From NCBI RefSeq assembly GCF_000143415.4, contig NW_003314383.1, positions 257,340 to 321,339 on the forward strand: 64,000 nucleotides of DNA. Direction: 5' to 3'. Of this stretch, positions 1 to 64,000 are shown one piece after another. Position numbers and translations under genes: made by a program. This DNA is from Selaginella moellendorffii (taxonomy: Eukaryota > Plantae > Lycopodiophyta). Position 1 is the stretch's first letter. The number at the start of each line of letters is the position of its first letter. Under the pieces are notes generated by a model. That model made no database searches. It was not told the DNA's origin and saw nothing but the letters and a program-made list of their open reading frames with translations.

Positions 1-3000
1 GTTAAAGTAGCGAGCATGACTTAAATGTCCATCTCAAACTCCATCTCAGGTCCATCTTGGGCCCACCTCAAGTCCATCTCAGACTCCATCTCAAACTCCA
101 TCTCAAGTCTATCTCAAACTCCATCTCAAACTCCATTCGGACTCCATCTCAGGTCCATCTCAGACTCCATCTCGGGTCCATCTTAGACTCCATCTCGGGT
201 CCATTTCAGACTCCATCTCAGGTCCATCTCAGACTCCATCTCGATCCATCTCAGACTCTATCTCAAGTTTATCTTAGACTCCATCTTGGATCCACCTTGG
301 GTCCATCTTTGGCCCACCTCGAGTCCATCTCGGACTCCACCTCAAGTCCACCTTAGGTCCATCTCAGACTCCTCCACGTGTCATGTGTTGGTCCTCTTGT
401 CCCTTTTCTAAAGACTTTTTTATTGTTTGCTTCGTGCTCGTTCCTTGAGCACTCCATTGGGAGTTCCACTCCCACTCTTGACTCTTCAGGTCAATGTTTT
501 TAATCCAAACATGTTATGCTTATTTAGCTTTTGCTTCGGCCACTACTATGTACTCCACTTTGGGGCTTAGGGATTTGTGTCTCACAACTTCACCACCCAT
601 AGACAAAGTTCAATGTCTTTATCGAATGGTAAACATTTTTATAAAGTAACCCCATCATGGATTACCACTTCTCATCCTTAGCACTTAGCTAATATCTGTC
701 AATGGTTTGACACTGAAAGCTCACTAAGCCTTGTCCATCCTCTAAAGAGCATATTCTCTCCAACTAAGAGATTTATTAGACCACTAATGGTGGCCTTTCC
801 CTTTTTGTTCGTTTAGTTCATGCTAAATTCGTTAGAGACACCTTCTCTATTTCAATTTGACTACTCATTCAGGAGTAATCTCGGCCTTTACCAACATAAC
901 TATATCTCACTTTGGAACTTTTAATTTTAACTTCTTAAAGTCAATTTCTTAGATGTTTTCGACACCTTGCATTACACGTGTTATGCAAACTCCACTTCCT
1001 CATCCTAGAAGTTCTTTAATTGAGGGTACCATCATCCTCTCCATTATTTCGTGCTACTTTAGGCACTAAGTTCCATTTTTTTATAATTTGTGCTAGGGTT
1101 GTTCATGGCTTTATCATTTGGCTACCTTGCCACTCCCTCCCTTGGAGCTTACCTTTGCCAAACTGGAACATTTAGAAATTCGTCCTTGAAAACATATTCT
1201 CTTTCCCATAATCCATTAGTATTCAACACATAAGTGTTCCTTGCTCAACTTTGTTGTTTGGATTTCTTTCAATGATTTCTATAGCCCAAATTTGTCCACT
1301 AGTCTTTTGCTTTTATCCTTGGATTGTTATACCATGCAACATAGAATTATTAGTTCCGTCCTCGAGGTATCCTTTTAGTTCCTTAACAAAGGCTTTACTT
1401 TGCCAAATTTAGAGGGTGTTCACCCCTAGTAAGTGTCTTTAGCATTTTTTGCTCTAGGCTCTCATATTTATGACCCTCCCATGGGTCTTTCCCAGTGACT
1501 ACTTTTTTGGACTCATAATACCATCACATTGACACCATTCATTTCCTTTATGTGTCTTTTTCATTTGATCATCTTAACCAAATCACACTATCACCAATAG
1601 TTCAAATTAACATTTTGAACTAAGAATCTTATTCTTTAACTAAACAAAGACTTAGTTCTTGTTTAGCCACAAGATCATGTAGTGATCTCATATTAACCCC
1701 TTAATAGGTTTGCCAATAGGTACTAAATCTTCCAGACCTTTAAGTTATTAACTATGACCACGGGGGCATCCCCCACACTGGTAGTACACCCAAGCCAACC
1801 CTTCTAGGTAAGGGTCCTTAGCAATTGAGATTGGGTGTCCCCATCTCATTCACCACGTCCTTGGTGCCACTTGCACCAAAATATTCAAGTTAGATATGTC
1901 GAGCTTTCCCACTAAGCAATCTAACTGTTCATCACGACTCTAGGGCATCCCCCACTTGGCGGTGTGCCCAAGCTAGTCTCCTCACTGAGAGTTTATGACC
2001 ACTGAAAAATAAGTGTCCTTATATTCCAACCCATCACCACGCCCTAGTGAGTTATGACTCAAACCCAAGCATTAGAGGGTTGGGACTCAAACTCAACCTC
2101 CATATATGCATCTATAAACGGCATCATCCAAAGTGTCTGACGTAACTCCCTACGCTGGTGCACCTACTTATACTTAAAGCATGCTACAAATCACAGCTTA
2201 GGAACTTAATTCCTCCACACTACCAAATCCTCTCACTTGACAAATCTATGATCATGCATGGACTCCTTTATGCTTGGCCCACATTCAATTAGGGTATTTG
2301 TTCCCCCGACTTGCCAATCTCGCTTAGCAAGCCATCTGACCAACGTAACATAGTTTTATGCATAAACGTAAAAGTCCTTGACCATCGACTTTCATTCAAA
2401 GCCATCCTTTTGAACACTCAGGAACTACTTCCGCAACCTTGATAGCCTTGCCTTATGGCAAGTTTCAAAACTACGTTTCTACTGTGCTACTCTAATTTTG
2501 TGCATTCTATAAACCATTTTTGGCTTTTTTAGGTATTAAGCTAAGAATTGTCTTTGGGAACCTTGAAAGAACTCTATCAACTTGTTAAGGCCTCTTCTTT
2601 CATAAGCTTTCTAATTGCCATATGGTCTAACATGGACAATTCTATATTTTAAACTCTCCATGGCATCACAGTTGCTAATAATAACATGTTCGAACACCCA
2701 TGTGATTTTCCACTCCTAATTTGCACAACCACCCTTGGTTATGCCCTTTGATTCCTATAATTCAGTTTTATCCATTTACTACTTGTTTTTGGCTTCACAC
2801 ATTTCCTTCGGTTATTCTCCTCCAAACTAGGAGGGTAGCTTTACATTTTCTACCATGCTTTAGCAAGTATTCTTAGGGATGAACCTATCTGATAGTTTAG
2901 AAAGTGATTCCTCAATCCTAGTACACTCACCTTATAATCTCACACATCGGGATTAACGTTGTTACTTATGAGCTTTTATATGCCCATCATTAGCCTTACC

Positions 3001-5806
3001 AAAATCGCTTTTTGGCTTTGTCCAATTTGAATAGACAAACTTCTCCCATCTCCACAACCTTAGATGTTGGATAGCACCTCTTATCTATCATTCGCTAGGG
3101 ACTTAGTCCCTTGGGCCTTATCTAATGCCCTTATGACACAAAACATCCCTTCCTGGTGTTTTAGAGTGTTTGGGTGTCCTAATGATGGCCTTCTTTGACA
3201 ATGAGTATTCCTTTTACGACATTGACTTATTATATGGCAACATAAGCAATTTATCCCCTATAAGAGTATTTCTAACTTCTTTATCCTAATAAAAAATCTT
3301 GGGTAGTTATTTTCTACCAATTTAATCAATTATTTTGCACCTTTTCTTAGTTGCTTCATAGTTGTCAAGTCTTACAACTCATTGTTGATGCTTCCATACC
3401 TCCATCATTATTTAGGTCACCTCACTTCAATTGCATGCCTTCCAACTTAGGTTATGGCATTCCCATTTTTATCAGGATTCCTTTTGGAAGAGGTTTTCAT
3501 GAACCTGCTAATTTGACCTCAAGGTATCATGCCTTGGCACATTCAGTGTCTCCACATCATCAGATCCATGAACATACCTTTATGACACTTTTTACTTATG
3601 TTTAGGTTTTTGCCAAGATTAATATAGTTGTTTCTCATGCCAACTATTCATTAGCACTACACTATAGTGTTTACACACAGTTTGTGTCAAAAGTTGCTTT
3701 CTTCTGGGAACACCTTTCTCATTACTTTTGTATGGCACATTCTGCCATCAATGAGATACCCACTATTCTCATACTTGGATCTTATGATCCTCCCCATCTT
3801 TTGTGGGGCACAACACACTTTAGTCCAAATGCTTCTACCAATCCCTTAGAACCATTCCTTGACTCTATTTGAGTCATCTAGCTTTTTGGACTTTGCTAAT
3901 TCGATGACTTGTAAGGTTCTACTTTTAAGGTGCCAACTCGCTGAAATACAACTTGTATTCATGTCCTACTCATATGGACCATGTTTGCAAGTATTATTTC
4001 AACACTTGATTATTTTCTATTTCATGTGGGCTATCTTTGCCCCTTAGGATTATCTTTCTATATAATGAAAATACCAACTTATCCTCTAAATACACCCCTA
4101 ACTCTTTAGGTTTGTTTTAGCATTTATAAAAGGGTAGCTCTAACTACCATTTCAAGGACTTGTGTCCTCATTTATATTTGACCTCCCACGGTTATTAATT
4201 CTAGTCTCAAATTCATGAGCACTAGCCTCAACTATATGAGAATAATCTTGTGACTCCTTTATTATTTTGGAGTTTTTATCTTTCCTGTGATCCCAACTAT
4301 ACTTGTTTACCACAACTATAATAGCTAATTTGTTAAGTCAAATGCGCATCTAGATCACATCCTCAACTCTCTGAAAAAAACTTTATACTGTTCCTAAAAT
4401 CCCAAAGTCGTTCCATTATTGACCTTTTTCTATCCACCACCTTGCCTACAAGTTCACACATGAACTTTATTAGAGAGCCATGTCTTCCTGAGCTGTTACT
4501 CCTCAAAGATAGGCCCACTTCTAGGACCTTCCGATGCCAACATCAGTGGTGATAAAATTGAGCACCCATAAAAGTCGGACTAAAGAACAGTTTTGATACA
4601 AAATTGTAAGCAATTAAATTTTCCATTCTACTTTAGTCACTTAACCACACTTTTGACCACTTAAAGGAGTCTCACTCACAACCTCCATAAGTCCTATTCC
4701 GGACTTAGGGCTTGCTAGCCCTGAGAATGGCATCCCTGCCACTCAACCTTTGCACTTAGTCCAAGTGCTCTACACCATGACCGACACTTAAAGGTACCAC
4801 TAACATAACAGCCTATTATGCTAAGGCTATGCCCATTCATCTTTGCCACACTGGTGGTCCAACACCACTTACATCACAGTCCCATCTCTCAAAGACTAGG
4901 CCGTCTGTCCATGAGTGGTCATCCCAAACCACTCCTTAGCATCCTTAGAATGCTTGCAAACATAAAGAACAACCTTCCCCAATATCCCTTTTTTAATTTC
5001 CACCAAGTCTCTTTCTGTCCATGGCTGTGTTTGCTGAGACTGCCACTAGGTCAAGGCCCACAAGCCCGACCACTAAGTCCCACTGTCTTTTGGGACTTCC
5101 ACACTATGTGACTATAACCTTGGTCACTACACTAGAAGACTACCCCTCTTCCTTTCCACAGTCCAGGATTTTGGGACAATGTTTTGAAACACCATGGCCC
5201 TACGTGAGCCTCATAGGTACTCTCCCCACTTTCTGCCTTTGGGTGCTCTATCTATGGGCTTAAAGAGAGGTTCTATTGAGCCACACCAAATATCCAAGTA
5301 GGTAATGCCACCCAGGCTTGGACTGGAAGCATTGACTATTCAATCTCCCAGGGGAACTAAAGCTGACTCTTGAACACTTTACCAAGTTACCCTATTTGTC
5401 GGTTCATATTCACTCTAGCATTGGACTTCCCAGTGGTTATCTCATCACTCAACACATGGGTATAGCCTTTCTAAGCCAAACTAACTCCACTAAGGTCCAA
5501 CCCCCACACTTTCCTTACTATACTTTTGTCGTAGGGGACAATTGTTTTGGGCTTTCACCCAACAGCTTATATTAGTATTTGGATTTGGACTCAGACTTGG
5601 ACTTGGACTCGCTCTTAGTCTTGGTTTTGGACTTAGACTCGGACTCGGTCTCGGTCTTAGTCTTGGTCTCAGGCTCGGTTTCCATCTTAGGTCCATTTCG
5701 GACCCATCCATATGTCATGTGTTAGTCCTTTTGTATCCCTTTTTAGAGACTTGCTTATTGCTCGCTTCATGCTCATTCCTTGAGCACTTCATTGGGAGTT
5801 CCACTA
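1..5806 (-). mobile_element. Decayed LTR retrotransposon (family 1): 3' LTR remnant 1-586, degenerate internal region, truncated 5' LTR ~4605-5806
   Basis: LTR ends ...CTCACA at 586, followed by the reverse complement of a purine-rich tract (acttcaccaccc). A degenerate tRNA-iMet PBS complement (tgatacaaaat) precedes TGTAAG at ~4605. Both LTR parts match the complete LTR at 13309-15030, and the internal region matches 10670-12900. No long ORF remains. Confidence 0.75.
27..372. repeat. Degenerate 11-12-bp tandem repeat (RRACTCCATCTC / GGTCCATCTC) inside the LTR
   Basis: Units are directly visible; the same array occurs at ~14430-14800. Confidence 0.9.
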
Positions 5807-6839
5807 GAGGGCATTCTATCATTCTGAATGTGTGCAATCCAAATTGTAATACAATAGAAGTGATTGCTCTAACCGAGGTGTCTATTTGTTCTGAGCGGAC
5901 TGTTAATACTTAAGAGCCTAGCATGGGATTCAACTTGATAACTGCTCTTTGCATTCTTGGGACAAGCAGCACAATGAGCTTCATTCCAGTTTTCTCATTT
6001 CTAAACAGGAAATACAACTAACCACTGGGTGGTGAAATTTCTTTCATGAGTTACTCAAACTTCGATCTTGTATGTGACCTTGTCTTGAGTCACATACTTT
6101 CTGAAATCCTGTTTAGCCTTCTTGAAATAAAATTTGGACATAGCCTCACTGATGTGGTATCCATACTCCTGCATGAGCCAGTATACATCAACAGCCAGTA
6201 TTATTTTTGTCAATAGGGACAGCTGCAACCCTCTATCGTTGAAGGAAAACCCTATGGCAGCTAGGAGCCATCAATATGTCAAAAATCTCAACATCAAGAC
6301 AAAAAGCCAAAAATCAAACCATCAACAACACACAAAATTCAGCCAGATAATTTGGACAGATCATGAAAATATATGAAAGTCACATCGGAATCTGTTCCTA
6401 AGAGAGACTTTGTTGACAGGTGGCCCAAATTGCCGCTGCGGTGGCCAAGACATGACTTGACTTGACTTCTCAAAATTGACTTGACTTCTAAAATCTGTGC
6501 TTATATAAATCTTTTCTATAGTATTAGCATCCATAGTCTTAGACAAAGTAGTTTATCTATCGAGCATTTGCAATGCAAATGCATGCAATCCCAAATTATA
6601 ATGGAATGCAAGTGATTGAAAGTAAGACCTTGACAAAGCTTATGAGTGCTTTAAAATTCTAGAATTTTAAAGTACGAATAAAGTTTTCAAAATCGCCGAA
6701 ACAAGCAAAGTCATGAAGTCAAGTCACCTATAGACAAGTCTAGTTTTTCTGCAGCCTAAGGTTTTTCATAATCAGGTCACTTGGATACCTTTGTTTCAAC
6801 TAGCCTAGGTTTTTTCTGTGGCTGAGTGAGAGTCCTACC

Positions 6840-9164
6840 ATGTTCTCCCTCCTGTTCCTTCTCATCGTGTTTATGACGGTTGTAGATGGGAAGACCAGTT
6901 CATCAGTTGATTCAGCAGCAGCACTGTTACGGCTGAAACATGGTGTCAGAGATCCACTAGGAACATTGAGAGGCTGGAACAAGACTGTGAGTTGTTGCGA
7001 GTGGGAAGGCGTGGATTGTTCCTCACAACAAGGCCGAGTCATAGGGCTCCATCTTCAATCTTTAACACTACCAAGTTCCGATTTGCTGATATTGACAATC
7101 CAGATGCTGTCTCACCTCCGTCAGCTGCACGTCTCAAGGAGCCAATTTGCAGAACCATTGAGCAGCAATTTAAGTTTGCCAGGCTGTGATTTGGAGGTAC
7201 TTGACTTGTCTAACAACATCTTACGAGGCAGTTTTCCTACAGAGCTTGTGCTCCACTGCAAAGACTCATTACGGCTGCTAAATCTCTCCCATAACCAGCT
7301 TGATGGTGAACTTGGATCCAATTCTGTGATTGGCAGGACACTGGAGACACTCGACCTTTCAAACAACAACTTCAATGGCACAGTTCCATCCTCCCTATTC
7401 CAAAGTTGCAACAGCCTGCACTTCTTCAATCTTTCAAACAATGAATTTGCTGGAAGTGTTCCAGCGCAGATGGTTACCCACTGCCCCGTTCTAGAGGATG
7501 TCAATCTAGCAAGCAACAACTTTTTCGAGGCATTAGAGTTTTCAAACTCCAACACCATTCAGCGGCTTATTCTTGCATCAAATTCTCTGACCGAGCTAGC
7601 AGTTCCATGTCTCAACGTGACACATCTAGATGTCTCTTACAACAGACTTTCTGGAAATATCTTCAACAGCAGCGATTCAACTTGCTCTTCACTCAAAGTG
7701 CTCAATATCTCTAGTAACTTCTACTCAGGGCTGCCTTTATTGTCGTTGGGGCTTAAGAACTTGGAACTACACTCGTCTCTTGAAGTTCTGGACGCAAGCT
7801 ACAACTCGTTCACAGGTGAATTACCCAAATTCCATGCGAATCTGAAGCACTTGGATTTCAGCTCCAACATGTTCACCAAAACAAGCAGCAACATCTGTCC
7901 CACTGATTCAAAGGTAAGGAACTTGCTCCTGCCCAATAACAGGTTGACCGGTCCACTACTTGACTCTCTAGTCAACTGCCGAAGGTTGCAGTTGCTGGAT
8001 GTGAGTTTTAATGAGTTAACTGGAGGAATACCCGACCAGCTATGCAACAGCCTTCCTAAGCTGCAGCATTTACATGCTTGGGGGAATGGCCTCCAGGGAT
8101 CCATTCCGTCAACCTTGGGTAACTGCGTCGACTTGATTACTATTCTTCTCAGTCACAACAATCTCAATGGCAGCATACCTACTCAGCTGTCTGGTCTGCA
8201 CAAACTCTGGTGGCTAAGCTTAAGTAGCAACTATCTGACTGGAGAGATACCATCTTCATTTGGGGAGCTAGATAACTTGGTCTGTCTACAGCTGACCAAC
8301 AACTCCTTAGAGGGTGAAATTCCCAAAGAAATGGATGGATCCAAGAGTTTGTACGTGATGGAGCTTGCAAGCAACTCGTTCAGTGGAAAACTACCTGGTA
8401 GAATTGGTCGCAAGTTCAGCAGAGTTGAAATAACCGGGTCTATTGTGGTTCAGGCTAGACTTGACAGCATGTATGTAGTTGCACGAACACCTGGTCCCAT
8501 ATGCAAAGGCAGTAACATGCTCTTTATTGTACACGGGATCCGTCTTCATGATCTTGAGCAGCACTTGTTTGCAAGGACTGGCTGCTTTGCTCCCCTGAAC
8601 ATTAATCCACCTTACGTGTTGAACATCAGCAGCCCGCTCATCATTCAGCTTTCTTATAACCAGCTGAGTGGAGAGATTCCTGAAGAAATTGGACTCATGC
8701 GCAGTCTTTTGATCTTGGATGTTGCACACAACAATCTCAGTGGCCGGATTCCTGAAGTTCTAGGCAACCTTGAGGGTATGCAAGTCCTGGATTTATCAGA
8801 GAATGCTCTGCATGGAAGTATACCCGCTTCGCTCTCGCAGCTCACATTCCTGTTTCTCTTCAATGTCTCGTACAACAACTTGTCTGGCCGTATTCCACAA
8901 AGAGGACAGTTTTTTACTTTCACAGGAGGAAGCTTTGAAGGAAATCCTGAACTTTGTGGCTTGCCACTTCCAACCAAGTGTTTTGCTGCTGATCCACCAG
9001 TTCTGACAAATATTGCTCATCCTATAAGTGATGATGGGATCCAAGACATTTTGGTGGCCGCCCTGGTCTCTGGAACTATAGCCTTTGTCATATGCTGTGC
9101 CTTGAGTTTCTATTGCCACAGCAAGTATACCTGCAAGCTGTCCCAGACATCTAGCTATGTGTGA
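6840..9164 (+). CDS. LRR receptor-like protein (no kinase) with island domain, 774 aa
   Basis: Single ORF with signal peptide, N-cap (LLRLKHG...W...CCEWEGVDC), about 20 plant LRRs (LxxLxLSxNxLxGxIP), a ~70-aa island, four further LRRs, the QFxTF..SFEGNPELCGLPL C-cap, a transmembrane helix (ILVAALVSGTIAFVICCALSFY) and a short tail. Confidence 0.95.
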   Translation: MFSLLFLLIVFMTVVDGKTSSSVDSAAALLRLKHGVRDPLGTLRGWNKTVSCCEWEGVDCSSQQGRVIGLHLQSLTLPSSDLLILTIQMLSHLRQLHVSRSQFAEPLSSNLSLPGCDLEVLDLSNNILRGSFPTELVLHCKDSLRLLNLSHNQLDGELGSNSVIGRTLETLDLSNNNFNGTVPSSLFQSCNSLHFFNLSNNEFAGSVPAQMVTHCPVLEDVNLASNNFFEALEFSNSNTIQRLILASNSLTELAVPCLNVTHLDVSYNRLSGNIFNSSDSTCSSLKVLNISSNFYSGLPLLSLGLKNLELHSSLEVLDASYNSFTGELPKFHANLKHLDFSSNMFTKTSSNICPTDSKVRNLLLPNNRLTGPLLDSLVNCRRLQLLDVSFNELTGGIPDQLCNSLPKLQHLHAWGNGLQGSIPSTLGNCVDLITILLSHNNLNGSIPTQLSGLHKLWWLSLSSNYLTGEIPSSFGELDNLVCLQLTNNSLEGEIPKEMDGSKSLYVMELASNSFSGKLPGRIGRKFSRVEITGSIVVQARLDSMYVVARTPGPICKGSNMLFIVHGIRLHDLEQHLFARTGCFAPLNINPPYVLNISSPLIIQLSYNQLSGEIPEEIGLMRSLLILDVAHNNLSGRIPEVLGNLEGMQVLDLSENALHGSIPASLSQLTFLFLFNVSYNNLSGRIPQRGQFFTFTGGSFEGNPELCGLPLPTKCFAADPPVLTNIAHPISDDGIQDILVAALVSGTIAFVICCALSFYCHSKYTCKLSQTSSYV

Positions 9165-10669
9165 ACTAAATAGTACTCGTGTTTACTGCTTTTTCACCTC
9201 CTCCAGTTTTGCATTTGGAATACTTATCAGGACTGAAGAGAAAGATTTGAATACAAAAAACCAGGCCTCAACATTTTCTATTTTGCAATTAATGAATTTG
9301 AATCTTGCAACTTGCCATCTTAAGGTTAAATTAATCCAGAAACCCTAATACAGAACCAAATGTTACAGTTTTTGTGTGATGGAGTATTACGTGGTTCAAG
9401 GACCCTTCAATCTGCTTCTTGACACACATAGGCAGCATATGGCTTTCATGATTGCTGCACTTCATGACGCTTATGTGGGAAACAATCAAGAGGGCACTAA
9501 TTCAAGTATGTCTTCTTTTGTTTAAAGACTTTCACACTTATGCCTGAAACTATATTACACTAATTGAGTGATTTGTTAAGTGAGATTGGCAAGTCAAGGG
9601 AAACAAAAACCCTAATTGAAGGTGTTGACTTCAAAAAAAAGGGTGGCCCATGGGGCCAAGCATGGAAAAGTCTATGCATAATCATAGACTTGTCAAGTGA
9701 GAGGACTTGGTAGTGCAAAAGAACTAAGTTCATAAACTATGATCCATAGTGCATTTTAAGTATAAATTAATGTACTGGTGTGGGGAGTCACACCAAGAAT
9801 CCTGGGTGATGCCGTCTGTAGATGCATCACATTTGGAAATGTATCTAAAGCTTCCCTTAGAAATGCCACCGGATCGGTTCCCAGACATTGGAGCAGTGAA
9901 GAAGAACAAGAACAGAGCAAAGATCAGAATAGCTTACATTGTGAGATGATGGGACATAGAGTTGTCGAGTTGACTATGCTTAAAAGGAGGCTTGGGTTCA
10001 TGGGCGCTTTTGAAGGGTGATTACTATAAGAATTTTGCCGCGATCCAGGAATGGACCTCCAACTATGGATTTACACGCCTCCTCTAGGCCCTAGAAATGA
10101 AGGATTTGATTGGAGCACAACTAAAAACAAAAGTACACACCTCAACATCTACACGACTCTGCAGGATTGGTACCATGTAGTCTGTCTCCTTGATGTAGGT
10201 CACTACATACTCATCTGTGGCTTGTAAATGTCCCTGGACACAAAAAATTGCAAAGTGAGCAAACACTCACACTATAAACATGAGAAATCACCTAATGAAA
10301 ATAGAAAAAGATAGGCTCATTTCCATAGTTAGGAACCTCTTTCCTATTGATTCCCTTGCATCAACAAAACTGGTGATAACCTGAGGTCAAAGGAAATATC
10401 TTGGAGTTCCTAACAAGGAATATGTGCACATCCATATCTTCGGCAATGTAGACCCATCTGTCATGAATGGTAATTGTTAACCCTTGTAACCAAAAACACT
10501 ATAGGCCAATCGAATTGTAGTGCCTTTGTCCACCCTAACCAACCAAAAATTAGTAAAATTCAAACTCATCTTTGAAAGCCAACTTCCAGCTGTTGAAGGC
10601 TTCATCTAGTGCATCGAGTATAGAATTGACGAGTAATTTGACTCACAAGTTGACTGATTTGCAAATTCA

Positions 10670-13600
10670 TAACCATCAACTTTCGTTCAAAGCCATCTCT
10701 TTGAATACTCAAGGATTACTTCCCCAACCTTGATAACTTTGCCTCATAGCAAGCTTCAAAACTAGGCTTTTGCTACGCTATTCTGATTTTGCGTGTTCTA
10801 TAAACTATTTACATTTGTCTTTCTAAGTACTAGAATTGTCTTTGGGAACCTTGAAAGGACTCTGTCCCTTAGCTTGCTAAAATCTCTCTTTTTGCAAATT
10901 TTTTAATTGCCATATGATCTAATATGGACAATTCTATACTTTAAACTCTCCATGGCATCACAGTTGTTAATAGCAATATGTTTGAGCACCCATTTGATTC
11001 TTCACTTACAACCTACATAACCACTATTGGTTATGCCCTTCAACTCTTATAGTTCAATTTTATCATTTTACTATTTATTTTTGGCCTTGTGCGTTCCTTT
11101 TAGTTATTCTCCTCCCATCTAAAAAGGTAGTTTTGCACTTTCTACTATGCTTTAGCAAATATTCTTAAGGATGAACCTATTCAATCACTTAGAAAGTGGT
11201 TTTTCAATTTGGATATGCTAACTGTGTAATACCACACATTGGAATTAACGTCGCTACAATTGGGCCTCTTTATACCCATTTCTAACCATGCCAAAATCCC
11301 TTTTTGGTTTTGTTTAATTCGGATAGACAGACTGTTTTTCATCTCCGTAACCTTGGACATTAGATAACACTTCTTAGCCATTATTTGCTAGGGACTTAGT
11401 CCCTTGGGCTTTATCTAATACCCTCATGATTCCAAACACCACTCTCTAGTGTTTTAAAGTGTTTTGGTGTCCCAATGATAACTTTATTTGACAATGAGCA
11501 TTTCTTTTTACGACATTGACTTACTATATCTTAACATAAATAATTTATCCCCCGAAAGGGTACATCTAACTTCTTTATCCTAATAAAAAGTCTTAGGTAG
11601 TTAACTTTTACCAATCCAACCAATTATTTTGCATTTTTTGCTTAGTTGCTTCATAGTTGTCAAATCTTACAACTCATTGCTAGTGCTTCCACTCCATCAT
11701 TATTTAGGTTACCACATTCTAACCACATGTCTTCCAGCTTAGGCTATGCCATTCCCATTTTATATTGAGATTCTTTTGGCAAGGGGTTCTCATAAACTCG
11801 CCAACTCGACCTCAAGGCATCATGCCTTGGCATATTTGGTGTCTCCACACCATCAGCTCCACGAGCTTACCTTTATAACACTTCCCACTTGTGTCTAGGT
11901 TTTTGCTAAGACTAAAGTAGTTGTTTCTCATGCCAAATATCAGTTAGCACTACATCATAATGTTCATACACAATTTTAAACCAAAGTTACTTTCTTTTAG
12001 GAACACCTTTCCTACAACTTTAGTATGGCACCTTCTGCTATCAATGAGATGCACTTTGTTCTTATACTTGAATCTTATAATCCCCTATCCCTTGTAAGGT
12101 ATAGCAAAATTCAGTCCAAATGCTTCCACTAGTCCTTTAGGACTATTCCTTGACTCCATTTAAGTCATCCAGCTTTTTGGACTTTGCTAATTCAATGACT
12201 CGTAAGTTCTTAACTTTCTAGCTATTTTGAGGTGCTAATTCACTAAAATACATCCTCTTATATTTATGTCTTACTCACAAGGACCATATTTGCAATTGTT
12301 ACTCCGACACTTGATTATTTTCTCCATCTACCATTTCAAGGACTCGTGCCCTCATCTATATTTGACTTTCCATAGTCATTAATTCTGGTCTCAAATTCAT
12401 GAGCACTAGCCTTAACTATTTGAGGGTAATGTTATGACTCCTTTATTATTTTGGAGTTTTTATCTTTCCCATAATCCCAACTATAGTTGTTACCACAACT
12501 ACATTAGTCAATTTGTTAAGTCTAACGCTCATCTACCTCACATCTTCAACTCTCTAAAGAAAACCTTATACTGTTCCCAAGGTCCCAAAGTTGTTACTAA
12601 ATTGGCCACTTTCTATCCACCACATTGCCAATAAATTCACTTATGAACTAATGTGGAGAGTCATATCCTTTCGACATGCTACTCTTCGAGGATAGACCCA
12701 CTCCTAGGACCTCCCAAAGTTGTTACTAAATTGGCCACTTTCTATCCACCACATTGCCAACAAGTTCACTTATGAACTAATGTGGAGAGTCATGTCCTTT
12801 TGACATGCTACTCTTCGAGGATAGGCCCACTCCTAGGACCTCCCAATGCCAAGACAAGTGATGATATATTTGACCACCAATAAAAGTCGGACTAAGGAAT
12901 AGCTCCAATACCAAATGTAAGCTTTTAAATTTGGACTTTTTGAGAGGTCAACCAGCCCAATATTATTCAAACCTATGGACATTTAACCCCAAATATCTTA
13001 AGACCCTTAACCGATTGGAAAAGGGGGTGCACTCTTGTTCATGGGCCCTTTCCCTTTATATTTAAACCCCATGGATCATCTTTCAAGTTGTTCTTTTTTA
13101 TTGCTTACAATTCACTATGCAAGTTCACGCCCTCATGAATTGAAGCTGAGAGCCACAACTCTCCTGAGAGCCCTGCTCTCTTGACACTCTACCCCTCGGG
13201 TTGAGCCTAGCTAGAGCAAACTAGACCTGCCAAATGTCAGTCAAATGTGGTGTGATTCCTCTAACCCAATCAACAAAGTCAGACCCAAGACTAGCTCCGA
13301 TACCAAATTGTAAGTATAAATTTTCCATTATACTTTAGTCATTTAACCATACCTCCGACCACTTGAAGGAGTCTCACTCACAACCTCTATAAGTCCTATT
13401 CTAGACTTGGGGCTTGCTAACCCTAAGAATGGCATCCATGCCACTCAACATTTGCACTTGGTCTAAGTGCTCCACGTATCCAATCCTATGACCAACACCC
13501 AAAGGTACCATCAACATCTTAGCCCGTTACGCTAAGGTCATACCCATTCACCTTTGTTACACTGGTGGTTCAACACCATCTATATCACAGTCCTGTCACT

Positions 13601-15030
13601 CAAAGACTGAGCCATCCGTCCATGAGTGATCATTCCAAAACCACTCCTTAGCATCTTTAGGATGTCCATAAATATGGGGAATAACCTTCCCTAATATCCC
13701 TTTTTTGGTCCCCACCAAGTTCTTTTCTGTCCATGGTCATGTTTGCAAACACTGCAATTTGGTCAAGGCCCATAGACCCGACCACTAAGTCCTCTTATCC
13801 TCTGGGACTTTCTCACTATGTGACCGTATCCTTAATCGCTACACTAGAGGATTGCTCTTTTTCCTTTCCACAATTTGGGACTTTGGGATAACATTTTAGA
13901 ACACCGTGGCCCTACATAAGCCTTATAAGTACTCTCCCCATCTTCCGCTTTTGGGTGCTTTAGCCATAGGCTAGAGCGAGGTTCTGTCAAGCCATGCCAG
14001 GTATCTAAGTAGGTAGTGCAACCCACACTTGGAGTGGAAGCATCGACAATTCGATTTCTAGAGGGAACTAGAGTTGGCTTTTGAAAACTTCACCAAGCTA
14101 CCTTATTTGTCTGTCCATATTCACTCTAGCCTTGGACTTCCCAATGGTTATATCATCACCCAACACGTGGGTATAACCTTCCTAGGCCACACTGGCCTTT
14201 TCTAGCCAAACTGGCTCCATTGGGGTCCAACCCCCACACTCTCCTTATTATACTTTTGGAACCCCTTGCAGCACCTCCAACCCCCTCTAGGGGACGATCA
14301 CTTTGGGCTTTCACCCAACAGCTTGTATTAGTATTTGAACTCGGACTAGGACTTGGATTCGGGCTAGATCTTGAACTTGGACTCAGACTCGGTCTTAGTC
14401 TCGATCTCGATCTCAGTCTCGGTCTCGTCTTGAACTCCATCTTGGGTCCATCTTGGATCCATCTCAGACTCCATCTCGAATTCCATCTCAAGCCCATCTC
14501 GGACTCCATCTCAGGTCTATCTTGGATTCTATCTCGGTCCATCTCGGACTCCATCTTAGGTCCATCTTAGACTCCATCTTGGGTCCATCTCGAACTCCAT
14601 CTCAGTCCATCTCGGGCTCCATCTCAGGCCCATCTCAAACTCCATCTCAGTCCATCTCAAACTCTAGCTTGGGTCCATCTTGGACTCTATCTTGGACTCC
14701 ATCTCAGGTCCATCTCAAACTCCATCTTTGTCCATCTCAGACTCCATCTCGGGTCCATCTTGGACTCCATCTTAGGTCCACCTTGAGTCCATCTCGGACT
14801 CCTCCACGTGTCATGTGTTGGTCTTCTTGTGTCCTTTTTCTAGAGACTCTTTTATTGCTCACTTCGTGCTCATTCCTTAAGCACTCTATTGGGAGTTCCA
14901 CTCCCATTCTTGAATTTTTAAGTTGGAGCCTTTAGTTCAAATATGTTATGCTCGTTTAGCTTCTGCTTCGGCCACTACCACATGGCACCTTTTCAGCTCC
15001 ACTTTGGGGCTTAGGGATTTGTGTCTCACA
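10670..15030 (-). mobile_element. Truncated LTR retrotransposon (family 1): internal region plus complete ~1.7-kb 5' LTR (13309-15030)
   Basis: Similar to 2385-5806. iMet PBS complement (gctccgataccaa) lies just before TGTAAG at 13309 and the LTR ends CTCACA at 15030. It abuts a gypsy integrase fragment. Confidence 0.8.
12584..12845. repeat. 129-bp tandem duplication
   Basis: cccaaagttgttactaaattggccac... starts at both 12584 and 12713. Confidence 0.9.
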
Positions 15031-16541
15031 ATTGAGTCATGGATTCGAGGGCTTCAAAATGGGTTTAAGAATCCTACATCACTTGTTGATGACTTGCCAT
15101 TTTGGCATTTACATTCTCAATATCAGCTTAAAGATGGCATTCTTTATTTTGTGGGGATGGATCTTGATGATTATTTACAGCTGGTGGTGATTCCACAGTT
15201 TTTCCATTCTCTTATTTTAGGCGGGCATATAATACATTATCGTATGACCGAGAAGCTGTGCAAGTCTTTCTATTAGCAGGAGATGCAATGTGATGTTATT
15301 TGGTATGTGCGTAGCTGCATTTGGTGCCAAGCTTGTAATACTCCCCTGCATGCCATGGAAGGACAATTGGAGTCAATTGTAATTTCCTGTTCATTTGAGT
15401 TGGTGGCGTTTGATCTTATGAGACCTTTTCCACGATCAACTGTTGACAATGAATATGTTATTATTACTTCTGACTATTTGACCTATTGGGTGGAAGTTGA
15501 TGCTCTTGCTAGCACCTTTGCAATTGCTATTGGATACTTCCTCTTCAATCAAATGGTATTCCAGCATTCTTGTCCGGAGCGGATTCTTTCAGACAATGGT
15601 TCTGCATTTATGGCTGAGGCATTTTATGTTTTGATGTCTTGGTTGGGGATATGCCACACTTTCACAAGTGATTATCATCCATAGTTAAACAGTTTGGTGG
15701 AATGGCTTATTCAGACATTTAAAGAAATAATTATAAAATACTTGAACTTTTAGCATTTGGATTATGATGATTATTTGCCATGTCTTCGGTATGCATATGT
15801 TATAGGGGTGTAGAGTTCTGTTAGTGCTTCACTATATAAAGTCCTATATGGTCATGATCAAATATTACCAACGGAGATGAGTTTACCTTCGCGATTGTCG
15901 CGAGCTGCCAATGCTAGGTCGTGGGATTAGTATTTGACGAGCATTCTTCCACTTATCTGAGCAAAGTTTGCTGAACACTTAGGCCATGTACAAGTGAGAC
16001 AACAATGGTGCTACAACTCTCATCATCATCCACCTGTGGAGTACAAAGTGGATAATTTGGTGTTAATCCATTTTCCCCATCTTACAATACGTGGTTTATC
16101 TAAAGGGTTCCTTGCTTAGTGGAAAGGACTATATCGGGTGTTGCGGCAAGTTGGACCACAAGTTATGAGGTTTGGCATTATGTCTAGTAGGCTGATCCTC
16201 TAGAAATTGTGCATGTGCAGTGGTTGAAACACTTTATACACATGGATCAAGAATAACTAATACCACCTATAGATTGGTTGATGCCTCCTCCTGATGTTCT
16301 TCCAGATCTTAGCCCATCTACAAGAGATCCTTGATGGTTTTCTATTATTCCAAGAGGAAGGGATGATGTGATGTCCAAGTGCACAGCTATGATGCCGTAT
16401 ACTAATATTAGCATAGTGGGATTTTAGTAGCTGTTAGATTGGTTTCAATCCAAAGCACTTGTTCCTCTATATAAATTAGGGTTTTTGGGTTAATTGATAT
16501 GCACATTTTCTGTATTCCCTTTCCATGTTTCATGCACTCAC
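15031..16541 (+). mobile_element. 3' end of a Ty3/gypsy element (family 2): decayed integrase, PPT and short 3' LTR (~16366-16541)
   Basis: Integrase zinc finger (GGH...H...CIWCQAC), FELVAFDL, ILSDNGSAF, TSDYHP and WKGLY motifs; PPT gaggaagggatga; LTR homologous to 24735-24899 in the opposite orientation. Confidence 0.9.
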
Positions 16542-16598
16542 ATCATTAAATTATAACATATATTACCCTAAACCCAAGAATATTTCAGATATAATTGT

Positions 16599-17818
16599 TT
16601 AACACCATATCACATTACCATTCAAATCTAACAATTTTGTGGAGATGTTTTTCATATCTCCAAAAACTTTTGATAGTGCATAAGTAGCAAAGAAATATTT
16701 AACTTCCAACCATTTTGCAGTTTCTGAACATATCACACTTAGATCATCACTGAAGTTGGAACCCAATTCTTGCTATAAAATGTCAATTCCTAAACCTAAA
16801 TATTTAGATACTTAAATATAAAAATAAAAAACTCAAAAAATATGATGATGAAAAATTGCCAAACAATCATCCAATCCAGCCAACCTTGAATCTGTAGAAA
16901 AAAAAAATTTTTTTTCTAAAAAAATATAAAAAGTATTTACTGACCTAACTCAGAATACTTAAGGCTCACCCCAAGCACTATACTTCTTATATGTTGAAGT
17001 TCAAATTCAGTAGTTTTAAGAATCCTAGCTGCTTGTAAAGCTTGCAGCACTTCCTAAAAAAAAAAAAAAAAAAATTAAAAACTTCAAATGATATAATATA
17101 ATACCATGATAGGAATGTTGTACATTGATTTCCTACTTTGGATCAACGTAGACAGTTTGTCCTTTCCTAAATGCCGCTCTGAAAGTACAAAAACATTTTA
17201 GATTAAAAGCTAAAAATATTTGCTTGCCGAGAAAGATCCTAAACATCACATGTGTTGCCCATCTCATCACGTTGTTAGCTAAGCAATTCGGATTTTCACA
17301 ACGCATCATTGTAAGGCCGCCACACTTGGTTTTTGAGCACGGAATGTATTTTGCATTACCAGCCAGCACAGCAGTGGAGAATAAACATTCTCCAGCCTTA
17401 GTCTGTGAAGGAACAGGAGTAAGCATCACAGAAACGATACTGATTTACCTGATATTCTGGCATGACAAGAAAAGTGATTTACCTTAGATTTTGGCTCGAG
17501 CAGCATTGTGTCCTGAGAATTGATGACCTTGTCCAATCTACCCCCACAATCCTGTAAAAAAATGAAATGGAATTAAACGTCACGTGTAATAAGGAAGAAT
17601 GATTTACTTGCGACTTGAGCAACATCATCTCTGTTATTCCCTCTGAATGCATTATGTCACATATGGCCCCGTCCTTGGCCACCCTGCCCTGGACACCGAG
17701 CTCGAGTTTCCGCGAGCGTGTCGCATCCGCGGGCAACTCCTGCGCCCACAAGCTAAATGTTAGCTGCGCTCTTGCGCTCTTCTACTCACTCACCTCCAAA
17801 AAGCCGCCGCCAGAACAT
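16599..17818 (-). pseudogene. Partner gene copy A, disrupted
   Basis: Homologous to 37913-39941. About 794 bp of exon 2 is deleted at ~17697 with CC(A/G)AGCT microhomology, exon 5 has a small deletion, and the last exon starts with CGA>TGA. Confidence 0.85.
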
Positions 17819-18214
17819 GCCGCCCAACCAGGAGCAAGAGTTTATTTGCGAGTGTGCTGGGCAGATCCACTTATCCGGGAGTGTGCTAGGCAGATCCACC
17901 GATAGCTATAGACACTTTTAGGGCAAGGTTCTTAGAATATTCCTTGAAACTCCATAACTCGTTTTATTTTGCTTTCATTCTTTTAATGCTATATAAAAAG
18001 TTAATCTTTATAATGAACATTTAATTTCTTTAGTGAGTCGATTATGCGGCATCTCAAATATGTACTTAGAATTAAATAATTCTTTCTATCAAAGTTTTAG
18101 GATCACCAACTTGATCCGTTAGCCTCATGTCATAGGCACTCGTTTGTAGTATTTAACATCGGTTCTAGAGCTCCTTTTCCTATCTTTCTAGGCTTCCATA
18201 GTGTAGAGTTCTCT

Positions 18215-19099
18215 ATGGCTCACACTTTTCTCTTTGCTACTTCTCTCTTCGCTGTTCTTGCTAGTGCTGTTCTAGCTACCAACACCAACAACTCATGTTT
18301 CCCAGGTAAGACTCTGCAAGCGATTTTACAACCAGTCACAAGCTTTATGTTCGCAATCAAAACACAGGCGACGCCACCGTCCAAATGTATAACAGCGACC
18401 TCAAACTCATGAGAGATCTCGAAGTTGGAGACAAGGTATTGTATTGCTCTTAAGTTTTTCGAGAGCCCAGCTAAACGTGCCATGTCTAAAGATTGCAGTG
18501 AGCAAAAACGTGTTCTCCGATGTCTACGCATTCGGCCACAAGGACACCGATGTGATCTCCGAGTTCATCCAGGTCCACACCGCCTCAGACATGATCGAGC
18601 TTAGCGAGGGCCACTTCATCCCAGTCGACGCCAAGGGAAAGCTTGTGTACAAGCGAGCCAAGGATCTCCAGGTTGGAGAAACTCTCTGGGGATCATCTCA
18701 AATCACTGGTAACATCATACTTGTTTTGAGACTTTGCTCTTACTTTTGATAATTATAGAACTTTCCAAGGTGGAGAAGCTGGGTCTCTACAACCCATTCA
18801 CTCTCTCCGGCAACATCATGGTTAACAACGTGGAGGCTTCCTCTCACAGCGAGTGGTTCCTGGACTCCCTCTTTGATGCCATTGGCGCAACTGAGTACCT
18901 CCCATATGCATACCAGGCGGTGCTCGCTCCACTTCGTGCCATCTACAACATTGTTGGGAAGGAAATCTATGGAAAGGGTTATGCTGCCGTCAATTCTTGT
19001 GTCAACGTTGCTGAATTTGGAATGAAGCACGGAGGAAGCATTGCTCTCACCATTGGAATCGATGGAGTTGCAACAGCAATGCTGGCCACGAAGGCTTGA
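18215..19099 (+). CDS. Secreted Hint/Hog-domain (Hedgehog C-terminal-like) protein, copy A, 4 exons, apparently intact
   Basis: Same exon structure as copy C; spliced frame open; motifs SCFPGDATV, DLEVGDKI, FGHKD, LSEGH, GLYNPFTLSGNIMVNNVEASSHS, LAPLR. Confidence 0.88.
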
Positions 19100-19449
19100 G
19101 CAAAAATCAGGAGTAAATAAGAGAGAAATAATCACAATCCAGATCAGGTCAATGTAAATCTCCAGAACAAGAATGAAAGAAATGAGTGAAGAAACTGTGT
19201 GATGTCAAACAAAAGCTTCATTTCATGACATGCATCACAAAGATGCATAAATGTTAAGTTTCTCAATTGTATAGGGGGTTTTAAATGTATAGTAAAGATA
19301 GTTGGGCATAGTTGACCAACCTAAGGTATAATTTAGCTTTTGTTTGTGTTTTTGTCATTGTTTTGTGTTTGGATTGGGTGTAAGCTTAAATTCTATACCA
19401 TGTTAGTTGGTGGAGTATTTATATCCTCGCGTTAGACTACTAATATGTT

Positions 19450-20335
19450 GAAATAATATGAAATTTCATTTGGTTTTGTTTTGCGTGTTAATTTTAGCAT
19501 TGGGATGGTAAATGCTCTAATGTTGTTTTAAGTTGTTTCACATTCCTATCCCTTCACTTTTTGGGCTGTACATTCAAGAGTCCATTCTGTGCTCTTGTGC
19601 CATTACCCTTTTAACCCTATCTTAGGAGTTTGGCACTATTCCTTCATTCAATGGCTTAAGGCCCTGAAACTCAAGTTTTGCACCATTGTCCTTAGGACAC
19701 ATGGCATGTGATATATGGCACATGTGCTTCATGGTTATCATATGGTAAATCATCATAGGATAAAAGGTAAAAATCATGTGATATAAATTTTTATATTCGA
19801 TGCACTCATATTGACGGAGTTGAAGAGTAGCCTTGATTGTCTTTGAGGAATGCTTAGATTTATGTTTTTAATTTAGATCAAGTTTTTGGTTTAGATAATT
19901 AGTTTAATTATTTGATGTTATGTGGTTGCAACTAAATAATTAATTTCAGTTGATGGTGATATTCATGGCAAATGGTGCAACTCTTCTAACTCTTTCTACC
20001 CATCTTTATATCTGGTAAAAAGTTTTTTGTAGAAATCCCAAAGATGATAATGATTATTGGTTCAATCACTTTACATTGATTGCCAATTATTATTTTTGAA
20101 ATGATATCTAATATTTACACAAGTTTTTCACATATCTCCAAAAGACATTGTTGTAGTGGTACAATGGTTTAAGTGTGGAACCTCCTCCCAAATGTCTTCA
20201 AGCATGCATTTAGAAATGTTGATAATTGTGATGATGCCTTCTAACAATTGCATCATCTTTGTTAGGGACCATCTAAGTCAGTTATGCAATTTAATGTTTG
20301 AATCTAAAGCCTCTTACTTTGTGTAGAGTTTAAGT
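19450..20335 (+). mobile_element. LTR and gag remnants embedded in the cassette spacer (also ~41540-42425, ~46630-47525)
   Basis: ~19540-19785 is the reverse complement of the start of the 52564 LTR; ~19790-20335 matches family-2 LTR end, PBS and gag (reverse complement of ~35650-36330). Confidence 0.65.
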
Positions 20336-20981
20336 AAACAAAAATCAGAATTTTCAAAAGAAATATAAAATGATTTGCTACACTTTAGGTGTACCAATGC
20401 TTTGTTTGTTTAATAGTAGTGCTTATTATTTATTAATCTAATTGATCGATAGGAAGTTTATAATTTCTAAACACGAGATTAAATTTATTACACATTAACC
20501 ATTAAATGTTCTAGCATTAAATGGTAGAATATCCTAGAATATTTAAATATATTCTAAATATCTACTACCAAATCTAAATGGACAATCTATATTATCTCAC
20601 TTAAGTAAGTGATAAACTAACTTTCCATTAGCTAAACAAACATCCATAAATTTTTTATTGAAATCATGCAAATTGAACCTGCCTCAAGGCCTACAACTGG
20701 ACAACCTGTGTGCCTTGGGCCATTATCACTTTATTGTTATAGATAGAATTGTAACAAAAAAAGTGTAAAGAATAAATAGAAATTTCTATGTTGTACATAT
20801 TGATTTTTTTCAAGTCATCTACATATAGGAGGAGCTAGAACTAAGACATATCTCATTTTATAGCTATTAAATATTAAATTTAATGCTTAATCTAGATTTA
20901 TACTTATCATTATATTCTAAAATATATTACCCTAAACCGTAAATATCAAATAATATTTAAGATATAACCCCTACTGATTGT

Positions 20982-22923
20982 TTAACACCATATCAATGTT
21001 TTTCATATCTTCAATACAGTGCATAAACAGCAAAGAAATATCTAACTTCCAACCAGTTTTCAGCTTCTGGACATATCACACTTACATCATCACTGAAGTT
21101 GAACCCAATTTTTGCTATAAAATGTCCATATTCCTAAACATAAATATTTAGATACTTAAATATAAAAATAAAAAACTCACAAAGTATGATGATGAAAAAT
21201 TGCCAAATAATCATCCAATCCAGCCAACCTTGAATCTGTAGAAAAAATAAAATAACCTGACTCAGAATACTTAAGGCTCATCCCAAGTGCTATACGTCTT
21301 ATATGTTGAAGTTCAAATTCAGTAGTTTTAAGAATCCTAGCTGTTTGTAAAGCTTCCAGCACTTCCTAAAAAACATAAAGAATAAAATTTATAAGAAATT
21401 TCAAATGATATAATATAATACCATGATAGGAATGTTGTACATTGATTTCCTACTTTGGATCAACGTAGACAGTTTAGTCCCAGGGTCCTTTTGTAAATGC
21501 CGCTCTTAAAGTACAAAAACATTTTAGATTAAAAGCTAAAAATATTTGCTTGCCGAGAATGATCCTAAACATCGCCTGTGTTGCCCATCTCATCACGTTG
21601 TTAGCTAAGCAATTTGGATTTTCACAAAGCATCGTTGTAAGGCCGCCACACTTGGTTTTTGAGCACGGAATGTATTTTGCATTAGCAGCCAGCACAGCAG
21701 TGGAGAATAAACATTCACCAACCTTAGTCTGTGAAAGAACAGTAGTAAGCATCACAGAAACGATACTGATTTACCTGATATTCTGGCATGACAAGAAAAG
21801 TGATTTACCTTAGATTTTGGCTCGAGCAGCATTGTGTCCTGAGAATTGGTGACCTTGTCCAATGTACCCCCACAATCCTGTAAAAAAATGAAATGGAATT
21901 AATCTTCACGAGTAATAAGGAAGAATGATTTACTTGCGACTTGAGCAACATCATCTCTGTTATTCCCTCTGAATGCATTATGTCACATACGGCCGCGTCC
22001 TTGGCCACCCTGCCCTGGACACCAAGCTTGTCCCAAAGACGATCGTCAAAGACTGCCTTGGCAGGGACAAGCTTGGTGCCAGCCACACACGCCAGCACGT
22101 CGTATAGAGCATCTTCGGCGAAAAAGAGGCCCATCTTTCTATTGATGCCAATACCGCGGAGATCCACCACGACGCACTTTCTGATCCCGATCGCGTCCAC
22201 AGCGTTCAGCTCCTTGACAGGATCCTCTCCACGGTCATGAGACGCCTGGACGAACTTCCTGGCCGACAGTGTCATGGGCATGCCCCGGAAGTCGTCGTAG
22301 TTGACGACCCAGTCCAGAGAGCCATACTGCAATGCCTTGGTGGGAACCGCCAGAAGGATGTAGCCAGTGGAGACCCGATTCTGCCAGATGGATTCCTTAT
22401 AGACGAGGACTTGTTTAGCATCAAGCTCTCCTAAAGTTCCATCGATCACGAATTCCGCCGGAGGACCCCGACACCGCAGGCCGAGCTCGAACGTGGAAAT
22501 GCAGCCCACGGCTTCGATGCTCCTGATCTGGCATGGCTCCAGCGGCGTCATTGAAGGCTCCATTTCGTTGTCGTACAAGTAGGCTGGAATGCTCCAAGGC
22601 GCTCCCCAGTAAAGGGCATTTGCATGTGTACGACGCTGCTTGGGGCAGATGTTTCCATGAGCGTAGCTCAGGTGATCAAGCAACGTCGTGTCGGGGCAGC
22701 CGCATGCAGTCAACTGCCGGTTGTAGCAGATATCGCAGAAGAGGAACAAGGAGGTGGTGGTGTTATCGTAGACGAGCTTGAGAGGAGGAGCAGGAGCACG
22801 AGGCCGAGCTCGAACCCGAGCTCGAGTTTCCGTGAGCGTGCCACATCCGCGGGCAACTCCAATGTTAGCTGCGCTCTTGCGCTCTTCTACTCACTCACCT
22901 CCAAAAAGCCGCCGCCAGAACAT
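20982..22923 (-). pseudogene. Partner gene copy B, probably disrupted
   Basis: A 15-nt deletion at ~22860 removes the intron-1 acceptor; intron 6 is collapsed to 21 nt; the last exon has indels. Exon 2 is still open (ORF 21805-22749). Confidence 0.75.
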
Positions 22924-23119
22924 GCCGCCCAACCAGGAGCAAGAGTTTATCTGCGAGTGTGCTGGGCAGATCCACTTATCCGCGAGTGTGCTAGGCAGAT
23001 CCACCGATAGCTATAGACACTTTTAGGGCAAGGTTCTTAGAATATTCCTTGAAACTCCATAACTCGTTTTATTTTGCTTTCATTCTTTATATAAAAAGTT
23101 AATCTTTATAATGAACATG

Positions 23120-23826
23120 CGGCGACCTCAAACTCATGAGAGATCTCGAAATTGGAGACAAGGTATTGTATTGCTCTTAAGTTTCTCGAAAGCCCATCTA
23201 AACGTGCCAGATCTATAGGTTGCAGTGAGCAAAAACGTGTTCTCGGATGTCTACGCATTCGGCCACAAGGACGCCGATGTGATCTCCGAGTTCATCCAGG
23301 TCCACACCACCTCAGACATGATCGAGCTTAGCGAGGGCCACTTCATCCCAGTCGACGCTAAGGGAAAGCTTGTGTACAAGAGAGCCAAGGATCTCTAGGT
23401 TGGAGAAACTCTCTGGGGATCATCTCAAATCACTAGTAACATCATACTTCCTTTGAGACTTTGCTCTTATTTTTGACAATTATAGAACTTTCCAAGGTGG
23501 AGAAGCTGGGTCTCTACAACCCATTCACTCTCTCCGGCAACATCATGGTTAACAACGTGGAGGCTCCCTCTCACAGCGAGTGGTTCCTGGACTCCCTCTT
23601 TGATGCCATTGGCGCAACTGAGTACCTCCCATATGCATACCACGCCATGCTCGCTCCACTTCGCGCCATCTACAACATCGTCGGCAAGGAAATCTATGGA
23701 AAGGGTTATGCTGCCGTCAATTCTTGTGTCAACGTTGCTGAATTTGGAATGAAGCACGGAGGAAGCATCGCTCTTGCTGGTGGAATCGCTGGAGTTGCAA
23801 CAGCAATGCTGGCCACGAAGGCTTGA
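23120..23826 (+). pseudogene. Hog gene copy B, pseudogene
   Basis: Exon 1 (signal peptide and catalytic Cys) deleted at junction atgcggcgacctc; CAG>TAG stop at 23396-23398. Confidence 0.9.
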
Positions 23827-23878
23827 TGAAAAACCAGAAGTAGAATAAAATGTAAATTTCATTAACATATTTTATGCT

Positions 23879-24730
23879 TTTGATTATTCCCCATATATTC
23901 TCAATGGTTTATTGTTTGTTTAGTGGATATACCTAGATATTTTAGAACTTTTTACCATCTAATGGTTGTTATTCCTTTAGATTAATCTCGTGTTTATAAT
24001 TTATGATTAAAGCATACTCTAGCTTATCTAGCTTTTATACCATTAGGTTAAACTTGTGGTTGTTAAAAAAGTTCTTAAACATGATGGAAAGTGTATTGTG
24101 TGGTTTATATGCTCAACTAGGAAAAACATTTTCTTGTAATACATAAATCATAATAATTTGTTATAATACAAACTAAGCAAACCCAACTTTTCTAAAATGT
24201 AATGTGTCACAATTTATTATTATTTATCTAAAAAAAAGGCTTGATGTACCACAAGTAAAATAAAATAAAATTTCAAAAAATAGAAAAAGAAAAGAAAACT
24301 TTTGATTATTCCCCTTCTTTCTTTATATCCAACTCCCAATTTTATATTATAAATGGTTCATTTGCATCTTGGTAGTTGATATACCTAAAATATAGTTGAA
24401 TATTCTAGAATAGTAATAGTAATTTAATGGCTATTATTTATTTATAATAATTTTATCATTAAATTTAAACATGGTTATAATTTATAAAATTTTCCCAAAC
24501 ACCTTCTAGCTCTAACTATTATACCATTAGATAAATCTTGTGTTTATCAAAAACATTCTTAAAAATAATAATTTATTATTATTTTTCTAAAAATATTATT
24601 ATAATGCTATTAAATAATAATAGTATCTTTAAATATGAATCTAAGTATATTTATATTTTAATTAATATATTAAATTAAGTGATTAGTTTCAAAATTTACA
24701 AAATTTGTTTCATTAATTTAATGAAAATTA
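23879..24730. repeat. AT-rich degenerate tandem repeat of ~420 bp (also ~50905-51755)
   Basis: tttgattattcccc begins at ~23879 and ~24301 with collinear downstream motifs; related in inverted orientation to ~20400-20590. Confidence 0.5.
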
Positions 24731-25537
24731 CTTTTGTGAGTGTTTGGAATATGGAAAGGGAATATAAAAAATATGCCCCAAAAACCCTAATTTATATATA
24801 GAAGCGAGTGGTTTGGATTGAAACCAATCCAATGGCTACCAAAATCCCACTATGCTAATATTAATATACGGCATAGTAGCCATACACTTGGCCCTCACAT
24901 CATCCCCTCCTCTTGGAATAATGGAAAACCATCAGGGTTCTCTTGTAAACGGGCCGGGATCTGGAGGAACGTCAAGAGGAGGCATCGGCAGATCTGTAAG
25001 TGGTATTAATTGTTCCTGATCCTTTTGTATGAAGTGTTTCAACTGCTGCACATGCACAATCTCTGGAGGATCGGCCTGTTGGACGTCATGCCGAACCTCA
25101 TAAACTTGTGGTCTAACTTGCCGCAACACCTGATACGGTCATTTCCACTGCGCAAGAAGCCCCTTAGATAAACCACGTACTGTAAGATGGGGAAAATGGA
25201 CTAACACCAAATCATCCACTTTGTACTCTGCAGGTGAACGATGATAAGAGTTGTAGCGCCGTTGTTGTCCCACTTATACGTAACCTAAGTGTTCGGCAGA
25301 CTCAGTTTGGACAAGTGGAAGAATGCTTGTCAAATACTGATCCCACGACCTAACATCGGCAGCTCGTGGCAATTGCGAAGGTAAACCTAGCTTTGTTGAT
25401 AATATTGGATCATGACCATATAGGAGTTTATATGGTGAAGCACCAACAAAACTCTACACCCCTGTGACATATGCATATTGAAGAGACGGCAAATAACCAT
25501 CCCAATTAGAATGTTGAAAGTTCACATACTTCGCAAT

Positions 25538-28500
25538 TGTAGCGCACGTGGTTTTTACCCTTTATCCTATGGTGATTTACCATAGGATAACACCATGAAG
25601 CAGAACCTAAACCCTCTTTGTGCCACGTGACAGATGCCATGTGTCATATGCCACGTGTCCAAAGGNNNNNNNNNNNNNNNNNNNNNNNNNNNNNNNNNNN
25701 NNNNNNNNNNNNNNNNNNNNNNNNNNNNNNNNNNNNNNNNNNNNNNNNNNNNNNNNNNNNNNNNNNNNNNNNNNNNNNNNNNNNNNNNNNNNNNNNNNNN
25801 NNNNNNNNNNNNNNNNNNNNNNNNNNNNNNNNNNNNNNNNNNNNNNNNNNNNNNNNNNNNNNNNNNNNNNNNNNNNNNNNNNNNNNNNNNNNNNNNNNNN
25901 NNNNNNNNNNNNNNNNNNNNNNNNNNNNNNNNNNNNNNNNNNNNNNNNNNNNNNNNNNNNNNNNNNNNNNNNNNNNNNNNNNNNNNNNNNNNNNNNNNNN
26001 NNNNNNNNNNNNNNNNNNNNNNNNNNNNNNNNNNNNNNNNNNNNNNNNNNNNNNNNNNNNNNNNNNNNNNNNNNNNNNNNNNNNNNNNNNNNNNNNNNNN
26101 NNNNNNNNNNNNNNNNNNNNNNNNNNNNNNNNNNNNNNNCACTTAGGATTCCGTCCTTATGCTTATCCGGCCAAGTACAGATGCAAAGTCCAGTTTACTA
26201 ACACTTGAACAAGAGGGGCTGATAAAGGGTCCAGCAATACCGACCTCCTGCCATCGTGGCAATAAGGTAAGAGTGTCTGTAAGGACTGGTCGACAGGTAA
26301 CTTTCGATACCCGAAAGTCACATGCGCGACACTCTCCCCCCCTAGGGAAGATCGACGTCCTCGTCGATGCATACTCGAGTCTAGAATACCGTCAAGAAAA
26401 CAACTCCAGAAAAAGTTCACGGTACTCACACTATGTGAGAAATGCACCAACTTAAATGAGTTAGGAGGCAACCTCTTTGTCTAACGCGGATGTGCTACCA
26501 GCTCAGACACCTTCCAACCGTCGCTGACAAGGAAATGACCAACGGAGTCAGCCACCCTTGCTGCTCTGGGAGTCACCCAGCTCACAAAAGTGTGATATGC
26601 CCTGCCCGCAGAGACATAGAGAGAGGAACTAGAGGCCCCAACCCTCATGAGCAAAGAAACCAAACCCGTTGGTAAGGTTTAGATAGACTACTGTAAACAG
26701 GCAGTTAGAGTTGTTTACACAGTCACGCCCTTTCAACGAAATAAGGAACATCGACAGAGAGGCGGGTGATGTGACCAGTCGACAGTAGCTACCCCATGAC
26801 TAGAGATTTCACCATGCACACAAAGTGCCGAAGCCAGTCTGCCCATTACTGGCCCAAACTCAAAGAACAATAGATGGACAATATCAAAGTTATAGACAAT
26901 GATATCTTAGAGTCGGAATTATCAGTGAATAAATCTTATATTAGAACACACAAGTATTCCAAGTATGTTATCATCTAATAAACTAGTATTATAGGATAGG
27001 AACCACCAAGATCACTATCATTGGAAAACATAGGATTAACCATCCAACAAAATTCAATAGCAAGTATATCATCAAGTAAACTCAATGATAAAACTTAACT
27101 ACCGAAGATGGTAGACAGGATGCCAAACAACTTACTAAAGATAACTCAAAGAACACAAAGTATCATTGACTAACAAGCACAATACTCGCGAATGTATCAC
27201 CCGAAGGAAATAACATCCTAATCTATAAGAACTAACTCGGGCAATAATCAACAGAACAAAATGAATGTTGCAAAGTAAGCAAATATAGTGTTCATGCCAA
27301 TCATTGCACTAGCCAATCCAGATAGATCCCAGCCAATAACACCAAGGAACTCAAGTTGCCTAAGCAAGTGTCAGCAACATCCTACTGATGTCTCAATCCC
27401 AAGAGACCAAACCAGAGCAAACCACAAATAATATATGGTATTGCGAAAAGCCATAAGCTATCAAAGATAAGAACTAACCATAATGAAAGATCATCAAAAT
27501 TATCCCATCAATAAAGAGATGCATAATCACCATCTAAGAAGGAATCCACCATCCTGAATAACGGCAAACCATTCTATACCAACAATAATTAAGCAAAACC
27601 TTTTTGACAAGGATAATCAACTATCCCAGATAATAGTCAATCATCACCAATGATTGCTAGATGCAAAAGCCAACTTCAACATCGAAGCTAATAAGTCAAA
27701 ATGTCTTCCCCAACAACTTCTAACAAATGGAACAACGAGCATAAAACTCAAAGAACCAAAAGTTCGAAGAAGTCTATAGCCAAGTCTTTCCTAACAATGA
27801 TCACAAGTCTCACATGAACTAACTTTAATGCTAAAGAAGAAATTATGGTGCAACCCACAACATTTTCCTCAACACATCCATAACCTAAACTTCATAATGC
27901 AAAGCTAATGAAGAGCATACTTGCATCAATCTAAAAGCTAAGCATAACAAAGTTATGCTCGACAAGTGATCACCAAACAATCCTCCATGAATCCATCTAT
28001 AACAAGACGTAACTCACTTCATAACAAACACAAGAAGAACCATCAATGATCGATATATTCCAACTCAAATCCAATAAGGATTCAAACATTCTAATATCAA
28101 TCACTAACTCTTCTGCTTGTAGAGTTAGCATCGTCCATGACTGAATACTTTTCAAGGAAAAGCCAAAGCTCAACCTTTACTAAATAATCTCGTCTAGAAC
28201 ACAACTAACTCAACTTGTCACTCAGTTTGTTTGAATGTCANNNNNNNNNNNNNNNNNNNNNNNNNNNNNNNNNNNNNNNNNNNNNNNNNNNNNNNNNNNN
28301 NNNNNNNNNNNNNNNNNNNNNNNNNNNNNNNNNNNNNNNNNNNNNNNNGAGACATCTCATTTCACTGAAATCTCAATATCAACAATGTCAATGACAAGGC
28401 ATCACTTCAATGCCATCAACACCAGAACAAAACGAGAAGAAAGCATGAGTGTATCACCACTCAAAACTCTCTAGCAACTAAGCTAACCAAGGTCGAAGAT

Positions 28501-31500
28501 ACTTTACTCAATATCCGAGACCAATTCTTCAACATTACTCAGGTACAGATAACACATCATCAAGGAGTGATTCACCACGTCCAGACTCAATGAAATCCAA
28601 CACCACAAACTAAATGCAACCAAATGATATCGACAGAGGTAGAGTCGATATGCCAACATGGAAAACCCATGTAAGTCTAACGACACGATCCTCCGCAACC
28701 CCATCCGGTAAAGCAAGCCCATCACTGCTAAATCATCATCAAGCGAAGCAAGTGTCAAAAGCCTTTGACAAAGTCTACAAGTAATCACTAGTCGCAAAGC
28801 AACTAACAATCACTCTTTCAACTTGCCTTCACAAGACCCAAACACTAAACTCACGTCATCGAGTCATACACTTGTCCAACATAAATGTGATACCTCCGGT
28901 ATGAGATAAAAGTACATAGACAAGCACAAACCAAATGACCACTCAAATCCAACTCAACCACGATAAGCCCACCAAAGCATTTAGCCAATAGCTCTGAGCA
29001 TGCCTTGAAGAGGCTAGCTATGCATGATCAATACTCAGCTGAAACTAAAGTGAAGACCATGAGATGGATCCATATCGGTACACAACCTCCTCATGGACAA
29101 AGCTATAATACGGGTACCAACATCTCAAACTCAAAGAACTAAGTTGAACATCACCATCCTCAGCCAAGACACAAGGCCACCAAGACCAAGTCAAGATCAG
29201 TGAGAGCTCACTACTCTCATAGAGTCTAACAAAATGCAAAGTGCAACCTGCCACCAAGCATAACGCTACAAANNNNNNNNNNNNNNNNNNNNNNNNNNNN
29301 NNNNNNNNNNNNNNNNNNNNNNNNNNNNNNNNNNNNNNNNNNNNNNNNNNNNNNNNNNNNNNNNNNNNNNNNNNNNNNNNNNNNNNNNNNNNNNNNNNNN
29401 NNNNNNNNNNNNNNNNNNNNNNNNNNNNNNNNNNNNNNNNNNNNNNNNNAGTTTGTATTGGCTTTCGACAAACGGAATGGTTTTTGAGCAAAGTGATAAC
29501 AGATCAGCCATTAGAAAAGTCTAAGAAAATTTGTGGAAAAATCTTTCCATTCTAAAGAAAGAATGACTCTCAGTCTAGGAATGCAAACTTTCAAGACTCA
29601 ACCAATTTCCTCCTACCAACAACTTCACATAGGTTCACCTCAACACAAATTCTCATGACCCATAGTATGCTTAAGCCTCGAACATCTTTACCCATCTAAC
29701 CGATATCTAACACCGACATCCGCAAAATGCAAAGTGAACACCCAAGGCTTGATCACGAAGACCACATCTTCGGATATCCATATTGCATTAACACTCTTCT
29801 TCAATCACCTTCAAAATTCAATGTGAAGTCAAAACACTAACAAGAAAAATGACATGAAAAATCAAGGTTTAAGGAAAATTCCTCATCACTCGAAATAACA
29901 ATGCCACTTCCACTAACACCAGTGCTAGCAATGTCAATGCCCCAACTACACACCTTCTCCATCCAACAATCTACTCCAAGTGCTAACGGATCAACAGATG
30001 AGCTATAGCAAATGAATGCTACAACCCATTTCTAACACCTAATAGGCAAACTCAAAGAAACAAGGTACCAACATAAGCTTAGTATAATGGACCATCACTG
30101 AGAATCCAGTCAAAGCTACTACAATGCTACTTCGTGCAAGTAGACTAGCTTCACTATCAAGCACTTTGGGGTTGATCATCATTTACCCAAGCAACTTCGT
30201 AAACACATTGCTCACTATCACATGGATATGATATAAGTATCACAATGACTTGATCATCAATCAAGCAACACTATGAGCAATGCCCATGTCATTACTTCAA
30301 AGGTTTATGTGAATATCAAGTGTCAACTCGATTCGACAAAATGCAACATAAATGCCACACCCCACCAATAGAGATTTAGAACACCCGACACCACTAACTT
30401 TTGTTTACATCACAGACAAACTCATGCCACTCTCTTTCTGACCAATCTCAAAACTAATCCAACACCAAGCTACACAAGGAGCAATAGCAAGGTTCCCCGG
30501 AAAAGAATTAAGCATTGCAACCCAAGTCTTCCAATAGCAAGCCTAGACAAAATGGTATAGCACTTCACCGCTATCCATCCCACAACTCACCATTGTAATG
30601 CCACCATCTCCAACATGCATCAAGATAGGGACTCTTGATTGCATGATGTGAACACAAGCAATGAGTTAACACCTCGTTGCAAATCATCTCTCCAAGAAGA
30701 GAAAATGATTTACGTATTTGATCCTTCGTCGCCGATGACTCTCGTTTCGGTCTCATCTTTGACCAAACCTCAAGCTTGCTTTCGCACTGCCTTCAGTTCA
30801 ATCGAAGAAAAGTTTATGAGAGAGCACGGCCATGACTACTTGAACCAATAGACTAATTCCTATAATCTTGATTGATCCACTTGTAACCATGCCTAGGAAG
30901 GATCTACTAGTGCCATGCTAAACAGCTACGGGCTAGCCTATTTGCCACTCATAGCAAACCCAGGGAGGTTTGCTTTCACCCATGGTACATGGAACAACTT
31001 ATGGAACCACTGGAACCAATGCGAAGTCTTTGCACCCTAACGTGTACCACTCAGATCATCGTTTTCATCTCTGCGTATGCAACGAGACTAGTTGCCCAAT
31101 CTCATTGGATAATACTCGCCGAGACTCATTCTCTGATACCAAATGTAGCGCACATGGTTTTTACCCTTTATCCTATGGTGATTTACCATAGGATAACACC
31201 ACGAAGCGGAACCTAAACCCTCTTTGTGCCACGTGACAGATGCCATGTGTCATATGCCACATGTCCAAAGGACCGTGGTGTGGAACCTGAGGTTTAGGGC
31301 CTTGGGCCACTGAACGAAGGAACGGTGCCAAACTCCCAAACATGGAGCCAAGGAGTGACGGAACCGAACCATGAAGCAACTCCCGAGCGTACAGCCCAAG
31401 GAGCAAAGGGACAGGAGCCCGGAGTGACTTGGAACAGTCCTAGAGCAACCAGCATCCCAATGCCAGGACTAACATGCAAAATGGAGCCAAATGAAGTCTG

Positions 31501-32299
31501 GCGCTATTTCGGCATACCGGTGGCCTAACGTGAGGATATGGGTACTCCACCAACTAGCATGGAATGGAACTTGGGCTTAGACCCAAGCCAGACACAGAAC
31601 AAGGACAGGCACGCAAGCGGGAGCTAGACTATGCCTCAAGTTGGTCAGCCATGCCCGACCTACCCACTATCCCTACTATACATTTGGAACCCCCCACAGC
31701 CCCCCCCCCCCCCCCCCCCCTTGAGGAACACATGCTTTGGGCTTTCACCCCAAGCCTCCCTTAGTATCAGGAGTTAGTCTCTGGGACAAGCTCGAAACTT
31801 ACTAAATATGGAATGTTCTTAGATTGTGAATTTGGACACGGGACGAACACCATTGTGTTCAGGCCGATCTCTACATTCCGTAGATGTGCCAAATGAGCAA
31901 ATCTGGACACTTTCCATAAATAGCATTTGGGACCGAAATGAGACTAACACAAAGGGCATGATAGCGAGGGTGTTTGGCAGACACAGTAAGCTATCATGTA
32001 GCGATATTGAGGGACCAATCTCAATACGCGAGGGTTCTTGTCAAGCCAGTGCAAGATAGAGCAAAAGAGAACTAAAAAGCCAAGCCAAGTATGCTTGGCT
32101 GAATAGACACTTAGGAATTCCGTCCTTATGCTCATCCGGCCAAGTACAGATGCAAAGTCTAGTTTACTAACACTTGAACAAGAGGGGCTGATAAAGGGTC
32201 CAGCAATACCGACCTCCTGCCATCGTGGCAGTAAGGTAAGAGTGTCTGTAAGGACTGGTCAACAGGTAACTTTCGATACCCGAAGTCACATGCGTGACA
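25538..32299 (-). mobile_element. Nested LTR retroelement (family 3), ~1.15-kb LTRs (25538-26331 gapped; 31144-32299), no intact ORF
   Basis: TG...CA termini, 5-bp TSD GCAAT (25533-25537, 32300-32304), iMet PBS complement ctctgatacca at ~31131, PPT complement ctctccccccc after 26331. Confidence 0.93.
25666..26139. other. Assembly gap (further gaps 28241-28348, 29273-29449)
   Basis: Runs of N; the duplicate copy at 52564-59663 is ungapped at these positions. Confidence 0.99.
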
Positions 32300-35200
32300 G
32301 CAATGATCCCTTTGAATGTCCGAACGAGCCGTTTCACCAGACTGTCTAATTGTGGATGATAAGCACTCGTGAAAGTGTGGCGTATCCCCAACCGAGATGT
32401 CAAAACATGAAATGCCTCAACCATAAATGTGGGACCATTATCCGAAAAAATCCGCTCTAGACAAGAATGCTAGAACACCACTCGATTGAGGAGGAAGTAT
32501 CCAACAGCAGCTGCAAAGGCACTAGCAAGAGCACCAACTTCCACCTAACAAGTCAAGTAGTCAGAAGCAATAATTACATATTCATTGCCAACAGTCGACT
32601 ATGGAAAAGGTCTCATAAGATCAAACGCCACCAACTCAAACGGACAGGAAACTACAATTGACTCTAACCATCCTTCCGCAACACGAGGGGGAGTATTATG
32701 AGCTTGGCACCAAATGCAACTATGCACATACCGGATAATATCACGTCGCATCTTTGGCCAATAGAAAGACTTGTGCAACTTCTTGATTACATGACGATGT
32801 CCCATATGCCCACCTAGAACAGAAGAATTATGGTAGGCATGGAGAAACCGCAGAATAAAGACAGAAGGCACCACTAGCCATAAATGATCATCAGGATCCA
32901 TCCCCATAAAATAAAGAAGGCCGTCGTCAAGGCGATATTGAGAATGTAAATGCTGGAAAGGCAAGTCATCAGCAAGTGATGCAGGATTCTCAAACCCATC
33001 TCGAAGCCTTCAAATCCACGGCTCAATCTTTTGAGCCTCACAAATCTCATCAAGAGAAGGTAGATCTTGCTCTATGCCTTGTGGACATTGAACGTCAAGT
33101 ATAGCAACCGCCGATAGCATAGAATCCTTGTCTAAAAAATCCATAGATGCATGAGCAACAGGCTCGTCAGAAACATGATAAGAGAGTGGAGAAGGAAGAG
33201 GAGCTCGAAAAAGGGCATCAGCATCAACCATAGAACTCCTTGGGCAATGAATAACATTAAAATTATATATCTGAAGCTTCAAAGCCCATCGAGCAATACG
33301 ACCAATCAGGTTCTTCTACTTCAATAATGAAGTAATAGTAGCATGGTCACTTTCAAGTAATGTCCGAGAACCATGTAAATATACATGAAGTTTCTCGAAA
33401 CCCCAGACTGTCGCTAAACACTCCTTTTCTGTCATGGAGTAGTTTATCTCTGCTAGTTGTAATGTATGGTTTATATACGCAATGGGATGGCGCTGACCAA
33501 GCACACTCGAGCTCTCTTGCATCAACACACCTCCAACACCAATATCAAAAGCATCCACACGCAAAATAAAAGGTCGAGTGTAGTTAGGATATGCCAAAAC
33601 CGGAGGAGTCGTCAATAGCTTTTTGAGATCCACAAACGTCTGCTCACAATCCGAAAACCAGATGAAAGATGATAATAATGACTTCAGCAACCCTCGCAAC
33701 GGTGCAATGCGATCAGAAAAATGATCCACAAAACAACTGAGATACTACACCTTGCCTAAGAAGCACTGCACATCATTCACACACTTCAGAGTAGGGAACT
33801 TTAGAACAACCACAAGTTTGTTAGGATCAACTTGCAAACCCTCACGAGAAATATGGTACGCAAGATAAGTTGTGTCTTTGGACCCAAACATGCACTTCGA
33901 CCGCTTCAGCTTTAAACCAACGTCGCGAAACCAATCCAACACTTTACAAACATCACGAATATGCTCCTCCCACGTCTCTTCCGAGTGGATCAAAACATCA
34001 TCAATGAAGTCAATAATCACTTCTGGCATATCGCAAAGAACCTCGTCCATTATCCATTGGAAAGTTGCTGGAACATTGTTCAAACCAAATGGCATCACCA
34101 AGAACTCGTACAAACCAAATGGGGTACGAAAAGCAGTTTTAGGATTATCTTCTTTGGCCATCAGTACTTGCCAGTACTCAGAAGCAAGATCCAGCTTGGT
34201 GAACCAATGACTTTGCCCCAGACGATCCAAGAGATCAACAGTGTGAGGAAGAGGGTACACATTCAAGATCGTCACTTCGTTTAATGAACAATAGTCAATG
34301 TAGAAACGAATACTCCCATTAGGTTTTGTCACAAGATAAGGTTCACATGCCCATACCTCTGCTTCCATTACTTTTGTTCCTCCACTATTTCCTCTTATGT
34401 TTTCGTCTTGTTCTGTTCTTCCTTATTCTGATCCCTCCAATAATCTTTGTGTTGCAACGGTTGACCAGCTCATGAAAGAGTATTCTAATCTCTTTGAATT
34501 TGACCTATCCTCTAGGGCCAAAATTGCCACACGTCATCCGATTCCAACCGGGATGCTCGTCCAATCAAGGTTCCTATTCAAGGAGATCAAGATTTTACTT
34601 GCAAACGTAAAGGAGATGTTGGACAAGGGTGTTATTCGGAAGTTGCAAAGTCCTTGAAGTAGAGGGATGAAGAAGTATGGAAGTAAGAGGAATGGATAAA
34701 ATATAAGGAAGTATGAGACAAGGGGGAGAAGCCTCAAAGTTACACTTGGCATGATTGTGCTACAACTAATCCATACCAAGAATGAGATCAAAAGTTTGAC
34801 TCAACACCACCCCCAATGATTGCAATTCAAGCTCGAGATCGCCCATATGCACAACCAAGTCTGCCTCATCCCGTGAACATGCATGTGTACGGCTGTTGCC
34901 ATAAAGAATGAAAACTGGTTTTGCCGCACGACGCAAGTGTAGACGGTAACGTATGGCAACAGGTCGAGCAATAGAAGATAAACTCGAATCTATATCAACT
35001 AACACGGAGAGAATAATAGGAGACCTCTTGTTATAAAAATGAGCTTGGAAAGTAAACACTGGATGAACGGGTGTCGAATGAACCCCTTGATGATACTCCC
35101 AAAAGAAAGATGGAGGGGTCACTAACTTATTCGCGCAAGGTCCCTCAGTTACTCGCGCGACTCTTTATTTCCCAGATACATCTCAGTGTCCAAACCTTCC

Positions 35201-36529
35201 ATTACAATAGCACCAACGGGATGTTGCTGACGCCAAGGTCTTCATCTAGGAAATGGAGGTCGCCAATCCAGAAAACCTCGACAACACCAATAAGTATGAC
35301 TAATTTCATCATACGCCCAGCAACAAACATCACGGCCATGGCCACGTCCTCGCCCTTATCCTTGGACTCGAGCAGCAGGAACATCAAACTCCATTGGAAC
35401 AAGACTATCACCTATAGGAAGTGGAACTGAAGGACGTGCAGCAAGAAGTGGAAAAGGTGACGTCTCATAATGTTGTGCCAAACGAAGAGCATCGTCAAGG
35501 GTGGCGAGAGCAAGTGCATGCACAAGTCCGACAAGATCTTGACGAAGTGTTGGCCACAATATTCGTAGCTTGATCCGCTCTGACATACTTGGCTTTGCAT
35601 GAAGCAAAAGACTTCAAAAACGAACACTAAATTGCATCACCGACTCAAATGGCCCTTGGCAAAGACGATGCAATTGTTGGAAGGCATCATCACAGTCATC
35701 GGCATGTCCAAAGGTGCATTTGAAGATGTCCAAGAGAACACTCCAATCCTTACGAGTGGCTGCGCTTAAACAATTGTACCACTGCAATGTCGTCCCTTGG
35801 AGACACGTGGGAAACTCACGCAAACATTAAGCATCATCCCAAGAATGATATGTGGCAATCATCGTGAAGTGATCGAACCAATGGTACACATCATCCCCAG
35901 GATTCCCGCGAAAGAACTCCAGCCAAATGCGAGGATTGGCACCAAGAGCAGGAGGAGTTGTACCCTATGCTATGAACACCACCATTAACTGAGTTTGGTT
36001 GTTCAATTGCAAACACATAACATTAAGCAATTGTACCAACTGCTGCTCCAGAGTCAAAGGAGGAGATTGTTGATCAGCCATGAAGACGAATGAAAAAGAA
36101 AGAGCAAAAGAAGAGAAATGACAAAAAGCTAGAAAGAAATGGTAAATCTAGACAATGCAAAAAGCTAAATCTAAACCAAAAGAAAGAACAAAATAAAGGA
36201 GATGGAAAAAGCTAGATTTAGATAATGCAAAAACTAGATCTAAACCAAAATCCCAAATCCAAGCACTCCTTAGGGACAATCAAAGGTGCCCTTCAACTCC
36301 ACTAATGTGAGTGCTTAGAATATAGAAAGGAAATTTAAAAATATGCATATCAATTAGCCCAAAAGCCTAGTTTATATATAAGAGTGAGTGGTCCAGATTG
36401 AAACTAATCTGACGGCTACAAAAATCCCACTATGCTAATATTAGTATACAGTATCATAGCTGTACACTTGGCCCTCATAGTTTAATATAAAATAAAATAA
36501 ATATAGTATTATGAGGTATGGCTACAGAT

Positions 36530-37235
36530 CTAAGGCCCAAGTACATAGCTATGAATATGAAGTCTAAATGTATGGCTACAATACTTTATATTAATATTAT
36601 TTATATAATATAATATTTATTACGTGCTGGGATTTTGATAGCTATTAGATTGGTTTCAATCAAGACCACTCAATCTTATATATAAATTAAAGGTTTTAGG
36701 CTAATTAGATATATAAATTTCTATATTCCATACACTCATATTGACAAAGTTGAGGGGCAGTCTTGATTGTTTTTGAGGATATATTTTTATTTTAGATCTA
36801 GTTTTTGGTTTAGATAATTAATGTAGCTGTTTAATGTTATATGGTTGAAACTAAACAATTAACTTCAGTTGATGGTGACATTCATGGCAAATAGTGCAAA
36901 TTTTCTTACTTTTTTTACCCATCTTTATGTCTGGCCAAATGTTTTCTATAGAAATCCCAAGAATGATATTAATCACTTTAAAATGATTGCCAATTATCAT
37001 TCTTGAAATGATATTTAATGTTTGCAATGGTTTCCCATATGTCTCCAAGAAATATTGTTGTAGTGGTACAAGAGTTTAAGTGTGGAACCTCCTCCTAGAT
37101 GTCTTCAAGTATGCATTTCAAAATGCTGATAATTGTGATGATGTTTTCTAACAATTGCATCATTTTTGTCAAGGACCATCTAAGTTAATTATACAATATA
37201 ATATTTGAATCTAGAGCCTCTTACTTTATGTAGAG
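36530..37235 (+). mobile_element. Decayed family-2 5' LTR, PBS and gag fragment, inverted relative to the adjacent element
   Basis: Reverse-complement similarity to ~35650-36479; spurious ORF 36851-37048 mirrors 35797-35988. Confidence 0.75.
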
Positions 37236-37912
37236 CTTAAGTAAAGAAAAATTAGAAATGTTTTCAAAAGAAATATAAAAATGATTTGCTACACTCTTTA
37301 AATGTACCAATGCTTTGTTTGTTTAATAGTAGTGCTTATTTTTTATTAATCTAGTTGATTGATAGAATTTCTAAATACAAGATTAAATTTATTACACGTT
37401 AACCATTAAATGTTCTAGCATTAAATGTTAGAATATCCTAGAATATTCAAATATATTCTAAATATCTACTACCAAATTTAAATGGGGACAGAGTTCCTTC
37501 AAGATTTCCAAAGACAATTCTAGGTAACTTAATATTTAAAAGGCCAAGTGTAAATGGACATCTGTATTATCTCAATCAAACAAGTGATAACCAACTTTCC
37601 ATTATCCAAACAAACATCCATAAAACATTTATTAAAATCATGCAAATGGAACCTGCCCAAGGCCTACAACTGGACAGCCCATGTGCCTTCAGCCATTATC
37701 ACTTTATTGTTATAGATAGAATTATAATAAAAAAAGTGTAAAGAATAAATAGAAATTTCTATGTTGTACTTATTGAGTTTTTTCAAGTAATCTACATATA
37801 GGAGGAGCTTGAACTAAGACGTATCTCATTTTAATTTAATTCTTAATCTAGATTTATACTTATCATTATATTACCCTAAACCGTAAATATCCAAGAATAT
37901 TTAAGATATTGT

Positions 37913-39941
37913 TTAAGACCATATCACATTACCATTCAAATCTAACAATTTTGTGGAGATGTTTTTCATATCTCCAATAACTTTTGACAGTGCATAAGCA
38001 GCAAAGAAATATCTAACTTCTAACCAGTTTTCAGCTTCTGGACATATCACACTTAGATCATCACTGAAGTTGAACCCAATTTTTGCTATAAAATATCGAT
38101 TCCTAAACATAAATATTTAGATAATTAAATATAAAAATAAAAAACTCACAAAGTATGATGATGAAAAATTGCCAAATAATCATCCAATCCAGCCAACCTT
38201 GAATCTGTAGAAAAAATAAAAACTGTTTCTAAGAAAATATAAAAAGTTATCTACTGACCTGACTCAGAATACTTAAGGCTCATCCCAAGTGCTATACTTC
38301 TTATATGTTGAAGTTCAAATTCAGTAGTTTTAAGAATCCTAGCTGTTTGTAAAGCTTCCAGCACTTCCTAAAAAACATAAAAGAATAAAATTTATAAGAA
38401 AATTCAAATGATATAATATAATACCATGATAGGAATGTTGTACATTGATTTCCTACTTTGGATCAATGTAGACAGTTTAGTCCCAGGGTCCTTTTGTAAA
38501 TGCCGCTCTGAAAGTACAAAAACATTTTAGATTAAAAGCTAAAAATATTTGCTTGCCAAGAAAGATCCTAAACATCGCATGTGTTGCCCATCTCATCACG
38601 TCGTTAGCTAAGCAATTTGGATTTTCACAAAGCATCATTGTAAGGCCACCACACTTGGTTTTTGAGCACGGAATGTATTTTGCATTAGCAGCCAGCACAG
38701 CAGTGGAGAATAAACATTCTCCAGCCTTAGTCTGTGAAAGAACAGGAGTAAGCATCACAGAAACGATACTGATTTACCTGATATTCTGGCATGACAAGAA
38801 AAGTGATTTACCTTAGATTTTGGCTCGAGCAGCATTGTGTCCTGAGAATTGGTGACCTTGTCCAATGTACCCCCACGATCCTGTAAAAAAATGAAATGGA
38901 ATTAAACGTCACGAGTAATAAGGAAGAATGATTTACTTGCGACTTGAGCAACATCATCTCTGTTATTCCCTCTGAATGCATTATGTCACATACGGCCGCG
39001 TCCTTGGCCACCCTGCCCTGGACACCAAGCTTGTCCCAAAGACGATCGTCAAAGACTGCCTTGGCAGGGACAAGCTTGGTGCCAGCCACACACGGCAGCA
39101 CGTCGCGTAGAGCATCTTCAGCGAAAAAGAGGCCCATCTTTCTATTGATGCCAATACCGCGGAGATCCACCACGACGCACTTTCTGATCCCGATCGCGTC
39201 CACAGCGTCCAGCTCCTTGACAGGATCCTCTCCACGGTCATGAGACGCCTGGACGAACTTCCTGGCCGACAGTGTCATGGGCATGCCCCGGAAGTCGTCG
39301 TAGTTGACGACCCAGTCCAGAGAGCCATACTGCAATGCCTTGGTGGGAACCGCCAGAAGGATGTAGCCAGTGGAGACCCGATTCTGCCAGATGGATTCCT
39401 TATAGACGAGGACTTGTTTAGCATCAAGCTCTCCTAAAGTTCCATCGATCACGAATTCCGCCGGAGGACCCCGACACCGCAGGCCGAGCTCAAACGTGGA
39501 AATGCAGCCCACGGCTTCGATCCTCCTGATCTGGCATGGCTCCAGCGGCGTCATTGAAGGCTCCATTTCGTTGTCGTACAAGTAGGCTGGAATGCTCCAA
39601 GGCGCTCCCCAGTAAAGGGCATTTGCATGTGTACGACGCTGCTTGGGGCAGATGTTTCCATGAGCGTAGCTCAGGTGATCAAGCAACGTCGTGTCGGGGC
39701 AGCCGCATGCAGTCAACTGCCGGTTGTAGCAGATATCGCAGAAGAGGAACAAGGAGGTGGTGGTGTTATCATAGACGAGCTTGAGAGGAGGAGCAGGAGT
39801 ACGAGGCCGAGCTCGAACCCGAGCTTGAGTTTCCACGAGCGTGCCGCATCCGCGGGCAACTCCTGCACCCACAAGCTAAATGTTAGCTGCGCTCTTGCGC
39901 TCTTCTACTCACTCACGTCCAAAAAGCCGCCGCCAGAACAT
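37913..39941 (-). CDS. Uncharacterised 543-aa protein, 8 exons (partner gene copy C, the only intact copy)
   Basis: Exons 39941-39917, 39862-38937, 38880-38812, 38731-38557, 38507-38425, 38367-38259, 38204-38150 and 38102-37913 total 1632 nt in one open frame, MFWRRLFG...DLNGNVIWS*. Introns are 47-80 nt, six GT-AG and one GC-AG. Confidence 0.8.
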
Positions 39942-39964
39942 GCCGCCCAACCAGGAGCAAGAGT

Positions 39965-40022
39965 TTATCTGCGAGTGTGCTGGGCAGATCCACTTATCCG
40001 CGAGTGTGCTAGGCAGATCCAC
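39965..40022. promoter_or_regulatory. Two copies of a 29-bp direct repeat in the divergent intergenic region
   Basis: ttatc(t/c)gcgagtgtgct(g/a)ggcagatccac twice, kept in all five cassettes. Regulatory role is inferred from position only. Confidence 0.5.
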
Positions 40023-40309
40023 CGATAGCTACCACCCTAGACACTTTTAGGGCAAGGTTCTTAGAATATTCCTTGAAACTCCATCTATATAAAAAGTTAA
40101 TCTTTATAATGAACATTTAATTTCTTTAGTGATCAATGATGCGGCATCTCAAATATGTACTTAGAATTAAATAATTCTTGCTATCAAAGTTTTAGGATCA
40201 CCAACTTGATCCGTTAGCCTCGTGTCATAGGCACTCGTTTGTAGTATTTAACATCGGTTCTAGAGCTCCTTTTCCTATCTTTCTAGGCTTCCATAGTGTA
40301 GAGTTCTCT

Positions 40310-41183
40310 ATGGCTCACACTTTTCTCTTTGCTACTTCTCTCTTCGCTGTTCTTGCTAGCGCTGTTCTAGCTACCAACACCAACAACTCATGTTTCCCAG
40401 GTAAGACTCTGCAAGCGATTTTACAACCAGTCACAAGCTTTATGTTCGCAGGCGATGCCACCGTCCAAATGTATAACGGCGACCTCAAACTCATGAGAGA
40501 TCTCGAAGTTGGAGACAAGGTATTGTATTGCTCTTAAGTTTCTCGAAAGCCCATCTAAACGTGCCAGATCTAAAGGTTGCAGTGAGCAAAAACGTGTTCT
40601 CCGATGTCTACGCATTCGGCCACAAGGACGCCGATGTGATCTCCGAGTTCATCCAGGTCCACACCGCCTCAGACATGATCGAGCTTAGCGAGGGCCACTT
40701 CATCCCAGTCGACGCCAAGGGAAAGCTTGTGTACAAGCGAGCCAAGGATCTCCAGGTTGGAGAAACTCTCTGGGGATCATCTCAAATCACTGGTAACATC
40801 ATACTTCTTTTGAGACTTTGCTCTTACTTTTGACAATTATAGAACTTTCCAAGGTGGAGAAGCTGGGCCTCTACAACCCATTCACTCTCTCCGGCAACAT
40901 CATGGTTAACAACGTGGAGGCTTCCTCCCACAGCGAGTGGTTCCTGGACTCCCTCTTTGATGCCATTGGCGCAACTGAGTACCTCCCATATGCATACCAG
41001 GCCGTGCTCGCTCCACTTCGTGCCATCTACAACATTGTTGGGAAGGAAATCTATGGAAAGGGTTATGCTGCCGTCAATTCTTGTGTCAACGTTGCTGAAT
41101 TTGGAATGAAGCACGGAGGAAGCATTGCTCTCACCGTTGGAATCGCTGGAGTTGCAACAGCAATGCTGGCCACGAAGTCTTGA
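40310..41183 (+). CDS. Secreted Hint/Hog-domain (Hedgehog C-terminal-like) protein, copy C, 238 aa, 4 exons
   Basis: Exons 40310-40400, 40452-40519, 40576-40792 and 40843-41183 total 717 nt with GT-AG introns of 50-56 nt. Signal peptide, S27|C28FPGDATV...MRDLEVGDKV...FSDVYAFGHKD...IELSEGHFI...AKDLQVGE...GLYNPFTLSGNIMVNNVEASSHS, an SRR-like YQAVLAPLRAIY helix and a hydrophobic C-tail. Confidence 0.93.
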
Positions 41184-43080
41184 GCAAAAATCAGGAGTAA
41201 ATAAGAGAGAAATAATCACAATCCAGATCAAGTCAATGTAAATCTCCAGAACAAGAACAAAAGAAATGAGTGAAGAAACTGTGTGATGTCAAACAAAAGC
41301 TTCATTTCATGACATGCATCACAAAGATGCATAGATGTTTTCCAAGTTTTTCAAATGTATAAGAGGTTCTAAATGTATAATAAGGATAGTGGGTAAGTCG
41401 GGCATAGTTGACTAACCTAAGGTATAGTTTAGCTTTTGTTTGTGTTTTTGTCATTGTTTTGTGTCTGGATTGGGTCTAAGCTTAAATTTCATATTATGTT
41501 AGTTGGTGGAGTATTTATATCCTCGCATTAGACTACTAGTATGCTGAAATAGTATTAAATTTCATTTGGCTCCATTTTACATGTTAGTTCTAGCATTGGG
41601 ATGGTAAATGCTCTAATGTTATTTTAAGTTGCTTCACATTCCTATCCCTTCACTTTTTGTGCTGTACATTCAAGAATCCGTTCTATGCTTTAGTGCTATT
41701 ACCCTTTAACCTTATCTTAGGAGTTTGGCACTATTCCTTCATTCAATAGTCTAAGGCCCTGAAACTCAAGTTCTACACCATTGTCCTTGGGATACATGGC
41801 ATGTGATATATAGCACATGTGCTTCATGGTTATCATATGGTAAATCATCATAGGATAAAAAGGTAAAAATCATGTGATATAAATTTTTATATTCCATGCA
41901 CTCACATTGATGGAGTTGAAGAGTAGCTTTGATTGTCTTTGAGGAATGCTTAGATTTATATTTTTAATTTAGATCTAGTTTTTGGTTTAGATAATTAGTT
42001 TAGTTATTTGATGTTATGTGGTTGCAACTAAATAATTAATTTCAGTTGATGGTGACATTCATGGCAAATGGTGCAACTCTTCTTACTCTTTCTGCCCATC
42101 CTTATATCTGGTCAAATTTTTTCTGTAGAAATCCCAAAGATGATATTGATCATTGGTTCAATCACTTTACATTGATTGCCAATTATTATTTTTGAAATGA
42201 TATCTAATATTTACACAAGTTTTTCACATATCTCCAAGAGACATTGTTGTAGTGGTACAATGGTTTAAGTGTGGAACCTCCTCCCAAATGTCTTCAAGCA
42301 TGCATTTAGAAATGTTGATAATTGTGATGATGCCTTCTAACAATTGCATCATCTTTGTCAGGGACCGTTTAAGTCAGTTATGCAATTTAATGTTTGAATC
42401 TAAAGCCTCTTACTTCGTGTAGAGCTTAAGTAAATAAAAATCAGAAATATTTTCAAAAGAAATATAAAATGATTTGCTACACTTTAGATGTACCAATGCT
42501 TTGTTTGTTTAATAGTAGTGCTTATTATTTATTAATCTAATTGATCAATAGGAAGTTTATAATTTCTAAACACGAGATTAAATTTATTACACATTAACCA
42601 TTAAATGTTCTAGCATTAAATGGTAGAATATCCTAGAGTATTTAAATATATTCTAAATGTCTACTACCAATTCTAAATGGACAATCTATATTATCTCACT
42701 TAAGTAAGTGATAAACCAAATTTCCATTACCTAAACAAACATCCATAAATTTTTTATTGAAATCATGCAAATTGAACCTGCCTCAAGGCCTACAACTGGA
42801 CAACCTGTGTGCCTTGGGCCATTATCACTTTATTATTATAGATAGAATTGTAACAAAAAAAGTGTAAAGAATAAATAGAAATTTCTATGTTGTACATATT
42901 GATTTTTTTCAAGTCATCTACATATAGGAGGAGCTAGAACTAAGACATATCTCATTTTATAGCTATTAAATATTAAATTTAATGCTTAATCTAGATTTAT
43001 ACTTATCATTATATTCTAAAATATATTACCCTAAACCGTAAATATCAAATAATATTTAAGATATAACCCCTACTGATTGT

Positions 43081-45025
43081 TTAACACCATATCAATGTTT
43101 TTCATATCTTCAATACAGTGCATAAACAGCAAAGAAATATCTAACTTCCAACCAGTTTTCAGCTTCTGGACATATCACACTTAGATCATCACTGAAGTTG
43201 AACCCAATTTTTGCTATAAAATGTCCATATTCCTAAACATAAATATTTAGATACTTAAATATAAAAATAAAAAACTCACAAAGTATGATGATGAAAAATT
43301 GCCAAATAATCATCCAATCCAGCCAACCTTGAATCTGTAGAAAAAATAAAATAACCTGACTCAGAATACTTAAGGCTCATCCCAAGTGCTATACTTCTTA
43401 TATGTTGAAGTTCAAATTCAGTAGTTTTAAGAATCCTAGCTGTTTGTAAAGCTTCCAGCACTTCCTAAAAAACATAAAGAATAAAAGTAAAAAAATTTCA
43501 AATGATATAATATAATACCATGATAGGAATGTTGTACATTGATTTCCTACTTTGGACAGTTTAGTCCCAGGGTCCTTTTGTAAATGCCGCTCTGAAAGTA
43601 CAAAAACATTTTAGATTAAAAGCTAAAAATATTTGCTTGCCGAGAAAGATCCTAAACATCGCCTGTGTTGCCCATCTCATCACGTTGTTAGCTAAGCAAT
43701 TTGGATTTTCACAAAGCATCATTGTAAGGCCGCCACACTTGGTTTTTGAGCACGGAATGTATTTTGCGTTAGCAGCCAGCACAGCAGTGGAGAATAAACA
43801 TTCTCCAGCCTTAGTCTGTGAAAGAACAGGAGTAAGCATCACAGAAACGATACTGATTTACCTGATATTCTGGCATGACAAGAAAAGTGATTTACCTTAG
43901 ATTTTGGCTCGAGCAGCATTGTGTCCTGAGAATTGGTGACCTTGTCCAATCTACCCCCACAATCCTGTACAAAAATGAAATGGAATTAAACGTCACGTGT
44001 AATAAGGAAGAATGATTTACTTGCGACTTGAGCAACATCATCTCTGTTATTCCCTCTGAATGCATTATGTCACATACGGCCGCGTCCTTGGCCACCCTGC
44101 CCTGGACACCAAGCTTGTCCCAAAGACGATCGTCAAAGACTGCCTTGGCAGGGACAAGCTTGGTGCCAGCCACACACGGCAGCACGTCGCGTAGAGCATC
44201 TTCAGCGAAAAAGAGGCCCATCTTTCTATTGATGCCAATACCGCGGAGATCCACCACGACGCACTTTCTGATCCCGATCGCGTCCACAGCGTCCAGCTCC
44301 TTGACAGGATCCTCTCCACGGTCATGAGACGCCTGGACGAACTTCCTGGCCGACAGTGTCATGGGCATGCCCCGGAAGTCGTCGTAGTTGACGACCCAGT
44401 CCAGAGAGCCATACTGCAATGCCTTGGTGGGAACCGCCAGAAGGATGTAGCCAGTGGAGACCCGATTCTGCCAGATGGATTCCTTATAGACAAGGACTTG
44501 TTTAGCATCAAGCTCTCCTAAAGTTCCATCGATCACGAATTCCGCCGGAGGACCCCGACACCGCAGGCCGAGCTCGAACGTGGAAATGCAGCCCACGGCT
44601 TCGATGCTCCTGATCTGGCATGGCTCCAGCGGCGTCATTGAAGGCTCCATTTCGTTGTCGTACAAGTAGGCTGGAATGCTCCAAGGCGCTCCCCAGTAAA
44701 GGGCATTTGCATGTGTACGACGCTGCTTGGGGCAGATGTTTCCATGAGCGTAGCTCAGGTGATCAAGCAACGTCGTGTCGGGGCAGCCGCATGCAGTCAA
44801 CTGCCGGTTGTAGCAGATATCGCAGAAGAGGAACAAGGAGGTGGTGGTGTTATCATAGACGAGCTTGAGAGGAGGAGCAGGAGCACGAGGCCGAGCTCGA
44901 ACCCGAGCTCGAGTTTCCGCGAGCGTGCCACATCCGCGGGCAACTCCTGTGCCCACAAGCTAAATGTTAGCTGCGCTCTTGCGCTCTTCTACTCACTCAC
45001 CTCCAAAAAGCCGCCGCCAGAACAT
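43081..45025 (-). pseudogene. Partner gene copy D, 3' half disrupted
   Basis: Exons 1-4 open; 10-nt deletion in exon 5 (~43555), 21-nt collapsed intron, indels in the last exon. Confidence 0.75.
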
Positions 45026-45409
45026 GCCGCCCAACCAGGAGCAAGAGTTTATCTGCGAGTGTGCTGGGCAGATCCACTTATCCGCGAGTGTGCTAGGCAG
45101 ATCCACCGATAGCTATAGACACTTTTAGGGCAAGGTTCTTAGAATATTCCTTGAAACTCCATTTTGCTTTCATTCTTTTAATGCTATATAAAAAGTTAAT
45201 CTTTATAATGAACATTTAATTTCTTTAGTGAGTCGATGATGCGGCATCTCAAATATGTACTTAGAATTAAATAATTCTTTCTATCAAAGTTTTAGGATCA
45301 CCAACTTGATCCGTTAGCCTCATGTCATAGGCACTCGTTTGTAGTATTTAACATCGGTTCTAGAGCTCCTTTTCCTATCTTTCTAGGCTTCCATAGTGTA
45401 GAGTTCTCT

Positions 45410-46294
45410 ATGGCTCACACTTTTCTCTTTGCTACTTCTCTCTTCGCTGTTCTTGCTAGCGCTGTTCTAGCTACCAACACCAACAACTCATGTTTCCCAG
45501 GTAAGACTCTGCAAGCGATTTTACAACCAGTCACAAGCTTTATGTTTGCAATCAAAACACAGGCGACGCCACCGTCCAAATGTATAACGGCGACCTCAAA
45601 CTCATGAGAGATCTCGAAGTTGGAGACAAGGTATTGTATTGCTCTTAAGTTTTTCGAGAGCCCAGCTAAACGTGCCAGGTCTAAAGATTGCAGTGAGCAA
45701 AAACGTGTTCTCCGATGTCTACGCATTCGGCCACAAGGACACCGATGTGATCTCCGAGTTCATCCAGGTCCACACCGCCTCAGACATGATCGAGCTTAGC
45801 GAGGGCCACTTCATCCCAGTCGACGCCAAGGGAAAGCTTGTGTACAAGCGAGCCAAGGATCTCCAGGTTGGAGAAACTCTCTGGGGATCATCTCAAATCA
45901 CTGGTAACATCATACTTGTTTTGAGACTTTGCTCTTACTTTTGATAATTATAGAACTTTCCAAGGTGGAGAAGCTGGATCTCTACAACCCATTCACTCTC
46001 TCCGGCAACATCATGGTTAACAACGTGGAGGCTTCCTCTCACAGCGAGTGGTTCCTGGACTCCCTCTTTGATGCCATTGGCGCAACTGAGTACCTCCCAT
46101 ATGCATACCAGGCCGTGCTCGCTCCACTTCGTGCCATCTACAACATTGTCGGGAAGGAAATCTATGGAAAGGGTTATGCTGCCGTCAATTCTTGTGTCAA
46201 CGTTGCTGAATTTGGAATGAAGCACGGAGGAAGCATTGCTCTCACCATTGGAATCAATGGAGTTGCAACAGCAATGCTGGCCACGAAGGCTTGA
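45410..46294 (+). CDS. Secreted Hint/Hog-domain protein, copy D, apparently intact
   Basis: Near-identical to copy A, sharing the 11-nt intron-1 insertion and KDTD; carries G>D in the GLYNP motif. Confidence 0.85.
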
Positions 46295-47961
46295 GCAAAA
46301 ATCAGGAGTAAATAAGAGAGAAATAATCACAATCCAGATCAGGTCAATGTAAATCTCCAGAACAAGAATGAAAGAAATGAGTGAAGAAACTGTGTGATGT
46401 CAAACAAAAGCTTCATTTCATGACATGCATCACAAAGATGCATAAATGTTAAGTTTCTCAATTGTATAGGGGGTTTTAAATGTATAGTAAAGATAGTCGG
46501 GCATAGTTGACCAACCTAAGGTATAATTTCTTTTGTTTGTGTTTTTGTCATTGTTTTGTGTTTGGATTGGGTGTAAGCTTAAATTCTATACCATGTTAGT
46601 TGGTGGAGTATTTATATCCTCACGTTAGACTACTAATATGTTGAAATAATATGAAATTTCATTTGGTTCTGTTTTGCGTGTTAATTTTAGCATTGGGATG
46701 GTAAATGCTCTAATGTTGTTCTAAGTTACTTCACATTCCTATCCCTTCACTTTTTGGGCTGTACATTCAAGAGCCCATTCTGTGCTCTTGTGCCATTACC
46801 CTTTAACCCTATCTTAGGAGTTTGGCACTATTCCTTCATTCAATGGCTTAAGGCCCTGAAACTCAAGTTTTGCACCATTGTCCTTAGGACACATGGCATG
46901 TGATATATGGCATATGTGCTTCATGGTTATCATATGGTAAATCATCATAGGATAAAAGGTAAAAATCATGTGATATAAATTTTTATATTCGATGCACTCA
47001 TATTGACGGAGTTGAAGAGTAGCCTTGATTGTCTTTGAGGAATGCTTAGATTTATGTTTTTAATTTAGATCAAGTTTTTGGTTTAGATAATTAGTTTAGT
47101 TATTTGATGTTATGTGGTTGCAACTAAATAATTAATTTCAGTTGATGGTGATATTCATGGCAAATGGTGCAACTCTTCTAACTCTTTCTACCCATCCTTA
47201 TATCTGGTAAAATGTTTTTTGTAGAAATCCCAAAGATGATAATGATCATTGGTTCAATCACTTTACATTGATTGCCAATTATTATTTTTGAAATGATATC
47301 TAATATTTACACAAGTTTTTCACATATCTCCAAAAGACATTGTTGTAGTGGTACAATGGTTTAAGTGTGGAACCTCCTCCCAAATGTCTTCAAGCATGCA
47401 TTTAGAAATATTGATAATTGTGATGATGCCTTCTAACAATTGCATCATCTTTGTTAGGGACCATCTAAGTCAGTTATGCAATTTAATGTTTGAATCTAAA
47501 GCCTCTTACTTTGTGTAGAGTTTAAGTAAACAAAAATCAGAATTTTCAAAAGAAATATAAAATGATTTGCTACACTTTAGATGTACCAATGCTTTGTTTG
47601 TTTAATAGTAGTGCTTATTATTTATTAATCTAATTGATTGATAGGAAGTTTATAATTTCTAAACACGAGATTAAATTTATTACACATTAACCATTAAATG
47701 TTCTAGCATTAAATGGTAGAATATCCTAGAATATTTAAATATATTCTAAATATCTACTACCAAATCTAAATGGACAATCTATATTATCTCACTTAAGTAA
47801 GTGATAAACTAACTTTCCATTACCTAAACAAACATCCATAAATTTTTTATTGAAATCATGCAATCTTAATTGAAATCTTAATCTAGATTTATACTTATCA
47901 TTATATTCTAAAATATATTACCCTAAACCCTAATTATCCAAGAATAACCCCTACTGATTGT

Positions 47962-49949
47962 TTAACACCATATCACATTACCATTCAAACCTAACAATTT
48001 TGTGGAGATGTTTTCCATATCTTCAATACAGTGCATAAACAGCAAAGAAATATCTAACTTCCAACCAGTTTTCAGCTTCTGGACATATCACACTTACATC
48101 ATCACTGAAGTTGAACCCAATTTTTGCTATAAAATGTCCATATTCCTAAACATAAATATTTAGATACTTAAATATAAAAATAAAAAACTCACAAAGTATG
48201 ATGATGAAAAATTGCCAAATAATCATCCAATCCAGCCAACCTTGAATCTGTAGAAAAAATAAAATAACCTGACTCAGAATACTTAAGGCTCATCCCAAGT
48301 GCTATACGTCTTATATGTTGAAGTTCAAATTCAGTAGTTTTAAGAATCCTAGCAGTTTGTAAAGCTTCCAGCACTTCCTAAAAAACATAAAGAATAAAAT
48401 TTATAAGAAATTTCAAATGATATAATATAATACCATGATAGGAATGTTGTACATTGATTTCCTACTTTGGATCAACGTAGACAGTTTAGTCCCAGGGTCC
48501 TTTTGTAAATGCCGCTCTTAAAGTACAAAAACATTTTAGATTAAAAGCTAAAAATATTTGCTTGCCGAGAATGATCCTAAACATCGCCTGTGTTGCCCAT
48601 CTCATCACGTTGTTAGCTAAGCAATTTGGATTTTCACAAAGCATCGTTGTAAGGCCGCCACACTTGGTTTTTGAGCACGGAATGTATTTTGCATTAGCAG
48701 CCAGCACAGCAGTGGAGAATAAACATTCACCAACCTTAGTCTGTGAAAGAACAGTAGTAAGCATCACAGAAACGATACTGATTTACCTGATATTCTGGCA
48801 TGACAAGAAAAGTGATTTACCTTAGATTTTGGCTCGAGCAGCATTGTGTCCTGAGAATTGGTGACCTTGTCCAATGTACCCCCACAATCCTGTAAAAAAA
48901 TGAAATGGAATTAATCTTCACGAGTAATAAGGAAGAATGATTTACTTGCGACTTGAGCAACATCATCTCTGTTATTCCCTCTGAATGCATTATGTCACAT
49001 ACGGCCGCGTCCTTGGCCACCCTGCCCTGGACACCAAGCTTGTCCCAAAGACGATCGTCAAAGACTGCCTTGGCAGGGACAAGCTTGGTGCCAGCCACAC
49101 ACGCCAGCACGTCGTATAGAGCATCTTCGGCGAAAAAGAGGCCCATCTTTCTATTGATGCCAATACCGCGGAGATCCACCACGACGCACTTTCTGATCCC
49201 GATCGCGTCCACAGCGTTCAGCTCCTTGACAGGATCCTCTCCACGGTCATGAGACGCCTGGACGAACTTCCTGGCCGACAGTGTCATGGGCATGCCCCGG
49301 AAGTCGTCGTAGTTGACGACCCAGTCCAGAGAGCCATACTGCAATGCCTTGGTGGGAACCGCCAGAAGGATGTAGCCAGTGGAGACCCGATTCTGCCAGA
49401 TGGATTCCTTATAGACGAGGACTTGTTTAGCATCAAGCTCTCCTAAAGTTCCATCGATCACGAATTCCGCCGGAGGACCCGACACCGCAGGCCGAGCTCA
49501 AACGTGGAAATGCAGCCCACGGCTTCGATGCTCCTGATCTGGCATGGCTCCAGCGGCGTCATTGAAGGCTCCATTTCGTTGTCGTACAAGTAGGCTGGAA
49601 TGCTCCAAGGCGCTCCCCAGTAAAGGGCATTTGCATGTGTACGACGCTGCTTGGGGCAGATGTTTCCATGAGCGTAGCTCAGGTGATCAAGCAACGTCGT
49701 GTCGGGGCAGCCGCATGCAGTCAACTGCCGGTTGTAGCAGATATCGCAGAAGAGGAACAAGGAGGTGGTGGTGTTATCATAGACGAGCTTGAGAGGAGGA
49801 GCAGGAGCACGAGGCCGAGCTCGAACCCGAGCTCGAGTTTCCGCGAGCGTGCCACATCCGCGGGCAACTCCTGTGCCCACAAGCTAAATGTTAGCTGCGC
49901 TCTTGCGCTCTTCTACTCACTCACCTCCAAAAAGCCGCCGCCAGAACAT
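47962..49949 (-). pseudogene. Partner gene copy E, frameshifted
   Basis: 1-nt deletion in exon 2 (~49478; ORF split into 49458-49880 and 48817-49485), 21-nt collapsed intron, last-exon indels. Confidence 0.8.
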
Positions 49950-50145
49950 GCCGCCCAACCAGGAGCAAGAGTTTATCTGCGAGTGTGCTGGGCAGATCCA
50001 CTTATCCGCGAGTGTGCTAGGCAGATCCACCGATAGCTATAGACACTTTTAGGGCAAGGTTCTTAGAATATTCCTTGAAACTCCATAACTCGTTTTATTT
50101 TGCTTTCATTCTTTATATAAAAAGTTAATCTTTATAATGAACATG

Positions 50146-50852
50146 CGGCGACCTCAAACTCATGAGAGATCTCGAAATTGGAGACAAGGTATTGTATTGC
50201 TCTTAAGTTTCTCGAAAGCCCATCTAAACGTGCCAGATCTATAGGTTGCAGTGAGCAAAAACGTGTTCTCGGATGTCTACGCATTCGGCCACAAGGACGC
50301 CGATGTGATCTCCGAGTTCATCCAGGTCCACACCACCTCAGACATGATCGAGCTTAGCGAGGGCCACTTCATCCCAGTCGACGCTAAGGGAAAGCTTGTG
50401 TACAAGAGAGCCAAGGATCTCTAGGTTGGAGAAACTCTCTGGGGATCATCTCAAATCACTAGTAACATCATACTTCCTTTGAGACTTTGCTCTTATTTTT
50501 GACAATTATAGAACTTTCCAAGGTGGAGAAGCTGGGTCTCTACAACCCATTCACTCTCTCCGGCAACATCATGGTTAACAACGTGGAGGCTCCCTCTCAC
50601 AGCGAGTGGTTCCTGGACTCCCTCTTTGATGCCATTGGCGCAACTGAGTACCTCCCATATGCATACCACGCCATGCTCGCTCCACTTCGCGCCATCTACA
50701 ACATCGTCGGCAAGGAAATCTATGGAAAGGGTTATGCTGCCGTCAATTCTTGTGTCAACGTTGCTGAATTTGGAATGAAGCACGGAGGAAGCATCGCTCT
50801 TGCTGGTGGAATCGCTGGAGTTGCAACAGCAATGCTGGCCACGAAGGCTTGA
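50146..50852 (+). pseudogene. Hog gene copy E, pseudogene
   Basis: Same exon-1 deletion and TAG (50422-50424) as copy B. Confidence 0.9.
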
Positions 50853-51760
50853 TGAAAAACCAGAAGTAGAATAAAATGTAAATTTCATTAACATATTTTA
50901 TGCTTTTGATTATTCCCCATATATTCTCAATGGTTTATTGTTTGTTTAGTGGATATACCTAGATATTTTAGAACTTTTTACCATCTAATGGTTGTTATTC
51001 CTTTAGATTAATCTCGTGTTTATAATTTATGATTAAAGCATACTCTAGCTTATCTAGCTTTTATACCATTAGGTTAAACTTGTGGTTGTTAAAAAAGTTC
51101 TTAAACATGATGGAAAGTGTATTGTGTGGTTTATATGCTCAACTAGGAAAAACATTTTCTTGTAATACATAAATCATAATAATTTGTTATAATACAAACT
51201 AAGCAAACCCAACTTTTCTAAAATGTAATGTGTCACAATTTATTATTATTTATCTAAAAAAAAGGCTTGATGTACCACAAGTAAAATAAAATAAAATTTC
51301 AAAAAATAGAAAAAGAAAAGAAAACTTTTGATTATTCCCCTTCTTTCTTTATATCCAACTCCCAATTTTATATTCTAAATGGTTCATTTGCATCTTGGTA
51401 GTTGATATACCTAAAATATAGTTGAATATTCTAGAATAGTAATAGTAATTTAATGGCTATTATTTATTTATAATAATTTTATCATTAAATTTAAACATGG
51501 TTATAATTTATAAAATTTTCCCAAACACCTTCTAGCTCTAACTATTATACCATTAGATAAATCTTGTGTTTATCAAAAACATTCTTAAAAATAATAATTT
51601 ATTATTATTTTTCTAAAAATATTATTATAATGCTATTAAATAATAATAGTATCTTTAAATATGAATCTAAGTATATTTATATTTTAATTAATATATTAAA
51701 TTAAGTGATTAGTTTCAAAATTTACAAAATTTGTTTCATTAATTTAATGAAAATTACTTT

Positions 51761-54700
51761 TGTGAGTGTTTAGAATATGGAAAGGGAATATAAAAAATAT
51801 GCCCCAAAAACCCTAATTTATATATAGAAGCGAGTGGTTTGGATTGAAACCAATCCAATGGCTACCAAAATCCCACTATGCTAATATTAGTATATGGCAT
51901 AGTAGCCGTACACTTGGCCCTCACATCATCCCCTCCTCTTGGAATAATGGAAAACCATCAGGGTTCTCTTGTAAACTGGCCAGGATCTGGAGGAACGTCA
52001 AGAGGAGGCATCGGCAGATCTGTAAGTGGTATTAATTGTTCCTGATCCTTTTGTATGAAGTGTTTCAACCGCTGCACATGCACAATCTCTGGAGGATCGG
52101 CCTGTTGGACGTCATGCCGAACCTCATAAACTTGTGGTCTAACTTGCCGCAACACCTGATACGGTCCTTTCCACTGCGCAAGAAGCCCCTTAGATAAACC
52201 ACGTACTGTAAGATGGGGAAAACGGACTAACACCAAATCATCCACTTTGTACTCTGTAGGTGAACGATGATAAGAGTTGTAGCGCCGTTGTTGTCCCACT
52301 TATACGTAGCCTAAGTGTTCGGCAGACTCAGTTTGGACAAGTGGAAGAATGCTTGTCAAATACTGATCCCACGACCTAACATCGGCAGCTCGTGGCAATC
52401 GCGAAGGTAAACCTAGCTTTGTTGATAATATTGGATCATGACCATATAGGAGTTTATATGGTGAAGCACCAACAAAACTCTACACCCCTGTGACATATGC
52501 ATATTGAAGAGACGGCAAATAACCATCCCAATTAGAATGTTGAAAGTTCACATACTTCGCAATTGTAGCGCACGTGGTTTTTACCCTTTATCCTATGGTG
52601 ATTTACCATAGGATAACACCATGAAGCAGAACCTAAACCCTCTTTGTGCCACGTGACAGATGCCATGTGTCATATGCCACGTGTCCAAAGGACCGTGGTG
52701 TGGAACCCGAGGTTCAGGGCCTTGGGCCACTGAACGAAGGAACGGTGCCAAACTCCCAAGCATGGAGCCAAGGAGTGACGGAACCGAACCACGAAGCAAC
52801 TCCCGAGCGTACAACCCAAGGAGCAAAGGGACAGGAGCCCGGAGCGACTTGGAACAGTCCTAGAGCAACCAGCATCCCAATGCCAGGACCAGCATGCAAA
52901 TTGGAGCCAAATGAAGTTTTGCGCTATTTCGGCATACCGGTGGCCTAACGTGAGGATATAGGTACTCCACCAGCTAGCATGGAATGGAACTTGGGCTTAG
53001 ACCCAAGCCGGACGCAAAACAAGGACAGGCACGCAAGCGGGAGCTAGACTATGCCTCAGGTTGGTCGGCCATGCCCGACCTACCCACTATCTCTACTATA
53101 CATTTGGAACCCCCCACAGCCCCCCCCCTTGAGGAACACACGCTTTGGGCTTTCACCCCAAGCCTCCCTTAGTATCAGGAGTTAGTCTCTGGGACAAGCT
53201 CGAAACTTACTAAATATGGAATATCTTTAGATTGTGAATTTGGACACGGGATGAACACCGTTGTGTTCAGGCCGATCTCTACATTCCGTAGATGTGCCAA
53301 ATGAGCAAATCTGGACACTTTCCATAAATAGCATTTGGGACCGAAATGAGACTAACACAAAGGGCATGATAGCGAGGGTGTTTGGCAGACACGGTAAGCT
53401 ATCATGTAGCGATATTGAGGGACAAATCTCAATACGCGAGGGTTCTTGTCAAGCCAGTGCAAGACAGAGCAAAAGAGAACTAAAAAGCCAGGCCAAGTAT
53501 GCTTGGCTGAATAGACACTTAGGAATTCCGTCCTTATGCTTATCCGGCCAAGTACAGATGCAAAGTCCAGTTTATTAACACTTGAACAAGAGGGGCTGAT
53601 AAAGGGTCCAGCAATACCGACCTCCTGCCATCGTGGCAATAAGGTAAGAGTGTCTGTAAGGACTGGTCGACAGGTAACTTTCGATACCCGAAGTCACATG
53701 CGCGACACTCTCCCCCCCTAGGGAAGATCGACGTCCTCGTCGATGCATACTCGAGTCTAGAATACCGTCAAGGAAACAACTCCAGAAAAAGTTCACGGTA
53801 CTCACACTATGTGAGAAATGCACCAACTTAAATGAGTTAGGAGGCAACCTCTTTGTCTAACGCGGATGTGCTACCAGCTCAGACACCTTCCAGCCGTCGC
53901 TGACAAGGAAATGACCAACGGAGTCAGCCACCCTTGCTGCTCTGGGAGTCACCCAGCTTACAAAAGTGTGATATGCCCTGCCCGCAGAGACATAGAGAGA
54001 GGAACTAGAGGCCCCAACCCTCCTGAGCAAAGAAACCAAACCCGTCGGTAAGGTTTAGATAGACTACTGTAAACAGGCAGTTAGAGTTGTTTACACAGTC
54101 ACGCCCTTTCAACGGAATAAGGAACATCGACAGAGAGGCGGGTGATGTGACCAGTCGACAGTAGCTACCCCATGACTAAAGATTTCACCATGCACACGAA
54201 GTGCCGAAGCCAGTCTGCCCATTACTGGCCCAAACTCAAAGAACAATAGATGGACAATATCAAAGTTATAGACAATGATATCTTAGAGTCGGAATTATCA
54301 GTGAATAAATCTTATATTAGAACACACAAGTATTCCAAGTATGTTATCATCTGATAAACTAGTATTATAGGATAGGAACCACCAAGATCACTATCATTGG
54401 AAAACATAGGATTAACCATCCAACAAAATTCAATAGCAAGTATATCATCAAGTAAACTCAATGATAAAACTTAACTACCGAAGATGGTAGACAGGATGCC
54501 AAACAACTTACTAAAGATAACTCAAAGAACACAAAGTATCATTGACTAACAAGCACAATACTCGCGAATGTATCACCCGAAGGAAATAACATCCTAATCT
54601 ATAAGAACTAACTCGGGCAATAATCAACAGAACAAAATGAATGTTGCAAAGCAAGCAAATATAGTGTTTATGCCAATCATTGCACTAGCCAATCCAGATA

Positions 54701-57700
54701 GATCCCAGCCAATAACACCAAGGAACTCAAGTTGCCTAAGCAAGTGTCAGCAACATCCTACTGATGTCTCAATCCCAAGAGACCAAACCAGAGCAAACCA
54801 CAAATAATATGTGGTATTGCGAAAAGCCATAAGCTATCAAAGATAAGAACTAACCATAATGAAAGATCATCAAAATTATCCCATCAATAAAGAGATGCAT
54901 AATCACCATCTAAGAAGGAATCCACCATCCTGAAGAACGGCAAACCATTCTATACCAACAATAATTAAGCAAAACCTTTTTGACAAGGATAATCAACTAT
55001 CCCAGATAATAGTCAATCATCACCAATGATTGGTAGATGCAAAAGCCAACTTCAACATCGAAGCTAATAAGTCAAAATGTCTTCCCCAACAACTTCTAAC
55101 AAATGGAACAACGAGTATAAAACTCAAAGAACCAAAAGTTCGAAGAAGTCTATAGCCAAGTCTTTCCTAACAATGATCACAAGTCTCACATGAACTAACT
55201 TTAATGCTAAAGAAGAAATTATGGTGCAACCCACAACATTTTCCTCAACACATCCATAACCTAAACTTCATAATGCAAAGCTAATGAAGAGCATACCTGC
55301 ATCAATCTAAAAGCTAAGCATAACAAAGTTATGCTCGATAAGTGATCACCAAACAATCCTCCATGAATCCATCTATAACAAGACGTAACTCACTTCATAA
55401 CAAACACAAGAAGAACCATCAATGATCGATATATTCCAACTCAAATCCAATAAGGATTCAAACATTCCAATATCAATCACTAACTCTTTTGCTTGTAGAG
55501 TTAGCATCGTCCATGACTGAATCACTTTTCAAGGAAAAGCCAAAGCTCAACCTTTACTAAATAATCTCGTGTAGAACACAACTAACTCAACTTGTCACTC
55601 AGTTTATTTGAATGTCAAAATAGTTGCTAACTAGCAAATGCACCAATGCCAATAACACAAGCCATAGCCAAATTATCAACACTATCTTCATTAAGACTAA
55701 TGAAACTCGACATCAATCTTGCGGAGAGACATCTCATTTCACTGAAATCTCAATATCAACAATGTCAATGACAAGGCATCACTTCAATGCCATCAACACC
55801 AGAACAAAATGAGAAGAAAGCATGAGTGTATCACCACTCAAAACTCTCTAGCAACTAAGCTAACCAAGGTCGAAGATACTTTACTCAATATCTGAGACCA
55901 ATTCTTCAACATTACTCAGGTACGGATAACACATCATCAAGGAGTGATTCACCACGTCCAGACTCAATGAAATCCAACACCACAAACTAAATGCAACCAA
56001 ATGATATCGACAGAAGTAGAGTCGATATGCCAACATGGAAAACCCATGTAAGTCTAACGACACGATCCTCCGCAACCCCATCCGGTAAAGCAAGCCCATC
56101 ACTGCTAAATCATCATCAAGCGAAGCAAGTGTCAAAAGCCTTTGACAAAGTCTACAAGTAATCACTAGTCGCAAAGCAACTAACAATCACTCTTTCAACT
56201 TGCCTTCACAAGACCCAAACACTAAACTCACGTCATCGAGTCATACACTTGTCCAACATAAACGTGATACCTCCAGTATGAGATAAAAGTACATAGACAA
56301 GCACAAACCAAATGACCACTCAAATCCAACTCAACCACGATAAGCCCACCAAAGCATTTAGCCAATAGCTCTGAGCATGCCTTGAAGAGGCTAGCTATGC
56401 ATGATCAATACTCAGCTAATACTAAAGTGAAGACCATGAGATGGATCTATATCGGTACACAACCTCCTCATGGACAAAGCTATAGTACGGGTACCAACAT
56501 CTCAAACTCAAAGAACTAAGTTGAACATCACCATCCTCAACCAAGACACAGGGCCACCAAGACCAAGTCAAGATCAGTGAGAGCTCACTACTCTCATAGA
56601 GTCTAACGAAATGCAAAGTGCAACCTGCCACCAAGCATAACACTACAAAAGAAAGGCACAAGGGTCACCTTTCTAGAAAAGTGCAACGGCCACTTTTCTA
56701 CACTAACTCCAGACTCTATCCAACTCAATTGCAATAGCCCCAAAAGTTAGCATCCCTTTCGGGCCACATCATACAAACTACATACTAAGGTCTAAGCTAA
56801 CCGAAGTCAAATCCAACCCCTTCACTAGTTTGTATTGGCTTTCGAAAACGGAATGGTTTTTGAGCAAAGTGATAACAAATCAGCCATTAGAAAAGTCTAA
56901 GAAAATTTGTGGAAAAATATTTCCATTCTAGAGAAAGAATGACTCTCAGTCTAGGAATGCAAACTTTCAAGACTCAACCAATTTCCTCCTACCAACAACT
57001 TCACATAGGTTCACCTCAACACAAATTCTCATGACCCATAGTATGCTTAAGCCTCGAACATCTTTACCCATCTAACCGATATCTAACACCGACATCCGCA
57101 AAATGCAAAGTGAACACCCAAGGCTTGATCACGAAGACCACATCTTCGGATATCCATATTGCATTAACACTCTTCTTCAATCACCTTCAAGATTCAATGT
57201 GAAGTCAAAACACTAACAAGAAAAATGACATGAAAAATCAAAGTTTAAGGAAAATTCCTCATCACTCGAAATAACAATGCCACTTCCACTAACACCATGC
57301 TAGCAATGTCAATGCCCCAACTACACACCTTCTCCATCCAACAATCTACTCCAAGTGCTAACGGATCAACAGATGAGCTATAGCAAATGAATGTTACAAC
57401 CCATTTCTAACACCTAATAGGCAAACTCAAAGAAACAAGGTACCAAGATAAGCTTAGTATAATGGACCATCACTGAGAATCCAGTCAAAGCTACTACAAT
57501 GCTACTTCGTGCAAGTAGACTAGCTTCACTATCAAGCACTTTGGGGTTGATCATCATTTACCAAAGCAACTTCGTAAACACATTGCTCACTATCACATGG
57601 ATATGATATAAGTATCACAATAACTTGATCATCAATCAAGCAACACTATGAGCAATGCCCATGTCATTACTTCAAAGGTTTATGTGAATATCAAGTGTCA

Positions 57701-60700
57701 ACTCGATTCGACAAAATGCAACATAAATGCCACACCCCACCAATAGAGATTTACAACACCCGACAATACTAACTTTTGTTTACATCACAGACAAACTCAT
57801 GCCACTCTCTTTCTGACCAATCTCAAAACTAATCCAACACCAAGCTACACAAGGAGCAATAGCAAGGTTCCCCGGAAAAGAATTGAGCATTGCAACCCAA
57901 GTCTTCCAATAGCAAGCCTAGACAAAATGGTATAGCACTTCACCGCTATCCATCCCACAACTCACCATTGTAAGGCCACCATCTCCAACATGCATCAAGA
58001 TAGGGACTCTTGATTGCATGATGTGAACACAAGCAATGAGTTAACACCTCGTTGCAAATCATCTCTCCAAGAAGAGAAAATGATTTACGTATTTGATCCT
58101 TCGTCCCCGATGACTCTCGTTTCGGTCTCATCTTTGACCAAACCTCAAGTTTGCTTTCACACTGCCTTCAATTCAATCGAGGAAAAGTTTATGAGAGAGC
58201 ACGGCCATGACTACTTGAACCAATAGACTAATTCCTATAATCTTGATTGATCCACTTGTAACCATGCCTAGGAAGGATCTACTAGTGCCGTGCTAAACAA
58301 CTACGGGCTAGCCTATTTGCCACTCATAGCAAACCCAGGGAGGTTTGCTTTCACCCATGGTACATGGAACAACTTACGGAACCACTGGAACCAATGCGAA
58401 GTCTTTGCACCCTAACGTGTACCACTTAGATCATCGTTTTCATCTCTGCGTATGCAACGAGACTAGTTGCCCAATCTCATTGGATAATACTCGCCGAGAC
58501 TCATTCTCTGATACCAAATGTAGCGCACATGGTTTTTACCCTTTATCCTATGGTGATTTACCATAGGATAACACCACGAAGCGGAACCTAAACCCTCTTT
58601 GTGCCACGTGACAGATGCCATGTGTCATATGCCACGTGTCCAAAGGACCGTGGTGTGGAACCTGAGGTTCAGGGCCTTGGGCCACTGAACGAAGGAACGG
58701 TGCCAAACTCCCAAGCATGGAGCCAAGGAGTGACGGAACCGAACCACGAAGCAACTCCCGAGCGTACAGCCCAAGGAGCAAAGGGACAAGAGCCCGGAGT
58801 GACTTGGAACAGTCCTAGAGCAACCAGCATCCCAATGCCAGGACCAGCATGCAAAACGGAGCCAAATGAAGTTTTGCGCTATTTCGGCATACCGGTGGCC
58901 TAACGTGAGGATATGGGTACTCCACCAGCTAGCATGGAATGGAACTTGGGCTTAGACCCAAGCCAGACGCAGAACAAAGGCAGGCACGCAAGCGGGAGCT
59001 AGACTATGCCTCAGGTTGGTCAGCCATGCCCGACCTACCCACTATCCCTACTATACATTTGGAACCCCCCACAGCCCCCCCCCCTTGAGGAACACACGCT
59101 TTGGGCTTTCACCCCAAGCCTCCCTCAGTATCAGGAGTTGGTCTCTGGGACAAGCTCGAAACTTACTAAATATGGAATGTTCTTAGATTGTGAATTTGGA
59201 CACGAGACGAACACCGTTGTGTTCAGGCCGATCTCTACATTCCGTAGATGTGCCAAATGAGCAAATCTGCACACTTTCCATAAATAGCATTTGGGACCGA
59301 AATGAGACTAACACAAAGGGCATGATAGCGAGGGTGTTTGGCAGACACGGTAAGCTATCATGTAGCGATATTGAGGGACCAATCTCAATACGCGAGGGTT
59401 CTTGTCAAGCCAGTGCAAGATAGAGCAAAAGAGAACTAAAAAGCCAAGCCAAGTATGCTTGGCTGAATAGACACTTAGGAATTCCGTCCTTATGCTCATC
59501 CGGCCAAGTACAGATGCAAAGTCTAGTTTACTAACACTTGAACAAGAGGGGCTGATAAAGGGTCCAGCAATACCGACCTCCTGCCATCGTGGCAATAAGG
59601 TAAGAGTGTCTGTAAGGACTGGTCAACAGGTAACTTTCGATACCTGAAGTCACATGCGCGACAGCAATGATCCCTTTGAATGTCCGAACGAGCCGTTTCA
59701 CCAGACTGTCTAATTGTGGATGATAAGCACTCATGAAAGTGTGGCATATCCCCAACCGAGATGTCAAAACATGAAATGCCTCAACCATAAATATGGGACC
59801 ATTATCCGAAAAAATCCGCTCTAGACAAGAATGCTAGAACACCACTCGATTGAGGAGGAAGTATCCAACAGCAGCTGCAAAGGCACTAGCAAGAGCACCA
59901 ACTTCCACCTAACGAGTCAAGTAGTCAGAAGCAATAATTACATATTCATTGCCAGCAGTCGACTATGGAAAAGGTCTCATAAGATCAAACGCCACCAACT
60001 CAAACGGACAGGAAACTGCAATTGACTCTAACCATCCTTCCGCAACACGAGGGGGAGTATTATGAGCTTGGCACCAAATGCAACTACGCACATACCGGAT
60101 AATATCACGTCGCATCTTTGGCCAATAGAAAGACTTGTGCAACTTCTTGATTACATGACGATGTCCCATATGCCCACCTAGAACAGAAGAATTATGGTAG
60201 GCATGGAGAAACCGCAGAATAAAGACAGAAGGCACCACTAGCCATAAATGATCATCAGGATCCATCCCCATAAAATAAAGAAGGCCGTCGTCAAGGCGAT
60301 ATTGAGAATGTAAATGCTGGAAAGGCAAGTCATCAGCAAGTGATGCAGGATTCTCAAACCCATCTCGAAGCCTTCAAATCCACGGCTCAATCTTTTGAGC
60401 CTCACAAATCTCATCAAGAGAAGGTAGATCTTGCTCTATACCTTGTGGACATTGAACGTCAAGTATAGCAACCGCTGATAGCATAGAATCCTTGTCTAGA
60501 AAATCCATAGATGCATGAGCAACAGGCTCGTTAGAAACATGATAAGAGAGTGGAGAAGGAAGAGGAGCTCGAAAAAGGGCATCAGCATCAACCATAGAAC
60601 TCCTTGGGCAATGAATAACATTAAAATTATATATCTGAAGCTTCAAAGCCCATCGAGCAATACGACCAATCAAGTTCTTCTACTTCAATAATGAAGTAAT

Positions 60701-63700
60701 AGTAGCATGGTCACTTTCAAGTAATGTCCGAGAACCATGTAAATATACATGAAGTTTCTCGAAACCCCAGACTGTCGCTAAACACTCCTTCTCTGTCATG
60801 GAGTAGTTTATCTCTGCTAGTTGTAATGTACGGTTTATATACGCAATGGGATGGCGCTGACCAAGCACACTCGAGCTCTCTTGCATCAACACACCTCCAA
60901 CACCAATATCAAAAGCATCCACACGCAAAATAAAAGGTTGAGTGTAGTTAGGATATGCCAAAACCGAAGGAGTCGTCAATAGCTTTTTGAGATCCACAAA
61001 CGTCTGCTCACAATCCGAAAACCAGATGAAAGATGATAATAATGACTTCAGCAACCCTCGCAACGGTGCAATGCGATCAGAAAAATGATCCACAAAACAA
61101 CTGAGATACTGCACCTTGCCTAAGAAGCACTGCACATCATTCACACACTTCAGAGTAGGGAACTTTAGAACAACCACAAGTTTGTTAGGATCAACTTGCA
61201 AACCCTCACGAGAAATACGGTACGCAAGATAAGTTGTGTCTTTGGACCCAAACATGCACTTCGACCACTTCAGCTTTAAACCAACGTCGCAAAACCAATC
61301 CAACACTTTACAAACATCACGAATATGCTCCTCCCACGTCTCTTCCGAGTGGATCAAAATATCATCAATGAAGTCAATAGTCACCTCTGGCATATCGCAA
61401 AGAACCTCGTCCATTATCCATTGGAAAGTTGCTGGAACATTGTTCAAACCAAATGGCATCACCAAGAACTCGTACAAACCAAATGGGGTACGAAAAGCAG
61501 TTTTAGGATTATCTTCTTTGGCCATCAGTACTTGCCAGTACTCAGAAGCAAGATCCAGCTTGGTGAACCAATGACTTTGCCCCAGACGATCCAAGAGATC
61601 AGCAGTGTGAGGAAGAGGGTACACATTCAAGATCGTCACTTCGTTTAATGAACAATAGTCAATGTAGAAACGAATACTCCCATTAGGCTTTGTCACAAGA
61701 TAAGGTTCACATGCCCATACCTTTGCTTCCATTACTTTTGTTCCTCCACTATTTCCTCTTATGTTTTCGTCTTGTTCTGCTCTTCCTTATTCTAATCCCT
61801 CCAATAATCTTTGTGTTGCAACGGTTGACCAGCTTATGAAAGAGTATTCTAATCTCTTTGAATTTGACCTATCCTCTAGGGCCAAAATTGCCACACGTCA
61901 TCTGATTCCAACCGGGATGCTCGTCCAATCAAGGTTCCTATTCAAGGAGATCAAGATTTTACTTGCAAACGTAAAGGAGATGTTGGACAAGGGTGTTATT
62001 CGGAAGTTGCAAAGTCCTTGAAGTAGAGGGATGAAGAGGTATGGAAGTGAGAGGAATGGATAAAACATAAGAAAGTATGAGACAAGGGGAGAAGCCTCAA
62101 AGTCACACTTGGCATGATTGTGCTACAACTAATCCATACCAAGAATGAGATCAAAAGTTTGACTCAACACCACCCCCAATGATTGCAATTCAAGCTCGAG
62201 ATCGCCCATATGCACAACCAAGTCTGCCTCATCCCGTGAATATGCATGTGTACGGCTATTGCCATAAAGAATGAAAACTGGTTTTGCCGCACGACGCAAG
62301 TGTAGACGGTAACGTATGGCAACAGGTCGAGCAATAGAAGATAAACTCGAATCTATATCAACTAACACGGAGAGAATAATAGGAGACCTCTTGTTATTAA
62401 AATGAGCTTAGAAAATAAACACTGGATGAACGGGTGTCGAGTGAACCCCTTGATGATACTCCCAAAAGAAATATGGAGGGGTCACTAACTTATTCGCACA
62501 AGGTCCCTCAGTTACTCGCGCAACTCTTTATTTCCCAGATACATCTCAGTGTCCAAACCTTCCATTACAATAGCACCAACGGGACGTTGCTGACGCCAAG
62601 GTCTTCATCTAGGAAATGGAGGTCGCCAATCCAGAAAACCCCGACAACACCAATAAGTATGACTAATTTCATCACATGCCCAGCAACAAACATCACGGCC
62701 ACCGCCACGTCCTCGCCCTTATCCTTGGACTTGAGCAGCAGGAACATCAAACTCCATTGGAACAAGACTATCACTTATAGGAAGTGGAACTGAAGGACGT
62801 GCAGCAAGAAGTGGAAAAGGTGACGTCTCATAATGTTGTGCCAAACAAAGAGCATTGTCAAGGGTGGCGAGAGCAAGTGCATGCACAAGTCCGACAAGAT
62901 CTTGACGAAGTGTTGGCCACAATATTCGTAGCTTGATCTGCTCTGACATACTTGGCTTCGCATGAAGCAAAAGACTTAAAAAACGAACACTAAATTGCAT
63001 CACCGACTCAAATGGCCCTTGGCGAAGACGATGCAATTATTGGAAGGCATCATCACAGTCATCGGCATGTCCAAAGGTGCATTTGAAGATGTCCAAGAGA
63101 ACACTCCAATCCTTACGAGTGGCTGCGCTTAAACAATTGTACCATTGCAATGCCGTCCCTTGGAGACACGTGGGAAACTCACGCAAACATTAAGCATCAT
63201 CCCAAGAATGATATGTGGCAATCATCATGAAGTGATCGAACCAATGGTACACATCATCCTCAGGATTCCCACGAAAGAACTCCAGCCAAATGCGAGGATT
63301 GGCACCAAGAGCAGGAGGAGTTGTACCCTATGCTATGAACACCACCATTAACTGAGTTTGGTTGTTCAATTGCAAACACATAACATTAAGCAATTGTACC
63401 AACTGCTGCTCCAGAGTCAAAGGAGGAGATTGCTAATCTGCCATGAAGACGAATGAAAAAGAAAGAGCAAAAGAAGAGAAATGACAAAAAGCTAGAAAGA
63501 AATGGTAAATCTAGACAATGCAAAAAGCTAAATCTAAACCAAAAGAAAGAACAAAATAAAGGAGATGGAAAAAGCTAGATTTAGATAATGCAAAAACTAG
63601 ATCTAAACCAAAATCCCAAATCCAAGCACTCCTTAGGGACAATCAAAGGTGCCCTTCAACTCCACCAATGTGAGTGTTTAGAATATAGAAAGGAAATTGA

Positions 63701-63842
63701 AAAATATGCATATCAATTAGCCCAAAAGCCTAGTTTATATATAAGAGTGAGTGGTCCAGATTGAAACTAATCTGACGGCTACAAAAATCCCACTATGCTA
63801 ATATTAGTATACAGTATCATAGCTGTACACTTGGCCCTCATA
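51761..63842 (-). mobile_element. Duplicate of the family-2 Ty3/gypsy element (24735-36479)
   Basis: Collinear and near-identical including flanks; RT-RNase H ORF 60680-61732. Confidence 0.93.
52564..59663 (-). mobile_element. Duplicate of the nested family-3 LTR element (LTRs 52564-53707 and 58519-59663)
   Basis: Same insertion site and GCAAT TSD, iMet PBS complement at ~58506, PPT complement after 53707. Confidence 0.93.
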
Positions 63843-64000
63843 ATTTAATATAAAATAAAATAAATATAGTATTATGAGGTATGGCTACAGATCTAAGGCC
63901 CAAGTATATAGCTATGGATATGAAGTCTAAATGTATGGCTACAATACTTTATATTAATATTATTTATATAATATAATATTTATTACATGCTGGGATTTTG

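What the first reader, a model, noticed from the sequence alone, without database searches (positions are those of the whole stretch)
40310..41183. Plant Hedgehog-type autoprocessing protein whose whole cargo is a ~6-residue peptide
Seen: the spliced gene is signal peptide (MAHTFLFATSLFAVLASAVLA), then TNTNNS, then a Hint domain starting at CFPG, an SRR-like helix (LAPLR) and a hydrophobic tail. Established: Hog domains cleave before this Cys through a thioester and, in Hedgehog, transfer the N-terminal part to cholesterol. Hog genes are known outside animals, including algae and, as I recall, Selaginella, so the domain alone is not new. Inference: the product would be a tiny secreted peptide (TNTNNS, or VLATNTNNS if cleaved after A18), possibly sterol-linked and carrying an N-N-S glycosylation sequon. 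Alternatively the peptide is only a handle for tagging some small nucleophile. TNTNNS is identical in all three intact copies.
Basis: partly seen in the sequence, partly recalled or inferred. Interest (0 to 1): 0.88.

Follow-up and report, generated by a model that had tools for sequence, protein, structure and literature searches.

The report
Spikemoss Hedgehog-type gene, near-empty cargo
This is a real, already annotated spikemoss (Selaginella moellendorffii) gene, transcribed at least at subfamily level, for a Hedgehog-type self-cleaving domain that carries only about six residues to cleave off; that stub is the most variable part of the protein, so it is unlikely to be a specific peptide signal.

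Summary
Exons 40310-40400, 40452-40519, 40576-40792 and 40843-41183 (+) encode a 238-aa protein: signal peptide, TNTNNS, Hint module from Cys28, helical SRR-like region, C-terminal hydrophobic helix. It is identical to GenBank EFJ07236.1 / RefSeq XP_002991665.1 ("warthog protein 6", S. moellendorffii). Pfam Hint scores 83 bits, and the AlphaFold model (pLDDT 87.6) best matches Drosophila Hedgehog-C.

Transcript contigs from four studies remove all three introns and show no upstream exon. They cannot be assigned to this copy alone. Core catalytic residues are kept. The general base is His69, which is invariant in 59 relatives. The equivalent D303H change in fly Hedgehog retains activity.

The family was published in 2008, and that paper's supplement holds a TNTS sister. 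Nematode "Short-hog" and "Hog only" genes are precedents. This scan has already reported sister genes on other DNA (s1-433172, s1-432168).

New here:
- The Hog domain is under purifying selection (dN/dS 0.18, dS 0.82).
- The stub changes freely between paralogues and syntenic copies: TNTNNS, TNNNNS, TNTNTS, TNTS, TNTTG, TNNQNNTG.

That argues against a specific peptide ligand. It fits a generic polar leaving group or head group. Cleavage and sterol transfer remain untested.

The parts
40310..41183 (+). Hog gene copy C: four exons (40310-40400, 40452-40519, 40576-40792, 40843-41183, stop included), 238 aa. It equals EFJ07236.1 / XP_002991665.1.
   Evidence: Splice model. Identity to P0151. Accessions. 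Intron-skipping contigs.
40310..40372 (+). Signal peptide, residues 1-21. Predicted cleavage is after V-L-A, before Thr22.
   Evidence: N-terminal hydrophobic segment. The (-3,-1) rule was applied by eye. The boundary xVxA|T/Q is shared with paralogues P0153, P0003 and P0157. No SignalP was run.
40373..40390 (+). Cargo stub TNTNNS (residues 22-27), encoded by an ACC/AAC-rich low-complexity stretch. It holds an N-N-S sequon.
   Evidence: Read directly from the sequence. Variants in paralogues are listed.
40391..40937 (+). Hint module, residues 28-157, spliced across introns 1-3. Catalytic Cys28 is the codon at 40391-40393, His69 at 40621-40623, and Ser91 and His94 at 40687-40698.
   Evidence: Pfam Hint 83.1 bits. 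Residue-by-residue alignment to Drosophila Hh-C17. Invariant columns C28, H69 and H94. Foldseek best match 6tyy/1at0.
40947..41111 (+). Helical SRR-like region, residues 161-215. It includes the WFLD and LPxAYQxxLxPxR (LAPLR) motifs.
   Evidence: The AlphaFold model has helices 161-215 at pLDDT about 94. Family consensus. Burglin's alignment places the sister's APLRA with Hh APLRL.
41121..41177 (+). C-terminal hydrophobic helix, residues 219-237, followed by Ser238. It is a probable membrane anchor, with a Lys at -2 or -3 in the relatives read.
   Evidence: Hydropathy peak at 218-236. Model helix 219-237. Tails of relatives.
18215..19099 (+). Intact paralogue A (TNTNNS). It has Asp inside the hydrophobic tail. 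It equals EFJ07234.1.
45410..46294 (+). Intact paralogue D (TNTNNS). It has Gly to Asp in the conserved GLYNP motif and Asn inside the tail. It equals XP_024521179.1.
23121..23826 (+). Pseudogene B. Exon 1 and most of exon 2 are missing, and there is an in-frame TAG in exon 3.
50147..50852 (+). Pseudogene E. It has the same lesions as B and lies in the 27-kb tandem duplicate.
38422..39872 (-). Head-to-head neighbour gene of unknown function. It is spliced, expressed and co-duplicated with the Hog gene.
   Evidence: A contig with CT..AC joints. ORF. No Pfam family. The Atlas score is only 0.80.

Best explanation
This gene is a transcribed member of the lycophyte/bryophyte Hog family: a Hedgehog-type Hint module, an SRR-like helical region and a C-terminal membrane helix. 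Its passenger has shrunk to a 4-8 residue, hypervariable stub rich in Asn, Thr and Ser.

Shown: the gene model and its splicing, the Hint fold, conservation of the catalytic residues, purifying selection on the Hog domain, and free variation of the stub.

Inferred mechanism: the protein enters the ER and its signal peptide is removed before Thr22. It stays tethered by the C-terminal helix. Cys28 attacks the Ser27 carbonyl in an N-to-S acyl shift, helped by Ser91 and His94. His69 takes the place of the animal general base Asp46 (D303). It activates the hydroxyl of a membrane lipid, most likely a phytosterol, which resolves the thioester.

The products would be a small polar peptide ester, possibly N-glycosylated and carrying a lipid, and a membrane-bound Hog domain starting at Cys28. 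The stub acts as a generic polar head group or leaving group. It does not act as a sequence-specific ligand.
For: - Gene model, identity and annotation.
- Splicing: intron-less contigs come from four studies, and intergenic depth is zero, so the runs behave as RNA.
- Hint domain: Pfam 83.1 bits.
- Catalytic residues, from alignment to Drosophila Hh-C: Cys28=C1, His69=D46, Ser91/His94=T69/H72. C28, H69 and H94 are invariant in 59 relatives.
- Fold: AlphaFold pLDDT 87.6. The best structural match is 6tyy, the D46H Hedgehog mutant (E 1.6e-11, TM 0.82), followed by 1at0.
- His as general base: D303H keeps structure and activity and widens sterol tolerance in fly HhC (review PMC9163320).
- Selection: dN/dS is 0.18 overall and 0.12 in the Hint part, at dS 0.82, against the TNTTG paralogue.
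- Stub variation: P0173 (TNNNNS) and P0176 (TNTS) have identical Hog domains. Copy C is 99% identical to the TNTNTS genes. In the syntenic pair P0153/P0179, 4 of the 6 differences lie in the stub.
- Hydrophobic segments: only two, the signal peptide and the C-terminal tail.
Against: - No biochemical data exist for any plant Hog in the papers I could search. Cleavage itself is therefore inferred.
- The Cys143 equivalent is Ser154. Cys143 forms an intermediate in animal Hedgehog autoprocessing according to a 2025 paper's title, so the plant chemistry may differ.
- The nucleophile is unknown. Water, or a non-sterol lipid, is equally compatible with the sequence.
- Contigs cannot be assigned to this copy alone. 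Four paralogues share residues 28-125 with it, and the long contigs carry another paralogue's exon 4.
- Copies A and D carry suspicious substitutions.
- If the released Hog domain is degraded as in animals, a generic stub leaves the gene's purpose unexplained.
Confidence: 0.6

Rival explanations
1. The membrane-tethered Hog domain is itself the functional product, for example a sterol-binding or sterol-consuming protein, or one activated by exposing an N-terminal Cys. The stub is then only a short pro-peptide removed by hydrolysis, and no lipid-peptide conjugate matters.
For: - The stub is hypervariable while the Hog domain, helical region and tail are conserved.
- The C-terminal anchor is present in the moss, clubmoss and spikemoss relatives read, a feature animal HhC lacks.
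- C. elegans hog-1, 'Hog only', is a precedent for a Hog kept without a passenger domain.
Against: - Retention of Cys28, His69 and His94 in every intact short-stub paralogue shows that the cleavage chemistry is needed, not only binding.
- No function of a free Hog domain turned up in the papers searched.
Confidence: 0.25
2. TNTNNS (or VLATNTNNS) is a specific secreted signalling peptide, sterol-linked and N-glycosylated, recognised by a receptor.
For: - The stub is identical in the three intact window copies.
- An N-x-S/T sequon is present in all six stub variants.
- The subfamily is transcribed.
Against: - The three window copies are very young (dS 0.02-0.03), so their identity carries no weight.
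- Length and sequence change between genes with identical Hog domains and between syntenic copies.
- Sequon retention is what permutation of the same residues gives: 0.45-0.8 per variant, joint 0.08, and the variants are not independent.
Confidence: 0.07
3. The short-stub genes are decaying remnants of cargo-bearing Hog genes, amplified by tandem duplication and without function.
For: - Two of the five window copies are pseudogenes.
- Copies A and D have a charged or polar residue in the tail, and D has a changed GLYNP motif.
- dN/dS among the window copies is 0.3-0.5, based on very few changes.
Against: - dN/dS is 0.18 at dS 0.82 between two short-stub lineages.
- Catalytic residues are intact.
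- Transcript contigs appear in four studies.
- At least ten annotated intact short-stub genes lie on three scaffolds.
Confidence: 0.08

Closest known systems
Plant Hog proteins of Burglin 2008 (pSm Hog, pSl Hog, pPp Hog; PMC2362128)
   Same: Same family and same species. The paper's pSm Hog, seen in its supplementary alignments, reads ...VLATN--TS CFPGDATVQMYNGDL..., which is a TNTS sister of this gene. Both have the motif J cysteine replaced by Ser and the APLR motif K.
   Different: The paper treats the moss and spikemoss sequences as sharing a conserved upstream region and does not remark on the near-empty cargo. Its pSm row includes translated 5' UTR (FHSVEFS before the Met), which matches window 40289-40309.
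Nematode 'Short-hog' (Xiphinema Shog1, Shog2), T. spiralis Xhog3 and C. elegans/C. briggsae hog-1 ('Hog only')
   Same: These are Hog domains with a very short predicted passenger: 15, 25 and 34 residues after the signal peptide. hog-1 has about 10 residues and no signal peptide.
   Different: They come from a different kingdom. Here the stub is 4-8 residues, there is a signal peptide, a C-terminal membrane helix and a His general base. The nematode genes have no reported function either.
Animal Hedgehog C-terminal autoprocessing domain (Drosophila Hh-C17, PDB 1AT0; D46H mutant 6TYY)
   Same: The Hint fold (Foldseek TM 0.82). Cys1, the T/SxxH motif and the APLR-type motif after the Hint module.
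   Different: The general base is His, not Asp. Cys143 is Ser. There is no Hedge signalling domain. A C-terminal membrane helix has been added. Sequence identity is about 24%.
Sister S. moellendorffii Hog subfamilies with real cargos (Pro-rich P0003/P0154/P0155; four-Cys peptide P0157/P0004)
   Same: The same exon-level build, signal peptide, CFPGDA start, helical region and tail. Identity in the Hog part is 53-76%.
   Different: They carry 30-70 residue passengers, either AGP/extensin-like or Cys-rich. Whether the short stub arose by loss, or the long cargos by gain, is unresolved.

Membership tests
Hint module (Pfam PF01079) / Hog domain | Significant profile match over the Hint module | tested here: met
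   83.1 bits against a cut-off of 29.7, E 2.7e-23, residues 24-157. The exon pieces alone score 17.2 and 26.1 bits.
Hint module (Pfam PF01079) / Hog domain | Nucleophilic Cys (or Ser) as the first residue of the module | tested here: met
   Cys28 aligns to Cys1 of Hh-C17. It is invariant in 59 relatives.
Hint module (Pfam PF01079) / Hog domain | Block B TxxH motif (Thr69, His72) | tested here: met
   Ser91-x-x-His94 aligns to T-P-A-H. His94 is invariant, and Thr is the family majority, replaced by Ser here.
Hint module (Pfam PF01079) / Hog domain | Hint beta fold | tested here: met
   AlphaFold pLDDT above 95 over residues 28-157. Foldseek 6tyy E 1.6e-11 and 1at0 E 1.3e-10, followed by inteins and BIL domains.
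Hedgehog-type cholesterolysis domain (HhC) | General base Asp46 (D303) that activates the sterol hydroxyl | tested here: not met
   The position is His69, invariant in the plant family. The D303H swap is reported to be active in fly HhC (PMC9163320), so the function may be kept by a different residue.
Hedgehog-type cholesterolysis domain (HhC) | Conserved Cys143 | tested here: not met
   Ser154 aligns to Cys143. Burglin 2008 noted the same for moss and red-algal Hogs.
Hedgehog-type cholesterolysis domain (HhC) | Sterol-recognition region after the Hint module | tested here: inconclusive
   A confident helical region at 161-215 with an APLR motif is present. No solved SRR structure was matched, and sterol binding cannot be tested.
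Hedgehog-type cholesterolysis domain (HhC) | Autocleavage with transfer of the passenger to a sterol | not testable with these tools
   This needs biochemistry. No plant Hog assay was found in the literature searches.
Hedgehog (Hh) signalling protein | N-terminal Hedge signalling domain | tested here: not met
   Only six residues lie between the signal peptide and Cys28. There is no other Pfam family, and no upstream exon appears in the contigs.
Intein | C-terminal splice junction (His-Asn plus a downstream nucleophile) and a C-extein | tested here: not met
   The Hint module is followed by the WFLD helical region and a membrane tail, not by an extein. The best sequence and fold matches are Hedgehog-C, and inteins score far lower.

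The most novel reading that the evidence does not exclude
Spikemosses use single-turnover, membrane-tethered Hog enzymes to make a class of small steryl-(glyco)peptide lipids. Each would have a 4-8 residue Asn/Thr/Ser head group esterified to a phytosterol. This would be protein-templated lipid synthesis and the first sterylation outside animals. The Pro-rich and Cys-rich sisters would be sterol-anchored glycoproteins and peptides made by the same chemistry.
Probability: 0.2. Interest if true: 0.85.

Novelty: new variant of a known kind. Interest (0 to 1): 0.5.

Why it matters
Covalent sterol modification of proteins is described in the papers retrieved as unique to animal Hedgehog (PMC7242414, PMC3303847). 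What the widespread non-animal Hog domains do has been open since 2008.

A Hog subfamily with a passenger of four to eight residues makes that question easy to test. The predicted product is small enough for direct LC-MS, and the precursor is small enough for simple in vitro assays.

The natural His general base matches an engineered fly variant with broadened sterol tolerance. That suits an organism whose membranes hold mixed phytosterols.

The hypervariable stub narrows the hypotheses. The conserved and selected part is the enzyme and its membrane anchor, not the peptide.

Tried and rejected
1. Upstream exon. The ATG frame stays open for 117 nt upstream, and a pyrimidine-rich AG lies at 40285-40286. 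However, contigs from two studies start at 40295/40296 with no joint. The TNTTG paralogue has an in-frame stop 27 nt upstream with unrelated sequence. All paralogues start with 'MA' plus a hydrophobic signal. I rejected it, although contigs cannot prove a transcript start.

2. Copy-specific expression. Contigs over exons 2-3 have 0 mismatches to copy C. Four paralogues outside the window share those residues, and the long contigs continue into another paralogue's exon 4 and 3' UTR (33 differences, loose end at 41358). Expression is therefore shown only for the subfamily. Depth figures were not used to rank expression.

3. Conserved N-glycosylation sequon. It is present in all six stub variants but is not beyond what composition predicts.

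4. Direction of cargo evolution. A 16-row tree put TNTTG with the Pro-rich clade (86/86), which suggested that the short stub is ancestral. A 21-row tree collapsed this to a polytomy, and the AU test does not reject a single short-stub clade (p 0.066). This is left open.

5. GPI signal instead of a transmembrane helix. It is possible by spacing, with the omega site near Asn-Val-Ala. But that segment sits in confidently modelled, conserved helices, and the tails end with Lys/Arg-containing stubs. I judged it less likely, and no GPI predictor was run.

6. Neighbour gene as a functional partner. It has no Pfam family, and the Atlas hits score only 0.80, the level shuffled proteins reach a third of the time. 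No complex prediction was run, because adjacency alone gave no reason for one.

7. Short-cargo Hogs outside Selaginella. Among 82 hits that cover the Hint N-terminus, the only non-Selaginella ones below 50 residues lack an N-terminal signal peptide and may be incomplete models.

8. Zhao et al. 2019 (PMC7106946) is not held, so the D303H facts come from the review PMC9163320.

Full report
**What is there.** I read window 39900-41600 and built the gene from canonical GT..AG introns. The exons are 40310-40400, 40452-40519, 40576-40792 and 40843-41183 on the + strand, with introns of 51, 56 and 50 nt and a 238-residue product. An acceptor at 40582 for intron 2 breaks the frame. The acceptor at 40575 restores it.

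The product has five parts:
- a 21-residue hydrophobic N-terminus;
- TNTNNS;
- a module starting with Cys28-Phe-Pro-Gly;
- a region with WFLD and LAPLR motifs;
- a C-terminal hydrophobic stretch.

The spliced protein is identical to database protein P0151. P0151 is GenBank EFJ07236.1 (SELMODRAFT_429979), RefSeq XP_002991665.1 "warthog protein 6" and UniProt D8T7Y3 "Hint domain-containing protein". It comes from Selaginella moellendorffii scaffold GL377687.1, positions 297649-298522. The gene is therefore already annotated.

**Transcription and gene ends.** Public contigs from four separate studies were laid on 37600-41800. All three introns are skipped at exactly the predicted GT..AG borders. 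Depth is zero in the intergenic stretches on both sides, so these runs behave as RNA.

Two contigs from different studies begin at 40295 and 40296, 14-15 nt before the ATG, with no joint to anything upstream. The ATG frame is open for 117 nt upstream. However, the TNTTG paralogue has an in-frame stop 27 nt upstream with unrelated sequence, and every paralogue starts with Met-Ala followed by a hydrophobic signal. I conclude that no upstream exon adds a domain, with the reservation that contigs cannot prove a start site.

Contigs match copy C without a mismatch over exons 2-3. Four paralogues outside the window have the same residues there, and the long contigs run on into another paralogue's exon 4 and 3' UTR. 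Expression is therefore shown for the subfamily, not for this copy alone.

**Copies in the window.** tblastn and a DNA alignment find five copies.
- Intact: A at 18215-19099, C at 40310-41183 and D at 45410-46294. All three carry TNTNNS.
- Pseudogenes: B near 23121-23826 and E near 50147-50852. Both lack exon 1 and most of exon 2 and carry an in-frame TAG.

The pattern reflects units of about 5 kb inside a 27-kb tandem duplication that is about 98.4% identical. Copy A has Asp and copy D has Asn inside the hydrophobic tail. D also changes the conserved GLYNP motif. Copy C looks the cleanest. Among A, C and D, dS is only 0.02-0.03, so their identical TNTNNS says nothing about constraint.

**What the protein is.**
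- Sequence: the full protein hits Pfam Hint (PF01079) at 83.1 bits (cut-off 29.7) over residues 24-157. Against solved structures, the only convincing matches are Hedgehog proteins.
- Catalytic residues: the printed alignment to Drosophila Hh-C17 puts Cys28 on Cys1, His69 on Asp46 (D303, the general base), Ser91 and His94 on Thr69 and His72, and Ser154 on Cys143.
- Conservation: in an alignment of 59 relatives, Cys28, Phe29, His69, His94, Gly134, Gly143 and Asp161 are invariant.
- Fold: an AlphaFold model built on that alignment has mean pLDDT 87.6 and pTM 0.81. It shows a beta-rich Hint core (28-157, pLDDT above 95), helices at 161-215 (about 94) and a terminal helix at 219-237. Foldseek ranks 6tyy first (Hedgehog autoprocessing mutant D46H, E 1.6e-11, TM 0.82) and 1at0 second, ahead of BIL domains and inteins.
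- Hydropathy: only two hydrophobic segments exist, the signal peptide and the tail.
- General base: a review of Hedgehog autoprocessing reports that the D303H swap keeps structure and activity in fly HhC and widens the range of accepted sterols (PMC9163320). The plant family has that His naturally.

**Relatives.** A search of 1.84 billion representative proteins with exon 4 gave 451 hits. Named relatives include the clubmoss Diphasiastrum, the moss Ceratodon and the green alga Gonium. They share the FGH(K/N)D, GLYNP, SxHSxWFLD and LPxxYQxxLxPxR motifs. The moss, clubmoss and spikemoss relatives I read also share the hydrophobic tail.

Among 82 hits that cover the start of the Hint module, the catalytic Cys sits at positions from about 21 to about 877. 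All convincing cases below position 35 are from S. moellendorffii.

Within this species, sister subfamilies carry a 30-70 residue Pro-rich module or a four-Cys peptide in place of the stub.

**How the stub evolves.** Annotated short-stub paralogues carry TNTNNS, TNNNNS, TNTNTS, TNTS, TNTTG and TNNQNNTG.
- P0173 (TNNNNS) and P0176 (TNTS) have identical Hog domains.
- Copy C is 99% identical to the TNTNTS genes.
- P0153 (TNTTG, scaffold GL377679.1) and P0179 (TNNQNNTG, scaffold GL377687.1) sit between the same ABC-transporter and ADH_N neighbours. Their loci are 95% identical in DNA and their proteins 98% identical. Four of the six differences, a three-residue indel and one substitution, fall in the stub.

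By contrast, copy C against P0153 gives dN/dS 0.18 overall and 0.12 in the Hint part, at dS 0.82. The enzyme is under purifying selection, while the stub is a low-complexity ACC/AAC stretch that changes freely. All six variants contain an N-x-S/T sequon, but shuffling the same residues gives one 45-80% of the time. This is no evidence of a conserved glycan site.

**Loss or gain of cargo.** A 16-row tree grouped TNTTG with the Pro-rich genes (86/86), which hinted that the short stub is ancestral. A 21-row tree left the four subfamilies unresolved, and the AU test does not reject one short-stub clade (p 0.066). I leave the direction open.

**Mechanism.**
- Shown: a spliced, transcribed gene family; a Hint fold; intact core residues; selection on the Hog part; a variable stub.
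- Inferred from Hedgehog chemistry: signal-peptide removal before Thr22, where the xVxA|T/Q boundary is shared by the paralogues; tethering by the C-terminal helix; an N-to-S acyl shift at Ser27-Cys28; and resolution of the thioester by a hydroxyl activated by His69, most plausibly that of a membrane phytosterol.

The products would be a small polar peptide ester and a membrane-bound Hog domain. Retention of Cys28, His69 and His94 in all intact short-stub genes indicates that the cleavage chemistry matters. The variable stub argues that its exact sequence does not.

The main rival is that the tethered Hog domain is the functional product and the stub is only a leaving group. A specific TNTNNS hormone and pure decay are both unlikely on these data.

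**What is known.** Burglin (2008, PMC2362128) reported Hog genes in S. moellendorffii, S. lepidophylla and Physcomitrella, and noted the Ser in motif J. The paper's supplementary alignments show its pSm Hog as a TNTS sister of this gene, preceded by translated 5' UTR that matches window 40289-40309. The paper does not comment on the missing cargo.

It does describe nematode "Short-hog" genes with 15- and 25-residue passengers, Ts Xhog3 with 34, and C. elegans hog-1 as "Hog only". I found no functional study of a plant Hog.

Earlier notes of this scan reached the same reading for sister genes on other DNA (s1-433172, s1-432168). I examined one of those sisters, the TNTTG gene, myself.

**Verdict.** The gene and family are known, and short-passenger Hogs have precedents.

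The points not remarked on in the literature I could search:
- the extreme stub, 4-8 residues behind a signal peptide;
- its hypervariability against a selected enzyme;
- the natural His general base;
- the conserved membrane anchor.

I class this as a new variant of a known kind and of moderate interest, mainly because it offers a simple test of whether sterylation exists outside animals.

Noticed in passing
window 38422-39872 (-): A spliced, expressed gene lies head-to-head with the Hog gene, about 440 bp between the start codons. It is co-duplicated in each 5-kb unit. GenBank annotates a 512-aa product with no Pfam family. The Atlas feature search gives only 0.80-level helicase-C hits, which is chance level.
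   Followed up: partly
window 17696-25665 against 44903-52691, and 26140-36637 against 53516-64000: A tandem segmental duplication of about 27 kb at about 98.4% identity carries two Hog copies per unit. It is interrupted by three runs of N at 25666-26139, 28241-28348 and 29273-29449.
   Followed up: partly
window 18215-23826 and 45410-50852: GenBank and RefSeq hold gene models that join exons 1-3 of an intact copy to exon 4 of the pseudogene about 5 kb downstream. Examples are XP_024521180.1 'isoform X2', and EFJ07237.1, which spans 5.4 kb. A 211-aa 'isoform X2' skips part of exon 3. These may be read-through transcripts or annotation artefacts.
   Followed up: no
L001 3001-3882 (GL377679.1) against L003 3001-3893 (GL377687.1): The TNTTG and TNNQNNTG genes sit between the same PDR-type ABC transporter and ADH_N genes on two scaffolds, at 95% DNA identity. 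The two scaffolds may be haplotypes or an old segmental duplicate of one region.
   Followed up: partly
P0161 / P0169 (SELMODRAFT_429995 and SELMODRAFT_429394): These are annotated Hog models in which the signal peptide runs straight into CFPG with no stub at all. Their C-terminus is replaced after the Hint module, so they are probably degenerate copies or mis-models.
   Followed up: no
P0187 against P0157 (four-Cys cargo subfamily): One paralogue has ...CQNNTG before the catalytic Cys where its sister has ...CQNPG. An Asn-x-Thr-Gly junction like that of the short-stub genes has therefore arisen next to the cleavage site in another subfamily.
   Followed up: no
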